Part shown: positions 1-37,729 of the stretch, one piece after another
How the letters are laid out: each line of letters starts with the position of its first letter
How positions within the stretch are numbered: position 1 is the stretch's first letter
DNA from: an uncultured Staphylococcaceae bacterium
GTDB lineage: Bacteria > Bacillota_I > Bacilli_A > RFN20 > CAG-826
DNA: 37,729 nt
NCBI GenBank assembly: GCA_964392865.1
Contig: CAYMRJ010000004.1
Coordinates: 1-37,729 of the forward strand
Reading direction: 5' to 3'
Program-made: the position numbers and the translations under genes
The notes under the pieces: model-generated
What the model saw: the letters and a program-made list of their open reading frames with translations, nothing else
Databases searched by the model: none
What the model was told of the DNA's origin: nothing

Positions 1-85
1 CATGCGGCATTCGCAGCCCTTCGTCACCACTCATGTGCAGATTTCAGTTCAAAATTTTTCCTCAATCTCTATTTGCAAAATGGAA

Positions 86-113
86 ACGGCCAAAGTGACT
101 GGCCTTTGTTTTT
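86..113. terminator. Possible hairpin terminator downstream of the T5orf172 gene
   Basis: A short stem ggcca(88-92)/tggcc(100-104) is followed on the + strand by tttgttttt. On the minus strand it is followed by a weaker T-rich stretch. Confidence 0.3.
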
Positions 114-129
114 GGAAAAGACGAGTTTC

Positions 130-1611
130 CTACTGTACCTGGAGCCCCATCTCCCCCATTTTCTCTTCCCAAAGGGCCCGGAGGGTTTTGCTTTGGTAGA
201 GGGACTCCAGATGCGTATAGGCATCCGGGCCCTTATGTCCCGTGGCCAATGAAATGAACTCCTCGGGAGGCATTTCCTGATTCTTATATTTCACGACGTT
301 GGTATCGACTATGATGGCCGCCTCTTCTGGACGCTCTACCGAAGCGATCCAATCTCCGATGTTCAAGGCCTCATGCTCCAAGAGCCAGGAGAAGGTCGGA
401 TAGGGAGGATTGTAAGATGAGGCCTTGGACGGGGTTCCACTACTCGATTTGGCGGTAGCCTTGGCGGAAGCGGCGGCTTTGGCTGCCTTCTTTCCTTTTA
501 GCCCAAGGGCCTCCATCTCCTCTTCCCATAGGGTCCAGAGGCTCTTCGAACCGGAACCCATGGTCAGGTTCTTGTAGGTATTGATCGTCTGGTTCCCGGT
601 CGCGACCCTGGCAAAGGCCGGAGGCGTCATGGCCTTCCCTTTGTAGCGCACCGTGCTTTCGGAAACGACGGTCGCGCCCTCCATGGGATCATCAATCAGG
701 AAAACTTTATCGCCGACGGAAACGATGCCATGGTCGACGAGCCAGGAAAACGTCGGAAAAGGCGGATTGTTGCCGCTAACGGTTTTCTTGGCCGGCTCTT
801 CTTTCTTCTTGGCTACGGCCTTTGCCGGAGCGGCTTTCTTGATAGGCTCGGCCTTCTTCTCCGGCAGCGGACTATTTTCGCCGTTAGAGCGGATTCCCGT
901 CTTGGCCTCGTAGATCTGGCGGAGGCTCTTCTGTCCCCAGAGGGGATAAAGATTGCCGAACGCATCGACCTTCGATGTCCCCATGGCCTTCCAAACGAAC
1001 ATCTCCGGGGTCATGCTCTGCCCCTTGTAGCTTAGCGTATCGGCGGAAATGATCCTCGCCGTTTCCTTCTTGAAATTCCCCGAGAGCCTCAGGCTTTCCC
1101 CGATCATCAAGGTGCCTTGGGCGATGAACCAGGATAGGGAAAGTTTCGGCAAGGACGACCCGGCCTCAGACGGGGCACCCCAGTTAGGCGTTGGCTTGGC
1201 TGCCGGTTCCTTAGCAACGGGAGGTTTGGCCTCTTCTTTCTTTTCGGGTGCCTTATTACCGCAGCGGACGACTTTCATCGAAGAGCCGAGCTGTCCCGAT
1301 AGCCGGGCCAAAAGGACGTAGGCCGCGCTTACGTCCATCTTGTGGTAAGGCCGCTCGACCTTGCGGCCGTCCACATAGTCGACGGCCCTTTCTCCCCCGA
1401 ATTTGTCGACCGCATACATGATGAGATCGTCATTGAGCTTTTCGTCCGTTTCGAAATAGGCATAAAGGGAAAAGGAATGGGGGATCCCTTCCAGAGAATC
1501 GAGTTCGGCCAAACGCCTATTGATGTCTTTGGCGTAGCCAAATCTCACGTATCCGGGGAAAGCGGGATTGGTGAGCAGATATACGCACCCCTTTCCCCTT
1601 AAGACCAACAT
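130..1611 (-). CDS. T5orf172/GIY-YIG-like domain protein with three tandem ~85-aa C-terminal modules (DUF4357-like)
   Basis: The N-terminus CVYLLTNPAFPGYVRFGYAKDINRRLAEL matches the T5orf172/GIY-YIG-like pattern. K/A/P/E-rich linkers separate three repeats of FSW(L/F).....(I/L).(I/V)GD......A.(I/V)(V/I)S..T(V/L).YKG..MTP..F......G......Y..L......K(S/T)L..(L/I)(W/Y)E. The ATG at 1611 has an AGAAGGGG RBS. The track start at 1665 is a TTG extension. Confidence 0.7.
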   Translation of the reverse strand: MLVLRGKGCVYLLTNPAFPGYVRFGYAKDINRRLAELDSLEGIPHSFSLYAYFETDEKLNDDLIMYAVDKFGGERAVDYVDGRKVERPYHKMDVSAAYVLLARLSGQLGSSMKVVRCGNKAPEKKEEAKPPVAKEPAAKPTPNWGAPSEAGSSLPKLSLSWFIAQGTLMIGESLRLSGNFKKETARIISADTLSYKGQSMTPEMFVWKAMGTSKVDAFGNLYPLWGQKSLRQIYEAKTGIRSNGENSPLPEKKAEPIKKAAPAKAVAKKKEEPAKKTVSGNNPPFPTFSWLVDHGIVSVGDKVFLIDDPMEGATVVSESTVRYKGKAMTPPAFARVATGNQTINTYKNLTMGSGSKSLWTLWEEEMEALGLKGKKAAKAAASAKATAKSSSGTPSKASSYNPPYPTFSWLLEHEALNIGDWIASVERPEEAAIIVDTNVVKYKNQEMPPEEFISLATGHKGPDAYTHLESLYQSKTLRALWEEKMGEMGLQVQ

Positions 1612-1671
1612 AGCCCCTTCTTTATATCCGCTTTGGGAGTAAGGCACAGCTAGGAAGGCGGGCAAAGCGGA

Positions 1672-1698
1672 TAAAAAAAGACCCCGGTTTCCGGGGTC
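1672..1698 (-). terminator. Rho-independent terminator of lipoprotein gene 1717-2511
   Basis: The minus strand reads gaccccgg-aaa-ccggggtc followed by ttttttt. Confidence 0.85.
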
Positions 1699-1716
1699 CT
1701 TTGGCTATGGCTCTAT

Positions 1717-2511
1717 TTATTCGGCCGAAGGATCGGTCTCGTAGAGGTGGCAGCCGTAGTTGGTGGAGCTGGTGGCGTAGCTGCTGTAACTGGAAGCCGA
1801 GATGGTGTTGTAGGTGCCGTAGGTGCCGAGGAAGTAGACGCCGCTCGTGGTGGTCATGCAGATGTAGGTCGTATCCTCATCGATGTACCAGCGCTCTTCC
1901 GGCTCGTCGGCGACCATGGTCGGGTTCACGTAGTTGCCGCTCACAACGAGGGTCAGCCAGTAGCCGTCATAAGAGGAGGTGCTGTCTTCGATCTGCATCG
2001 TGAAGCCGTCGGAGTATTCGGTGACGGCGATGGTGACGGCCTCATCGAAATCGGTGGTGGTGCCCCAGTAGTAGGTGTTCTGGTAGGTGCCGTTGAAGAA
2101 ATCCCACTGGGTGTTGGCGCCCTGGTAGACGCCGAGCTTCTTATAGGAAAGGACGCCGGCTTCCTTGACGGTGACGGTCAGGGTATCGGTGACTTCGGTT
2201 CCCTCTTCCGCGCCGTTGGCAGTGGCGGTGATGACGGCGGTGCCGGCATCGAGGGCGGTGATGGTCCCGTCTTCGACGGTGAGGATCGTTTCGTCATCGA
2301 CGGTCCAGGTGACGGTGGCGTCGGTAGCGTCTTCCGGGGTGACGACGGCGTAGATTTCGGCCGTATCCCCGACGGTCAACTCGAGCGTTTCGATCTCGGC
2401 GGTCCCATCGGTGATGGCGATCTCGGTGGCGTAGATGGTCTCCGTTCCGCAGCCGGCCAGCACAAGTGTGCCGAGCGCGAGAAGGGAGGCCAGCATGGCT
2501 TTGTTCTTCAC
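1717..2511 (-). CDS. Surface lipoprotein, family A (signal peptide/lipobox + Big_2 Ig-like domain + uncharacterised ~135-aa module)
   Basis: It has a GTG start and the signal peptide KNKAMLASLLALGTLVLAG|CG. The Big_2-like segment is LTVGDTAEIYAVVTPEDATDATVTWTVDDETILTVEDGTITALDAGTAVITATA. The C-terminal module runs YKKLGVYQ...WDFFNG...LYETDPSAE. Confidence 0.85.
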   Translation of the reverse strand: MKNKAMLASLLALGTLVLAGCGTETIYATEIAITDGTAEIETLELTVGDTAEIYAVVTPEDATDATVTWTVDDETILTVEDGTITALDAGTAVITATANGAEEGTEVTDTLTVTVKEAGVLSYKKLGVYQGANTQWDFFNGTYQNTYYWGTTTDFDEAVTIAVTEYSDGFTMQIEDSTSSYDGYWLTLVVSGNYVNPTMVADEPEERWYIDEDTTYICMTTTSGVYFLGTYGTYNTISASSYSSYATSSTNYGCHLYETDPSAE

Positions 2512-2565
2512 TATTCCAATTCTCCTTTGCTTAGGTACCCATCAGTGAATGAGCAGGTACAACGC

Positions 2566-2595
2566 ATTCTAAGGCGTTTGAAGACCCCCCCGCAA
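2566..2595 (-). promoter_or_regulatory. Sigma70-like promoter with a G7 tract at the -35/spacer junction
   Basis: The minus strand reads TTGCGG(2595-2590), an 18-nt spacer, then TAGAAT(2571-2566). A run of 7 G (C7 on + at 2585-2591) spans the -35 end and the spacer start. The architecture is the same as at 4089-4118. Confidence 0.6.
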
Positions 2596-2665
2596 GATGG
2601 GCGATGGGCGAAAGCAGGAGCCTCCGCAAGACGGCTAAAAGCTCATTCAACAGCATAGCAAATAA

Positions 2666-2693
2666 GGAAAAAGCCCCGGGGCGACCCGGGGCC
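2666..2693 (-). terminator. Rho-independent terminator of lipoprotein gene 2717-4033
   Basis: A GC-rich hairpin ggccccggg/cccggggc lies at 2673-2693 and is followed on the minus strand by a T run (A run 2668-2672 on +). Confidence 0.8.
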
Positions 2694-2716
2694 GAAATTC
2701 TCAATCGATCGCTGGA

Positions 2717-4033
2717 TTAGAGGGTCGGATCGACACTGTAAAGACGGGCGATGTAGTAGCTGCTGGAGGTTAGATTGCTCGTGTTGTAGGTGCCAAACGT
2801 GGTGTAGGTTCCGTTGCTGCCGATGAAAAGGTCGTTGGAACCGTTGTTGCCGACGATGGCATAGGCAGAAGATTCGATGGTCCAGGTGAAGGCTTCCTCT
2901 TGGGCAACCAAGTAGGTGCTGCCGGAAGTAAGGGCCAGATAGAATCCGTCGTTATCCCCTCCATCGAATTTGAGGGTGTATCCACCTTCGACGACATTGA
3001 CGACAACATCAACGGCCGTTTCGAAATCGGTAGTCGAAGACCAGAAATTGGTGCTCTTCGCCCCGGTGAAGTAGTAATAGCCGTCCCTTTGGGTCTGATA
3101 CATGCCGAGTTTGTAGCTGGTGCCGTCCTCGGGTTCGATGACGTATTCCAGAGTCGGGCCGTCTTCCGAAACGGTGACGGTCACGGTGTCGGCGACGGTT
3201 TCGCCTTCGGCGGCGCCGTTGGCGGTAGCGGTCAGGGTCGTGGTCCCGACCTTGACGCCGGTAAGGACGCCATCTTCGACGGTGGCAACGGTCTCATCGC
3301 CGACGGTCCAGGTCACGGTGGCATCGGTAACGTAAGCCGGAGTGACGGTAGCGCTCAAAGTGACGGTACCGTCGACGGCCACTTCGATGTCGCCGTTACT
3401 GATGGTGACATCGGTAGCATAGTAGGTCTCGGCGCTCGGATCGGTCTCGTAGAGATAGGCAGCGTAGGTCGTGGCCGAAGTGGCGTAGCTGGAATAAGAA
3501 GAAGCGCTGAAGGTGTCGAAACTATTGTAGTTGCAGATGAAAAGGATGGTTCCGTTATAGGATTCCTTGCAGATATAGCCGTAGGTCTCGTCGATGTACC
3601 AAAGGGCGCTTTCTTCGTCCTCGGTCACGCCGATGTAGTTGGCGCTATCCTGAAGGGTGATGAACTGCCCGTTGATGGAGCTGTCCTCATCGACGATCTG
3701 CATCGAGAAGCCGTCGTCGTATTCGGTAACGAGGAGGTCGGCGGCTTCGCTGAAATCCTGGGTAACGGCCAGATAGTTGCCGCTGGTTTCGCCGGCGAAG
3801 AAATCCCAGTTGCCGTTCCCGGCTTGGAAGTTCCCGAGCTTGTAATAGGTGACTTCGTCATCGCCTCCGCCATCGGTGGAGTCGGTGTCTTCGGTCGAAT
3901 CCGTGCTGTCGACGGTCTCGGTCGTTTCGCTTTCGTCCGTGGCGTCTGTGCTGTCCTCGCCCGTATCGCCGCAGCCGGCCAAAACCAAAGTGCCGATCGC
4001 GAGCAGGGAGGCAAGCAAAGCTTTGTTCTTCAC
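2717..4033 (-). CDS. Surface lipoprotein, family A (module - Big_2 - module)
   Basis: It has a GTG start and the signal peptide KNKALLASLLAIGTLVLAG|CG, followed by an acidic S/T/D/E linker. Module copy 1 runs YYKLGNFQ...LYETDPSAE. The Big_2 segment is VTLSATVTPAYVTDATVTWTVGDETVATVEDGVLTGVKVGTTTLTATA. Module copy 2 runs SYKLGMYQ...RLYSVDPTL. Confidence 0.85.
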   Translation of the reverse strand: MKNKALLASLLAIGTLVLAGCGDTGEDSTDATDESETTETVDSTDSTEDTDSTDGGGDDEVTYYKLGNFQAGNGNWDFFAGETSGNYLAVTQDFSEAADLLVTEYDDGFSMQIVDEDSSINGQFITLQDSANYIGVTEDEESALWYIDETYGYICKESYNGTILFICNYNSFDTFSASSYSSYATSATTYAAYLYETDPSAETYYATDVTISNGDIEVAVDGTVTLSATVTPAYVTDATVTWTVGDETVATVEDGVLTGVKVGTTTLTATANGAAEGETVADTVTVTVSEDGPTLEYVIEPEDGTSYKLGMYQTQRDGYYYFTGAKSTNFWSSTTDFETAVDVVVNVVEGGYTLKFDGGDNDGFYLALTSGSTYLVAQEEAFTWTIESSAYAIVGNNGSNDLFIGSNGTYTTFGTYNTSNLTSSSYYIARLYSVDPTL

Positions 4034-4088
4034 TATGTTTTCTCCTTTATATTAGGTACCAGCCGATAGTGACTAGCAGGTACGTGCC

Positions 4089-4118
4089 ATTCTAGAGCGT
4101 TTTAAGACCCCCCCGCAA
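4089..4118 (-). promoter_or_regulatory. Sigma70-like promoter with a G7 tract at the -35/spacer junction
   Basis: The minus strand reads TTGCGG(4118-4113), an 18-nt spacer, then TAGAAT(4094-4089). The G7 tract is C7 on + at 4108-4114. Confidence 0.6.
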
Positions 4119-4149
4119 GATGGCCTCAGCGCATATTAAAGAGGGTAAC

Positions 4150-4174
4150 GAAAAGGCCCCGGGAGACCGGGGCC
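4150..4174 (-). terminator. Rho-independent terminator of lipoprotein gene 4197-5426
   Basis: The minus strand reads ggccccgg-tctc-ccggggcc followed by tttt. Confidence 0.8.
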
Positions 4175-4196
4175 GCAAAGTCGCTATATGCGCTTA

Positions 4197-5426
4197 TCAG
4201 ACGGTGGGATCGGCCGCGTAGAGGTGGGCCGGGATGCTGGTAGCAGCATAAGTGAAGACGGAAACCCTGAGATCAGTATTGCTGCTGTAGGTGCCGATAT
4301 AGACTTGTTCGCTGGCGGAATTATAGGAATAGATCGCGTAGTTGTCCTCGGCATCGGCCATATACCAAACCGTGGCTTCGGTCTCCGAGAGGGCAGGATT
4401 GCGGTAGCTGCCGGCAGTGGTGGTGATGTAGGAATCGCCGACCTTCATGGTGAAGCCGCCGCCATCGACGAGGGCGATGGTGACGTCGGCAGCCTCGCTA
4501 TAGACCGTGGTCGTATCGAAATAGTAGCCGTTGCTGGTCATTTCCCCGTTGAAGAAATACCAATCGGGAGCGCTGAGGTTCGACTGGTAATAGCCGAACT
4601 TGTAGGTCCCTTCGGCAATCTCGGCATTGGTAACATAGTTATCTTCGACTTCTTCCTCTTCCACGACGATTTCTTCGATATAGGTCCGAGCCTTGAAGAT
4701 TTCGGGGTAGGCCATGGTGCCCCTGTAGCAAGAGAAGCGCGATTGGTTGGTGTTGGTGTTGTAGTTGATGCAGTAGTCGGAATAGCCGGAAGGAACGATG
4801 CTCACGGTGTAGTCTTCGCGCATCTCGATGGTCCATTCAAAGGCACTATCTTGGGTATTCAGGTTGTTGCCGCTGCCAGGGTAATAGAGGTAGCCATCGG
4901 AAACGGCGAGATAGAAAGTCCCTTCGGTTTCGCCTGCCTCGAGGGTGATAATGGCAGTAGAACCATCATAGATATACTCAGTCGTCTCGCTGGTCAGCCC
5001 TTCGACCTCGACGGACGCGCGGTAGGTGCCGTTCTGTTCGCCGATAGCCATGCCGTAGGTACGCGCAGTGATGAGAATCTGATCCCCGGCGGAAAGTTCG
5101 CTCGTATCGGTCACCAAAGTAACGGTGCCGTCTTCGTATTCGACGTCGCCGGTGTCGTCATCGTCGGTGTCGTCATCGTCGTTGTCGCCGGTGTCGTCAT
5201 CGTCGTTGTCGCCGGTGGAATCGGTCGAATCAATGGGATCGGTGGACTCGGTCGATTCGGTGGATTCCGTGCTGTCGGTGGATTCCGTGCTGTCGGTGGA
5301 TTCGACGGTTTCGGAGGTTTCGCTTTCTTCGGCGACCTCGGAGGTTTCGCTGGCTTCTTCGCCGCAGCCGGCCAGCACAAGTGTGCCGATCGCGAGCAAG
5401 GAAGCGAGCAAGGCTTTCTTCTTCAC
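4197..5426 (-). CDS. Surface lipoprotein, family A (long acidic repeat linker, diverged module, C-terminal module)
   Basis: The preferred start is GTG at 5426, giving VKKKALLASLLAIGTLVLAG|CG. It has an AAGGAG RBS 7-8 nt upstream, and this start and leader are homologous to the two paralogs. The track ORF start at 5504 adds an unlikely 26-aa extension. The C-terminal module runs TYKFGYYQ...WYFFNG...HLYAADPTV. Confidence 0.8.
   Translation of the reverse strand: MKKKALLASLLAIGTLVLAGCGEEASETSEVAEESETSETVESTDSTESTDSTESTESTESTDPIDSTDSTGDNDDDDTGDNDDDDTDDDDTGDVEYEDGTVTLVTDTSELSAGDQILITARTYGMAIGEQNGTYRASVEVEGLTSETTEYIYDGSTAIITLEAGETEGTFYLAVSDGYLYYPGSGNNLNTQDSAFEWTIEMREDYTVSIVPSGYSDYCINYNTNTNQSRFSCYRGTMAYPEIFKARTYIEEIVVEEEEVEDNYVTNAEIAEGTYKFGYYQSNLSAPDWYFFNGEMTSNGYYFDTTTVYSEAADVTIALVDGGGFTMKVGDSYITTTAGSYRNPALSETEATVWYMADAEDNYAIYSYNSASEQVYIGTYSSNTDLRVSVFTYAATSIPAHLYAADPTV
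5145..5310. repeat. In-frame tandem repeats encoding the acidic linker of the lipoprotein
   Basis: The unit ggtgtcgtcatcgtc(gttgtcgcc) is reiterated across 5145-5215, encoding GDNDDDDT-type repeats. The 18-bp unit ggtggattccgtgctgtc occurs at 5259-5276 and 5277-5294 plus a partial copy, encoding STESTD repeats. Confidence 0.8.
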
Positions 5427-5492
5427 TATTTCTTTCTCCTTTATAAGGACTGGCCAGTGAATGCCAGCCGGCATGAGTTTCTTATAGAAAGA

Positions 5493-5504
5493 CCCCCCCG
5501 TCAA
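5493..5504 (-). promoter_or_regulatory. TTGACG -35-like box fused to a G7 tract upstream of lipoprotein 4197-5426
   Basis: The minus strand reads TTGACG(5504-5499) followed by Gs, 7 G in total (C7 on + at 5493-5499). I could not find a properly spaced -10. TATAAG lies only 12 nt downstream. Confidence 0.3.
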
Positions 5505-5646
5505 TGCCCGAAAGGCTCTTTAATGCGTGAATGAAAAGAAAGCAACCATCGGGATTTTTTCACGCCGTGAGGCATCTTTGGAAACGATTTCGAATTGATC
5601 CCGTGCAAACCAAAGCGAAGCATTCCTTTCCAAAATTGAACTCAGA

Positions 5647-5672
5647 TAAAAAGGCCGGCTCCCTGCCGGCCT
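5647..5672 (-). terminator. Rho-independent terminator after gene 5701-6204
   Basis: The minus strand reads aggccggc-aggga-gccggcc followed by ttttt. Confidence 0.8.
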
Positions 5673-5700
5673 CCATTGCTATCTAATTCCGGATTTAAGC

Positions 5701-6204
5701 CTAAGGATTCTTCCTGCCTTTGAAGCACCAGACAAGCAGGGAGACCACTCCCACGACCCAAAAAAGAATCCCAAGCATGAAAGCGACTATCGAGAATATC
5801 TCTCCTCCGTTATATGACGAAGTGCCCCAGGCCAGACAGAAGAAACCCCCGCAAAGGATGAAATCGCAAAAGAAGAATATATTCTTCTTTTCGGCCGGGC
5901 TCATCTTGCGGACCGGGCGGCGCTTGGAAGGAATGTTGACCTTGGCGATTTCGGCGGTCTTGGCATCCTTTTCGGCCTTGGCCGCTTCGACGTCCCCGGC
6001 CCTTGCGTATTTCGAACACCAGCCACCGCACTTGACGAAGCCGTTCCCCTTTTCGGAGCGCTCGTTGGTGCAGAACCCTTCGGCATCGACCTTGAAATAA
6101 GGCATTCCCAAAAGGTTGCTTTCTTTCTTCCTTGCCCCGGCGTAATGGGCGCAGCTCCAGCACTTCTTCTCCCCGAGGCCGCTTTTTCTCTCGGTATCGC
6201 TCAT
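5701..6204 (-). CDS. Cys-rich (zinc-ribbon-like) protein with two C-terminal TM helices
   Basis: The N-terminal part is CWSC...C...C(GGW)C, followed by a Lys/Ala-rich linker. Two hydrophobic helices follow: NIFFFCDFILCGGFFCLAW and IFSIVAFMLGILFWVVGVVSLLVW. Its ATG overlaps the upstream TGA as ATGA at 6201-6204. Confidence 0.65.
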   Translation of the reverse strand: MSDTERKSGLGEKKCWSCAHYAGARKKESNLLGMPYFKVDAEGFCTNERSEKGNGFVKCGGWCSKYARAGDVEAAKAEKDAKTAEIAKVNIPSKRRPVRKMSPAEKKNIFFFCDFILCGGFFCLAWGTSSYNGGEIFSIVAFMLGILFWVVGVVSLLVWCFKGRKNP

Positions 6205-7094
6205 AGATCCTCTTCCCTCAAGGGAATGCTTATTTCGGGCTGGACGAGGCGCCAGATCCTGGCCCTGAGATTGTCGTCATAGCCATCGGAGACGAAGACG
6301 CCGGCAAAGCGCTTATGCCAGTAGCCGAAGGCATCGCGTTCCTTGACGAAGGTAATCCGCTTCTCCTTTGCCAAAGTGCTTTTTTCGGTCCATTTGATGA
6401 ACTCCTCGTCCCAACTGCGAACGCTGGGCCTTTCGTAGATGATCGAATGGCTCTTATTGAAGATGTTCTGCCAGCCCCGGCGGTCGGTCAGCGTCCCGTC
6501 CTCGCCCTCATAGCTGACGACTGGAAACCAAAGGTTCTTGTACATCCCCCTCTGATAGCCTTTGTAGTTCTTTCCATAGACGACGTTGATGATTTCCCTG
6601 TTGCTGGAAAAGCGATCGTCGATCCGGATGCTTCCTCTGGCCTTGATGGCCTCGAGCTTTTCCTCGTCGCTTTCCCATTTCAGAGGCTCCGAGCGCTTGG
6701 CGATCTTCTCCTTTATGATGGCGGCGACCCGATCCATTTCCCCGTTGATGCCCTCTAGATCCGTGCCATAGGCCTTGATCCGATAGAAAGCGACATCGGA
6801 AGCCAGCGTTTCGCCTTTGGCGGCCCGCTTGATCTCTTCTTCCCTTTTCCTATCGCTTTTGATGGCCTCTTCCCCGGCATGCTGGCCTTCGTCCACCTCG
6901 ATGGCAATCTCCAGCTGCGGGAGATAGAGATCGATGAGGCGATAGGACCCATTGTCCGAGGAAACGTACTTCTGGGTCTCGATCAAAAGGTCGGGATCGG
7001 CGATGCGGTGGTAGATCCCGTTGATGACGTAGTTCTCGTAGACCTTCTTCAAGCCGCGCCCGAGAGAATGGGCGACGTAGTCAAGTTTATCCAT
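6201..7094 (-). CDS. PvuRts1I/AbaSI-family modification-dependent (5hmC-type) restriction endonuclease-like protein
   Basis: It is 297 aa. The N-terminal part KKVYENYVINGIYHRIADPDLLIETQK....IDLYLPQLEIAIEVDEGQH resembles, from my memory, the Vsr-like nuclease half of PvuRts1I (HYIINRV.H.L.DPD...; LFPQL.L.LEIDE.HH). The C-terminal half (LWFPVV...; RFAGVF) resembles the SRA-like half. The length also matches the family. Confidence 0.65.
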   Translation of the reverse strand: MDKLDYVAHSLGRGLKKVYENYVINGIYHRIADPDLLIETQKYVSSDNGSYRLIDLYLPQLEIAIEVDEGQHAGEEAIKSDRKREEEIKRAAKGETLASDVAFYRIKAYGTDLEGINGEMDRVAAIIKEKIAKRSEPLKWESDEEKLEAIKARGSIRIDDRFSSNREIINVVYGKNYKGYQRGMYKNLWFPVVSYEGEDGTLTDRRGWQNIFNKSHSIIYERPSVRSWDEEFIKWTEKSTLAKEKRITFVKERDAFGYWHKRFAGVFVSDGYDDNLRARIWRLVQPEISIPLREEDL

Positions 7095-7120
7095 TGGGGC
7101 CCCTCTTTCTTTCGTTGAAA

Positions 7121-7147
7121 ATTCTAGGCCCCCCCCGGAGAAATCAA
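7121..7147 (-). promoter_or_regulatory. Candidate promoter of the restriction gene with a G8 tract in the spacer
   Basis: The minus strand reads TTGATT(7147-7142), then tctccGGGGGGGGcc (15 nt), then TAGAAT(7126-7121). This lies about 27 nt upstream of the ATG at 7094, and a GAAAGAGGGG RBS lies in between. The G8 tract is C8 on + at 7129-7136. Confidence 0.45.
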
Positions 7148-7234
7148 GGGCGCCATTCCGGGCGCCGAATGTCCCGAATGGCTCAAATGAGGGCTAATTT
7201 CGAAAGAACGTTTTCATCCGATTGCAGCGGGGCG

Positions 7235-7442
7235 TTTCCAACTTTTGACGCTTTTTGTTTCCAATTTTTGACGCTTTTTGTTTCCAACTTTTGACGGATT
7301 CCGTTTCCAGTTTTTGATGGATTCCGTTTCCAAGATTTGGAGTATTTCATTTCCAAGATTTGGAGTATTTTGGTTCCAAAATTTGGAGCATTTCGTTTCC
7401 AAGATTTGGAGTTTTTTGCTTCCAAGATTTGGAGTGTTTTCT
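7235..7442. repeat. Intergenic tandem array, 9 units of 22-24 bp (period 23)
   Basis: Units 1-4 (7235-7326) read tttccaayttttgayg(c/g).... Units 5-9 (7327-7442) read tttccaagatttggagt....., each with the palindrome TCCAA-gat-TTGGA. Degenerate copies continue to about 7490. Confidence 0.9.
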
Positions 7443-7510
7443 TTCGGTTCTTGGGCCTTGTGCCTTCCGGCTTCTTTGGAATCCAGTGCCAGATTGCGGG
7501 GATTCCACCG

Positions 7511-7536
7511 AAGAAAAGGCTGCACTTAGCAGCCTT
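7511..7536 (-). terminator. Rho-independent terminator of gene 7559-8221
   Basis: The minus strand reads aaggctgc-taagt-gcagcctt followed by ttcttc. Confidence 0.6.
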
Positions 7537-7558
7537 ATCCATTCTTTAAGAAACGCCC

Positions 7559-8221
7559 TTACGAAAGTGGATCGCCTTCTCCGTCTTCTCCAACTCCGGG
7601 AGGGTTTCCGTAGAGGCCTTCGATCTTCTTATCGTAGAAGTAGCCCTGCCCCTTTTGGGCCTGGGCTCTTTTATAGGCGATCGAATTGCGCCCCAAGACC
7701 CGGTAGAAGGAATAGTAGAGATAGATCACCGAAATGAAGAACCAAGGGACATAGATCCCGAGGAAATACCAAGGGACGATATGGACCGTGAAGTAGTTCC
7801 CGTAATCGGTGAAGGTCGTCGTGAAATTCGCGGCGATCGAAAAGGCGATGGCCATTAGCAAGATGGGAAGCAGGAACAAGGCCGGGTAATAGGGTTTCCG
7901 GAAGACCCGGTATTTCCTTTCTAGGAAAATGACCCTCATAAAGCAGATTGCCCCGATGGCGTAATAAAGAAGGATCATGCAGAAGAAAGTAATGGCGAAG
8001 GCATTGGAAAAGTTATAGCCGACGAAGGTCATGAAGCCTCCGGCCCCGAACCAAAACATGAAGCAGGCGATGGTATGGCCCGCAAGCCTACCGGGAACCT
8101 TCGGATTCTCGACGGCGATGGCTTTGAGCTTCTCCTCGTCGATGATCCTTTCTTCGAATTTCCTCTTCTCTTTCTTCCCTTCCATTTCAGGCACGTTACC
8201 AAAAAGCGAGGAACGGTTCAC
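7559..8221 (-). CDS. Multi-pass membrane protein of unknown function
   Basis: A charged N-terminus (EGKKEKRKFEER) is followed by about 4 aromatic-rich hydrophobic helices. The start is uncertain: GTG at 8221 or ATG at 8185, and neither has a clear RBS. Confidence 0.55.
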   Translation of the reverse strand: MNRSSLFGNVPEMEGKKEKRKFEERIIDEEKLKAIAVENPKVPGRLAGHTIACFMFWFGAGGFMTFVGYNFSNAFAITFFCMILLYYAIGAICFMRVIFLERKYRVFRKPYYPALFLLPILLMAIAFSIAANFTTTFTDYGNYFTVHIVPWYFLGIYVPWFFISVIYLYYSFYRVLGRNSIAYKRAQAQKGQGYFYDKKIEGLYGNPPGVGEDGEGDPLS

Positions 8222-8225
8222 TAGG

Positions 8226-8258
8226 CAAAGAAAAGCCGCGGCCTAAACCGGCCGCGGC
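8226..8258 (-). terminator. Rho-independent terminator of lipoprotein 8283-10547
   Basis: The minus strand reads gccgcggcc-ggtttag-gccgcggc followed by ttttcttt. Confidence 0.8.
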
Positions 8259-8282
8259 TATCAAAAGGATTTACCCCTATGT

Positions 8283-10547
8283 TTAGGCGGTATAAGCACC
8301 GAAACAGACGTAGAAATAGGAGAACATGCCGGTCGAAGCATAGACCCTGACGGTGTAGGTCTTGCCGTCTACGCTCTTTTCCCAGCCATCGTCCGTCTCG
8401 CTCCAGCCATCCGCCTCGGTAAGGACGGCGGAAGCGGCGGTTTTGACCAGATCGGTCCCGAGCGAACTGCTGACATACATGCCGGAATCGTACTGGAGGG
8501 CGTATTCGTAGTAGCCCTCGGCGGAAAGAACGGTCGAACTCGAGACCTTCCAGCCGTAGGCGGTGTTGAAATAGGGGATGTAGGTATCCAATTCTTGGGT
8601 GGAAACGATGCCATCGTAGGAGCTTGTATCGAAGTCGGAGAGAAGAGTTCCCCAGCTTCCGTCAATGACATAGAAGTAAACCCGCAGGTACATGCCGCTC
8701 ACTTCAAGCCTCATGCCGTATTTGCCATCGGTGCTAAGGAAATTGCGGTAAGCGTCAGAGGCGGAAGTCCCGTTTTCGACGAAGCCGCTTTCCAAGATGG
8801 TTTCGGCATATTCGGCCGCGAAGCTGGTAGCGGTAGCGTTGCCGGGCATCACGTAGTAGCAGATGGAACTTTCGGAAGAAAGCGAGGAATAAAGGGTCCA
8901 GGTATATCCACTTGGATTGTAGAAAGGAACGACATCTTCGAAGGCGACTTGGTCGTCTTCCGCCAAGGCGCCATTGAGGTGTCCGCTCCAGGTCTCGAGG
9001 GTATCCTCATCGAGGATATCGGCCCAAGAAAGCCCAGCTTCGAGATCGTCCTCGTAGCCGTAATCGGTAATGTCGATGGTGGTCGAGTTGATGTCCTTGA
9101 AGGTGACGTTGTAGTTATAAGGCCAATCGCCGATGTTATAGAGGAAGCTGATTTTCGGATTGGCAGTGGTGCCGCTGATGGTCAAAGGATAGGCATCGAC
9201 GTCTCCGCCGCCCCAATCGTAGCTGATGTCGAAGAAGCCATCCGGATAGACGTCTTCGAGAAGCCCGTAGATCGGCAAGAGATACTTGAAGTACTCGGTC
9301 CCGAATTCTTCTTTGAGTTCATAACTGCTGCCGTTCACGTCGAAGAACTGCTGGGCGACGTCATAGTCCGGGGTCACCCCTTCCCCGACGCTTGCGAAGT
9401 AGGCATCGACGGCATTGCCTTCGATAGGTTCGCTCGTCTGGTAGAAGGCATTGCCGGTGCTGCTAAGGCCGTCGAAGGTCACATAGCTATCCCCGACTTG
9501 GAGGGTCCCGCGGTGGGTCGGGCTGCTGGTATAGGTATTCTTGGCATAGACGCCGACCCCATCGACAACCTTGATTTCCCACATGCCCTCGTAGCTGCTA
9601 TAGCTGCTATAGCCAAGATATGCCGTATAGCTCGTGGCGTTCTGGAGGGTTTCGAGGATCTCGCCGACTCCGTCTTGCCCTTCTTCGTCGGGATAGGGTT
9701 CGACGCCCCAATCGAGGCCCTCTTCCAAGGAGGAAGGTTCCACGAAATCGAGATCGATCGAAAGGATGTAGGTGTAGCCCATCATCTCGGCCCAGCCGAC
9801 CGAGAATAGGCTTACGGGAGAAAGATTCTCGTCGAAGACGACATCATAGGACTCATAGGTAACGTAGTAGTCTTCGGAAGGTTCGGTGAGAGCAAAGAGG
9901 ACAGAGAGGCCGTCGCTGACGTCTGAAGCAAAGAGCGAAAGGGTGAGGGTTTCGGCATCCCAAATGACGCTGCTCTCGTCGATATTGGCAAAGGGTTGAT
10001 AGTAGACGTCGCTATAGGCAATGGGGTCCCCGTTTTCGTCGGTCTCGTTCACGTACGTAACGGTGTTGTCCCTTCCGAGGCTCCTGGTGGCCAGATAGCC
10101 GCCGTTATTTTCGTAGACGGCGAGCGGGGCGATGGTTCCGACGGCAGTTCCATCGGATCCTTCGGAAACGCCGTGGTAGAAATACTCGTCGGTATAGATG
10201 CCGGTCATCCCGTAATAGTCAAGGGCGCCCAACTCCGGGAAATTGATCATGGCGATGCCGCTTAGGGCAACGGATCCAAGGCCCTTGAGGGCAGCGATGG
10301 CATCTTCTTCCGAAAAAGAGGTTTCGGGGTCGTCTGAGGAAGACGTCTCGCCAGGGACTTCGTCCGAGGAGGAATCGTCGGGGCTCTCGTCCGAGGAACT
10401 TTCCCCGGAAGAAACGTCATCCGATGCCGTCGATTCGGTGACGCTGCTTTCCTCGCTTCCGGTGGTTGCTGTAGTTCCCGAACAGGAACTAAGGACGAGG
10501 CCGGAAGCAAGCAGGCAGATAGCCAATGCTTTCGTTCTAGATTTCAT
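8283..10547 (-). CDS. Large surface lipoprotein, family B (754 aa)
   Basis: The signal peptide is MKSRTKALAICLLASGLVLSS|CS, followed by an acidic Ser-rich linker. The N-terminal half is paralogous to 12689-14140 (DWG(V/I).PY.DEEGQDGVGEIL..LQ.ATSY; GYLA.RS...DNTV.Y). The C-terminal half carries modules like those of 10850-12571. Confidence 0.85.
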   Translation of the reverse strand: MKSRTKALAICLLASGLVLSSCSGTTATTGSEESSVTESTASDDVSSGESSSDESPDDSSSDEVPGETSSSDDPETSFSEEDAIAALKGLGSVALSGIAMINFPELGALDYYGMTGIYTDEYFYHGVSEGSDGTAVGTIAPLAVYENNGGYLATRSLGRDNTVTYVNETDENGDPIAYSDVYYQPFANIDESSVIWDAETLTLSLFASDVSDGLSVLFALTEPSEDYYVTYESYDVVFDENLSPVSLFSVGWAEMMGYTYILSIDLDFVEPSSLEEGLDWGVEPYPDEEGQDGVGEILETLQNATSYTAYLGYSSYSSYEGMWEIKVVDGVGVYAKNTYTSSPTHRGTLQVGDSYVTFDGLSSTGNAFYQTSEPIEGNAVDAYFASVGEGVTPDYDVAQQFFDVNGSSYELKEEFGTEYFKYLLPIYGLLEDVYPDGFFDISYDWGGGDVDAYPLTISGTTANPKISFLYNIGDWPYNYNVTFKDINSTTIDITDYGYEDDLEAGLSWADILDEDTLETWSGHLNGALAEDDQVAFEDVVPFYNPSGYTWTLYSSLSSESSICYYVMPGNATATSFAAEYAETILESGFVENGTSASDAYRNFLSTDGKYGMRLEVSGMYLRVYFYVIDGSWGTLLSDFDTSSYDGIVSTQELDTYIPYFNTAYGWKVSSSTVLSAEGYYEYALQYDSGMYVSSSLGTDLVKTAASAVLTEADGWSETDDGWEKSVDGKTYTVRVYASTGMFSYFYVCFGAYTA

Positions 10548-10779
10548 GTCTTTTCCTTTTGTTTCTAAAGTGGCCTCAGAGGCCTTCGCTAAAATAAAGG
10601 CCTTTCGCTAGATTTCAAATCAAAATTGAATGTCAAAGCTTAATTTTTAGGAATTTCAAAAATCAGGTTCTTTCGAAGTAAATGCCTATATTTCAAGAAT
10701 CATTCGACTGGGGCAAGACCAATCATTTCTGCCACAGATACTAATTTAACTCCATTATCAAAAAGGGATTTTTCTTTCG

Positions 10780-10807
10780 TTGAAAAGTTGAAACCCTTAC
10801 TTAGAAT
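10780..10807 (+). promoter_or_regulatory. Sigma70-like promoter for the plus-strand lipoprotein gene
   Basis: It reads TTGAAA(10780-10785), a 16-nt spacer, then TAGAAT(10802-10807). It lies about 43 nt upstream of the ATG at 10850 in an AT-rich divergent intergenic region. Confidence 0.5.
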
Positions 10808-10849
10808 GGTGCGGTTTGGGCGTTGCCCAACATGGAAAATGAATCAAGT

Positions 10850-12571
10850 ATGAAAAGTATCAAGAATATCCTCCTGGCCCTCGCCTTGGCCGTCCCCGTT
10901 CTCTCTTCCTGCGGAGGAACGGACACAGCGAGCGAAGAATCGGATACCGTCATCTCCTCGGATAGCGAGATCTCGGTTTCAACGGATTCCTCGTCCGAAA
11001 GCACCGATGCGTCTACCAGCACCGGAGGCGTAACCGCCGCCACTGGCTGGAGCGAAGCCGATGCCGAGCTGATGGTTTCGATCATCGGCCACGAGATCCC
11101 CTTCTACGATTTCGCTAGCCAAGGCCTGACGTATTCTTTTTCCACTGCCACGGGAAGCGATGGAAGCGACGTCTTGGTTCTGGAAGCCAGATCCTGCAGC
11201 ACGACCGTAAGGGACGAATTCATCGCCGCCCAAATCGACTTCGGCTACGAAGACCAAACCGACTCCTATGCTTCCCTCTACGGAGACGATTGGGTCGAGG
11301 GGACCACGATGCTTTATGCCATGTATAGCGATCTTTGGGCCGTCCAAGCGCAGATCTTTCTCTATAACGTCTTCGGCGGCATCATCTCCGGAGAATCCTC
11401 AACGCGAGGCATCCTTTATGCCTACTTCTTCCCCGTCATGATCCCCTCTTCTACCTGGCCCGGCGAAGAAATGGAAGCCGCCATCCAAGACGCAAATTCG
11501 ATGAATCTCGGCAGCGCCTCTCTCGTGACCCCGAGCGACGAACTGGCGGCGAATAGGAACTACGCCTTCGTCCAGGCCACCGATTCTTACTGGAACTACT
11601 ACGTACTTCTATATGTCACCGGTGACTTCACCGGCTATATCGATGAGCTGGTTTCGGCCGGCTGGAAGATCGTCCCCGATCTAGCCGAAGGGACGACCTA
11701 CCTCTATCAGCCCGGCACTTCCCTCGGCGTCTACGTCTATGACTACGACGAGGAAAACGACATCACCTACCTCCAGTTCGGCAAGAACTACTACCTAATA
11801 GACTGGCCGACCCAAGATATCGACTCCCTTCTCGATACCTATACCGACGATGCGGACCACACCCAGTTCCCCGCTTTCAGCGAATCCGGGGTCTATGAGT
11901 TCTATAGCTATTCAAACGGCCAGTTCGCCATCTACGTCTATAACGTGACCGAGGAGGAATACGAAGCCTATAAGCAGACCCTTCTTAGTGCCGGCTTCAC
12001 CGACGGCGAGTGGTTCTATGGCTCCGGCACCTACGTCGATCCCCTAAGGGAATACATCGTCACCTTGGAATACGGGGTCTACGAAGGCATGGGCTACCTC
12101 GTCATCTCGACCCAGACCGTCCCGACCAACTACCACACCTCCTGGGATAGCGAGATCCAAAGCACGATCGAGGGCTACTTCGCTTCTTACGGGGCCACTG
12201 GCTTCGAGGCCACCCTCCCGCAACCTTCCTTCTCCTTCTACTACGTCGCCGCCAGCGTCGACGAAACCTACGGGACATTGACCCTCAACATCATGGACTA
12301 TGACGAAAGCGGCTCCCTCGTGGCCCACGCTTCGGATTATCTGTCCCAGCTACTCGAAAGCGGCTGGTACTACGTCGAAGGCTCGGAATCCGATAGCACT
12401 TATATGGGCGCCACCGTCTATAGCGATACGGCCACCGATAGCATGGTCTTCTACATCGAAGAGTGGTCCCGCTGGGGCACGACCGTCGTCGTCCAGCCCT
12501 ATAGCGTCACCGGCAATAGCTCTTCTTCCTATAGCGAAACCCCTACAAGCTATCCGGTCCTCGCCATCTGA
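10850..12571 (+). CDS. Surface lipoprotein, family B-related (four ~120-aa modules)
   Basis: The preferred start gives MKSIKNILLALALAVPVLSS|CGG. The track start at 10823 is a TTG, and another ATG lies at 10832. An acidic linker follows. Repeated modules start W(S/P).(E/Q)(A/E/D).. and contain Y...L(L/V)(S/E)(A/S)G(F/W). Confidence 0.8.
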   Translation: MKSIKNILLALALAVPVLSSCGGTDTASEESDTVISSDSEISVSTDSSSESTDASTSTGGVTAATGWSEADAELMVSIIGHEIPFYDFASQGLTYSFSTATGSDGSDVLVLEARSCSTTVRDEFIAAQIDFGYEDQTDSYASLYGDDWVEGTTMLYAMYSDLWAVQAQIFLYNVFGGIISGESSTRGILYAYFFPVMIPSSTWPGEEMEAAIQDANSMNLGSASLVTPSDELAANRNYAFVQATDSYWNYYVLLYVTGDFTGYIDELVSAGWKIVPDLAEGTTYLYQPGTSLGVYVYDYDEENDITYLQFGKNYYLIDWPTQDIDSLLDTYTDDADHTQFPAFSESGVYEFYSYSNGQFAIYVYNVTEEEYEAYKQTLLSAGFTDGEWFYGSGTYVDPLREYIVTLEYGVYEGMGYLVISTQTVPTNYHTSWDSEIQSTIEGYFASYGATGFEATLPQPSFSFYYVAASVDETYGTLTLNIMDYDESGSLVAHASDYLSQLLESGWYYVEGSESDSTYMGATVYSDTATDSMVFYIEEWSRWGTTVVVQPYSVTGNSSSSYSETPTSYPVLAI

Positions 12572-12587
12572 CGCATAAAAAGCAAAA

Positions 12588-12613
12588 GAACCGCGGTTCT
12601 GCCGCGGTTTTCT
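12588..12613. terminator. Bidirectional terminator between convergent lipoprotein genes
   Basis: The stem aaccgcgg(12589-12596)/ccgcggtt(12602-12609) is followed by ttttct on the + strand and by ttcttttgcttttt on the - strand. Confidence 0.8.
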
Positions 12614-12688
12614 ATTGATTGGGCGATTATTGCGAGGTTTATCCAAACCCGGTTTTGCGGGGAACTTATTCAAGATTGCCTTCCGGCC

Positions 12689-14140
12689 TTAGGCCTCGCT
12701 AGGAAGGGAAACGCTCAATTCCGTTTCGTTCAAGGCACTGAATTGAGCGGTCAAGGAGAAATACGAATCCGAAGTTCCGTATAGGAAGGCCATCTTCGGA
12801 TTTTCGACCGTGCCGGCGATGGCCAAATCCCCGTTGCCCATTGGCTTGTAATCGCAGAAATCGTGATCGACGCTAAGAAAAAGGTAATCCAGATAGAATC
12901 GGCATAACGGGACGAGCCATTTATGGAATTCGGTACCGAATTCAACTTTCGTCACATAGGCTCTTTCGGGCGCCAATAAGCTATCGTCGTCAACCACATC
13001 GAAGAATTGCTGGGCCACGCCGAAGTCGGGGGTGACGCCGGCGCCATAGGTTTCGAAATAGATGTCCACCGCATCCCCCTCGATCGGATCGCTGTAGACG
13101 AGGCTGTCGTCGGAAGGATCGCTCATGAAAGGGACGCAGTAATCCCCGTCTTGGAGGAAGCCCAAGCAGGCATAGGGCGTTTGCTGAACAGAGTCGCGGA
13201 CCACGACCCCTTTCCCGTAAACGACTTCCATCGTGTAATTGGCTCCTTCGTAGGAAACGGAATAGCTGGTCGCTTCCTGGAGGGCCTTGAGGATCTCCCC
13301 GACCCCGTCTTGCCCTTCTTCGTCTCCGTAAGGCTTTATGCCCCAGTCGATCGTTTCTAAGACGCTGCTTTCCTCGATGAAAATTCCGACATAGGCGAGT
13401 TCTTCGCCGCTAGCCGCGATGGAGAGGGGGACGTAACCTTCGCCGAATTCGATGGTTATGGAAGAGACCTCATCCTGCAAAGCTTCCGGCAGGATGAGGT
13501 CGAGCAGGACCTCCATGCCCGCGGCATCGAAGGCAAGGACCGAATCCTCATAGGAGGCATTCTCTTCGCTTAAGGCTTCGAAGGGATTTCCGTAATAGGG
13601 AATCGGTTCGCCTTCTTCGTCGGTCAAGGCCTCATAGGCAACGGTGTTGTCGCGGTTGAGGCCGCTTCTAATCGCCAAATAGCCTTCGTAATTCTCGTAA
13701 AGGGTAGTCGTGGCTTCCGGCTTTGATTCTTCTTCCCCGCTTCCGGGATCGAAATCGAAGTCGACCAGGCCGGAGCCGATGACATCGCTTGCTTGGCCGC
13801 TTTCTTCTCCACCGTCGGGATCTGCTTCTTCGTCCATTTCATCGATGGCGCTTTCAAGGCATTCGGCTCTCTGATAGAAATACCCGGCCGTGTAGGCGGA
13901 GAGAACCGAATAGGTCCCTTCTTCCGTAACGGCAGTCCCTTCGATGGCGACCGAATCCAAGGCCTGGAGGGCTTCGATGGCAATCGTTGCCTCGCTTTCG
14001 ATAAGCGTGGTGTCTGGGCTTTCTTCCGGGGTTTCGCCAATGCTTTCGATGGAGGTTCCGCCGACCGTTCCGCTGCATGCGGAAAGGGAAATTCCGGCGG
14101 CCAAGAGGCCGATGCTCAATACTTGTTTCGTGTTCTTCAT
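12689..14140 (-). CDS. Surface lipoprotein, family B (paralog of the N-terminal half of 8283-10547)
   Basis: The preferred ATG at 14140 gives MKNTKQVLSIGLLAAGISLSA|CSG. The track start at 14161 adds 7 aa. Shared blocks with the 754-aa protein are listed under that feature. Confidence 0.85.
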   Translation of the reverse strand: MKNTKQVLSIGLLAAGISLSACSGTVGGTSIESIGETPEESPDTTLIESEATIAIEALQALDSVAIEGTAVTEEGTYSVLSAYTAGYFYQRAECLESAIDEMDEEADPDGGEESGQASDVIGSGLVDFDFDPGSGEEESKPEATTTLYENYEGYLAIRSGLNRDNTVAYEALTDEEGEPIPYYGNPFEALSEENASYEDSVLAFDAAGMEVLLDLILPEALQDEVSSITIEFGEGYVPLSIAASGEELAYVGIFIEESSVLETIDWGIKPYGDEEGQDGVGEILKALQEATSYSVSYEGANYTMEVVYGKGVVVRDSVQQTPYACLGFLQDGDYCVPFMSDPSDDSLVYSDPIEGDAVDIYFETYGAGVTPDFGVAQQFFDVVDDDSLLAPERAYVTKVEFGTEFHKWLVPLCRFYLDYLFLSVDHDFCDYKPMGNGDLAIAGTVENPKMAFLYGTSDSYFSLTAQFSALNETELSVSLPSEA

Positions 14141-14231
14141 AGATTTCCTGTCTATAGGCAAAATACAGGAAAAGCCGCCGCATTAAAACGATTCGGCGAT
14201 TTCTTTGCCCCTCCGCTAAGGCAAAAGATGA

Positions 14232-15692
14232 TTATTCGGAATCGGGTCTTTGAAGTTCGTCTTCAGGGACGATCTGCCATTCGCCGCCCATCCGCGGCCC
14301 GATGCGTTTGACGTTTGGAATCCTATCGAGAATCCTTTGAAGCGTGCGTCTCGAAACACCGAGTTCCCTGGCCATTTCCATTTGGGTGATTTTTGGGTTT
14401 CCGATGACAAGTCGGAGGACCTTATTTTCGTAAACTCGAAAATCCTCGTTGTCATCGGATGTTTCAATAAAGTTTTTAGCGCCAATTTTAGCGCCATTTT
14501 TAGCGCCATTTTTAGCGCCATTTTTAGCGCCATTTTTAGCGCCAATTATGGCGACATTTTTAGCACCGTCTTCGGCATCGTCCGCTTGGTCCGCGGCCAT
14601 CGAAGCGAGGACGCCCGAATCGAAGGGGATGCGGACGATGATGTAGTTTTCGCCGAACTCGAAGATGTCCTTCTTGTAATGCCTAAGGATTTCCGGCACG
14701 CCAAAGCCGACCTGTTCGACGAAATCCAGAGCCGAAAGGATCGCCATGAGTTCGGGATTGCGGGGCGTGCTGATGCCTTGGAAGAACATTTCCTCCGTCT
14801 CCCCTTCCGGAAGGCCTCCGCGGGAGATTATTTCGACGCGGTCGGAAAAGACATAGACGGCCGGCGGGGCGATCGACCAATCGTTATGGGCGACGGCGTT
14901 GACGAAGGCTTCGCGGAGGCTGCCCATGTCCATGAGCCTCCTATCGACCCGCCTGGCCCCGACAATCGTCGACTTGATGATGTTGATGGCCTCGAGCCGG
15001 TTGATGACCCGATCCATGGCGACCAAAAGGCACTGGTTGCCGTACTCGCTTTTCTCAAGCAAGGAGGACTTGTCCTTCCCTTGGAAGCGGGCGACCTTGA
15101 CGGAAACCATGTTTTCGTCGCTTAAAAGTTCGGCCAGGAAGTTGTACTTCCCTTCCGAAGTCCTAAGGCAGAGGTTGCTTTCGAAGCTTTCGTCGGAAAG
15201 GACGCGCTTCTTGGCGGCGTAATAGATCTTCAGCAGATTGAAGGAAAGATTGGCTTGGCGGCTCGGGGTTTCGACCATGCTGAGGGTCTTGGCGTATGTT
15301 TTGACGAAGCGCCTTTCGATTTCCGCTTCGCTCATCGGGACGGTCGATGTGCCATCGCGCAAGAAGCAGCCGGTCGCGCTTCTTCCCTCTTTCTTGACGT
15401 AATAGAGCTTATGGCCCTTGCCGACCTTCACGAAAACGATGTAGCGGTCCTCTTCCATGAGCGAGCCTATCTCGCAAAGGCCTTCGGTCGAGGGAAGGAT
15501 CTGGTCGCGGACGATGTCCCTGATGGTCCGCATCGTCTTATCGAGATCGTCGACCCCGAGGACTTCCCCGCCGTTACCGACCCCGACGTAGATGGTTCCG
15601 CCTTTGGTATTAAGGAAAGCCACGACTTCCTTGGCGAAGTCCTTGGTCAAAGAACGCTTCAGTTCGACGCTTTCGGATTCCTGGAATCGCAT
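14232..15692 (-). CDS. AlbA_2 (Schlafen-type) / HATPase_c_4 / C-terminal wHTH putative DNA-binding protein
   Basis: The N-terminus ESESVELKRSL...FLNTKGGTIYVGV fits the AlbA_2 pattern. The middle NAVAHNDWS....VYVFSDRVEIISRGGLPEG......GIS.PRNPELM fits the HATPase_c_4 pattern. The C-terminus KITQMEMARELGVSRRTLQRILDR is an HTH. A GAKN repeat linker lies between the last two. Confidence 0.75.
   Translation of the reverse strand: MRFQESESVELKRSLTKDFAKEVVAFLNTKGGTIYVGVGNGGEVLGVDDLDKTMRTIRDIVRDQILPSTEGLCEIGSLMEEDRYIVFVKVGKGHKLYYVKKEGRSATGCFLRDGTSTVPMSEAEIERRFVKTYAKTLSMVETPSRQANLSFNLLKIYYAAKKRVLSDESFESNLCLRTSEGKYNFLAELLSDENMVSVKVARFQGKDKSSLLEKSEYGNQCLLVAMDRVINRLEAINIIKSTIVGARRVDRRLMDMGSLREAFVNAVAHNDWSIAPPAVYVFSDRVEIISRGGLPEGETEEMFFQGISTPRNPELMAILSALDFVEQVGFGVPEILRHYKKDIFEFGENYIIVRIPFDSGVLASMAADQADDAEDGAKNVAIIGAKNGAKNGAKNGAKNGAKIGAKNFIETSDDNEDFRVYENKVLRLVIGNPKITQMEMARELGVSRRTLQRILDRIPNVKRIGPRMGGEWQIVPEDELQRPDSE
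14473..14568. repeat. 12-bp tandem repeat (8 units) inside the AlbA_2 gene, encoding (GAKN)n
   Basis: The unit tttttagcgcca occurs 6 times nearly perfectly, plus 2 degenerate units. It translates in frame on the minus strand as GAKNVAIIGAKNGAKNGAKNGAKNGAKIGAKN. Confidence 0.9.
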
Positions 15693-15753
15693 GGTTTCGG
15701 GGACTTATCCTTTCCAACCTGATTATAAACCGAAGGGGATATGGGCAGGTTTG

Positions 15754-16953
15754 CTAAAAGAGCAGAAAATCGAGGATATTGACCACTTTGATGCCGTTAT
15801 GGTTCGTGGCGCAGTTCTTGTCTAAGGATATGATCGTCTTTTCGTAATGGTCGTTGATCGAGGCCAGAGGCGAAAGTTCTTTTTCCAAAGCCTTCTTGGT
15901 GGAAACGGTTTCCGCCACTTGGTAGTAGCGGATCTCGTCCCCGCTGAGGGCAACGAAATCGACTTGCTTATCCCCGGCCTTGCCGACATAGACGTCATAC
16001 CCGCGCCTTAGCAATTCCAAATAGACGATGTTTTCGATGGCGCTCCCGGCGCTCTTTTCGGAATAAGGGCAGACGAGGTTCCTAAGGCCGGGATCGGCTA
16101 TGTAGTACTTTTCCAAAGACTTGAGGACCTGCTTGGCCTTTATGTCGTAGCGGTCGGCCCGATAGACGAGAAAAGAATTTTCGAGGGCCGCCAAAGCCTC
16201 GGCGACCGTCGCGGGCCGCAAAGGCTTTCCGAGCTTGGCTTCCCGGGCGATGGCTTTGGCGAGGCTATTGGCCGAAACGATCTCCCCGACGCTTTTGCAT
16301 AAAGCGGAAAAGACCCTTTTCAAAAGGACGGTGTCGCGGATAGAGCCGCGGGCCAAGGCGCCGTTAAGGAGAAGGGTATCGTAGAGGCTCCCAAGGAAAA
16401 TGCCTCTGGTCTCTTCGTCCAAACTTAGATCGAGGAACTGGGGGAATCCTCCGTATTTCAGATATTCTTCGAAGAGGTCTTCCCTGCTTTTGGGGCTTAA
16501 CCTGTAATGATGGCAATAATCCCCGAATGAGAAGGGCAGCATCCTGATTTCCGCGATTCGGTCCGAAAGCAAAAGGCGGCATCCCGGCGAAAACGGATTG
16601 GCCACGGAACTCGCCACGTAGATGTCGGCATCGCATTTCCGGGAAATGGCATCGATGGCCTCCTCCCACCCCTGGACCTGCTGGATTTCGTCGAAGAATA
16701 GATAGTTCTTCTCATCGGGAACGATCCTCCTTTCGGCCAACGAATGGAGCTGTCCGGAGGAGCGGACGGCATCGTATTCCATCGATGCCAGATCGAAATA
16801 GCGGATTTGGGCATTCGGTTCCGTAAGACCCAAAATGTCTATGAACTTTCTAAAGGCGGTCGACTTTCCGCAGTTCCTCGGCCCTGTAAGGACCTTGATC
16901 ATGCCGTTGTCTTCGGCTGCTCTCAGCCGCTCCAAATATTCGCTGTACGCCAT
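15754..16953 (-). CDS. AAA-family ATPase with DUF4143-type C-terminal domain
   Basis: Walker A is LTGPRNCGKST and Walker B is YLFFDEIQ. The size (about 400 aa) and the C-terminal part (IENIVYLELLRRGYDVYVGK...VDFV) are typical of AAA_14/DUF4143 proteins. Confidence 0.8.
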   Translation of the reverse strand: MAYSEYLERLRAAEDNGMIKVLTGPRNCGKSTAFRKFIDILGLTEPNAQIRYFDLASMEYDAVRSSGQLHSLAERRIVPDEKNYLFFDEIQQVQGWEEAIDAISRKCDADIYVASSVANPFSPGCRLLLSDRIAEIRMLPFSFGDYCHHYRLSPKSREDLFEEYLKYGGFPQFLDLSLDEETRGIFLGSLYDTLLLNGALARGSIRDTVLLKRVFSALCKSVGEIVSANSLAKAIAREAKLGKPLRPATVAEALAALENSFLVYRADRYDIKAKQVLKSLEKYYIADPGLRNLVCPYSEKSAGSAIENIVYLELLRRGYDVYVGKAGDKQVDFVALSGDEIRYYQVAETVSTKKALEKELSPLASINDHYEKTIISLDKNCATNHNGIKVVNILDFLLF

Positions 16954-17109
16954 GGTTTTTCCTCTGGAATCATTGTATCAGGGAAATGATCCCTTGATTG
17001 GTTTCTTACGTTTTTCCGGTTTTTATTTAGGTGGCTTAAGGTCTTTTTACGCTTTCTCGTATTTCCTTAAAGGAAGAAAAACAATCGATGTTGTCTATAT
17101 TTCGATGGG

Positions 17110-17178
17110 CGATTCCCGTATTTGTCCGTTTTCGATTCCCGCTTTTGTCTGAAATTCATTCCCTCTATTCAAAAAGTT
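17110..17178. repeat. Three-unit 23-bp tandem repeat
   Basis: The units are cgattcccgtatttgtccgtttt (17110-17132), cgattcccgcttttgtctgaaat (17133-17155) and a degenerate third, tcattccctctattcaaaaagtt. Confidence 0.7.
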
Positions 17179-17281
17179 GACAATATCCCACTCTCCCCAA
17201 TCTCGGCGTGTTTCTCTTTCCCGGTTGCTCGGTAATTCGTTTTTTTCTTTTCTTCGAATTCTATTTCCTTGATTGGTGAAG

Positions 17282-17443
17282 TTTCATCGGAAAGACGGAT
17301 AAAAATTCAACTGATGAAAACGTTCGAATTTATCTGGCTATTTTCATCGAATTATCTCATTCGGCGAAAAATTTTTATCTCATTCGGCGGAAATTTTTTA
17401 TCTCATTTGGCGACAGTTTTTAGAGTCAGGTGGCAGTAACCAC
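17282..17443. repeat. Intergenic tandem array with 23-bp period (3 near-identical core units, about 4 degenerate flanking units)
   Basis: The core units are ttatctcattcggcgaaaaattt (17352-17374), ttatctcattcggcggaaatttt (17375-17397) and ttatctcatttggcgacagtttt (17398-17420). The flanking 23-24-bp units share TTATCT or TTCATCG fragments. Confidence 0.85.
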
Positions 17444-17498
17444 TCCACTCAAATCATGTTTTGGAGAATAGTGGTTGCGCACCCGATTCCTTGGGAAA

Positions 17499-17526
17499 CA
17501 AAAGAAAAATCCCGATTCCTCGGGAT
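17499..17526 (-). terminator. Rho-independent terminator downstream of tRNA-Thr
   Basis: The minus strand reads atcccga-ggaa-tcgggat followed by ttttcttt. Confidence 0.75.
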
Positions 17527-17540
17527 CCGTTTCCTTTTGC

Positions 17541-17614
17541 TGGTGCCCCGCCGCAGAGTCGAACTACGAATTGATCCTTACCATGGATCCGTTATGCCGT
17601 TTAACTAGCGGGGC
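17541..17614 (-). tRNA. tRNA-Thr (anticodon GGT), CCA encoded
   Basis: I folded it by hand. The acceptor stem is GCCCCGC/GCGGGGC and the D stem is GTTA/TAAC. The anticodon stem GATCC/GGATC carries the loop AT-GGT-AA. The T arm is CGTAG-TTCGACT-CTGCG, with discriminator A and a 3' CCA. Confidence 0.9.
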
Positions 17615-17685
17615 CTAGGCGCCTCTTAGGCGCGTTTCAAATCTTATGGCAACCCCTTGCATGAATGCAAGGAAAAAGGGACAGG

Positions 17686-18861
17686 CTACGCCATCTCGAT
17701 GCGATAAGGCCAATCTTCGTCCCCGGTTTCTAATACCGAAGAGGACGAATCGATGTACCTCGAAGAGACGGAGTAGGCCGCTTCGGACATGTAGCCTTGG
17801 TAGATCGAGATGAGGTTATAAGAAGAATAGGAGGCATCCCCAAGCCGCCCTTCGTACATATCGAAGCTGCCGTTATAAGTAGGCATATAGACGCCGTTAT
17901 AGGTTCCGGCTTGGTTGCCGTTTATGGTGCCGCCCCTCATCTCGGCCGTGCCGGCCACATAGAGGGCTCCTCCATAACTGACGGCGTAATTGTCGATGAT
18001 CTCCCCGTCTTCGAGATCCAGGTCACCGTAGACATAAACACCGCCCGCGCTTTGGGAAGCATAGTTTTCGGCGATGGTACCCCCATTGATGGTGCCGCTT
18101 CCCCAAATATAGATGCCGCCGCCCCTATAAGCGGAATTGCCGATGACCGAGCCCCCATTCATGATGAGGGTGCCATCGACTGAGATTCCGCCTCCGTAAT
18201 TGCCATTCGTAGGAGCATTGCCGGCGACAGCGCCTTCTTCCAGTACGAAGGTAGCGCCGATATCGACGAAAACACCAACGGCATCGTAAGAGGAAATGAC
18301 GCCTCCGTCGATCTTGCCGGTGATTTCGGCCGACGCGTAAGCTTCGTTCCATTCTTCCGTCACGTTGTTGACACAGTAGCGCCCGTTTTCATCCTCGTAA
18401 AACTCAAAGCCGACTTCATCTTCGCTGTTGTCATAGATAGTCAGACAGCCGGATTTCACATTGATGACGTAAGAACCGCAGCCTTCTTTCAGATAAACCA
18501 TATGCCCATTGAGGTCCAGCCTTGCATATCCTTCGACGACGATCGGCTCACTCAGGAATAGGTTGCCGCTTCGGATGACGTAATCGATGACGCTGTCTTC
18601 ATCCTCTCCTCCGGCCAAAGCACCGCCCGTGAAATCCGGTTTGAGGACTTCCCTTTCGTCGGCCGGCTCGATGCTGTCGGGAGTACTCTCTTCGGGTTCC
18701 TCTTCCGAAGAAGTTTCCGAGGATTCCTCGCTATCGCTGGCGATGATTGTTTCTTCGGATTCGGTCGATTCTTCGATTGCGGCGGTTTCCCCGCAGGAAG
18801 AAAGGGCAAAAGCGGCCAGCAGGGCCGCTAGGAATCTTTTGCTTATGTTCTTGTTGGCCAT
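17686..18861 (-). CDS. Lipoprotein with parallel beta-helix (Pmp-like GGxI/GGAL) repeats
   Basis: The signal peptide is MANKNISKRFLAALLAAFALSS|CGE, followed by an acidic linker. Repeated GGGISVDG / GGGIYIWG / AGGVYVYG / YGGALYVAG segments are interleaved with NGG(S/T)I.(G/E)N. Confidence 0.75.
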   Translation of the reverse strand: MANKNISKRFLAALLAAFALSSCGETAAIEESTESEETIIASDSEESSETSSEEEPEESTPDSIEPADEREVLKPDFTGGALAGGEDEDSVIDYVIRSGNLFLSEPIVVEGYARLDLNGHMVYLKEGCGSYVINVKSGCLTIYDNSEDEVGFEFYEDENGRYCVNNVTEEWNEAYASAEITGKIDGGVISSYDAVGVFVDIGATFVLEEGAVAGNAPTNGNYGGGISVDGTLIMNGGSVIGNSAYRGGGIYIWGSGTINGGTIAENYASQSAGGVYVYGDLDLEDGEIIDNYAVSYGGALYVAGTAEMRGGTINGNQAGTYNGVYMPTYNGSFDMYEGRLGDASYSSYNLISIYQGYMSEAAYSVSSRYIDSSSSVLETGDEDWPYRIEMA

Positions 18862-18868
18862 GCCCGCT

Positions 18869-18896
18869 ATTATCCGGAAAGAGGGCTTGACGTCAA
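18869..18896 (-). promoter_or_regulatory. Sigma70-like promoter placed for a leaderless or near-leaderless transcript
   Basis: The minus strand reads TTGACG(18896-18891), a 16-nt spacer, then GATAAT(18874-18869). Only 7 nt (agcgggc) separate it from the ATG at 18861, and there is no SD sequence. Confidence 0.4.
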
Positions 18897-18912
18897 CGAA
18901 TGCTTTCTTTAT

Positions 18913-20199
18913 TCAAAGAGGCTTTGCGATAAGCCGATGGGGACCGGCTTTCTCGATTATCACTTTGACGATATCGCCTTCTTTTAAGCCATAAGCATCC
19001 TTAACCAGGATGTCCCCATCGATTTCGTCGGGGGCGTTCCAATCGCTTCTGATGAAGAGCTCGCCGGGATTGTTGCCTTTGGAGATGACGATGCCTTCCA
19101 TCGCCGTCCCGATCCTCTTTTGATTCAGTTCCAAAGATATCTCGCGGCCCTTCTCCATATAGAGATTCAGCCTTCTTAGCTTCTCCTCTTCCTCGAGATG
19201 GCCCTTCATCTTGGCGGCCGCGGTCCCTTCTTCCTTGGAATAGCTGAAGGCCCCGACATGGTCGAACCTGGCCTTCTCGAGGAAGTCCAAAGTCTCCTCG
19301 ACGTCTTCTTCCGTCTCGCCGGGGAATCCGGCGATGAGGGTGGTCCTGAAAGTGGCTTCCGGCATGGCATCCCTAAGGGAATGGATCAATCTCAGATTGC
19401 CTTCGACCGTGTCCTTCCTATTCATGAGTTTCAGGACATGTTCGCTTCCGGATTGGACAGGAATGTCGAAGTAATGAGCGATCGATTTGCTATTCTTGAC
19501 GAGACTGACGAACCTCTCATCAAGCTCGCTTGGATAAAGGTATAAAAGCCTGATTTTATAGAAGCCAAGGCTATCGAGTTCTTCCAATAAATCGCAGAAA
19601 TCGGGCTTCTTTGCGGGGAAATCGAGGCCATAAGCCGCGGGATCCTGCGAAATCACGGCGATTTCCTTCTTGCCGAGGGCCAAGAGCTTCTTGGCCTCTT
19701 CGATGACTTCGTCAAAGGGCCTGCTCTTGTAGCGGCCCCTGATATAGGGAATGGCGCAGAAGGCGCAGAAATGGTTGCAGCCTTCGCTGATCCGGAGATA
19801 CGCGAAATAGGGAGCGGTCGCATACTCCCTTCTAAGGGGATCGATGGGATTGATCTCCCCTTCCCCGGCGACGCTCAATAGCAGGCTATCGAGGTCCTTG
19901 TACTCGTCGATCGAGACGAAAAGGACATCGGGATATTTGTCTTTCAAGTCGTCCTTGTAGCGTTGACTCAAACACCCAGTAACAACGAGTTTGGCCTTCC
20001 TATAGCCCTTGAGCCTCTCCAAGGCCTCTAAGCTTTCGGTTCTGGCCGCTTCGATGAAGGCACAGGTATTGAGAATGATGATATCGGCCTCGCCTAAATC
20101 CTTGGTTATTTCATAGCCATGCTCAAACATGGCCAAGATCATCTCGCTATCGACGAGGTTCTTGGCGCACCCTAGGCTCACCAGGGCGACTTTCTTCAT
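18913..20199 (-). CDS. rimO: Ribosomal protein S12 methylthiotransferase RimO (radical SAM MTTase)
   Basis: The N-terminus is VSLGCAKNLVDSE. The radical-SAM motif is CNHFCAFC. A C-terminal TRAM-like domain is present, and the length is about 430 aa. Confidence 0.85.
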   Translation of the reverse strand: MKKVALVSLGCAKNLVDSEMILAMFEHGYEITKDLGEADIIILNTCAFIEAARTESLEALERLKGYRKAKLVVTGCLSQRYKDDLKDKYPDVLFVSIDEYKDLDSLLLSVAGEGEINPIDPLRREYATAPYFAYLRISEGCNHFCAFCAIPYIRGRYKSRPFDEVIEEAKKLLALGKKEIAVISQDPAAYGLDFPAKKPDFCDLLEELDSLGFYKIRLLYLYPSELDERFVSLVKNSKSIAHYFDIPVQSGSEHVLKLMNRKDTVEGNLRLIHSLRDAMPEATFRTTLIAGFPGETEEDVEETLDFLEKARFDHVGAFSYSKEEGTAAAKMKGHLEEEEKLRRLNLYMEKGREISLELNQKRIGTAMEGIVISKGNNPGELFIRSDWNAPDEIDGDILVKDAYGLKEGDIVKVIIEKAGPHRLIAKPL

Positions 20200-21674
20200 A
20201 GGCGCTTATGCTTCTTGAGAAGCGGGGCCGAGGCCTTGATGGCCTTAGCGACCTTTGCGAAATCCTTTTCGCGGTAGGTCCAGTTGATGCCATCGACGAC
20301 GCCCGGGACATTGAGGCGGGCGGCGTTATCGTGCTCCAAGAGATCGCTTAGGCTCACGATGGCCCACTTGGCTTTGAGGGACAGCAGGAACTCGATGAGC
20401 AAATGGGTAAGGCTTCCTTCGTAGCCTTCCTTCTTAAGGGTTTCTTCCCAGCGGGCCCTTTCTTCTTCGCCCATGGCGTCGAAGAAACCCTTGGCCGTTT
20501 CATTGTCGTGGGTCCCGATATAGGCCACCATGTTTTCCTTATCTTCCCATTTGCCGTCCTGATTGATGTAGGCCGGGAAATTGAATTCGAGGACATTCAT
20601 CCCGGGGAAATCGAACTCATCGCGGAGGACCAAAACCTCGGGACGGAGATCCCCGAGGTCCTCGGCGACGATACTGACATCCGGGTATTTCTCGATGAAC
20701 TGTTCGAAGAACTCTTCGCCCGGGGCTTCGAGCCACTCCCCTTCTACCGCGGTCGGGCAAGTGGCCGGGATCTTCCAATAGGTATCGAAGGCCCTAAAGT
20801 GATCGAGGCGGAGGATGTCGTAAAGCCTTCCGTTGCGGCTCAAGCGCTCGTTCAAAAAGGCAAAGCCCGTTTCCCTCATCTTCTCCCAATCGTAGATCGG
20901 GTTGCCCCACCTCTGGCCGGTGGCCGAGAAGTAATCGGGCGGAACGCCCGCGACGGATGTAGGCTGCTTGGTTTCGGGATCAAGGAGGAATAGGTCCGGG
21001 GCGCTATAGACGTCGCAGCTGTCATATCCCACGTAATAAGGGACGTCGCCCATGATGGCCACGCCCTTGCTCTTGGCATATTCGTGGAGTTCTTCGTACT
21101 GGGCGTAAAGGACCATCTGGAGCCAGGCTTCGAAGTAATAGTCCTTCCTGAAATCGCCTTGGGGCTCGGGTCTGGAGAGGCCTTCGGCCTTCTCTTCTTC
21201 GCTCCAGTATTGCCAGGAGATCATGTCGTGCTTGCGCTTATAGGCCATGAAGCGGGCATAGTCCTTGACGAAGGGATGAGAATCCATGAATTCGTCGACC
21301 TTGGCTAGGCCATGCTCTTCCGTGTCATTGCGGAACGCCCTTTTGAGATAGGGCATCTTGAAGAGGCGCAGTTCCTCGTAGGCGATGCGATCGCTATCCT
21401 TCATGTAATCGGGCGCCCTGGCGATGAGGCCTTGCTCATAGAGGGCGTCCAAATCGACGTAGAGCTCATCCATCGCATAGGAAGAAAAGGGCTGGTAGGG
21501 CGAGTGCCCGTAACCCAAAGGATTGAGGGGCAGGATCTGCCAGATCTTGTAGCCGGCCTTGCTTAGTTCATCGACGAACTTCCTCGCCGTCTTGTCGAAA
21601 GCCCCGACGCCATGGCGGCTCGGGAGCGAGGCGATGGGAAACAATATCCCGGCTGCGCGCTGCATCTTGTTCAT
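20196..21674 (-). CDS. malQ: 4-alpha-glucanotransferase (amylomaltase, GH77)
   Basis: The sequence GILFPIASLPSRHGVGAF....F.D.L..AGYKIWQILPLNP.......SPYQ..S and the length of about 490 aa fit the family. It overlaps rimO by 4 nt. Confidence 0.85.
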   Translation of the reverse strand: MNKMQRAAGILFPIASLPSRHGVGAFDKTARKFVDELSKAGYKIWQILPLNPLGYGHSPYQPFSSYAMDELYVDLDALYEQGLIARAPDYMKDSDRIAYEELRLFKMPYLKRAFRNDTEEHGLAKVDEFMDSHPFVKDYARFMAYKRKHDMISWQYWSEEEKAEGLSRPEPQGDFRKDYYFEAWLQMVLYAQYEELHEYAKSKGVAIMGDVPYYVGYDSCDVYSAPDLFLLDPETKQPTSVAGVPPDYFSATGQRWGNPIYDWEKMRETGFAFLNERLSRNGRLYDILRLDHFRAFDTYWKIPATCPTAVEGEWLEAPGEEFFEQFIEKYPDVSIVAEDLGDLRPEVLVLRDEFDFPGMNVLEFNFPAYINQDGKWEDKENMVAYIGTHDNETAKGFFDAMGEEERARWEETLKKEGYEGSLTHLLIEFLLSLKAKWAIVSLSDLLEHDNAARLNVPGVVDGINWTYREKDFAKVAKAIKASAPLLKKHKRL

Positions 21675-21676
21675 AT

Positions 21677-22546
21677 CTACCCTCCGGCTCTATGAGCCCG
21701 TCTTTCGAGTCGATGGACCGCCATCTTGGCTTTGATGCCTCTGAAGGAGGCCTTGACCGCCCGATGGTCGAAAATGGCGGCGATTCCGATGCCGATCCAA
21801 GGCGCGAATAGTATAAGCGGGACGATGGGCCAAATGGCAGGGACGAAATAGAGGACCCCGTCTATGTAGAAGTGGGGCAATAGCCAATATAGGAAGCCCA
21901 AGGCCCCGTCCATATTGCTGGCAAGCCCGTTGGACCAGGCCCCATTCCTATAATCGCGGCTCAATATGTCGAGCCACGTGGCGTTGGTGATGCCGCAGAG
22001 CTTAAGGCCCACTTCGTTGAGGGTAACGATGCCCATATGGAGCATGAAGAGGAAAGGAAGCGTCCAGCAATCCTTCACCTCTATCACGACGAACTTCTTG
22101 TCCAAAAGGATGAGCGGTATGGCCACGAGCGGGAAATGGCAGAGATAGAAGCGGAACATCTCGAGGAGATTCCCGACATTGCTTAGGTCGAGCCCTATTA
22201 GGCTCGTGGGCCAGACATAGACGAGGAAGCCGCTAAGTATCGAAATGGCGGCCACATAGGCCTTCAGCCATTTGGGACCCCACGTATAGACGAAGGGGGA
22301 AACCACGATGGTCACCGCGCAGAGGTTCTCGAGGCTCGAGTTGGTAAGGCTATAGGGAAAGTCCGCGAGGTAGTAGGGGTTGAGCATCTTCAGGAAGTGG
22401 AGGGCGAAGTTGGCCCAGACGAAAGCCATGCAGAAGACATGGGCTCCCCGGCTGCTCATGCGGCGCGAAAGGGCAAACAGAATGGCCGACCCCGCGATGA
22501 GCGAGGCGATCATCAGGAAGTAGAGGAAGTTGAACATCTGGATCAT
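21677..22546 (-). CDS. Multi-pass integral membrane protein, unknown function (possibly TIGR02206/YwaF-like)
   Basis: It has about 7-8 hydrophobic helices. The family guess comes from overall look only. Confidence 0.5.
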   Translation of the reverse strand: MIQMFNFLYFLMIASLIAGSAILFALSRRMSSRGAHVFCMAFVWANFALHFLKMLNPYYLADFPYSLTNSSLENLCAVTIVVSPFVYTWGPKWLKAYVAAISILSGFLVYVWPTSLIGLDLSNVGNLLEMFRFYLCHFPLVAIPLILLDKKFVVIEVKDCWTLPFLFMLHMGIVTLNEVGLKLCGITNATWLDILSRDYRNGAWSNGLASNMDGALGFLYWLLPHFYIDGVLYFVPAIWPIVPLILFAPWIGIGIAAIFDHRAVKASFRGIKAKMAVHRLERRAHRAGG

Positions 22547-23715
22547 AGATAGACCTCCGTCGCCCCGACCGGGGGAATGCCGACCTCGACGCAGGAACCA
22601 GGCCCGTAGACTTTCCTCATCTTCTCCAAGAAGGGCTTTATTTCTTCAGGATAAAGGAAATTTAAAGTAGTGCCGGCGAACCCGCCGCCCATGAGCCGGC
22701 AGGCCCCTCTCTTCAAGATGGTGGCCGCCAGTTCAACGGCCTCGAGGGGCGACTGCCTATACTTCCCGGGGACCATGGCGTTCTTGAGAAGATAGACGCT
22801 CGAAAGCCCGGACTCGCGGATGAGTTCCAAGAAGGCCATCTCGTTCTTTTCTTTGATAGCAGCCACGGCCCTACGCACGCGCCTATTCTCTTCATAGAAA
22901 TGGACGGCCCGCTTCTTCTGAAGATCGCTTAAGGGGCACTCTTCCTCCCGGATGAGGGGATAGAGTTCCTCTTCCGGAACCTCGGATAATTGTTTCTTGC
23001 CGAACAACTCCGCCACCGTTTTCATGTCTTCGGGGATGGAAGCGTAGTAATGCGTGAGTTTCCCATGCCCTTGCCCGGGATTGACCAAGACGATGCTTAT
23101 GTCTTCGAATGGCCATTCGAGGCTCTCCAGCTTGGCCTCAGGCCCCGAAAAATCGATGTGGCTAAGGCCCCCGAAGGAGGCCCCGCATTGATCCAAAAGG
23201 CCGCTAGGCTTAAGGAAATAGACGTTTTCGCTATATTGGCCGATCAAAGCCAGATCCATGCGGCTTATTTTCCCATCGTTGAACAATCGGTTGATGATTT
23301 CGCCGATCATGAGCTCGAAGGCCGCCGAGCTCGAAACCCCGGCGCCCCGGAAGATATCGCTATGCATGACGGCGCTGAAGCCGCCGATCTTCCTTCCCAA
23401 TCTGGCCGCTCCGGCCACCACGCCCTTGGCAAGGGCCTGGGTCTTGCCTTTTTCTTCTTCCTTCAGGGCCAATTCGTCGAGCGTGAAGTAATAGCGCCCA
23501 TAGCCGATCGATTCGATATCGATCAGGCGGTCGTTTCTTTTTATGACGGCGGCCTTGATGCCCAAGGTCGTCGGAGAGACCAAGACCTCGCCGCCGTTAT
23601 GGTCGGTGTGGTTGCCTAGGATCTCGAGGCGCCCGGGCGCGAAGAAATAGCGGACCTCGCCTTTGACTCCGTTATGAAGGAGACGCTCCTTCAGGGCCCC
23701 GTAATCAAATTCCAT
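22543..23715 (-). CDS. galK: Galactokinase (GHMP kinase)
   Basis: GRLEILGNHTDHNGG is the galactokinase signature and GAGVSSSAAFE is the GHMP ATP-binding motif. Confidence 0.85.
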   Translation of the reverse strand: MEFDYGALKERLLHNGVKGEVRYFFAPGRLEILGNHTDHNGGEVLVSPTTLGIKAAVIKRNDRLIDIESIGYGRYYFTLDELALKEEEKGKTQALAKGVVAGAARLGRKIGGFSAVMHSDIFRGAGVSSSAAFELMIGEIINRLFNDGKISRMDLALIGQYSENVYFLKPSGLLDQCGASFGGLSHIDFSGPEAKLESLEWPFEDISIVLVNPGQGHGKLTHYYASIPEDMKTVAELFGKKQLSEVPEEELYPLIREEECPLSDLQKKRAVHFYEENRRVRRAVAAIKEKNEMAFLELIRESGLSSVYLLKNAMVPGKYRQSPLEAVELAATILKRGACRLMGGGFAGTTLNFLYPEEIKPFLEKMRKVYGPGSCVEVGIPPVGATEVYL

Positions 23716-25198
23716 AGCCGAGTCCCGAAAGGAACCTTTCTAGGCCTTTGCGGCCTTTTTCGTCTTTCTTATAGACGGCGACGTTATCGAGTATGAGGCG
23801 GCAGACCCCGGCGATATAGGCCTTCGAGGAAATCCCGGCCTTAAGGGAATTGAACATTCCTTTGAAGGCCTCGAGATCGGGATGCTCTTTGACCAATGTC
23901 TGGAAACTCGTGCCTTTCTTGGCGGCTTCTTCGACCAAGGCCGTCTGCCTCTTCAGGCGCCCCGGCAATATGAATAAGCCGGCAGCCTCTATCAGGCCGA
24001 TCCCTTCCTGCTTGATATGGCTATATTCCTTATGGGCATGGAAGATGCCGCCCGGATGCTCTTGGCTGGTCCTATTGTTCCTAAGAATCACATAGAGGCG
24101 GTATTCATCGCCGACTTTCTTAGCGATTATAGTCGAAGTCGAGTGCTGCCCTTCGGAATCGCTAGAGATGATTTCGTTACCGATATCGTCGTATTTCTTC
24201 CAGGCTTCGTGGATTTTGACGCATTCCTTCAGGAGCTTCTGCCTGTCCTTGGAAACAAGGCAGAGGCAGGTATCGTAGAAATCGACTTCGTGTAGATGGA
24301 CGTCGGGATCCTTGCAAGCGAATTCCTGTTTGAAAGAAGCCCTTAGGAGCGGAAGCTCATGGGCCCCGCCCTGGAAGTGCTCGTGATTGAGGATGCTGCC
24401 CCCGACGATCGGGAGATCGCTATTGGACCCCATGAAGTAATGGGGGAACTTCTCGACGAAGGATAGAAGCGAATCGATCGAGAAGGCATCGACCTTCATG
24501 GGAACGTGTTCCTGAAGGAAGAGGATGCAGTGTTCCGGGTAATAGACGTAAGGCGAATACTGGAGGTACCAGGTCTTGCCCGATAGCTCCAAGGGGATGT
24601 ATCTGAGATTGCCTCTGCTAGGATGCCCGGGCCGCCCGGCATAGCCTTCGTTTTCGGGACAAAGCAGGCACTTGGGGTAGCCCGTATCGACTCTGTTCCT
24701 AGCGGCCGCGATTTCAGCATTGCTCTTCTCGGGCTTGCTGAGGTTTATAGAAATCTCGAGCGAAGGCCCCTTTTCGAACTTCCCGCCGAAAAGGATGTTC
24801 TTATCGACGCGCGACTTCTTGACGTAATCGTTGGCGATCGAAAGGGCGTAAAGGTAATCCGTGGCCTTGGCCGGATCCTCGGCGTAGCGCTTCTGGAATT
24901 CATCGATGACCTTGCTAGGAAGCGGGCTGATGAGGCCCATGAGGGCGTCGGTCTTCCTTTCGGCTTCGTCGCCATCCATGCCATCGGCGATGAGCCCTTC
25001 CCTCAAAGGTTCCAAGATGGCATCGGGCACCAAAAGCCCCTCGATGGCGCTTTTATCGATTTCGCCATCGTAGGCGGCATCGCATCCCAGTTCCTTGAGC
25101 AGGAGATTGCGGACATAGACCGCATCTCTCTTATCGAGGCCCAGATGGCTACGGCCGTAGGCCAATAGTTCTTCGACGGCTTTCTCTTTATATCCCAT
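23705..25198 (-). CDS. galT: Galactose-1-phosphate uridylyltransferase, type 2 (Gram-positive long form)
   Basis: The motifs are GYPKCLLCPENEGYAGRPGHPSRGNLR, QYSPYVYYPEHCI and ILNHEHFQGG. The preferred ATG at 25198 has a GGGGGAAGGA RBS. The track start at 25261 overlaps galM. Confidence 0.85.
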   Translation of the reverse strand: MGYKEKAVEELLAYGRSHLGLDKRDAVYVRNLLLKELGCDAAYDGEIDKSAIEGLLVPDAILEPLREGLIADGMDGDEAERKTDALMGLISPLPSKVIDEFQKRYAEDPAKATDYLYALSIANDYVKKSRVDKNILFGGKFEKGPSLEISINLSKPEKSNAEIAAARNRVDTGYPKCLLCPENEGYAGRPGHPSRGNLRYIPLELSGKTWYLQYSPYVYYPEHCILFLQEHVPMKVDAFSIDSLLSFVEKFPHYFMGSNSDLPIVGGSILNHEHFQGGAHELPLLRASFKQEFACKDPDVHLHEVDFYDTCLCLVSKDRQKLLKECVKIHEAWKKYDDIGNEIISSDSEGQHSTSTIIAKKVGDEYRLYVILRNNRTSQEHPGGIFHAHKEYSHIKQEGIGLIEAAGLFILPGRLKRQTALVEEAAKKGTSFQTLVKEHPDLEAFKGMFNSLKAGISSKAYIAGVCRLILDNVAVYKKDEKGRKGLERFLSGLGYGI

Positions 25199-26177
25199 GC
25201 TTCCTTCCCCCTTCGGCTTTGATCCTGATGATTCTTTTATACGTCTTATTAGGGATTGCAATCATAGAGGCGTAGTCAAGGGGCGCGCTTACAGGTTCTA
25301 GTGCCGCCCCGGCATGGAGAGCGGCCCTCTTGAACGTAAACCCATCTAGATTAGCAGGCTCGAAATTATCGCTATAGAACTGGATGGCCGGGGCGTCGCT
25401 ATATAGCGAGATACTTACTTCGTCCCCTTTTAGGACGGCGACCGGCTCATCGAAAGGATGTTCCCCGATGAGCCAGGCATGGTCGTAGCCATTGGTCCTC
25501 GTCTCATAAAGGCTAGGATGATCGATGTCCTTGCCAACCATTTTGCCTTTCCTGAAATCTGTTATCTCATCGATGTCCTTGAATCCCAAGGGAATCAGGT
25601 CCTTGCGGTAAGTCATGACCTTATCCCCGGGGATGGTCAGTTCCTGATTGAGGATATCCGGACTCCCGCCGGCGTTATAGAAAGCGTGGTTGGTAACGTT
25701 GATGGGACAGGGCTCGCTTACGCTATAACGGAACTCGATAAGGAGTTCGTCCTCCCTAAGGACGTATTCGACTTCGAGTTTCAAATCGCCCGGAAAGGCA
25801 TTGTCGCCGGCCTTGGAAGTTATGCGGAAGATAACCCCATCCTTCGTAGGCTCGGTATCGAAGACCCTGAAGGAAAGATTGTCCGGTCCCCCGTGCAAGG
25901 CGTTTTGGCCTTCGTTAGAAGGGACTTGGAACCTGATGCCCATATAGTCGAAAAGGCCTTGGTCCAATCGGCCGGCGAAGCGCCCGACGCTTCGTCCGTA
26001 GTATTCGTGGCTATCGAGGAAGTCTTCTTCCTTTTGGAGATTGAGGGTTAGAGGAAGGCCCTTATATTCAAGGCGCCATAAAGAAGCCCCTTGGGCCGAG
26101 AGATAGGCCAGCAATCCCCCTTCTTTTCCAATACGGAGAAAGGGGACGCCTTTAACGTGTCTAAGGTTATTTTCCAT
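25188..26177 (-). CDS. galM: Aldose 1-epimerase (galactose mutarotase)
   Basis: It carries the NALHGG motif. Its length, its beta-sandwich-type composition and its position next to galT/galK all fit. Confidence 0.75.
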   Translation of the reverse strand: MENNLRHVKGVPFLRIGKEGGLLAYLSAQGASLWRLEYKGLPLTLNLQKEEDFLDSHEYYGRSVGRFAGRLDQGLFDYMGIRFQVPSNEGQNALHGGPDNLSFRVFDTEPTKDGVIFRITSKAGDNAFPGDLKLEVEYVLREDELLIEFRYSVSEPCPINVTNHAFYNAGGSPDILNQELTIPGDKVMTYRKDLIPLGFKDIDEITDFRKGKMVGKDIDHPSLYETRTNGYDHAWLIGEHPFDEPVAVLKGDEVSISLYSDAPAIQFYSDNFEPANLDGFTFKRAALHAGAALEPVSAPLDYASMIAIPNKTYKRIIRIKAEGGRKHGI

Positions 26178-27294
26178 CTCTTTTCGGAAATGCCGCCCTA
26201 AGTATAGCCTCGGCCTCCTCTTTCTTTAAAGGCGCGCAGGGCAGCACGTGCGCCTGGGCGAGGACGGCCCGCTTGGCGATGTTCCTTATCGCATTGTCAT
26301 CAAGGCTTGCTTCGGGCAGCCCTTCGGCAAAGCTCGCCATCAGGAGTTTGGCGGCTTCGACAAAGGCTTTAGCCTTGTCTTTTTCTTCTTCGCCCATGAG
26401 GTCAACGGAATCATAAAGACGAGCGACTTTGCGGGGCTTTTTCCTAACTAGATGTTCCAGTATTGCGGGGAAAACGCGCATCAAGGTTTCCGTTAAAGAC
26501 GGGCCTTCTTCGACATATGCAATGCCGGCGATGGCAAGGGCAAGGCCGCCTCCGTGGCCCATGTAGCGCCCATTGAGCCTCGCGGCCTTGGCCATCTCGC
26601 CAAGGGCGGCGAAATCGTTCTTCTCGTAGAGGCAGCTTTTGGCATTGCGGAAGCAGATGCCCAAAGCGTTCAGACAATCCTTCTTCAATGGATAGGGCAT
26701 GTAGGAAAGAGAGCCTTCCAAGCTGACAGCAAGCGCCAAGGCCAGGCCGTCCTTCTTCTCTTCGCCATGGAAGAAGCTAAGGCGCGGCTCGTATATGACC
26801 GCGTCCCCCATGATCTTCGGGCTATGGTAGAAGGCTCTTCCCCTTGGGGTCTTCAAGAGGGCAATCCCGGAATATTCGTATCCGCCCAAGGGGCAGGTAG
26901 GCAATAAGGCGAGGAATGGCCCTTTCCGCATGGGCCTAAGATGCCCTTCGTAGGCGTAGGGGCTTTCCTTCGGAGAGGCGATCAGGGCCTTGGCTAGCTT
27001 CCCTATTCCCATGGCCTCGAAGCCTCCGATGGCGATGAGGCAATCGCAGTTCCTCGAGTAATAGGCATTCTTGGCCCTGATGGCCTCGCTCATTCCTTCC
27101 CCGTCCCTAAGGATGAGGATTTCGTAGCGCCGTCCCCCTTCGGACAAAGGGGACAGAAGTTCTTCTTTGATAGGAAGGTCGTTCAAGGATCCGGATAGCA
27201 AGACCAAAGGCCTGAGATACCCGCGGGAGGAAAGCAGGCCGCTAAGGGCCGAAAGCCCGTTCAAGGGCATTTCCGGATTGATCGGCTTGCTCAT
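26167..27294 (-). CDS. Iron-containing alcohol dehydrogenase-fold protein with degenerate motifs
   Basis: CDCLIAIGGFEAMGIGKLAKAL sits in the place of the D.(I/V)IA(I/V)GGGS..D.AK motif, and only one His is seen in the usual H...H metal site (YMGHGGGLALA). The preferred ATG at 27294 overlaps the cls stop as ATGA. Confidence 0.5.
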   Translation of the reverse strand: MSKPINPEMPLNGLSALSGLLSSRGYLRPLVLLSGSLNDLPIKEELLSPLSEGGRRYEILILRDGEGMSEAIRAKNAYYSRNCDCLIAIGGFEAMGIGKLAKALIASPKESPYAYEGHLRPMRKGPFLALLPTCPLGGYEYSGIALLKTPRGRAFYHSPKIMGDAVIYEPRLSFFHGEEKKDGLALALAVSLEGSLSYMPYPLKKDCLNALGICFRNAKSCLYEKNDFAALGEMAKAARLNGRYMGHGGGLALAIAGIAYVEEGPSLTETLMRVFPAILEHLVRKKPRKVARLYDSVDLMGEEEKDKAKAFVEAAKLLMASFAEGLPEASLDDNAIRNIAKRAVLAQAHVLPCAPLKKEEAEAILRAAFPKRDGK

Positions 27295-28859
27295 AGGAAG
27301 GGTGAGAGAAGCGAAAGGAGGCCGTCGAAGAGGCGCTTGCCGCGCTGGTTCTTCTTCCACTCTTCGTAAGTCATCTCGTGGCTTTCTTCGAAGGTCTTCA
27401 TGAAGTCGTCTTTGATATCGTGGAGAGCCGAATTCCCGACGAGGTAGACGCCGTTTTCGAAGTGGAGGTACAAGGAGCGGTAATCGAGGTTCATGGTCCC
27501 GACGCTTCCCATCCGATCGTCGACCAGGAAGGTCTTGCTATGGACGAAGCCCGGGGTATAGCGGTAGACCCTGACCCCATGCTCAAGAAGCGGACCGCAG
27601 TTCCTGATAGTGAGCCTATAAACGAGTTTCTTATCCGGGATTTCCGGGATGAGGATTCTGATGTCCTTCCCTTCGTCCGCGGCTTGGCAGATGGCATTCC
27701 TGAGCTGGCTATCGATGATGAGATAGGGCGTCATGATGTAGCAGTACTTCCGAGCCTGCGAGATGAGGGAAATGTAGAAGCGTTCCCCGACCGCCTGCTT
27801 ATCGCCCGGATAGTCGGCATAAGGCGCCACGAAGCCGGCATCGCCCGGAAAGCCCCCGATCTCATCGATATAGGTAACGGGCCTATAGGACTCGAAATCG
27901 AGGTCCTTGCTCTTGCCTTTCACAACCGACCAAGTCGCAAGGAACATGAGGGTCAGGCCATAGGTGCCTTGGCCCTTTAGCATCACGCAGTTGTCCTTCC
28001 AGACGCCGAAGCGCTTCTTTTCGTTGATGTACTCGTCGGCGATGTTGATGCCGCCGGTAAAGGAAGTATGCCCGTCGATGACGAGAATCTTCCGGTGGTC
28101 GCGGTTGTTCATCCGGACGTTCAAAGCCGGGCGGAACTTGTTGAAGCGGTAGCAGGCGATCCCCTTTTTCCTCAGTTCTTCGTCGAACTTCACAGGCAAA
28201 GTGGAGATGGACCCGAAGTCATCGTAGATGACCCGGACATCCACCCCTTCTTTGGCCTTTCTTTCCAAGATTTCCAAGATGGAGTTCAAGAACTTCCCCG
28301 GCTCCAAAATGAAGTACTCCATGAAGATGTAGTGCTTCGCCTTATTGAGTTCCCTGATGATGACGGGATAGGCATCTTCCCCGATGGGGAAATATTGGAC
28401 CTTGGTATTTTCGTAGATGCCGGTATTGCTAGACTTCTGCAGATAGCGGGCGATGCCGACGGCATCCGGATAATAGGCCCCGAGGCGATTCTCCGTTTCC
28501 GGGAGGATCGGGTCGCTATGGAAGACGTCCTTGAAGCGCTTCAAGAGCTTCCGGCTCTTCCTCGTCAGCTTCTTGTTGGCGAAGACGAAGTAGAAGACGC
28601 TTCCCAAAAACGGGAAGGCACCTACGATGAAGAGCCAGCTGATCTTATAGGGATCGGGCACATCGGTATTGACGATGTAGGCCATAAGAAGGATGTCGTA
28701 GATAAAGACCCCAAAGATGAAGGGAATCGCCCAAGTCGATTCGATGACCGCGGTCGCGAAGAGATAGACGAGCGCGATCAAAAGGGCGAATTCCAAAAGG
28801 AAGATGATGGCGATGAGTAGCTTCGGGAAGAAGCCCTTCTTGAAGAAACGCTTGATCAC
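27291..28859 (-). CDS. cls: Cardiolipin synthase (two PLD HKD motifs)
   Basis: Two N-terminal TM helices are present. The HKD motifs are HRKILVIDG....GGINIADEY and HSKTFLVDD....GTMNLDYRS. Confidence 0.9.
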   Translation of the reverse strand: MIKRFFKKGFFPKLLIAIIFLLEFALLIALVYLFATAVIESTWAIPFIFGVFIYDILLMAYIVNTDVPDPYKISWLFIVGAFPFLGSVFYFVFANKKLTRKSRKLLKRFKDVFHSDPILPETENRLGAYYPDAVGIARYLQKSSNTGIYENTKVQYFPIGEDAYPVIIRELNKAKHYIFMEYFILEPGKFLNSILEILERKAKEGVDVRVIYDDFGSISTLPVKFDEELRKKGIACYRFNKFRPALNVRMNNRDHRKILVIDGHTSFTGGINIADEYINEKKRFGVWKDNCVMLKGQGTYGLTLMFLATWSVVKGKSKDLDFESYRPVTYIDEIGGFPGDAGFVAPYADYPGDKQAVGERFYISLISQARKYCYIMTPYLIIDSQLRNAICQAADEGKDIRILIPEIPDKKLVYRLTIRNCGPLLEHGVRVYRYTPGFVHSKTFLVDDRMGSVGTMNLDYRSLYLHFENGVYLVGNSALHDIKDDFMKTFEESHEMTYEEWKKNQRGKRLFDGLLSLLSPFL

Positions 28860-29347
28860 AGGTCTATCTCCAAGGTCGCGACCGCGAGATCGAATTCGCC
28901 GCTAGGGGTTTCGTCAAAGGAAAACTCGATCCTATCGATATAGGTCTCGTAATAGGGGAACCGGTACATGGAGTAGCCCTCATAGGCTTCCAGTTCCGCT
29001 TCGTAGCGCTTTTCTTCGCCTACATAGGCGTAGGCGGTGCAGGCAGAGGCATCGATATCGCCATAGACCACGGCGACCTTGACGGAAAGCTCGCTCACGG
29101 TCGGCGAAATATAGACTATCGGGTCGCCTGTTTCTTCCGCTGCCGATACGGCCCAGTCGCCGTCGCTATAGCGGGTCAAATCGACCAGCTTGGCCGTTGA
29201 GTGCATGTAGTCCCTAAGTCCCCTTTCGGGGAAATAGCCTTGGCAAAGATAAAGAATGCCGAACGCCAAAACATAGGCTCCGCCGATCCCGCCGAGGCCA
29301 AGCAAGAGATTGCGGCTCTTCTTCTTTATGGCTTTTCGACCTCCCAA
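28856..29347 (-). CDS. N-terminally membrane-anchored protein, unknown function
   Basis: The TTG start overlaps the upstream gene. The protein has a basic N-terminus, one TM helix (LLLGLGGIGGAYVLAFGILYL) and an acidic about 110-aa ectodomain. Confidence 0.5.
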   Translation of the reverse strand: MGGRKAIKKKSRNLLLGLGGIGGAYVLAFGILYLCQGYFPERGLRDYMHSTAKLVDLTRYSDGDWAVSAAEETGDPIVYISPTVSELSVKVAVVYGDIDASACTAYAYVGEEKRYEAELEAYEGYSMYRFPYYETYIDRIEFSFDETPSGEFDLAVATLEIDL

Positions 29348-30270
29348 ACCAGCCCGAAGTGGGACTTGATGTCGCCGTCGTGGGCGCCGTCGTGGTTGAG
29401 GCCCCTAGTCAACTTGGCCATCTCTTCCTTAACGTCCTTGCCTTCCAAGGCCTTGTCCTTCAAAGCCCTGAAGGCCTTGAAGTCAAGGGCGGCCTGGTTC
29501 CAGAGATCGAGGAAGGAAGAATCCCTTTCTTCCCCGGTCACGGGGTCAAGCCAAGGCTCTTTCTTTTCGTTTAGGAAGTCGATGTCCTTGCACTTACCGA
29601 GGTTACGGGGATAGCTCATGATCCAAGGCTCGGACTCTTTCTTGAAAACGAGCTTGATGAGGAAGCGCTTGAAGCCGCTCTTGGAGACGATGAAGCGCTC
29701 CAGGCCTTTGTAGTCCTGGACGCCGCCGGAGAAGCAATCCTCCGGGAGTTCGTCCACCAAGTCGGATTCCTTGGCGGCGGCCGCCCACATCTTGGAAATA
29801 GCGGTCGCTTCCTTCTCCCCTAATTTCAGGGTTAAGTCAGGCCTTAGCTTCAGCTTATGCCTTTTGCGGAATATGACATCGAGAAGGGTCTCGAAGTACA
29901 TATGGGAAAGGCTATAGAGCCGAGATAATTTCGGGTCATAGCTCTTCCCCGACTTATAGAAGATATAGGGGTGGCAGGCCCTATCCATGCAGTAGTGCAA
30001 GAGAAGGCCATCCAGATAGGAAGAAAGGATTTCCTTATCTTCGCTCGTAGAAGCGTACTTGAAGAGAAGCGGATAGAAGTCGGCGGGGTCGATCTTGTGC
30101 AGCCTTCTCCCGAAGGCATCGACCACGCCTTTCACTTCCCTTTTCCTCCAGGGAAGCATGCCGTAAAAGAAGAAGACGTCTGGCCCTTGGCCGCCCACGA
30201 GGGCGGCCTCGGTGGCCTCTTCTTTCAGGACTTCGCTAGCGAAGCAGTAGTGGGTCAATAAGGCCGGCAT
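29326..30270 (-). CDS. Zinc-dependent phospholipase C-like family protein
   Basis: The N-terminus MPALLTHYCFA...GGQGPDVFFFY and later H-rich blocks (LLLHYCMDRACHPYIF) fit the Zn_dep_PLPC-type pattern. Confidence 0.5.
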   Translation of the reverse strand: MPALLTHYCFASEVLKEEATEAALVGGQGPDVFFFYGMLPWRKREVKGVVDAFGRRLHKIDPADFYPLLFKYASTSEDKEILSSYLDGLLLHYCMDRACHPYIFYKSGKSYDPKLSRLYSLSHMYFETLLDVIFRKRHKLKLRPDLTLKLGEKEATAISKMWAAAAKESDLVDELPEDCFSGGVQDYKGLERFIVSKSGFKRFLIKLVFKKESEPWIMSYPRNLGKCKDIDFLNEKKEPWLDPVTGEERDSSFLDLWNQAALDFKAFRALKDKALEGKDVKEEMAKLTRGLNHDGAHDGDIKSHFGLVWEVEKP

Positions 30271-30273
30271 GGC

Positions 30274-31710
30274 TTATAGGACGTCCTGGACTTGGATCTC
30301 GTGGGGTTTGTCTTCCCTATGGCCAAGGTCTTTGACCTTCGGGGTCTTCACAAAGAGGAAGACGATGAGAGATAGGCCCATGAGGACGGTGGAGTAGATC
30401 ATGAGGACCTTCCATTCGCCGGTCATGGTAAGAATGCCGCCGATGAGGATCGGGGTGATCGATTGGGCGAGCATGGAAGCCGCATAGTAGTAGCCGGTGA
30501 ATTTGCCGACATGCTCTTTGGAGCAAAGCTCCACGACCATCGGGAAGGAGCAGACGTTGATGAAGGCCCAGCCGATGCCGGCGATGACGAAGACGAAGTA
30601 GAAGGCGACCGGGAAGGTGTAGTAGGTGGAGTCGGTCTTGTAGACGTAGGTCGGGTTGATGAAGATGGCCCAGAAAAGCGCGGCGAAGATAAGGGCAAGG
30701 CCGATGACGATCGTCCACTTCCTTCCGATCTTCTCGGAAACGAAGCCCCCGGCCATGAAGGCGACGAAGGAAGTAAGGGAGAGAATGATTGTCCCGGTCG
30801 AGACGTCGCCCGATTCGACGCCCAGATAGAAGATGCCGTAGTTGGTGATGAAGGTTTCGACGGCGTTGAAGGCCATGAACCAGAGGACCTCGGCGGCCAA
30901 GATGAGCCAAAGGGTCTTCTTGTTCGATTTGGTCATCGGGGCGTCGTCGCTGACCTCGTCGAGGGTTTCGCTGTACTTCTCCCCTCTTTCGAGTTCGGGG
31001 GCGACTTCTTCCGCGATCTTGTTCTCGTTGAAGCAGAAGAAAAGGATGAGGCAGGTGATGATCATCAGGACGCTGGCCACGAGGAAGGGCGTCATGATGA
31101 TCCAGAGATTGCCGCTATCCTGGAAGTCGGTGAATTGGAGGAACATGGCGAGGCCGCTCCCCAGAATCCCGCCGACGAAGCCGATGGTATTGATGATGGC
31201 GTTGGCCCTGCTCCTAAGAGGCTTCGGGGTCACGTCCGGCATGAGGGCGACCGCGGGATTGCGGTACATCATCATGAAGATGACGACGACGGCCATGATG
31301 GCGATCATCCCGATGAGGTTGTTGTAGTAGTAAAGAAGGGGGATGAAGGGGAAGGCGATGGCCGAAACGACGGTCCCGACGAGGATGTAGGGCATCCTCT
31401 TCCCGATCTTGGTATGGGTCTTGTCGCTTAGGCGCCCGAATATCGGGAGCAAGAAGAAGGCCGCGATATTGTCGATGGCCATGACGATGCCGACCAGGTA
31501 CTGGACCTGGATGTAGGCTTCGCTCTTCTCGTTGCTGACGTCCAATCCCATCGCATCGGCGAAGAGATCGCTAAGCATCGGGGAGCAATAGGAGTTGTAG
31601 ACCTGCCAAAGCAGCAAGATGCCGAAGAAGGCTAAGGATATGATGATGATCCGCTTGTAGTTGAGGCGGAATCCGGCGGCCGCGGGGCCGCTTTTAGCTG
31701 TGCTTGCCAT
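30274..31710 (-). CDS. MFS transporter (GPH/SLC45-like sugar transporter)
   Basis: It has about 12 TM helices. FGRLSDKTHTKIGKRMPYILVG resembles the G.LSD......GRR.P(F/Y)(I/L) motif of glycoside/SLC45-type carriers. Confidence 0.7.
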   Translation of the reverse strand: MASTAKSGPAAAGFRLNYKRIIIISLAFFGILLLWQVYNSYCSPMLSDLFADAMGLDVSNEKSEAYIQVQYLVGIVMAIDNIAAFFLLPIFGRLSDKTHTKIGKRMPYILVGTVVSAIAFPFIPLLYYYNNLIGMIAIMAVVVIFMMMYRNPAVALMPDVTPKPLRSRANAIINTIGFVGGILGSGLAMFLQFTDFQDSGNLWIIMTPFLVASVLMIITCLILFFCFNENKIAEEVAPELERGEKYSETLDEVSDDAPMTKSNKKTLWLILAAEVLWFMAFNAVETFITNYGIFYLGVESGDVSTGTIILSLTSFVAFMAGGFVSEKIGRKWTIVIGLALIFAALFWAIFINPTYVYKTDSTYYTFPVAFYFVFVIAGIGWAFINVCSFPMVVELCSKEHVGKFTGYYYAASMLAQSITPILIGGILTMTGEWKVLMIYSTVLMGLSLIVFLFVKTPKVKDLGHREDKPHEIQVQDVL

Positions 31711-31770
31711 AATGCCCCTATTGTAATGAGGGAAAATCTCCCCCGAAAGGGGGAAGGAAAAGAGGGCCTA

Positions 31771-32583
31771 CTAGGCCTTCTTCTTCCCGGGCAATAGCCC
31801 GATATAGGCCAAAAAGCAGACCAAACCGGCGGTAGAAAGCAAAGACAAAGCGAAGCCCTGGAGGGTCGAAAAGAAGTAATGAGAATCGAAGTAGGCCATC
31901 GTAACGAAGACCCCGAAGAAATAGGCGATGCCAAGGATAGCAACGGCGATCCCCCCGCATTTGCCGGCCCTGCCGCCTATAAGGGAAAAGAGAACCCCTA
32001 GCAAGGCTAGGAAGAGATAGGCAAGGGCCATATAGAGGGCCTTGGGATTGAAATAGAGACCGTTCGATAACGTCTCTTGCCTAACGAAGACGAAACCCAA
32101 AAGGCAAGAAACGGAAACAGCCAGCAAGATGCCGTAGAAGCGAAGGGAAGGCAGGCTCGGGTTCTTGAAGATGGCCTTGATGGGCCTCATGCCGACCAAG
32201 GCGTAAATCCCCGAAAGCAAATAGCAAAGCGCCGAGGCAATGACGACCCCGAGGAACATCTTCCCGCTGAGGGATCCGAAGGGCCTCGGCCAATCGATGA
32301 CGGTGCAGGCGATGAGGAAGGCAACGTGGATGGCGAAGACCAGAAACGGATATACCTTGACAACAAGCGAACCCGGGCACTTCTTCTCCAAAACGTAGCT
32401 GATGACCGTGAAGAGGATGGTAGAGGCAATCGCGACGATATTGCCGACCAAGACCTCTTCTATATCCCTGGTCAAAAAGGCAGCGATGACGAAAAGGATG
32501 GCACTGGCCAAAGAAAGGCCCGAGAAGTAAAGGAGGCGTTCCTTGCTTTGATCCACGGGGGCTATTGTAAACCTTGGGGGCAA
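31771..32583 (-). CDS. Multi-pass membrane protein, unknown function
   Basis: It has about 8 hydrophobic helices. The start is uncertain: TTG at 32583 or GTG at 32556, with no clear RBS. Confidence 0.5.
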   Translation of the reverse strand: MPPRFTIAPVDQSKERLLYFSGLSLASAILFVIAAFLTRDIEEVLVGNIVAIASTILFTVISYVLEKKCPGSLVVKVYPFLVFAIHVAFLIACTVIDWPRPFGSLSGKMFLGVVIASALCYLLSGIYALVGMRPIKAIFKNPSLPSLRFYGILLAVSVSCLLGFVFVRQETLSNGLYFNPKALYMALAYLFLALLGVLFSLIGGRAGKCGGIAVAILGIAYFFGVFVTMAYFDSHYFFSTLQGFALSLLSTAGLVCFLAYIGLLPGKKKA

Positions 32584-32608
32584 ATAATCGGCAACAACGG
32601 AAAAGGGA

Positions 32609-33253
32609 TTAATCCCTTTCTAAGGCTCTTTGAACCAAATCCGGCAAGTCTGCGGGACTATTGGCTACGAATTCCGGTTCCTCCGGGGTTCCGTAGCCGT
32701 ATGCGGCATGTATGAACGGCAACCCGTTACCATGTGTTGCCTTTTCATCACCAAGGGTATCGCCGATATAGACGGCTCTAGTGATGCCGTGTTTCTTCAT
32801 AAGAAAAGCAATGTTTTCCTTCTTCCCAAGTCTGGTGTCGCCATAGCAAAGAGTGTCTTTCACACAATCTTTGAATGGGGCGTTCACCAACATCGCTTCT
32901 ATATACCCTGACTGGCAGTTGCTGAGGATATAGACGTCGGCAAAGCCGGCTATATCCCTAATAGCTTTTTCTATCCCATCAAAGAAACATCCAGGATGTT
33001 CAACGAGATATTCGTTCTCTTCTTTGACGATGATTTCGTAGGCTTCCCTTCTGCTAACAAAACCGCAGGGTTCGGGGATGAGCCGCTCAGCAATCTCATC
33101 CATGGACAAGCCCATAACCGAACGCATCTGTTCGTCGGTGATCCTGTGTTCTTTGCCTAGCAAACGGGAAAGGCTCTTTTCCCAAGAAACTACGACTTCC
33201 CTAGAAGCGTCCCAGATGGTTCCGTCGAGATCGAATATGGCAGCCTTATTCAT
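32609..33253 (-). CDS. HAD-superfamily phosphatase (phosphoglycolate phosphatase-like)
   Basis: Motif I is IFDLDGTIWD, motif II is ILSN and motif IV is YIGDTLGDEKA. Confidence 0.75.
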   Translation of the reverse strand: MNKAAIFDLDGTIWDASREVVVSWEKSLSRLLGKEHRITDEQMRSVMGLSMDEIAERLIPEPCGFVSRREAYEIIVKEENEYLVEHPGCFFDGIEKAIRDIAGFADVYILSNCQSGYIEAMLVNAPFKDCVKDTLCYGDTRLGKKENIAFLMKKHGITRAVYIGDTLGDEKATHGNGLPFIHAAYGYGTPEEPEFVANSPADLPDLVQRALERD

Positions 33254-33294
33254 AACCGGGTGAATTGTCTAATCCGGCTTATCCGCTAAGCAAG

Positions 33295-33318
33295 GAAAAA
33301 GAGGCCTTAAGCCTCTCC
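33295..33318 (-). terminator. Possible terminator after the CMD-cupin gene
   Basis: The minus strand reads gaggc-ttaag-gcctc followed by tttttcc. The stem is short. Confidence 0.45.
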
Positions 33319-33322
33319 TTCC

Positions 33323-34045
33323 CTACTTGCTTGGATATTGGTCATCGGTGACCGGTTCCAGCCATTCGTTCCGGCCGTTCTTTCCGGGGACTTCGAGAGC
33401 GAGATGGCTGAACCAGGAATCCGGGGCGGCCCCGTGCCAGTGCTTGATGCCGGGGGCGATGTAGACGACATCGCCGGGATGCAGCTTACGCGGGGCCTGC
33501 CCCCATTCCTGGTAGTAGCCTTCCCCGTCGGTGCATAGGAGGATCTGTCCTCCGCCTTCTTCGGCCTGGTGGATATGCCAGTTGTTGCGGCATCCGGGTT
33601 CGAAGGTGACGTTGGCGATGAGAACTCCATCCTTGTTCAGGGGATTGAGATACGACTGGCCGATGAAGTAGTCCTTGTAGGCGTCGTTCTTTTCTCCGAG
33701 GCCGAACATCGGTTCATGGCCGATCTTCTCGTCGGCATAGGCTTCCCTTACAAGCGGGAATGCCGCCCAGGCATTGGGCCAGCCGACATAGAAGGCGGCA
33801 TGGGTGATGATCTCCACCATCTCTTCCTTGGTAACCCCGTGGTTCTTGGCGTTGGTTATGTGGTACTTGAGACTGTTATCCGTAATGCCTTTGGCGATTA
33901 AGGCGGTGACGGTGACTATGCACCTTTCCCTCAATCCCAGGGCATCAGTCCTGCTCCAGACCTCGCCGAACAATACATCGTCATTTAGTTCGGCGAACTT
34001 CGGGGCCAAATCCCCGAGTCCCTTGCGGCCGGCATCTTGCTTCAT
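33323..34045 (-). CDS. Carboxymuconolactone decarboxylase-family domain fused to a cupin domain
   Basis: The N-terminal half FGEVWSR..L.LRERCIVTVTALIA fits CMD/AhpD-like proteins. The C-terminal half WHIH....GGQILLCTDGEGY.......LHPGDVVYIAPG.KHWHGA is a cupin motif. Confidence 0.7.
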   Translation of the reverse strand: MKQDAGRKGLGDLAPKFAELNDDVLFGEVWSRTDALGLRERCIVTVTALIAKGITDNSLKYHITNAKNHGVTKEEMVEIITHAAFYVGWPNAWAAFPLVREAYADEKIGHEPMFGLGEKNDAYKDYFIGQSYLNPLNKDGVLIANVTFEPGCRNNWHIHQAEEGGGQILLCTDGEGYYQEWGQAPRKLHPGDVVYIAPGIKHWHGAAPDSWFSHLALEVPGKNGRNEWLEPVTDDQYPSK

Positions 34046-34204
34046 ATCTGCTTTCCTCCCGTTTGCTTGGTCTCCTCTGCCGCTGATCTCATCTACAGCC
34101 TGCAGCCCTATAGGTCTACCAATCGGCGATTTTATTTTACTAATTTTTCCATGTTAAGGCCGCTGATTAGATAAATCGGCCCACCCCAATCGCTGACATA
34201 AGGT

Positions 34205-36085
34205 TTAAAGAATGGGGAGGGAGGTACGTTCTGAAATATATTCGCGAAGAGCCCGGTCTTCGCAATATATGTAGCATCCCTTCTGCCCGCGGCTTAGCAA
34301 GACGCGATAGGTATTGCGGATGATCCTATCGGCAAGGTCGTAGTCCTTCGTCGACTTGATGCCTTTAAGTGATTGGTCGGTCTTGGCTCTTTTGGTGTAG
34401 TCGGTCTGAACCCGCCCGTATTTGTAGACGAGATCCTTCCCAATGATGACTCCGGTATAGTCCAGTTCCAATCCTTGGCACGTATGGATGCAGCCGACTT
34501 GATCGAAGGAATTCTTATCAATGGCCCATGTGGAAGTGTTGCTGAAATTCCACTTGGCTTCGAAACCGTCCTCCAGGACGATGTCATAGAGATATCCGTT
34601 GGCATTGTCTTTGGTAATCCAGTCATAGCAGTACCCGGCTACCATCCTGGCTTTGTTGCGGCCGTTCTTCTTTCTCAGGTCTTCCCTCATCTTGGCGGGA
34701 CTCCCATATAACCTCAGATCGTAATCGAGGTCTTTGAAGTCATTGTTGGCAGTCTTTCTGATCCCCAATAGATCATCGAGGAAGGCCAAGTAGCCATCGC
34801 TTCCGTTGCAACGGAATTGGCTGGACAAAGTCAGGGATTCGGGTTCGTCGATCAAAACGCTTTTCTCAAGCCTTGCCTGTTCCTTGATCATCTCCACCGA
34901 TCCGAAGTCACTTGTCGTGACGATCTGATCTTCATCGATTAGGAATACAGAAACCTTCGAGGCGTGGATGATTTCCCGGGCTTGGTTTTCGCCCTTGTTC
35001 TTGAATAGTCCGCTTTTCTCGTTAAGCCGATGCGCTTCGTCGCAGATTAGCACGTCGAATGTGTTTTTAGGACGGTCGACGAAAGAGCCGCTCGGCATGA
35101 AAAGGCGGCTGACATAGCCTTTCTTGTAATCGTCTTGGATCAATAGCTTTGCGTAGACGCTTCTAGGGGCTGCGTTCTTGGTGACGTAAGCGGCGCTGTA
35201 GCCTTGGTTCAGCAAGGTGGCCAAGAGTTGAACCGCGATGACGCTTTTGCCGGTTCCTGGCCCGCCCCGGACGATGATGGTGTATTTCTTATCCGGATCT
35301 CTTCCGCTCAAGGAATCGCTAACCTTCCCGAGGATGGTTTCATAGGCCACCTTCTGCTCATCGATCATGTAGAACTCCTGATTCCCTTTGAGCATCGAGG
35401 CAATCGAATCCTGCAGAGCCTTGCTGGGCTTTAGCTTCCCGTAGTCGATGAGCATCAAGACGTCTTCGTCGTTTTGCTTCACGACGAACCGTTCGATGAA
35501 CTTCCTCAGTTTGACCGTATCTTCAGCCAGGAAGGCTGGCGCCAAATCGGTTATCTCGCGGTAAAAGTCATTGTCGATATGGCGACGGTTCCTCTCCCGG
35601 TAGTTATGGAGATAAGCGCAAGGTTTAAGCGATATGGCCCTATTCCCCACGTCCTCGTTGAAATTCTCCAGAAGCTTCGCGTAGGTATAGGCCTGATAGG
35701 AGGGATGGCAGACGAGGCGGTTGGCTCCGCCGGTATAGGCCATAACGAGATCCGGCTTATCGGTCTCTTGGCTATCTTCCCATTGTTTGAGTTCGATGAT
35801 TACGACGTGGCTCTTCCCTCTTTCGTCTTTGCCGGCCAGCATGAAGTCGACGCGCTTGCTAGTCAAAGGGATCTGGTATTCGATGGCGACTTCGCAGCCG
35901 TCGTCGATCTCGGGGACGTCGATGACGTTCCGCATGAACTGCAGCGAATTGGCCCAGGCCCGGTGCTCGCCGGGATTGTTGTGGGCCAAATGGTGCTTCT
36001 GGAACTCGTTTTCCAAAATAGAGGCGATGGCATTGTCCCTGACATCGTCGACGAAACGTTTCTTCGTACCGCTATAGATGATCAT
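34205..36085 (-). CDS. DUF2075 (Schlafen group-3-like) ATPase/helicase with N-terminal PD-(D/E)xK-like nuclease motif
   Basis: The N-terminus is typical of DUF2075: IIYSGTKKRF.DDV....IA..L......AWANSL. The segment KRVDFML...VVIIELKQW fits the D...ExK pattern. Walker A is GGPGTGKS and the DEAH-like box is LICDEAHRL. Confidence 0.8.
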   Translation of the reverse strand: MIIYSGTKKRFVDDVRDNAIASILENEFQKHHLAHNNPGEHRAWANSLQFMRNVIDVPEIDDGCEVAIEYQIPLTSKRVDFMLAGKDERGKSHVVIIELKQWEDSQETDKPDLVMAYTGGANRLVCHPSYQAYTYAKLLENFNEDVGNRAISLKPCAYLHNYRERNRRHIDNDFYREITDLAPAFLAEDTVKLRKFIERFVVKQNDEDVLMLIDYGKLKPSKALQDSIASMLKGNQEFYMIDEQKVAYETILGKVSDSLSGRDPDKKYTIIVRGGPGTGKSVIAVQLLATLLNQGYSAAYVTKNAAPRSVYAKLLIQDDYKKGYVSRLFMPSGSFVDRPKNTFDVLICDEAHRLNEKSGLFKNKGENQAREIIHASKVSVFLIDEDQIVTTSDFGSVEMIKEQARLEKSVLIDEPESLTLSSQFRCNGSDGYLAFLDDLLGIRKTANNDFKDLDYDLRLYGSPAKMREDLRKKNGRNKARMVAGYCYDWITKDNANGYLYDIVLEDGFEAKWNFSNTSTWAIDKNSFDQVGCIHTCQGLELDYTGVIIGKDLVYKYGRVQTDYTKRAKTDQSLKGIKSTKDYDLADRIIRNTYRVLLSRGQKGCYIYCEDRALREYISERTSLPIL

Positions 36086-36387
36086 TGTTTTTCGAACGGA
36101 TATTTCTCGGCATTGGCTTTTATCTTGGCCTTGACGATTCCGTCTAGATCCAGCCCATACTTCTCGGCTATCTGGACGGCATAGATCAAGACATCCGCCA
36201 GTTCTTCTTTGATTTGCTCTTTCTTATCGAGGCAATCGAGATCATTCCGGCTCCATTGGTAGACCTCCAAAAGTTCGGAAGCCTCCAAAACAAGTGAAAG
36301 AGCTAGGTCTTTCCCGTTGTGGTACTGGTCCCAATCGCGTTCTTCGTTGAACCTATTGATGATTTGAATCGTATCGTCGCTTAGCAT
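36082..36387 (-). CDS. MazG-like nucleotide pyrophosphohydrolase (small all-alpha NTP-PPase)
   Basis: The sequence F..ERDWDQYH..KDLALSLVLEASELLE...W followed by EELADVLIYAVQIAEKYGLDL fits the family. Its TGA overlaps the DUF2075 ATG as ATGA at 36082-36085. Confidence 0.75.
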   Translation of the reverse strand: MLSDDTIQIINRFNEERDWDQYHNGKDLALSLVLEASELLEVYQWSRNDLDCLDKKEQIKEELADVLIYAVQIAEKYGLDLDGIVKAKIKANAEKYPFEKQ

Positions 36388-36435
36388 TCTTCGCTGATTA
36401 TACTCCCGTCCGAACTACGCAAAACCCAGACAAAC

Positions 36436-36467
36436 AGACAAAAAGAAGGAATAGTTCAAGACTATTC
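36436..36467 (-). terminator. Possible terminator of the flavoprotein gene (hairpin includes the stop codon)
   Basis: The minus strand reads gaatagt-cttga-actattc followed by cttcttttt. Confidence 0.45.
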
Positions 36468-37076
36468 TCTGATGAAGTTCGTATAGACGCCCTTCTCCCT
36501 AACAGGTTTCTCTTCTTTGGCCAGCGCCTTGACCAGAAATGCCATGTTCTTTCCCAAGGTCCTCATGGTCTGAAGACCTTCGAGGTCCTTAGCGACCTCC
36601 TCGGGGTTATTGCCATGCACCGCATTCCAATATTGAGAAGACACCACCGGCATATTCCTGATGGTGAAGAATTGATTCAGGCATTGGAACGTGGCGGTCG
36701 ACCCGCTCCTTCTGCAAGAGACAATGGCAGCAGCCGGCTTATCGGCAACCGCCTTGCCACCCAATGAATAGAAAACCCTATCGAGCAAGGCAAGCAATGC
36801 CCCATTCGGCGCAGAGAAATAGACCGGGCTACCAACAACCAGACAGTCAGCTTCTCTGAGTTTGTCCGCGATTTCATTGCAGGGATCATCGCCATAGACA
36901 CACCGGCCGTTCTTCTTGCAGTAGCCGCAGGCCTGACAACCCATAACGGGTTTATTGCCAATCCAATAAATCTCAGTCTCAAGTCCTTCTTCTTCCAATG
37001 ACTTGGATACTTCCTTAAGAGCCGTATAGGTACATCCATGCTGGTGGGGGCTTCCGTTAATAAGTAATGCCTTCAT
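36462..37076 (-). CDS. NAD(P)H-dependent FMN reductase / iron-sulfur flavoprotein-like
   Basis: MKALLINGSPHQHGCTY is an FMN_red-type N-terminus. The Cys cluster CQACGYCKKNGRC is as in Isf-type flavoproteins. Confidence 0.75.
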   Translation of the reverse strand: MKALLINGSPHQHGCTYTALKEVSKSLEEEGLETEIYWIGNKPVMGCQACGYCKKNGRCVYGDDPCNEIADKLREADCLVVGSPVYFSAPNGALLALLDRVFYSLGGKAVADKPAAAIVSCRRSGSTATFQCLNQFFTIRNMPVVSSQYWNAVHGNNPEEVAKDLEGLQTMRTLGKNMAFLVKALAKEEKPVREKGVYTNFIRE

Positions 37077-37194
37077 TCGTCCAATCCTCTATCGATGGAT
37101 ATTAAAACGCATCCACATAAAGAAACGCGAATCGCGAATCATGCCGCGCCAAATACGAGACCTTTCCGATAATGGCTATTTGCCGCCATCGACC

Positions 37195-37335
37195 TTAAAG
37201 CCCAGTTATAGAGGAAGCGATGCTTGTTATGGATGACGTATCGCTTTCGTTAGGGATATCGGATTCATCGGCCGTTCCGCCTCGAGCGGATGGCAAGATT
37301 GCAACGGCCAATAGGATCAGGGCTTTCTTCTTCGT
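37195..37335 (-). pseudogene. Decayed 5' cassette of a family-A-like lipoprotein gene
   Basis: The minus strand reads GGGAGGAGAACCC-ACG-AAG-AAG-AAA-GCC..., giving T-KKKALILLAVAILPSARGG-TADESD.... The RBS and the KKKAL signal-peptide start match the paralogs. The start codon position is ACG, the lipobox Cys is lost, and a stop follows after 46 codons. Confidence 0.4.
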
Positions 37336-37477
37336 GGGTTCTCCTCCCGAGGCGAAATATGGCATTTGGGCGTAGGGCCCCTATTCCCCAAAGGCACCCC
37401 TGTCCTGATACTCAGGAAGACTAGTCGGATTCCTCAGAAACACTCGCCCAAAGACTAATAAAACCAGATCGGATCTG

Positions 37478-37633
37478 TTAAGTTTGTCAGGCTTAAAAGT
37501 CTCGTTTTTATCGCACGATTTCAGGTTTGGCAGGTTTTCGTTTTCGGGTTTGGCAGGTTTTGGATTTCAAGTTTGGCAGGTTTTGGATTTCAAGTTTGGC
37601 AGGTTTCTATGCGTAAGTTCGGCAAACCAAGAG
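37478..37633. repeat. Intergenic tandem array with 23-bp period (4 good units plus degenerate flanks)
   Basis: The units are tttcaggtttggcaggttttcgt (37519-37541), tttcgggtttggcaggttttgga (37542-37564), tttcaagtttggcaggttttgga (37565-37587) and tttcaagtttggcaggtttctat (37588-37610). Degenerate copies lie at 37478-37500 and 37611-37633. Confidence 0.9.
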
Positions 37634-37640
37634 ACCCATA

Positions 37641-37668
37641 AAAGCAAAAGGGCAGCCAAAAGCTGCCC
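37641..37668 (-). terminator. Rho-independent terminator of an upstream minus-strand gene that lies mostly outside the window
   Basis: The minus strand reads gggcagc-ttttg-gctgccc followed by ttttgctttt. Confidence 0.65.
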
Positions 37669-37729
37669 GATTTCCTTTTCGTTCTCCTTCCGTCAGATAA
37701 GTCGGGTCAGTAGATTCCCTTCTCCTACG

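Follow-up and report, generated by a model that had tools for sequence, protein, structure and literature searches.

In the variable lipoprotein (Vlp) system of Mycoplasma hyorhinis, a poly-A tract of about 17-20 nt lies between the -35 and -10 promoter elements. The Neisseria meningitidis genes porA (poly-G) and opc (poly-C) carry a tract at the same place, the length of which sets the spacing and thereby grades expression like a rheostat. For Bifidobacterium breve, an intragenic tract is said to control sortase-dependent pili. The promoter homopolymer of M. hyorhinis sets the ON/OFF state of the variable lipoproteins, and in M. mycoides the surface lipoprotein Vmm is switched by indels of a TA repeat in the promoter spacer (PMC10502178). 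In the gut commensal B. breve, a surface structure is reported to be varied by G-tract slippage (PMC9187656). Phase-variable loci of Campylobacter jejuni are counted from polyG/C runs of at least 7 (PMC4965091).

We analysed a 37,729-nt stretch of DNA, here called the window, that contains three tandem lipoprotein genes, g1, g2 and g3. As in the Vlp system, a conserved block of promoter, 5' UTR and signal peptide precedes each gene, with one predicted transcript per gene, and in-frame repeats vary in size, here on a small scale and in g3. Unlike the Vlp poly-A tract, that of the trio is short, with 7-8 G residues at the edge of the -35-like element, and the mature proteins consist of folded Big_2 and beta-trefoil-like domains, not of long repeats. 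The candidate switch is known here from sequence, and the host belongs to uncultured gut Bacilli, not to the Mycoplasmatales. Of the traits that define Vlp/Vsp/Vsa-type families, the trio has the lipobox signal peptide and a 5' cassette common to tandem paralogues. Its mature region does not consist mainly of size-variable tandem repeats, only the short g3 linker being repetitive, and it has neither the family homology nor a Mycoplasmatales host; no sequence homology of g1-g3 to mycoplasma Vlp/Vsp was found.

With porA and opc the locus shares a G/C homopolymer, here in the putative -35/-10 region, but the neisserial tracts are 9-15 nt long, demonstrably hypervariable and attached to single outer-membrane protein genes of a Gram-negative pathogen. 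The Vmm repeat differs in being a dinucleotide in front of a single gene. In C. jejuni and M. tuberculosis, G/C tracts down to a length of 7 are treated or measured as phase-variable (PMC4965091, PMC10334774). Unlike those of the trio, they are mostly intragenic frameshift switches, although regulatory tracts are present upstream of espA in M. tuberculosis as well. The trio differs from the B. breve pili in encoding lipoproteins. Taken with these systems, it is a credible candidate contingency locus, a new example of the known logic of Mycoplasma Vlp and Neisseria porA/opc.

Architecture of the lipoprotein gene trio

The genes g1, g2 and g3 all lie on the minus strand and start with GTG-AAG-AA (Table 1). 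An ORF listing confirmed their positions and starts, which an earlier sequence-only reading had described as three independent cassettes. Judged by the promoter-like module and terminator present on each, they are separate transcription units. Their signal peptides follow the pattern VK(N/K)KA(M/L)LASLLA(L/I)GTLVLAGCG with an LAGC lipobox, and the near-identity claimed for them holds for the DNA as well (83-88% pairwise identity over 66 nt). The 4-8 synonymous codon differences per pair point to conservation at the protein level rather than very recent gene conversion. All three genes also possess the proposed AAGGAG ribosome-binding site, at 8-10 nt from the GTG, and their own terminator of the GC hairpin plus T-run type. 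The conserved 5'-UTR box of the sequence-only reading is real, but it is the loop of a small hairpin, which folding gives as GUCAC in g2. In a diverged strain (SRR7039261, L105) the stem of the g3 hairpin carries a compensatory change from a C-G to a U-A pair. Hairpin energies of the three 5' UTRs showed no gain over shuffled sequences (z -0.1 to -0.9), and an Rfam search of the entire window gave no match.

Table 1. Coordinates of genes, expression signals and repeats of the lipoprotein locus, counted from the first letter of the window.
Feature	Position	Strand	Description
g1 lipoprotein gene	1717..2511	-	264 aa; signal peptide/LAGC; Big_2 42-107; beta-trefoil-like domain X ~118-264
g2 lipoprotein gene	2717..4033	-	438 aa; signal peptide; acidic linker; X1 58-201; Big_2 207-278; X2 288-438
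g3 lipoprotein gene	4197..5426	-	409 aa; signal peptide; acidic repeat linker; middle domain ~94-246; X 260-409
AAGGAG RBS of g1	2522..2527	-	sequence reading
AAGGAG RBS of g2	4042-4047	-	sequence reading
AAGGAG RBS of g3	5436-5441	-	sequence reading
g1 intrinsic terminator	1672..1700	-	GACCCCGG-AAA-CCGGGGTC then T7; read by eye
g2 intrinsic terminator	2665..2693	-	terminator scan
g3 intrinsic terminator	4148..4174	-	terminator scan
g1 5'-UTR hairpin	2535..2560	-	loop UUCAC; fold
g3 5'-UTR hairpin, equivalent to that of g1	~5448-5469	-	fold
G7 tract, g1 promoter	2585..2591	-	first G is last base of -35-like TTGCGG (2590-2595)
-10-like TAGAAT, g1	2566..2571	-	18 nt downstream of TTGCGG
G7 tract, g2 promoter	4108..4114	-	-35-like TTGCGG at 4113-4118
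-10-like TAGAAT, g2	4089..4094	-	18 nt downstream of TTGCGG
G7 tract, g3 promoter region	5493..5499	-	-35-like TTGACG at 5499-5504
candidate -10 elements, g3: TATAAGAAACT	5476..5486	-	sequence reading
in-frame tandem repeats, g3 acidic linker	5154..5303	-	24-nt units 5154-5217; 18-nt units 5257-5303 (TRF)

A homopolymer scan recovered the three tracts, C7 on the plus strand, where they had been reported. In each gene an uninterrupted G7 adjoins a TTGNNG -35-like hexamer, and the layout TTGCGG, 18 nt, TAGAAT described for g1 and g2 was found again on reading the sequence. For g3, TTGACG is indeed fused to G7 (TTGACG-G7-TCTTTC-TATAAG). As to the accompanying statement that g3 has no correctly spaced -10, TATAAG (5481-5486), a good -10-like match, is only 11 nt away (12 nt with G8), and a weak -10-like GAAACT (5476-5481) stands at 17 nt (18 nt with G8). 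On this reading the g3 -10 element is ambiguous. TAGAAT has seven copies in the window, four of them at promoter-like positions, and is -10-like at the starts of two genes besides g1 and g2; GGGGGGGTCTT has exactly three. The promoters of g1-g3 were not called by a simple promoter scan because TTGCGG fits only 3/6 positions. It is plausible from the arrangement of these motifs that the tracts occupy the -35/spacer junction of sigma-A-type promoters. No inverted repeats flank the promoters, for which reason an invertible-promoter model was rejected.

G/C runs are avoided in the window: for lengths of at least 6, five were observed against 30.7 expected, a depletion of about six-fold, and for at least 7, four against 9.0. 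All four of the latter lie within 5.5 kb, in promoter-like intergenic DNA that makes up 10.4% of the window. The only one besides the trio's, as had been noted, is a C8 at 7129-7136 upstream of a neighbouring restriction gene; this gene is unrelated to the trio and has its G8 at the equivalent promoter-spacer position. By itself the motif count falls short of significance, since three or more matches at one mismatch arose in 15/100 shuffles. The 35.8 kb examined from the two nearest relatives contain no G/C run of at least 7. The tracts look maintained, because long runs are confined to promoter-like DNA despite the depletion and are missing at the relatives' loci, and because all three are uninterrupted in paralogues whose signal-peptide codons have diverged by 4-8 synonymous differences.

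Domain composition and variation between strains

Big_2 (PF02368) scored above the Pfam gathering threshold of 22.8 bits in g1 (30.4 bits, E=3.9e-7) and g2 (43.5 bits); g3 gave no Pfam match and hence lacks Big_2. Searches of Pfam and NCBIfam with g1-g3 returned no family besides Big_2. A second domain, X, was located by a profile in g1, g2 (X1 and X2) and g3. The AF2 model of the g1 entry has a pLDDT of 93.6, and its best PDB matches in Foldseek were all beta-trefoils, at TM scores of just 0.45-0.56 and E 6e-3 or worse and with no sequence-family match. The model suggests that domain X is beta-trefoil-like, i.e., of a lectin-type fold. The domain is widespread and unnamed, with 1,246 cluster representatives that typically have 2-7 copies per protein. 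Homologues were found for the middle domain of g3, of which the AF2 model was unusable (pLDDT 43); g3 had no match in a PDB sequence search, and a homologue search with it gave no additional close relatives. By sequence, g1-g3 are tandem paralogues encoding surface-anchored lipoproteins that combine Big_2 with beta-trefoil-like modules, a composition that makes a role as adhesin or ligand-binding proteins probable.

The mature region had been proposed to be mosaic and repeat-containing. Repeats are confined to the g3 acidic linker, with a weak trace in g2, and the mature parts otherwise are globular domains. In L105, the g3 linker has one 18-nt unit (ESTDST) fewer and 6 nt more in a D-rich repeat. 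Domain X2 of g2 is only 49% identical between strains, with a dS of about 1.0 versus 0.12-0.16 in the remaining gene. At the sequence level, the strains show mosaic domain divergence or domain replacement together with in-frame changes in repeat copy number. Such differences between strains are expected of exposed antigens.

Tract length and its possible causes

The tracts were compared across consensus assemblies, only four of which were found for the species group and in which minor alleles are invisible. Logan contig SRR7039256_465593 (L003), from an independent assembly, corresponds to window positions 7136..1197; across these 5,940 bp it shows 0 mismatches to the window and just one indel, located at the g3 tract (G8 versus G7 in the window); the two may come from the same sequencing run, and the difference rests on assemblies. 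The diverged strain L105 also has G8, so that the g3 tract lengths are 7, 8 and 8 in the window, L003 and L105. In consensus sequences, the g1 tract is G7 in 4/4 (window, L003, L001, L106) and the g2 tract G7 in 3/3 (window, L003, L001), a constancy spanning about three other lineages, diverged strains included. The length heterogeneity that had been suggested as a check of the switch was thus found at g3, also in an otherwise identical 5.9-kb assembly, but not at g1 and g2. The core promoter is otherwise invariant among strains differing by 2-6% nearby. Looking up the exact proteins of two larger genes nearby gave no match, which confines the assembly comparison to about 7 kb, and a paper search by the SRA run numbers found nothing. 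All assemblies share one gene order.

In our judgement there is an even chance, on the sequence evidence, that the poly-G tracts are slippage-based contingency sites that tune or switch each lipoprotein gene. From a start within the -35-like hexamer (TTGCGG or TTGACG), the tract extends through the first part of the spacer, and it would be the most mutable site of the locus. Replication slippage would add or remove one G and, reversibly, shift the -35/-10 spacing. At G7, g1 and g2 have a spacing of 18 nt; in g3 the weak GAAACT lies at a distance of 17 or 18 nt. Transcription of each gene could then be tuned or switched independently, and the population would become heterogeneous in its surface-lipoprotein repertoire, which may help it to evade phage or host. 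G7 ranks among the shortest mutable tracts. The G7-G8 seen here reaches the threshold of at least 7 applied to C. jejuni (PMC4965091), and a 7G tract in M. smegmatis underwent +1 frameshifts at only 3.1e-8 per generation (PMC10334774), a frequency much lower than is usual in classical phase variation. The g1 and g2 tracts, constant at G7 in 3-4 assemblies, give no sign of fast ON/OFF switching. A switch at 7-8 G would probably be slow, making it a rheostat or contingency site more than a high-frequency ON/OFF device.

The constancy of g1 and g2 across lineages, with an entire core promoter identical in all strains, would also fit a fixed cis-element. Here G7-TCTT would have been inherited with the duplicated promoter module and kept by purifying selection, e.g., as part of the -35/spacer or of a regulator-binding site, and the g3 G7/G8 difference would be a rare indel without functional effect in the copy under least constraint. 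Low slippage rates at G7 (PMC10334774) and a second TCTTGCGG copy about 30 nt upstream of g1, a hint of a protein-binding motif, agree with this possible but somewhat doubtful account. Against it, two assemblies compared over 5.9 kb differ at one site only, and this site lies inside a tract, although tract bases make up only about 29 of the 5,940 bp and a lone random difference would be expected there an estimated 0.5% of the time. A homopolymer would also be an odd conserved element where the genome otherwise avoids such runs, and the neighbouring unrelated gene has its G8 at the equivalent spacer position. That these are ordinary paralogous lipoprotein genes and the length difference an assembly or sequencing artefact is unlikely. 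Homopolymers are prone to error, the consensus contigs come from different assemblers and possibly identical reads, and the L003 contig ends near the G8 tract, maybe at a drop in coverage, with a second break 44 nt upstream where L005 ends at 7181. However, G8 at g3 recurs in two independent runs and strains, De Bruijn contigs hold only read-supported k-mers, and all other homopolymers in the 7.1 kb overlap agree perfectly. That the window and L003 agree at six A/T runs (6-7 nt) and at the G7 tracts of g1 and g2 argues against a general homopolymer error.

Two further mechanisms have much lower probability. The g3 tract might act on translation, since the TTG at 5502-5504, part of the -35-like hexamer, opens a frame through the tract that is in frame with g3 at G7 and shifted at G8; the ORF listing gives a 435-aa ORF from TTG 5504. 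We consider this very unlikely: no ribosome-binding site precedes that TTG, a strong AAGGAG stands 9 nt before the g3 GTG, a start that g1 and g2 also use, these two genes have no such extension, and G8 is apparently the common g3 state. Site-specific DNA inversion or promoter shuffling, of the M. pulmonis vsa, M. bovis vsp or M. agalactiae vpma type, could use the conserved 5' block of the tandem genes as recombination site. It is extremely improbable for genes that are co-oriented, each with its own promoter-like module, and constant in order in all assemblies, and the window ORFs scanned against Pfam include no recombinase domain.

Host lineage and biological meaning

Sequence comparison places the host in an uncultured Bacilli MAG lineage, perhaps close to RFN20. 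The host MalQ shares 49% identity with a 'Candidatus Enteromonas' protein, and the nearest genomes are uncultured Bacilli MAGs with MalQ identities of 69% and 66%. Candidatus Enteromonas belongs to RFN20/CAG-826, a Mycoplasmatales-related group predicted to be without peptidoglycan, and the host may have no cell wall. The kinship of RFN20/CAG-826 to the Mycoplasmatales makes the mycoplasma analogy biologically reasonable. The syntenic loci of the two nearest genomes have neither the lipoprotein cluster nor a G/C run of at least 7. Scanning species-representative genomes with the signal-peptide pattern gave 222 matches, of which 0 were confirmed; the host species is apparently missing from that collection. 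Among metagenome contigs, the signal-peptide DNA pattern found no match, and a promoter pattern with variable G length gave 18, all unrelated chance occurrences.

The trio is situated in a defence island. A rather unlikely extension of the slippage model is a poly-G 'phasome', in which four tracts would independently tune the three lipoproteins and a PvuRts1I-like modification-dependent restriction enzyme in possibly wall-less RFN20-like gut Bacilli, with the surface lipoproteins as candidate phage receptors or decoys. If true, the lineage would have its first described simple-sequence contingency system, in which variable surface receptors would be coupled to variable intracellular phage defence. 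If the tracts have no effect on expression, the locus amounts to a neat cluster of paralogous lipoprotein genes that have a conserved promoter. The trio also brings an unnamed, widespread beta-trefoil-like surface domain to attention. If the tracts do switch expression, slipped-strand contingency loci would reach beyond the pathogens in which they were first defined, and would also occur in uncultured, genome-reduced, mycoplasma-related gut commensals, whose contact with host and phage is probably made chiefly through surface lipoproteins.

Cassettes and promoter modules

Reading both strands bore out the proposed trio of tandem lipoprotein ORFs, g1, g2 and g3, each starting GTG-AAG-AA. Each gene has, as claimed, its own terminator, a GC-rich hairpin followed by a T run (that of g1 was identified by eye in the sequence), and AAGGAG lies 8-10 nt 5' of all three starts. 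Each protein begins with a 22-residue lipoprotein signal peptide, whose end is the lipobox LAGC. The corresponding DNA (66 nt) is 83-88% identical among the paralogues, with 4-8 synonymous codon differences, so the likeness of the signal peptides is maintained at the protein level and does not come from very recent conversion. The 5' UTRs contain small hairpins with (U/G)UCAC in the loop. In strain L105, one of the Logan assembly contigs compared with the window, a C-G stem pair of the g3 hairpin is replaced by U-A, a compensatory change; the fold energies of the UTR hairpins were not significant against shuffled sequences.

The promoter tracts also stand as the sequence-only reading described them: three C7 runs and one C8 run are the only G/C runs of at least 7 nt in the whole window. 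On the coding strand, g1 and g2 share the proposed layout of TTGCGG-GGGGG-TCTT, an 18-nt spacer and TAGAAT. The coding strand of g3 reads TTGACG-GGGGGG-TCTTTC-TATAAGAAACT; a good candidate -10 (TATAAG) lies just 11 nt from TTGACG and a weak one (GAAACT) at 17 nt. TAGAAT is also found at promoter-like positions 5' of two further genes (7126 and 10802). A second copy of TCTTGCGG (CCGTCTTGCGGAGG versus CCATCTTGCGGGGG) precedes the -35-like hexamer of g1 by about 30 nt and could be a regulator-binding site.

Coordinates of the lipoprotein cassettes, their sequence elements and the surrounding island
Feature	Coordinates	Strand	Description
g1	1717-2511	minus	264-aa ORF
g2	2717-4033	minus	438-aa ORF
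g3	4197-5426	minus	409-aa ORF
g1 terminator	1672-1700		hairpin and T run
5' UTR hairpin, g1	2535-2560
5' UTR hairpin, g2	about 4050-4080
5' UTR hairpin, g3	5448-5469
C7 run, g1	2585-2591		tract
C7 run, g2	4108-4114		tract
C7 run, g3	5493-5499		tract
C8 run	7129-7136		G8 of restriction gene promoter
Second TCTTGCGG copy	2620-2632
TTG of g3 -35-like hexamer	5502-5504
Domain X, g1	1720-2160	minus
Domain X, g2	2720-3172	minus	second domain X
Domain X, g2	3425-3862	minus
Domain X, g3	4200-4649	minus
Acidic-linker repeats, g3	5154-5303	minus	in-frame, 18-nt and 24-nt units
Variable/defence island	1-17614		adjoins tRNA-Thr
PDC-S57 candidate	130-1665		defence gene
PvuRts1I-like/SRA methyl-directed restriction enzyme (mREase_II)	6201-7094	minus	defence gene
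Restriction gene promoter	7094-7170	minus
Tandem array	7233-7445		23-nt units, about 8 copies
AlbA_2/Schlafen-HTH protein	14232-15692		defence gene
PDC-S01	15754-16953		defence gene
tRNA-Thr	17541-17614

Tract length and its interpretation

Tract lengths were compared among consensus sequences of Logan assemblies made independently from three sequencing runs and recovered by exact-protein look-up. Over its alignment to window 7136..1197, contig L003 (SRR7039256, 5,941 nt) shows no mismatches and a single indel, G8 instead of G7 at the g3 tract; L005, assembled from that run too, is a perfect match to window 8362..7181. In L105 and L106 (SRR7039261), which are about 6% diverged, the g3 tract is again G8 (L105) and the g1 tract G7 (L106). 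L001 (SRR7039258) represents a further lineage, with 14 differences from L106 in 573 positions. The length heterogeneity foreseen by the sequence-only reading is present at g3 (7, 8 and 8 in the window, L003 and L105; L001 does not cover it), and the evidence that this tract is length-polymorphic is direct though thin. In contrast, the tracts of g1 (window, L003, L001 and L106) and g2 (window, L003 and L001; outside L105/L106) are all G7. Since a consensus would conceal minority alleles, their constant length neither proves nor excludes switching there.

An assembly artefact is an unlikely source of the tract-length difference. All other homopolymers in the L003 overlap agree, both remaining G7 tracts as well as six A/T runs of 6-7 nt. 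By our own calculation, a lone random difference would land in the tract bases (about 29 of 5,940 bp) with a chance of about 0.5%. We consider it possible, but doubtful, that the tract is a fixed cis-element in which the indel is incidental. Tract length aside, the assemblies differ at a single position of the -35 to -10 core, a spacer substitution in the g2 promoter of L001; the DNA flanking the core differs by 2-6%. The 11-mer count by itself is unimpressive, its three copies being paralogous. G/C runs are avoided by this genome: 5 runs of at least 6 nt were observed in the window against 30.7 expected from a first-order Markov model, and 4 of at least 7 nt against 9.0. No run of at least 7 nt was found in 35.8 kb of the two nearest genomes. 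All four long runs lie in non-coding DNA (10.4% of the window), each at a promoter-like spacer. Because G7 is uninterrupted in all three paralogues despite their divergence at synonymous sites, the pattern suggests that the tract is maintained.

The reading we favour, at roughly even odds, is that the poly-G tract at the -35/spacer junction would be a slippage site altering promoter spacing, most likely as a slow rheostat or contingency site. The invariant g1 and g2 tracts and the shortness of all tracts argue against a classical fast switch. A 7G tract in M. smegmatis slips at 3e-8 per generation (PMC10334774), although a C. jejuni study takes tracts of at least 7 as the working threshold for phase variation (PMC4965091).

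A frame opened by the TTG in the -35-like hexamer of g3 runs through G7 in frame with g3, yielding an ORF of 435 aa. A translational frame effect from this TTG (5504) is very improbable; the frame lacks a ribosome-binding site and is probably incidental. An inversion system, hardly credible here, was rejected: there are no inverted repeats, all genes have one orientation, and Pfam showed no recombinase domain in those window ORFs that were scanned.

Encoded proteins and their variation

The proteins of g1 and g2 contain Ig-like Big_2 domains, and all three proteins carry a C-terminal domain X of about 145 residues, present twice in g2. Domain X had no family match in Pfam or NCBIfam. A profile built from the four copies in the window retrieved 1,246 cluster representatives at E <=1e-3, mostly with 2-7 copies in large proteins; about half of the representatives have a lipobox-like N-terminus. 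The AF2 model is confident (pLDDT 93.6). Beta-trefoils take all the top places among its PDB matches (lysenin C-terminal domain, IL-1 and botulinum HA33 lectin), with modest scores (TM 0.45-0.56, E 6e-3 or worse). Domain X is, as modeled, a widespread, repeated, beta-trefoil-like surface domain, and may reasonably be supposed to bind a ligand or glycan.

Compared with the window, L001 shows 97-100% identity in the promoter, UTR and signal-peptide blocks. Identity is 53-72% (DNA) and 49% (protein) in the second domain X of g2 (L001 1922-2389), and 52-74% in the middle domain of g3, for which a few homologues were found. Because dS is about 1.0 in this g2 domain (dN about 0.45) and 0.12-0.16 in the rest of g2, the pattern fits a domain swapped by recombination with a deeply diverged allele rather than simple positive selection. 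In the g3 linker, L105 (about 1580-1710) has one 18-nt unit (ESTDST) fewer and 6 nt (two residues) more in the other repeat. Such domain and repeat variation is a hallmark of exposed, diversifying surface proteins, which g1-g3 would be.

Genomic island and related systems

The window belongs to the chromosome and includes gal genes, malQ, a MiaB-like gene and the gene for cardiolipin synthase. Kinship of the host to RFN20/CAG-826 is tentative and rests on a single protein, MalQ. It shares 69% and 66% identity with its counterparts in two MAGs, labelled uncultured Bacilli and uncultured bacterium, and 49% with that of 'Candidatus Enteromonas', a genus placed in RFN20/CAG-826 with a GC content of up to 57% (PMC8035907). 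This family is predicted to lack peptidoglycan (PMC10868615). The lipoprotein cluster lies inside a variable/defence island, which the nearest genomes (L006, L007) lack at their syntenic loci.

The promoter of the restriction gene in this island has TTGATT, a 15-nt spacer including G8, and TAGAAT. As assembled the spacer is too short; it would be 16-17 nt with G9-G10. A Logan contig of SRR7039256 starts exactly at the G8 run, which fits an assembly-graph branch at the tract, and a second contig break lies 44 nt upstream, where L005 stops at 7181. From its promoter, the gene may encode a phase-variable Type IV restriction enzyme. Between it and a 208-aa membrane-protein gene lies a 23-nt tandem array, with a small palindrome (TCCAA..TTGGA) in each unit and no match in Rfam.

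Promoter tracts with the same logic are known from Neisseria porA and opc. M. hyorhinis Vlp likewise combines a poly-A promoter tract with a conserved 5' cassette, and the logic of M. mycoides Vmm matches (PMC10502178). The suggested likeness to mycoplasma families extends to this putative switching logic, but by homology and protein architecture g1-g3 are not members of them. g1-g3 may plausibly be counted as a case of simple-sequence-repeat promoter phase variation, though not on every point: tract position and one polymorphism agree with it, while the effect on expression and the rate are predicted only. The cassettes and tracts are confirmed, and their interpretation as promoter phase variation is supported in part. 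The concept is classical; what gives the case its worth is the lineage, the island, where a restriction gene bears a second tract, and the polymorphism, which together offer an easily testable candidate.

Follow-up and report, generated by a model that had tools for sequence, protein, structure and literature searches.

What does a small membrane protein contribute when its gene overlaps that of a restriction enzyme whose known relatives work alone? The question arises from two minus-strand genes in a 37,729-nt stretch of DNA from an uncultured Staphylococcaceae bacterium (hereafter the window; positions 1 to 37,729 of contig CAYMRJ010000004.1, assembly GCA_964392865.1). A sequence-only reading of the window had proposed that the pair is a two-component variant of type IV restriction, with a nuclease that senses phage DNA and a membrane effector that acts in the manner of abortive infection. 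Both open reading frames were recovered at their coordinates and strand (Table 1), and the two parts of the proposal fared differently, as set out below.

The restriction enzyme and its overlapping neighbor

The upstream gene product (the REase) contains every landmark that had suggested the PvuRts1I family (ENYVINGIYHRIADPDLL, IDLYLPQLEIAIEVDEGQH, LWFP and RFAGVF), and profile searches bear out the assignment. Its N-terminal Vsr-like, atypical PD-(D/E)XK nuclease domain matches Pfam PF21598 over residues 4-89 (7.7e-22, 78 bits vs a cutoff of 27), and its C-terminal SRA-like domain matches PF18491 over residues 150-287 (1.4e-14, 54.7 bits vs 30.2). The full-length protein matches the PADLOC mREase_II profile at 5.7e-44 (1-288 of 294 profile positions), and against PDB it finds AbaSI at 7.9e-17 and PvuRts1I at 4.4e-12, with the N-terminal region aligning by HMMER at 3e-11 and 1e-11, respectively. 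On these matches, membership in the PvuRts1I/AbaSI family, with both domains present, is confirmed. The family, also termed type IIM, appears at NCBI as "AbaSI family restriction endonuclease". The REase has 297 residues, PvuRts1I 293 and AbaSI 321, and it is just ~23-29% identical to the enzymes of solved structure. Enzymes of this family cut DNA bearing 5hmC or glucosyl-5hmC, and type IV enzymes leave unmodified host DNA uncut.

Seven REase residues (K17, E20, D55, E66, D68, E69 and H72) are invariant in 18 homologues (alignment A1). HMMER alignments read together with the structure papers equate the first six with the catalytic residues of AbaSI (K23, E26, D61, E72, D74 and E75) and with those defined by mutation in PvuRts1I (K17, E20, D57, E68, D70 and E71). 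As all catalytic residues are retained, we predict that the enzyme is catalytically intact. In the C-terminal half, W189-F-P191, W208, N210 and E221 show no or almost no variation in the same alignment, and the flipped-base pocket of PvuRts1I comprises W205, P207, W215, N217 and E228 according to its structure paper. The WFP and W-x-N motifs align with WFP and W-I-N of AbaSI; the C-terminal alignment to PvuRts1I is weak, and one-to-one equivalence of the pocket residues to those of PvuRts1I is probable. In domain architecture and catalytic residues, and probably in SRA pocket residues, the REase resembles the characterized family members.

The two genes meet in the ATGA overlap that had been read from the sequence, in which the REase stop codon TGA (6203-6201) shares bases with the partner ATG (6204-6202). 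Direct reading also reveals purine-rich, Shine-Dalgarno-like stretches ahead of both start codons, AAAGAGGGG for the REase (ATG at 7094) and GGGAAGAGGA for the partner (ATG at 6204). The overlap and the purine-rich stretch upstream of it favor translational coupling of REase and partner. A search for sequencing runs that might bear on co-transcription listed none. The terminator expected after the small gene takes the form of a GC-rich hairpin ~30 nt past the partner stop codon (~5645-5675) followed by a U-tract. Its folding energy is -26.4 kcal/mol (z = -3.47), 0 of 200 shuffles were equally stable, and it is retained, with compensating context, in L001, a relative whose partner is 96% identical. 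We regard this intrinsic-terminator-like element as the probable end of the bicistronic unit. At the other boundary, a promoter-like TTGATT-15 nt-TAGAAT was read directly between a second hairpin (7166-7149) and the REase ATG; the promoter call is tentative because the 15-nt spacer falls below the 16-18 criterion of our scan. REase and partner form an autonomous two-gene unit. Upstream of this operon, the window also carries an array of ~10 palindrome-containing 23-bp repeats, which is absent at related loci.

Table 1. Features of the two-gene unit in the window.
Feature	Position	Strand	Details and basis
REase gene, PvuRts1I/AbaSI-family modification-dependent (type IV) restriction endonuclease	6201..7094	-	297 aa, ATG at 7094
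Partner gene, membrane-anchored Cys4 protein	5701..6204	-	167 aa, ATG at 6204
Cys4 domain of partner, N-terminal, aa 1-69	5998..6204	-	Alignments A2 and A4, AF2 model
Two predicted TM helices of partner, ~aa 107-127 and 134-160	5725..5886	-	Hydropathy scan, AF2 model
ATGA overlap, REase stop and partner start	6201..6204	-	Read from sequence
Intrinsic-terminator-like hairpin GGCCGGC-AGGGA-GCCGGCC and U-tract	5645..5675	-	RNA fold
5' boundary: terminator-like hairpin (7166-7149), promoter-like hexamers, Shine-Dalgarno-like stretch	7095..7166	-	Hairpin listing and direct reading

The partner has the Cys-rich head, Lys/Ala-rich linker and two TM helices attributed to it, with cysteines arranged as C15-W-S-C18, C45 and C59-x3-C63, a linker at ~residues 70-105, and hydrophobic segments that start at ~residues 107 and 132 in a hydropathy scan. 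Its 16 nucleotide differences from the L001 relative fall 2/2/12 by codon position, and an exhaustive HMMER search recovered its N-terminal domain in ~28 clusters at 50% identity that have residues 8-90 in common; this third-position bias and the conserved domain establish the small ORF as a genuine gene. Within the domain, C15, W16, S17, C18, C45 and C63 are invariant and R25 and Y66 nearly so (alignments A2 and A4). The Cys4 domain is basic (net +6 by charge/pI computation), is predicted to be cytoplasmic and is presumed, from its four invariant cysteines, to bind zinc. An AF2 model gives pLDDT values of 87-96 for residues 1-90, which are beta-rich and end in a helix at 70-89, and places a further helix at 134-164 that overlaps the second TM segment. 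The 15 residues that precede TM1 include six K/R, and three more K/R follow TM2; by the positive-inside rule, these K/R-rich flanks place both termini in the cytoplasm, and we infer that the TM pair forms a hairpin whose outer loop is short.

Annotation resources held no counterpart of this protein. The partner had no match in Pfam, PADLOC, NCBIfam or PHROGs, its Cys4 domain had no structural neighbor in PDB or BFVD, and the Cys-domain profile found no match among PDB sequences. Across 27 family members, the Cys domain itself had no Pfam or NCBIfam match, the exceptions elsewhere being weak DUF2207_C matches in 4 and a BspA-type LRR in one. Word-indexed searches proved too insensitive for this protein (one match with the protein, six with the Cys-domain profile), and the impression of an orphan left by that single match was refuted by the exhaustive HMMER search and by inspection of gene neighborhoods. 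From the HMMER clusters, P0046 and P0067 were left out as low-complexity repeat artefacts, and an apparent fusion, P0068, was rejected because it rather resembles a read-through gene call.

The window partner aligns to residues 3-80 of the 82-position Cys-domain profile (1.3e-26) and has the features that define the family: a C-W-S-C ... C ... C domain, a charged helix, at least one TM helix and an adjoining stand-alone nuclease. By these comparisons it is the shortest form of an uncharacterized family in which a Cys4 domain is joined through a charged helical linker to 1-4 TM helices, followed by a C-terminus that varies. Both the family and its domain are new, without known fold or annotation.

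A partner family beside four kinds of nuclease

Characterized PvuRts1I/AbaSI-family enzymes are stand-alone, as the sequence-only reading had supposed: no such partner accompanies the prototype PvuRts1I locus of plasmid Rts1 or a relative from Paenibacillus, and most family members in other phyla also lack one, whereas the window REase is overlapped by a membrane-protein gene. Neighborhood inspection of the REase clade at 45-53% identity revealed the Cys/TM gene in 6 of 9 informative lineages (window/L001, L002/3/8, L004-6, L007, L046 and L048), in each case with a 4-14 nt overlap of the REase stop (14 nt in L002/3/8; 4 nt in L001, L004-6, L007, L046 and L048). The uncoupled lineages (L009, L010 and L045) branch from among the coupled lineages in an NJ tree, a nesting that implies one gain of the partner followed by losses. 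Partner orthologues in L002, L004, L007, L046 and L048 are 332-471 aa long. The C-terminal tails of coupled and uncoupled REases are alike, and a search for a docking peptide separating the two groups found none. This conserved overlap was seen in one REase clade, in Firmicutes MAGs and metagenome contigs, and it supports the proposed two-component variant of type IV restriction. The outcome named beforehand as refuting that proposal, a small gene not kept next to homologues, did not materialize.

The partner family extends well beyond this enzyme. Genome scans were queried with subgroup Cys-domain alignments (A3 and A5), and at 45 of 48 Cys-domain loci, which come from Firmicutes MAGs and gut metagenomes, the gene of a stand-alone nuclease lies on the same strand within 24 nt (gaps of -14 to +24 nt). 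These adjacent nucleases are of four unrelated kinds: PvuRts1I-like, PD-T4-3/CMoRE, UzuA and PDC-S26/PDDEXK_4. Of the remaining three loci, two run into contig ends and the third carries an HNH-like candidate. Where flanks were readable, no Cys-domain gene was seen without a nuclease. In most modules the nuclease gene precedes the Cys-domain gene, and some PDDEXK_4 loci have the reverse order. Three different nuclease classes occur beside Cys domains with 80-87% identity to one another. Loci L053 and L049 match in their Cys gene and, upstream, in the 3' end of a WYL gene, but the nuclease ORFs between these are unrelated; this comparison shows, for one lineage, a clean nuclease-gene swap between constant flanks. 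Nuclease genes are exchanged here as cassettes against a constant partner. A 141-bp conserved "promoter" initially called at these two loci is the 3' end of the WYL gene.

Could the Cys/TM gene be a coincidental neighbor, a gene of unrelated function that marks an integration hotspot for defense nucleases? Such a hotspot would also show cassette exchange between constant flanks, but we find the idea barely credible: both genes travel together into differing genomic contexts, the stop codon of one runs into the start codon of the other throughout the coupled REase clade, adjacency is kept even where gene order inverts, and the Cys/TM gene was not found apart from a nuclease where flanks were readable. 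In addition, the Cys/TM gene can decay next to a nuclease that persists, unlike a housekeeping gene. A prophage or superinfection-exclusion origin was rejected because the Cys-domain gene is absent from the phage genome collection and the viral contigs searched.

Conservation within the partner family falls in the order Cys domain >> linker > TM/C-terminus, with 9-35% identity in the TM/C-terminal part where the Cys domain retains 34-73%, and the TM/C-terminal region is swapped between close relatives. By hydropathy scan, members have 1 to 4 TM helices, 143-aa forms being merely tail-anchored. Many members carry large outer domains; the AF2 model of one long member, P0053, has a mean pLDDT of only 58. 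Decayed partners, either TM-less truncations or 49-aa remnants, adjoin full-length PD-T4-3 or PDDEXK_4 genes, which indicates that the partner is dispensable. These patterns across loci show a partner family that behaves as a generic, exchangeable and dispensable nuclease accessory.

Dispensability bears directly on the suggestion that the partner works like an immunity protein or antitoxin, sequestering a self-toxic nuclease away from the chromosome with no role in phage sensing. Removal of the TM domain turns the membrane-anchored nuclease SNIPE into a toxic enzyme (PMC13190303), and translational coupling would supply the partner whenever the nuclease is made. We nevertheless hold sequestration to be very unlikely, given that intact nucleases persist next to decayed partners, that most relatives in other phyla and three lineages of the same clade do without a partner, that the nuclease gene is first in most modules, and that type IV enzymes spare unmodified host DNA.

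Candidate roles of the membrane protein

The reading that we prefer, at a probability of roughly 0.45, is that the partner serves as a tether or adaptor at the membrane and not as a killer. It is favored because conservation is confined to the Cys domain, with shuffled TM and C-terminal parts; the basic Cys4 domain and the K/R-rich flank before the TM segment place the N-terminus inside the cell. The precedent of SNIPE and the substrate class common to PD-T4-3/CMoRE and PvuRts1I also speak for it. The Cys4 domain would keep either the nuclease or DNA entering the cell on the cytoplasmic side of the membrane, and the soluble modification-dependent nuclease could then act at the site and time of phage DNA entry. 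Cutting would remain the job of the nuclease, which would be able to work alone, with the partner raising its efficiency or specificity. Tethering may be linked to cell-surface events by the variable outer domains that longer relatives possess. No terminal or internal motif common to the four nuclease classes, such as might serve as a docking peptide, was found. As near-identical Cys domains serve unrelated nuclease folds, fold-specific docking is unlikely, which shifts the model toward binding of DNA or another common ligand. The benefit of tethering is not obvious for type IV enzymes because they already discriminate self from non-self.

The abortive-infection part of the sequence-only reading fared less well. 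The nuclease would sense modified phage DNA and activate the membrane protein, directly or via cleavage products, leading to oligomerization, permeabilization and death or arrest. A soluble sensor encoded in one operon with a small TM protein is a recurring architecture of abortive-infection systems, and the window pair resembles them in this respect; the coupling of REase and partner is tight and conserved, and a basic Cys4 domain could bind the DNA ends made by any nuclease, which would explain how the partner works with different nuclease folds. Abortive-infection effectors differ from the partner family in that the latter lacks a conserved TM module: the TM/C-terminal region is its least conserved part and is exchanged between close relatives, the TM count ranges from 1 to 4 with a single C-terminal TM in some members, and the large outer domains of many members would be needless for a pore-former. 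The full conservation of the REase catalytic residues argues that the enzyme does more than sense, PvuRts1I and PD-T4-3 are capable of defense or cleavage unaided, and intact nucleases stand beside decayed partners. We consider this mechanism unlikely.

A regulatory role is suggested by the layout of the partner family. Membrane-bound one-component regulators consist of a cytoplasmic N-terminal domain, a dimerizing helix, a single TM and a variable outer domain, and the basic Zn-type domain, helix, TM and outer domain of the partner family match this plan, as they do that of membrane-anchored anti-sigma factors. In a ToxR-like scheme, the Cys4 domain would bind an operator or regulator, and the TM and outer domain would sense envelope perturbation, for instance by phage adsorption, and turn on or license the adjacent nuclease. 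Independence from nuclease fold and dispensability would both be expected, and the 23-bp repeats upstream of the window operon could be accommodated. We judge the scheme distinctly unlikely, however. The repeat array does not recur at related loci, non-coding similarity upstream of the modules was detected between close relatives only, and some modules already have a dedicated WYL-domain regulator upstream. Minimal forms, including that of the window, lack an outer sensor domain, and the Cys4 domain is unlike ZAS/zf-HC2 or any DNA-binding family. Unlike the loci of anti-sigma (ZAS) or ToxR-like regulators, partner loci have no adjacent sigma factor gene, HTH, zf-HC2 signature or shared operator.

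In a more far-reaching form of the tether model, bacterial innate immunity would have a universal docking platform at the membrane in the Cys4-stalk-TM protein, which would capture incoming and perhaps hypermodified phage DNA or the injection machinery for whichever soluble nuclease is encoded next to it, the variable outer domains of longer members reading adsorption. We think this somewhat unlikely; if true, injection-site restriction, so far shown only for single-chain SNIPE, would be a modular plug-and-play strategy of at least four nuclease families.

Relation to known defense systems

SNIPE, a GIY-YIG nuclease with a TM anchor, cuts phage DNA as it is injected, and the anchor region of SNIPE is poorly conserved, variable in length and assigned an adaptor role (PMC13190303). 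The likeness is one of concept, a defense nuclease tied to the cytoplasmic membrane via a poorly conserved, length-variable anchor, with a putative link between nuclease and partner in our case. SNIPE is a single polypeptide with TM, DUF4041 and GIY-YIG domains, whereas here the anchor is a separate gene with a Cys4 domain that accompanies several nuclease folds. A Pfam search found neither DUF4041 nor GIY-YIG in either window protein, and the pair lies, by these domain assignments, outside the SNIPE family, its resemblance being functional only. Under the tether model, the two-gene unit would be a split, modular counterpart of SNIPE, and the family offers a handle on whether membrane positioning is a general principle of nuclease-based immunity beyond that system.

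The PvuRts1I-type, PD-T4-3/CMoRE, Uzume (UzuA) and PDC-S26 nucleases have all been catalogued and studied as single-gene defenses, mostly in E. coli, and published descriptions of the latter three present single-gene systems and leave a membrane partner unmentioned. In sequence and fold these three are unrelated to the window REase, and like it they have Firmicutes or gut homologues with the same Cys4/TM partner family. Each of the four nuclease kinds can carry the same kind of membrane-anchored Cys4 partner in Firmicutes MAGs and gut metagenomes, pointing to a shared and previously unrecognized immune accessory, a component of these loci that defense-system catalogues have missed. Should the partner modulate the activity or stability of its nuclease, it may also matter for heterologous 5hmC-specific enzymes used as epigenomic tools. 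By experiment, PD-T4-3/CMoRE is a 5hmC/ghmC-dependent nuclease (PMC12923530; bioRxiv 10.1101/2025.02.28.640651), and its substrate class is that of PvuRts1I.

Layout and identity of the gene pair

We confirmed both ORFs and their ATGA overlap on the minus strand, the partner ATG overlapping the TGA stop codon of the nuclease gene. Purine-rich, Shine-Dalgarno-like stretches lie 5' of both start codons, and a GC-rich hairpin followed by a U-tract lies about 30 nt 3' of the gene 2 stop (-26.4 kcal/mol, z = -3.5 in RNA folding). On the 5' side of the nuclease gene there is a terminator-like hairpin and, directly 5' of the ATG, a tentatively promoter-like TTGATT-15-TAGAAT element. Based on these features, the two genes seem to form a complete bicistronic unit of their own. 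The small ORF evolves as a coding gene; its differences from the 96%-identical relative in locus L001 split 2/2/12 by codon position. Separately, about ten 23-bp units in strict phase, each with a short palindrome (TCCAAnnnTTGGA-like), form an array 140-350 nt upstream of the nuclease start and downstream of a membrane-protein ORF. We counted 5 occurrences of the motif, where 0.04 would be expected. Related loci lack the array, which could represent an operator array, an iteron array or a remnant.

Features of the window and of homologous loci (L numbers)
Feature	Position	Strand	Remark
Nuclease (gene 1)	6201..7094	-	ORF, 297 aa
Partner (gene 2)	5701..6204	-	ORF, 167 aa
ATGA overlap	6204-6201	-	
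Terminator-like hairpin	7166-7149		5' side of nuclease gene
23-bp array	7222-7445		
Membrane-protein ORF	7559..8221	-	
Predicted lipoproteins	2717-4033, 4197-5504, 8283-10547	-	LAGC lipobox
AAA_14/DUF4143 and HATPase_c_4 genes	14232-16953; L002:530-4584; L004:1-255; L045:344-8892; L046:830-2026		
tRNA-Thr(GGT)	17541-17614		border between variable lipoprotein/defence stretch (1-17.5 kb) and housekeeping genes
SLFN-g3 helicase gene	34205-36085; also L002, L046		
Three-gene variants	L065:815-3115; L049:1534-4595; L053:209-1371		cassettes HNH-like?, PDDEXK_4, PD-T4-3, respectively
Decayed partners	L033, L051-L058, L072		beside intact PD-T4-3
DUF2779/Cas4-like pairings	L021:4001-6386; L022:3854-5046; L023:4001-6170		

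The sequence-only reading had assigned gene 1 to the PvuRts1I/AbaSI family, and database matches bear this out: Pfam PvuRts1I-like_N (7.7e-22) and SRA (1.4e-14), AbaSI (7.9e-17) and PvuRts1I (4.4e-12) as top PDB sequences, and PADLOC mREase_II across the whole product (5.7e-44). Essential residues have been defined by mutagenesis in PvuRts1I (K17, E20, D57 and E68/E71; PMC4027163) and likewise in AbaSI (PMC4081097). Their counterparts here, K17, E20, D55, E66, D68 and E69, are all invariant in an 18-sequence alignment, and the candidate pocket residues W189-x-P191, W208, N210 and E221 are also conserved. By these sequence criteria the product is very probably an active modified-cytosine-dependent nuclease.

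The partner family and its nuclease neighbors

Curated family libraries gave no match to the gene 2 product, and a word-indexed search returned a single near-identical protein. Nuclease homologs at ~50% identity are overlapped on their downstream side by a gene for a 332-471-aa product that aligns with the window partner over its first ~75 residues, and when 1.84 billion representatives were searched exhaustively with HMMER, ~28 genuine clusters proved to share partner residues 8-90. Gene 2 thus does not encode an orphan but a member of a previously undescribed protein family. Its members combine a basic Cys4 domain (C15, W16, S17, C18, C45 and C63 invariant), a helical linker that is 36-144 residues long, strongly charged and in many cases includes ERxRLExERWxxSLSxEE, 1-4 TM helices and a variable C-terminus, which is absent, a short cytoplasmic tail or a ~190-210-aa predicted outer domain, with BspA-type LRRs in one case. 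The 167-aa window partner is the shortest complete two-TM form. Because K/R-rich flanks precede TM1, the Cys4 domain is predicted to be cytoplasmic. In an AlphaFold2 model, residues 1-90 of the window partner form a small beta-rich module and then a helix (pLDDT 87-96); Foldseek against PDB and BFVD found no structural relative, and a profile search of PDB sequences found none either.

The predicted extracytoplasmic domain, with motifs such as YGNWD ... GW..C ... LNQ, is common to many single-TM members (P0048, P0049, P0053, P0061, P0066 and the partners of L007, L032, L035, L038 and L049) and occurs in both Cys-domain subgroups; its AlphaFold2 model is too poor for classification.

We examined the nuclease clade at 45-53% identity, drawn from MAGs labelled Bacillales, Bacilli or Firmicutes and from metagenome contigs. 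Six lineages of this clade (window/L001, L002/3/8, L004-6, L007, L046 and L048) have the partner, its gene overlapping that of the nuclease by 4 or 14 nt, and three (L009, L010 and L045) lack it; L047 ends at a contig edge and is uninformative. In a neighbor-joining tree without support values, the lineages lacking the partner branch from within the coupled ones and none of the next outgroups has it, which indicates one partner acquisition and later losses. No partner was found at nucleases of ≤35% identity from other phyla, at the plasmid Rts1 prototype or at a Paenibacillus plasmid copy. MAGs labelled as Methylotenera, Cyclobacteriaceae and Desulfobaccales show a second coupled arrangement: a gene for a 493-aa DUF2779/Cas4-like PD-(D/E)XK protein shares 8 nt with a distant PvuRts1I-like gene (~30% identity), a pairing that appears to have arisen independently within the PvuRts1I family.

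Loci from the second Cys-domain subgroup contained no PvuRts1I-like gene; there the partner gene lies 0-24 nt from a homolog of PD-T4-3 (PADLOC ~1e-60), of UzuA (2e-55 and 1e-38) or of PDDEXK_4/PDC-S26 (Pfam 4e-8 to 2e-5; PADLOC 4e-10 to 2e-3, with no PADLOC match in L059), the last lying on the upstream or the downstream side, depending on the locus. Overall, 45 of 48 Cys-domain loci, many of them redundant and representing ~26 distinct lineages, have an adjacent same-strand nuclease of one of four classes. The other three are two loci truncated by contig ends and L065, where the neighbor is an unclassed protein of 211 aa in which HLEHTIPIHE resembles an HNH motif. That the partner is a coincidental hotspot neighbor we consider very improbable. 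Experiments have shown PD-T4-3, now called CMoRE, to be a type IV nuclease that depends on 5hmC/ghmC (PMC12923530; 10.1101/2025.02.28.640651), so one class of hypermodified phage DNA is the target of at least two partner-linked nucleases. A membrane partner is not mentioned in these papers or in the other literature searched.

Cassette exchange and the role of the partner

The Cys domains coupled to PvuRts1I-like enzymes group in a clade of their own, with no more than 39-40% identity to the rest; within the second clade, domains that are 80-87% identical adjoin three different nuclease folds. The DNA of L053 and L049 is ~82% identical in the Cys gene and in the 3' terminal part of a WYL-regulator gene that lies upstream. 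DNA homology is confined to these flanks, which enclose unrelated nuclease ORFs; L065 has the same frame around a third cassette. In this three-gene variant, the first gene encodes a WYL/WCX-domain regulator and its stop codon overlaps the start of the nuclease gene; the swappable nuclease cassette and then the Cys/TM gene follow.

Loci of the Clostridium sp. CAG:568 lineage (L033, L051-L058 and L072) retain, after an internal deletion that removed linker and TM, only 70-136 aa of the partner beside an intact PD-T4-3 gene, and in L066-L069 a 32-49-aa Cys-domain remnant precedes an intact PDDEXK_4 gene. These decayed partners beside intact nuclease genes indicate that the nuclease does not need the partner; no partner without a nuclease was seen among those of the 48 loci whose flanks were readable. 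Antitoxin-like sequestration by the partner seems improbable to us.

Region by region, the Cys domain is always the best-conserved part (L004 versus L007: Cys domain 73%, linker 42%, TM and C-terminus 15%), and TM and C-terminal modules are swapped between close relatives and across subgroups. This pattern would be expected of an anchor or adaptor, not of a conserved pore-forming effector, and it resembles what is seen in SNIPE, a single-chain membrane-anchored defence nuclease whose membrane-targeting region is likewise poorly conserved and variable in length (PMC13190303). The proposal of an abortive-infection membrane effector is therefore not supported, and we regard it as unlikely. A ToxR-like transducer or regulator is somewhat less likely still, given that no operator is shared among loci and that some modules already carry a WYL regulator.

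Together, the comparisons show the partner to be conserved, exchangeable and dispensable: a Cys4 protein, putatively membrane-anchored, that serves as an accessory to several stand-alone defence nucleases. The proposed two-component type IV variant is thus upheld and extended to other nuclease classes: the locus is a type IV restriction variant that includes an undescribed partner family. Our preferred reading, to which we give a probability of roughly 45%, is that the partner would hold nuclease action at the inner face of the membrane, as a split, modular analog of SNIPE. It might do so by binding the nuclease or, more plausibly in view of its promiscuity and basic charge, DNA; a search for a docking motif common to the partner-linked nucleases found none.

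Genomic surroundings

The window is chromosomal. Its first 17 kb are variable, with Big_2 lipoproteins, a Schlafen/AlbA_2-HATPase_c_4 protein and an AAA_14/DUF4143 ATPase, gene types that also flank the nuclease modules of L002, L004, L045 and L046. Recurrence of the two latter types in unrelated contigs, together with SLFN-g3 helicase genes, suggests a common defence-island neighborhood. The module was not found in phage genome or viral contig collections. Beyond the tRNA-Thr gene lie genes for a MiaB-like radical SAM enzyme, 4-alpha-glucanotransferase, GalK, GalT, cardiolipin synthase and an MFS transporter; the tRNA gene is a possible island integration site, but no integrase was seen. The three large predicted lipoproteins flanking the module had no family match beyond the Big_2 domain of one, and they carry acidic Ser/Thr/Asp/Glu low-complexity tandem repeats.
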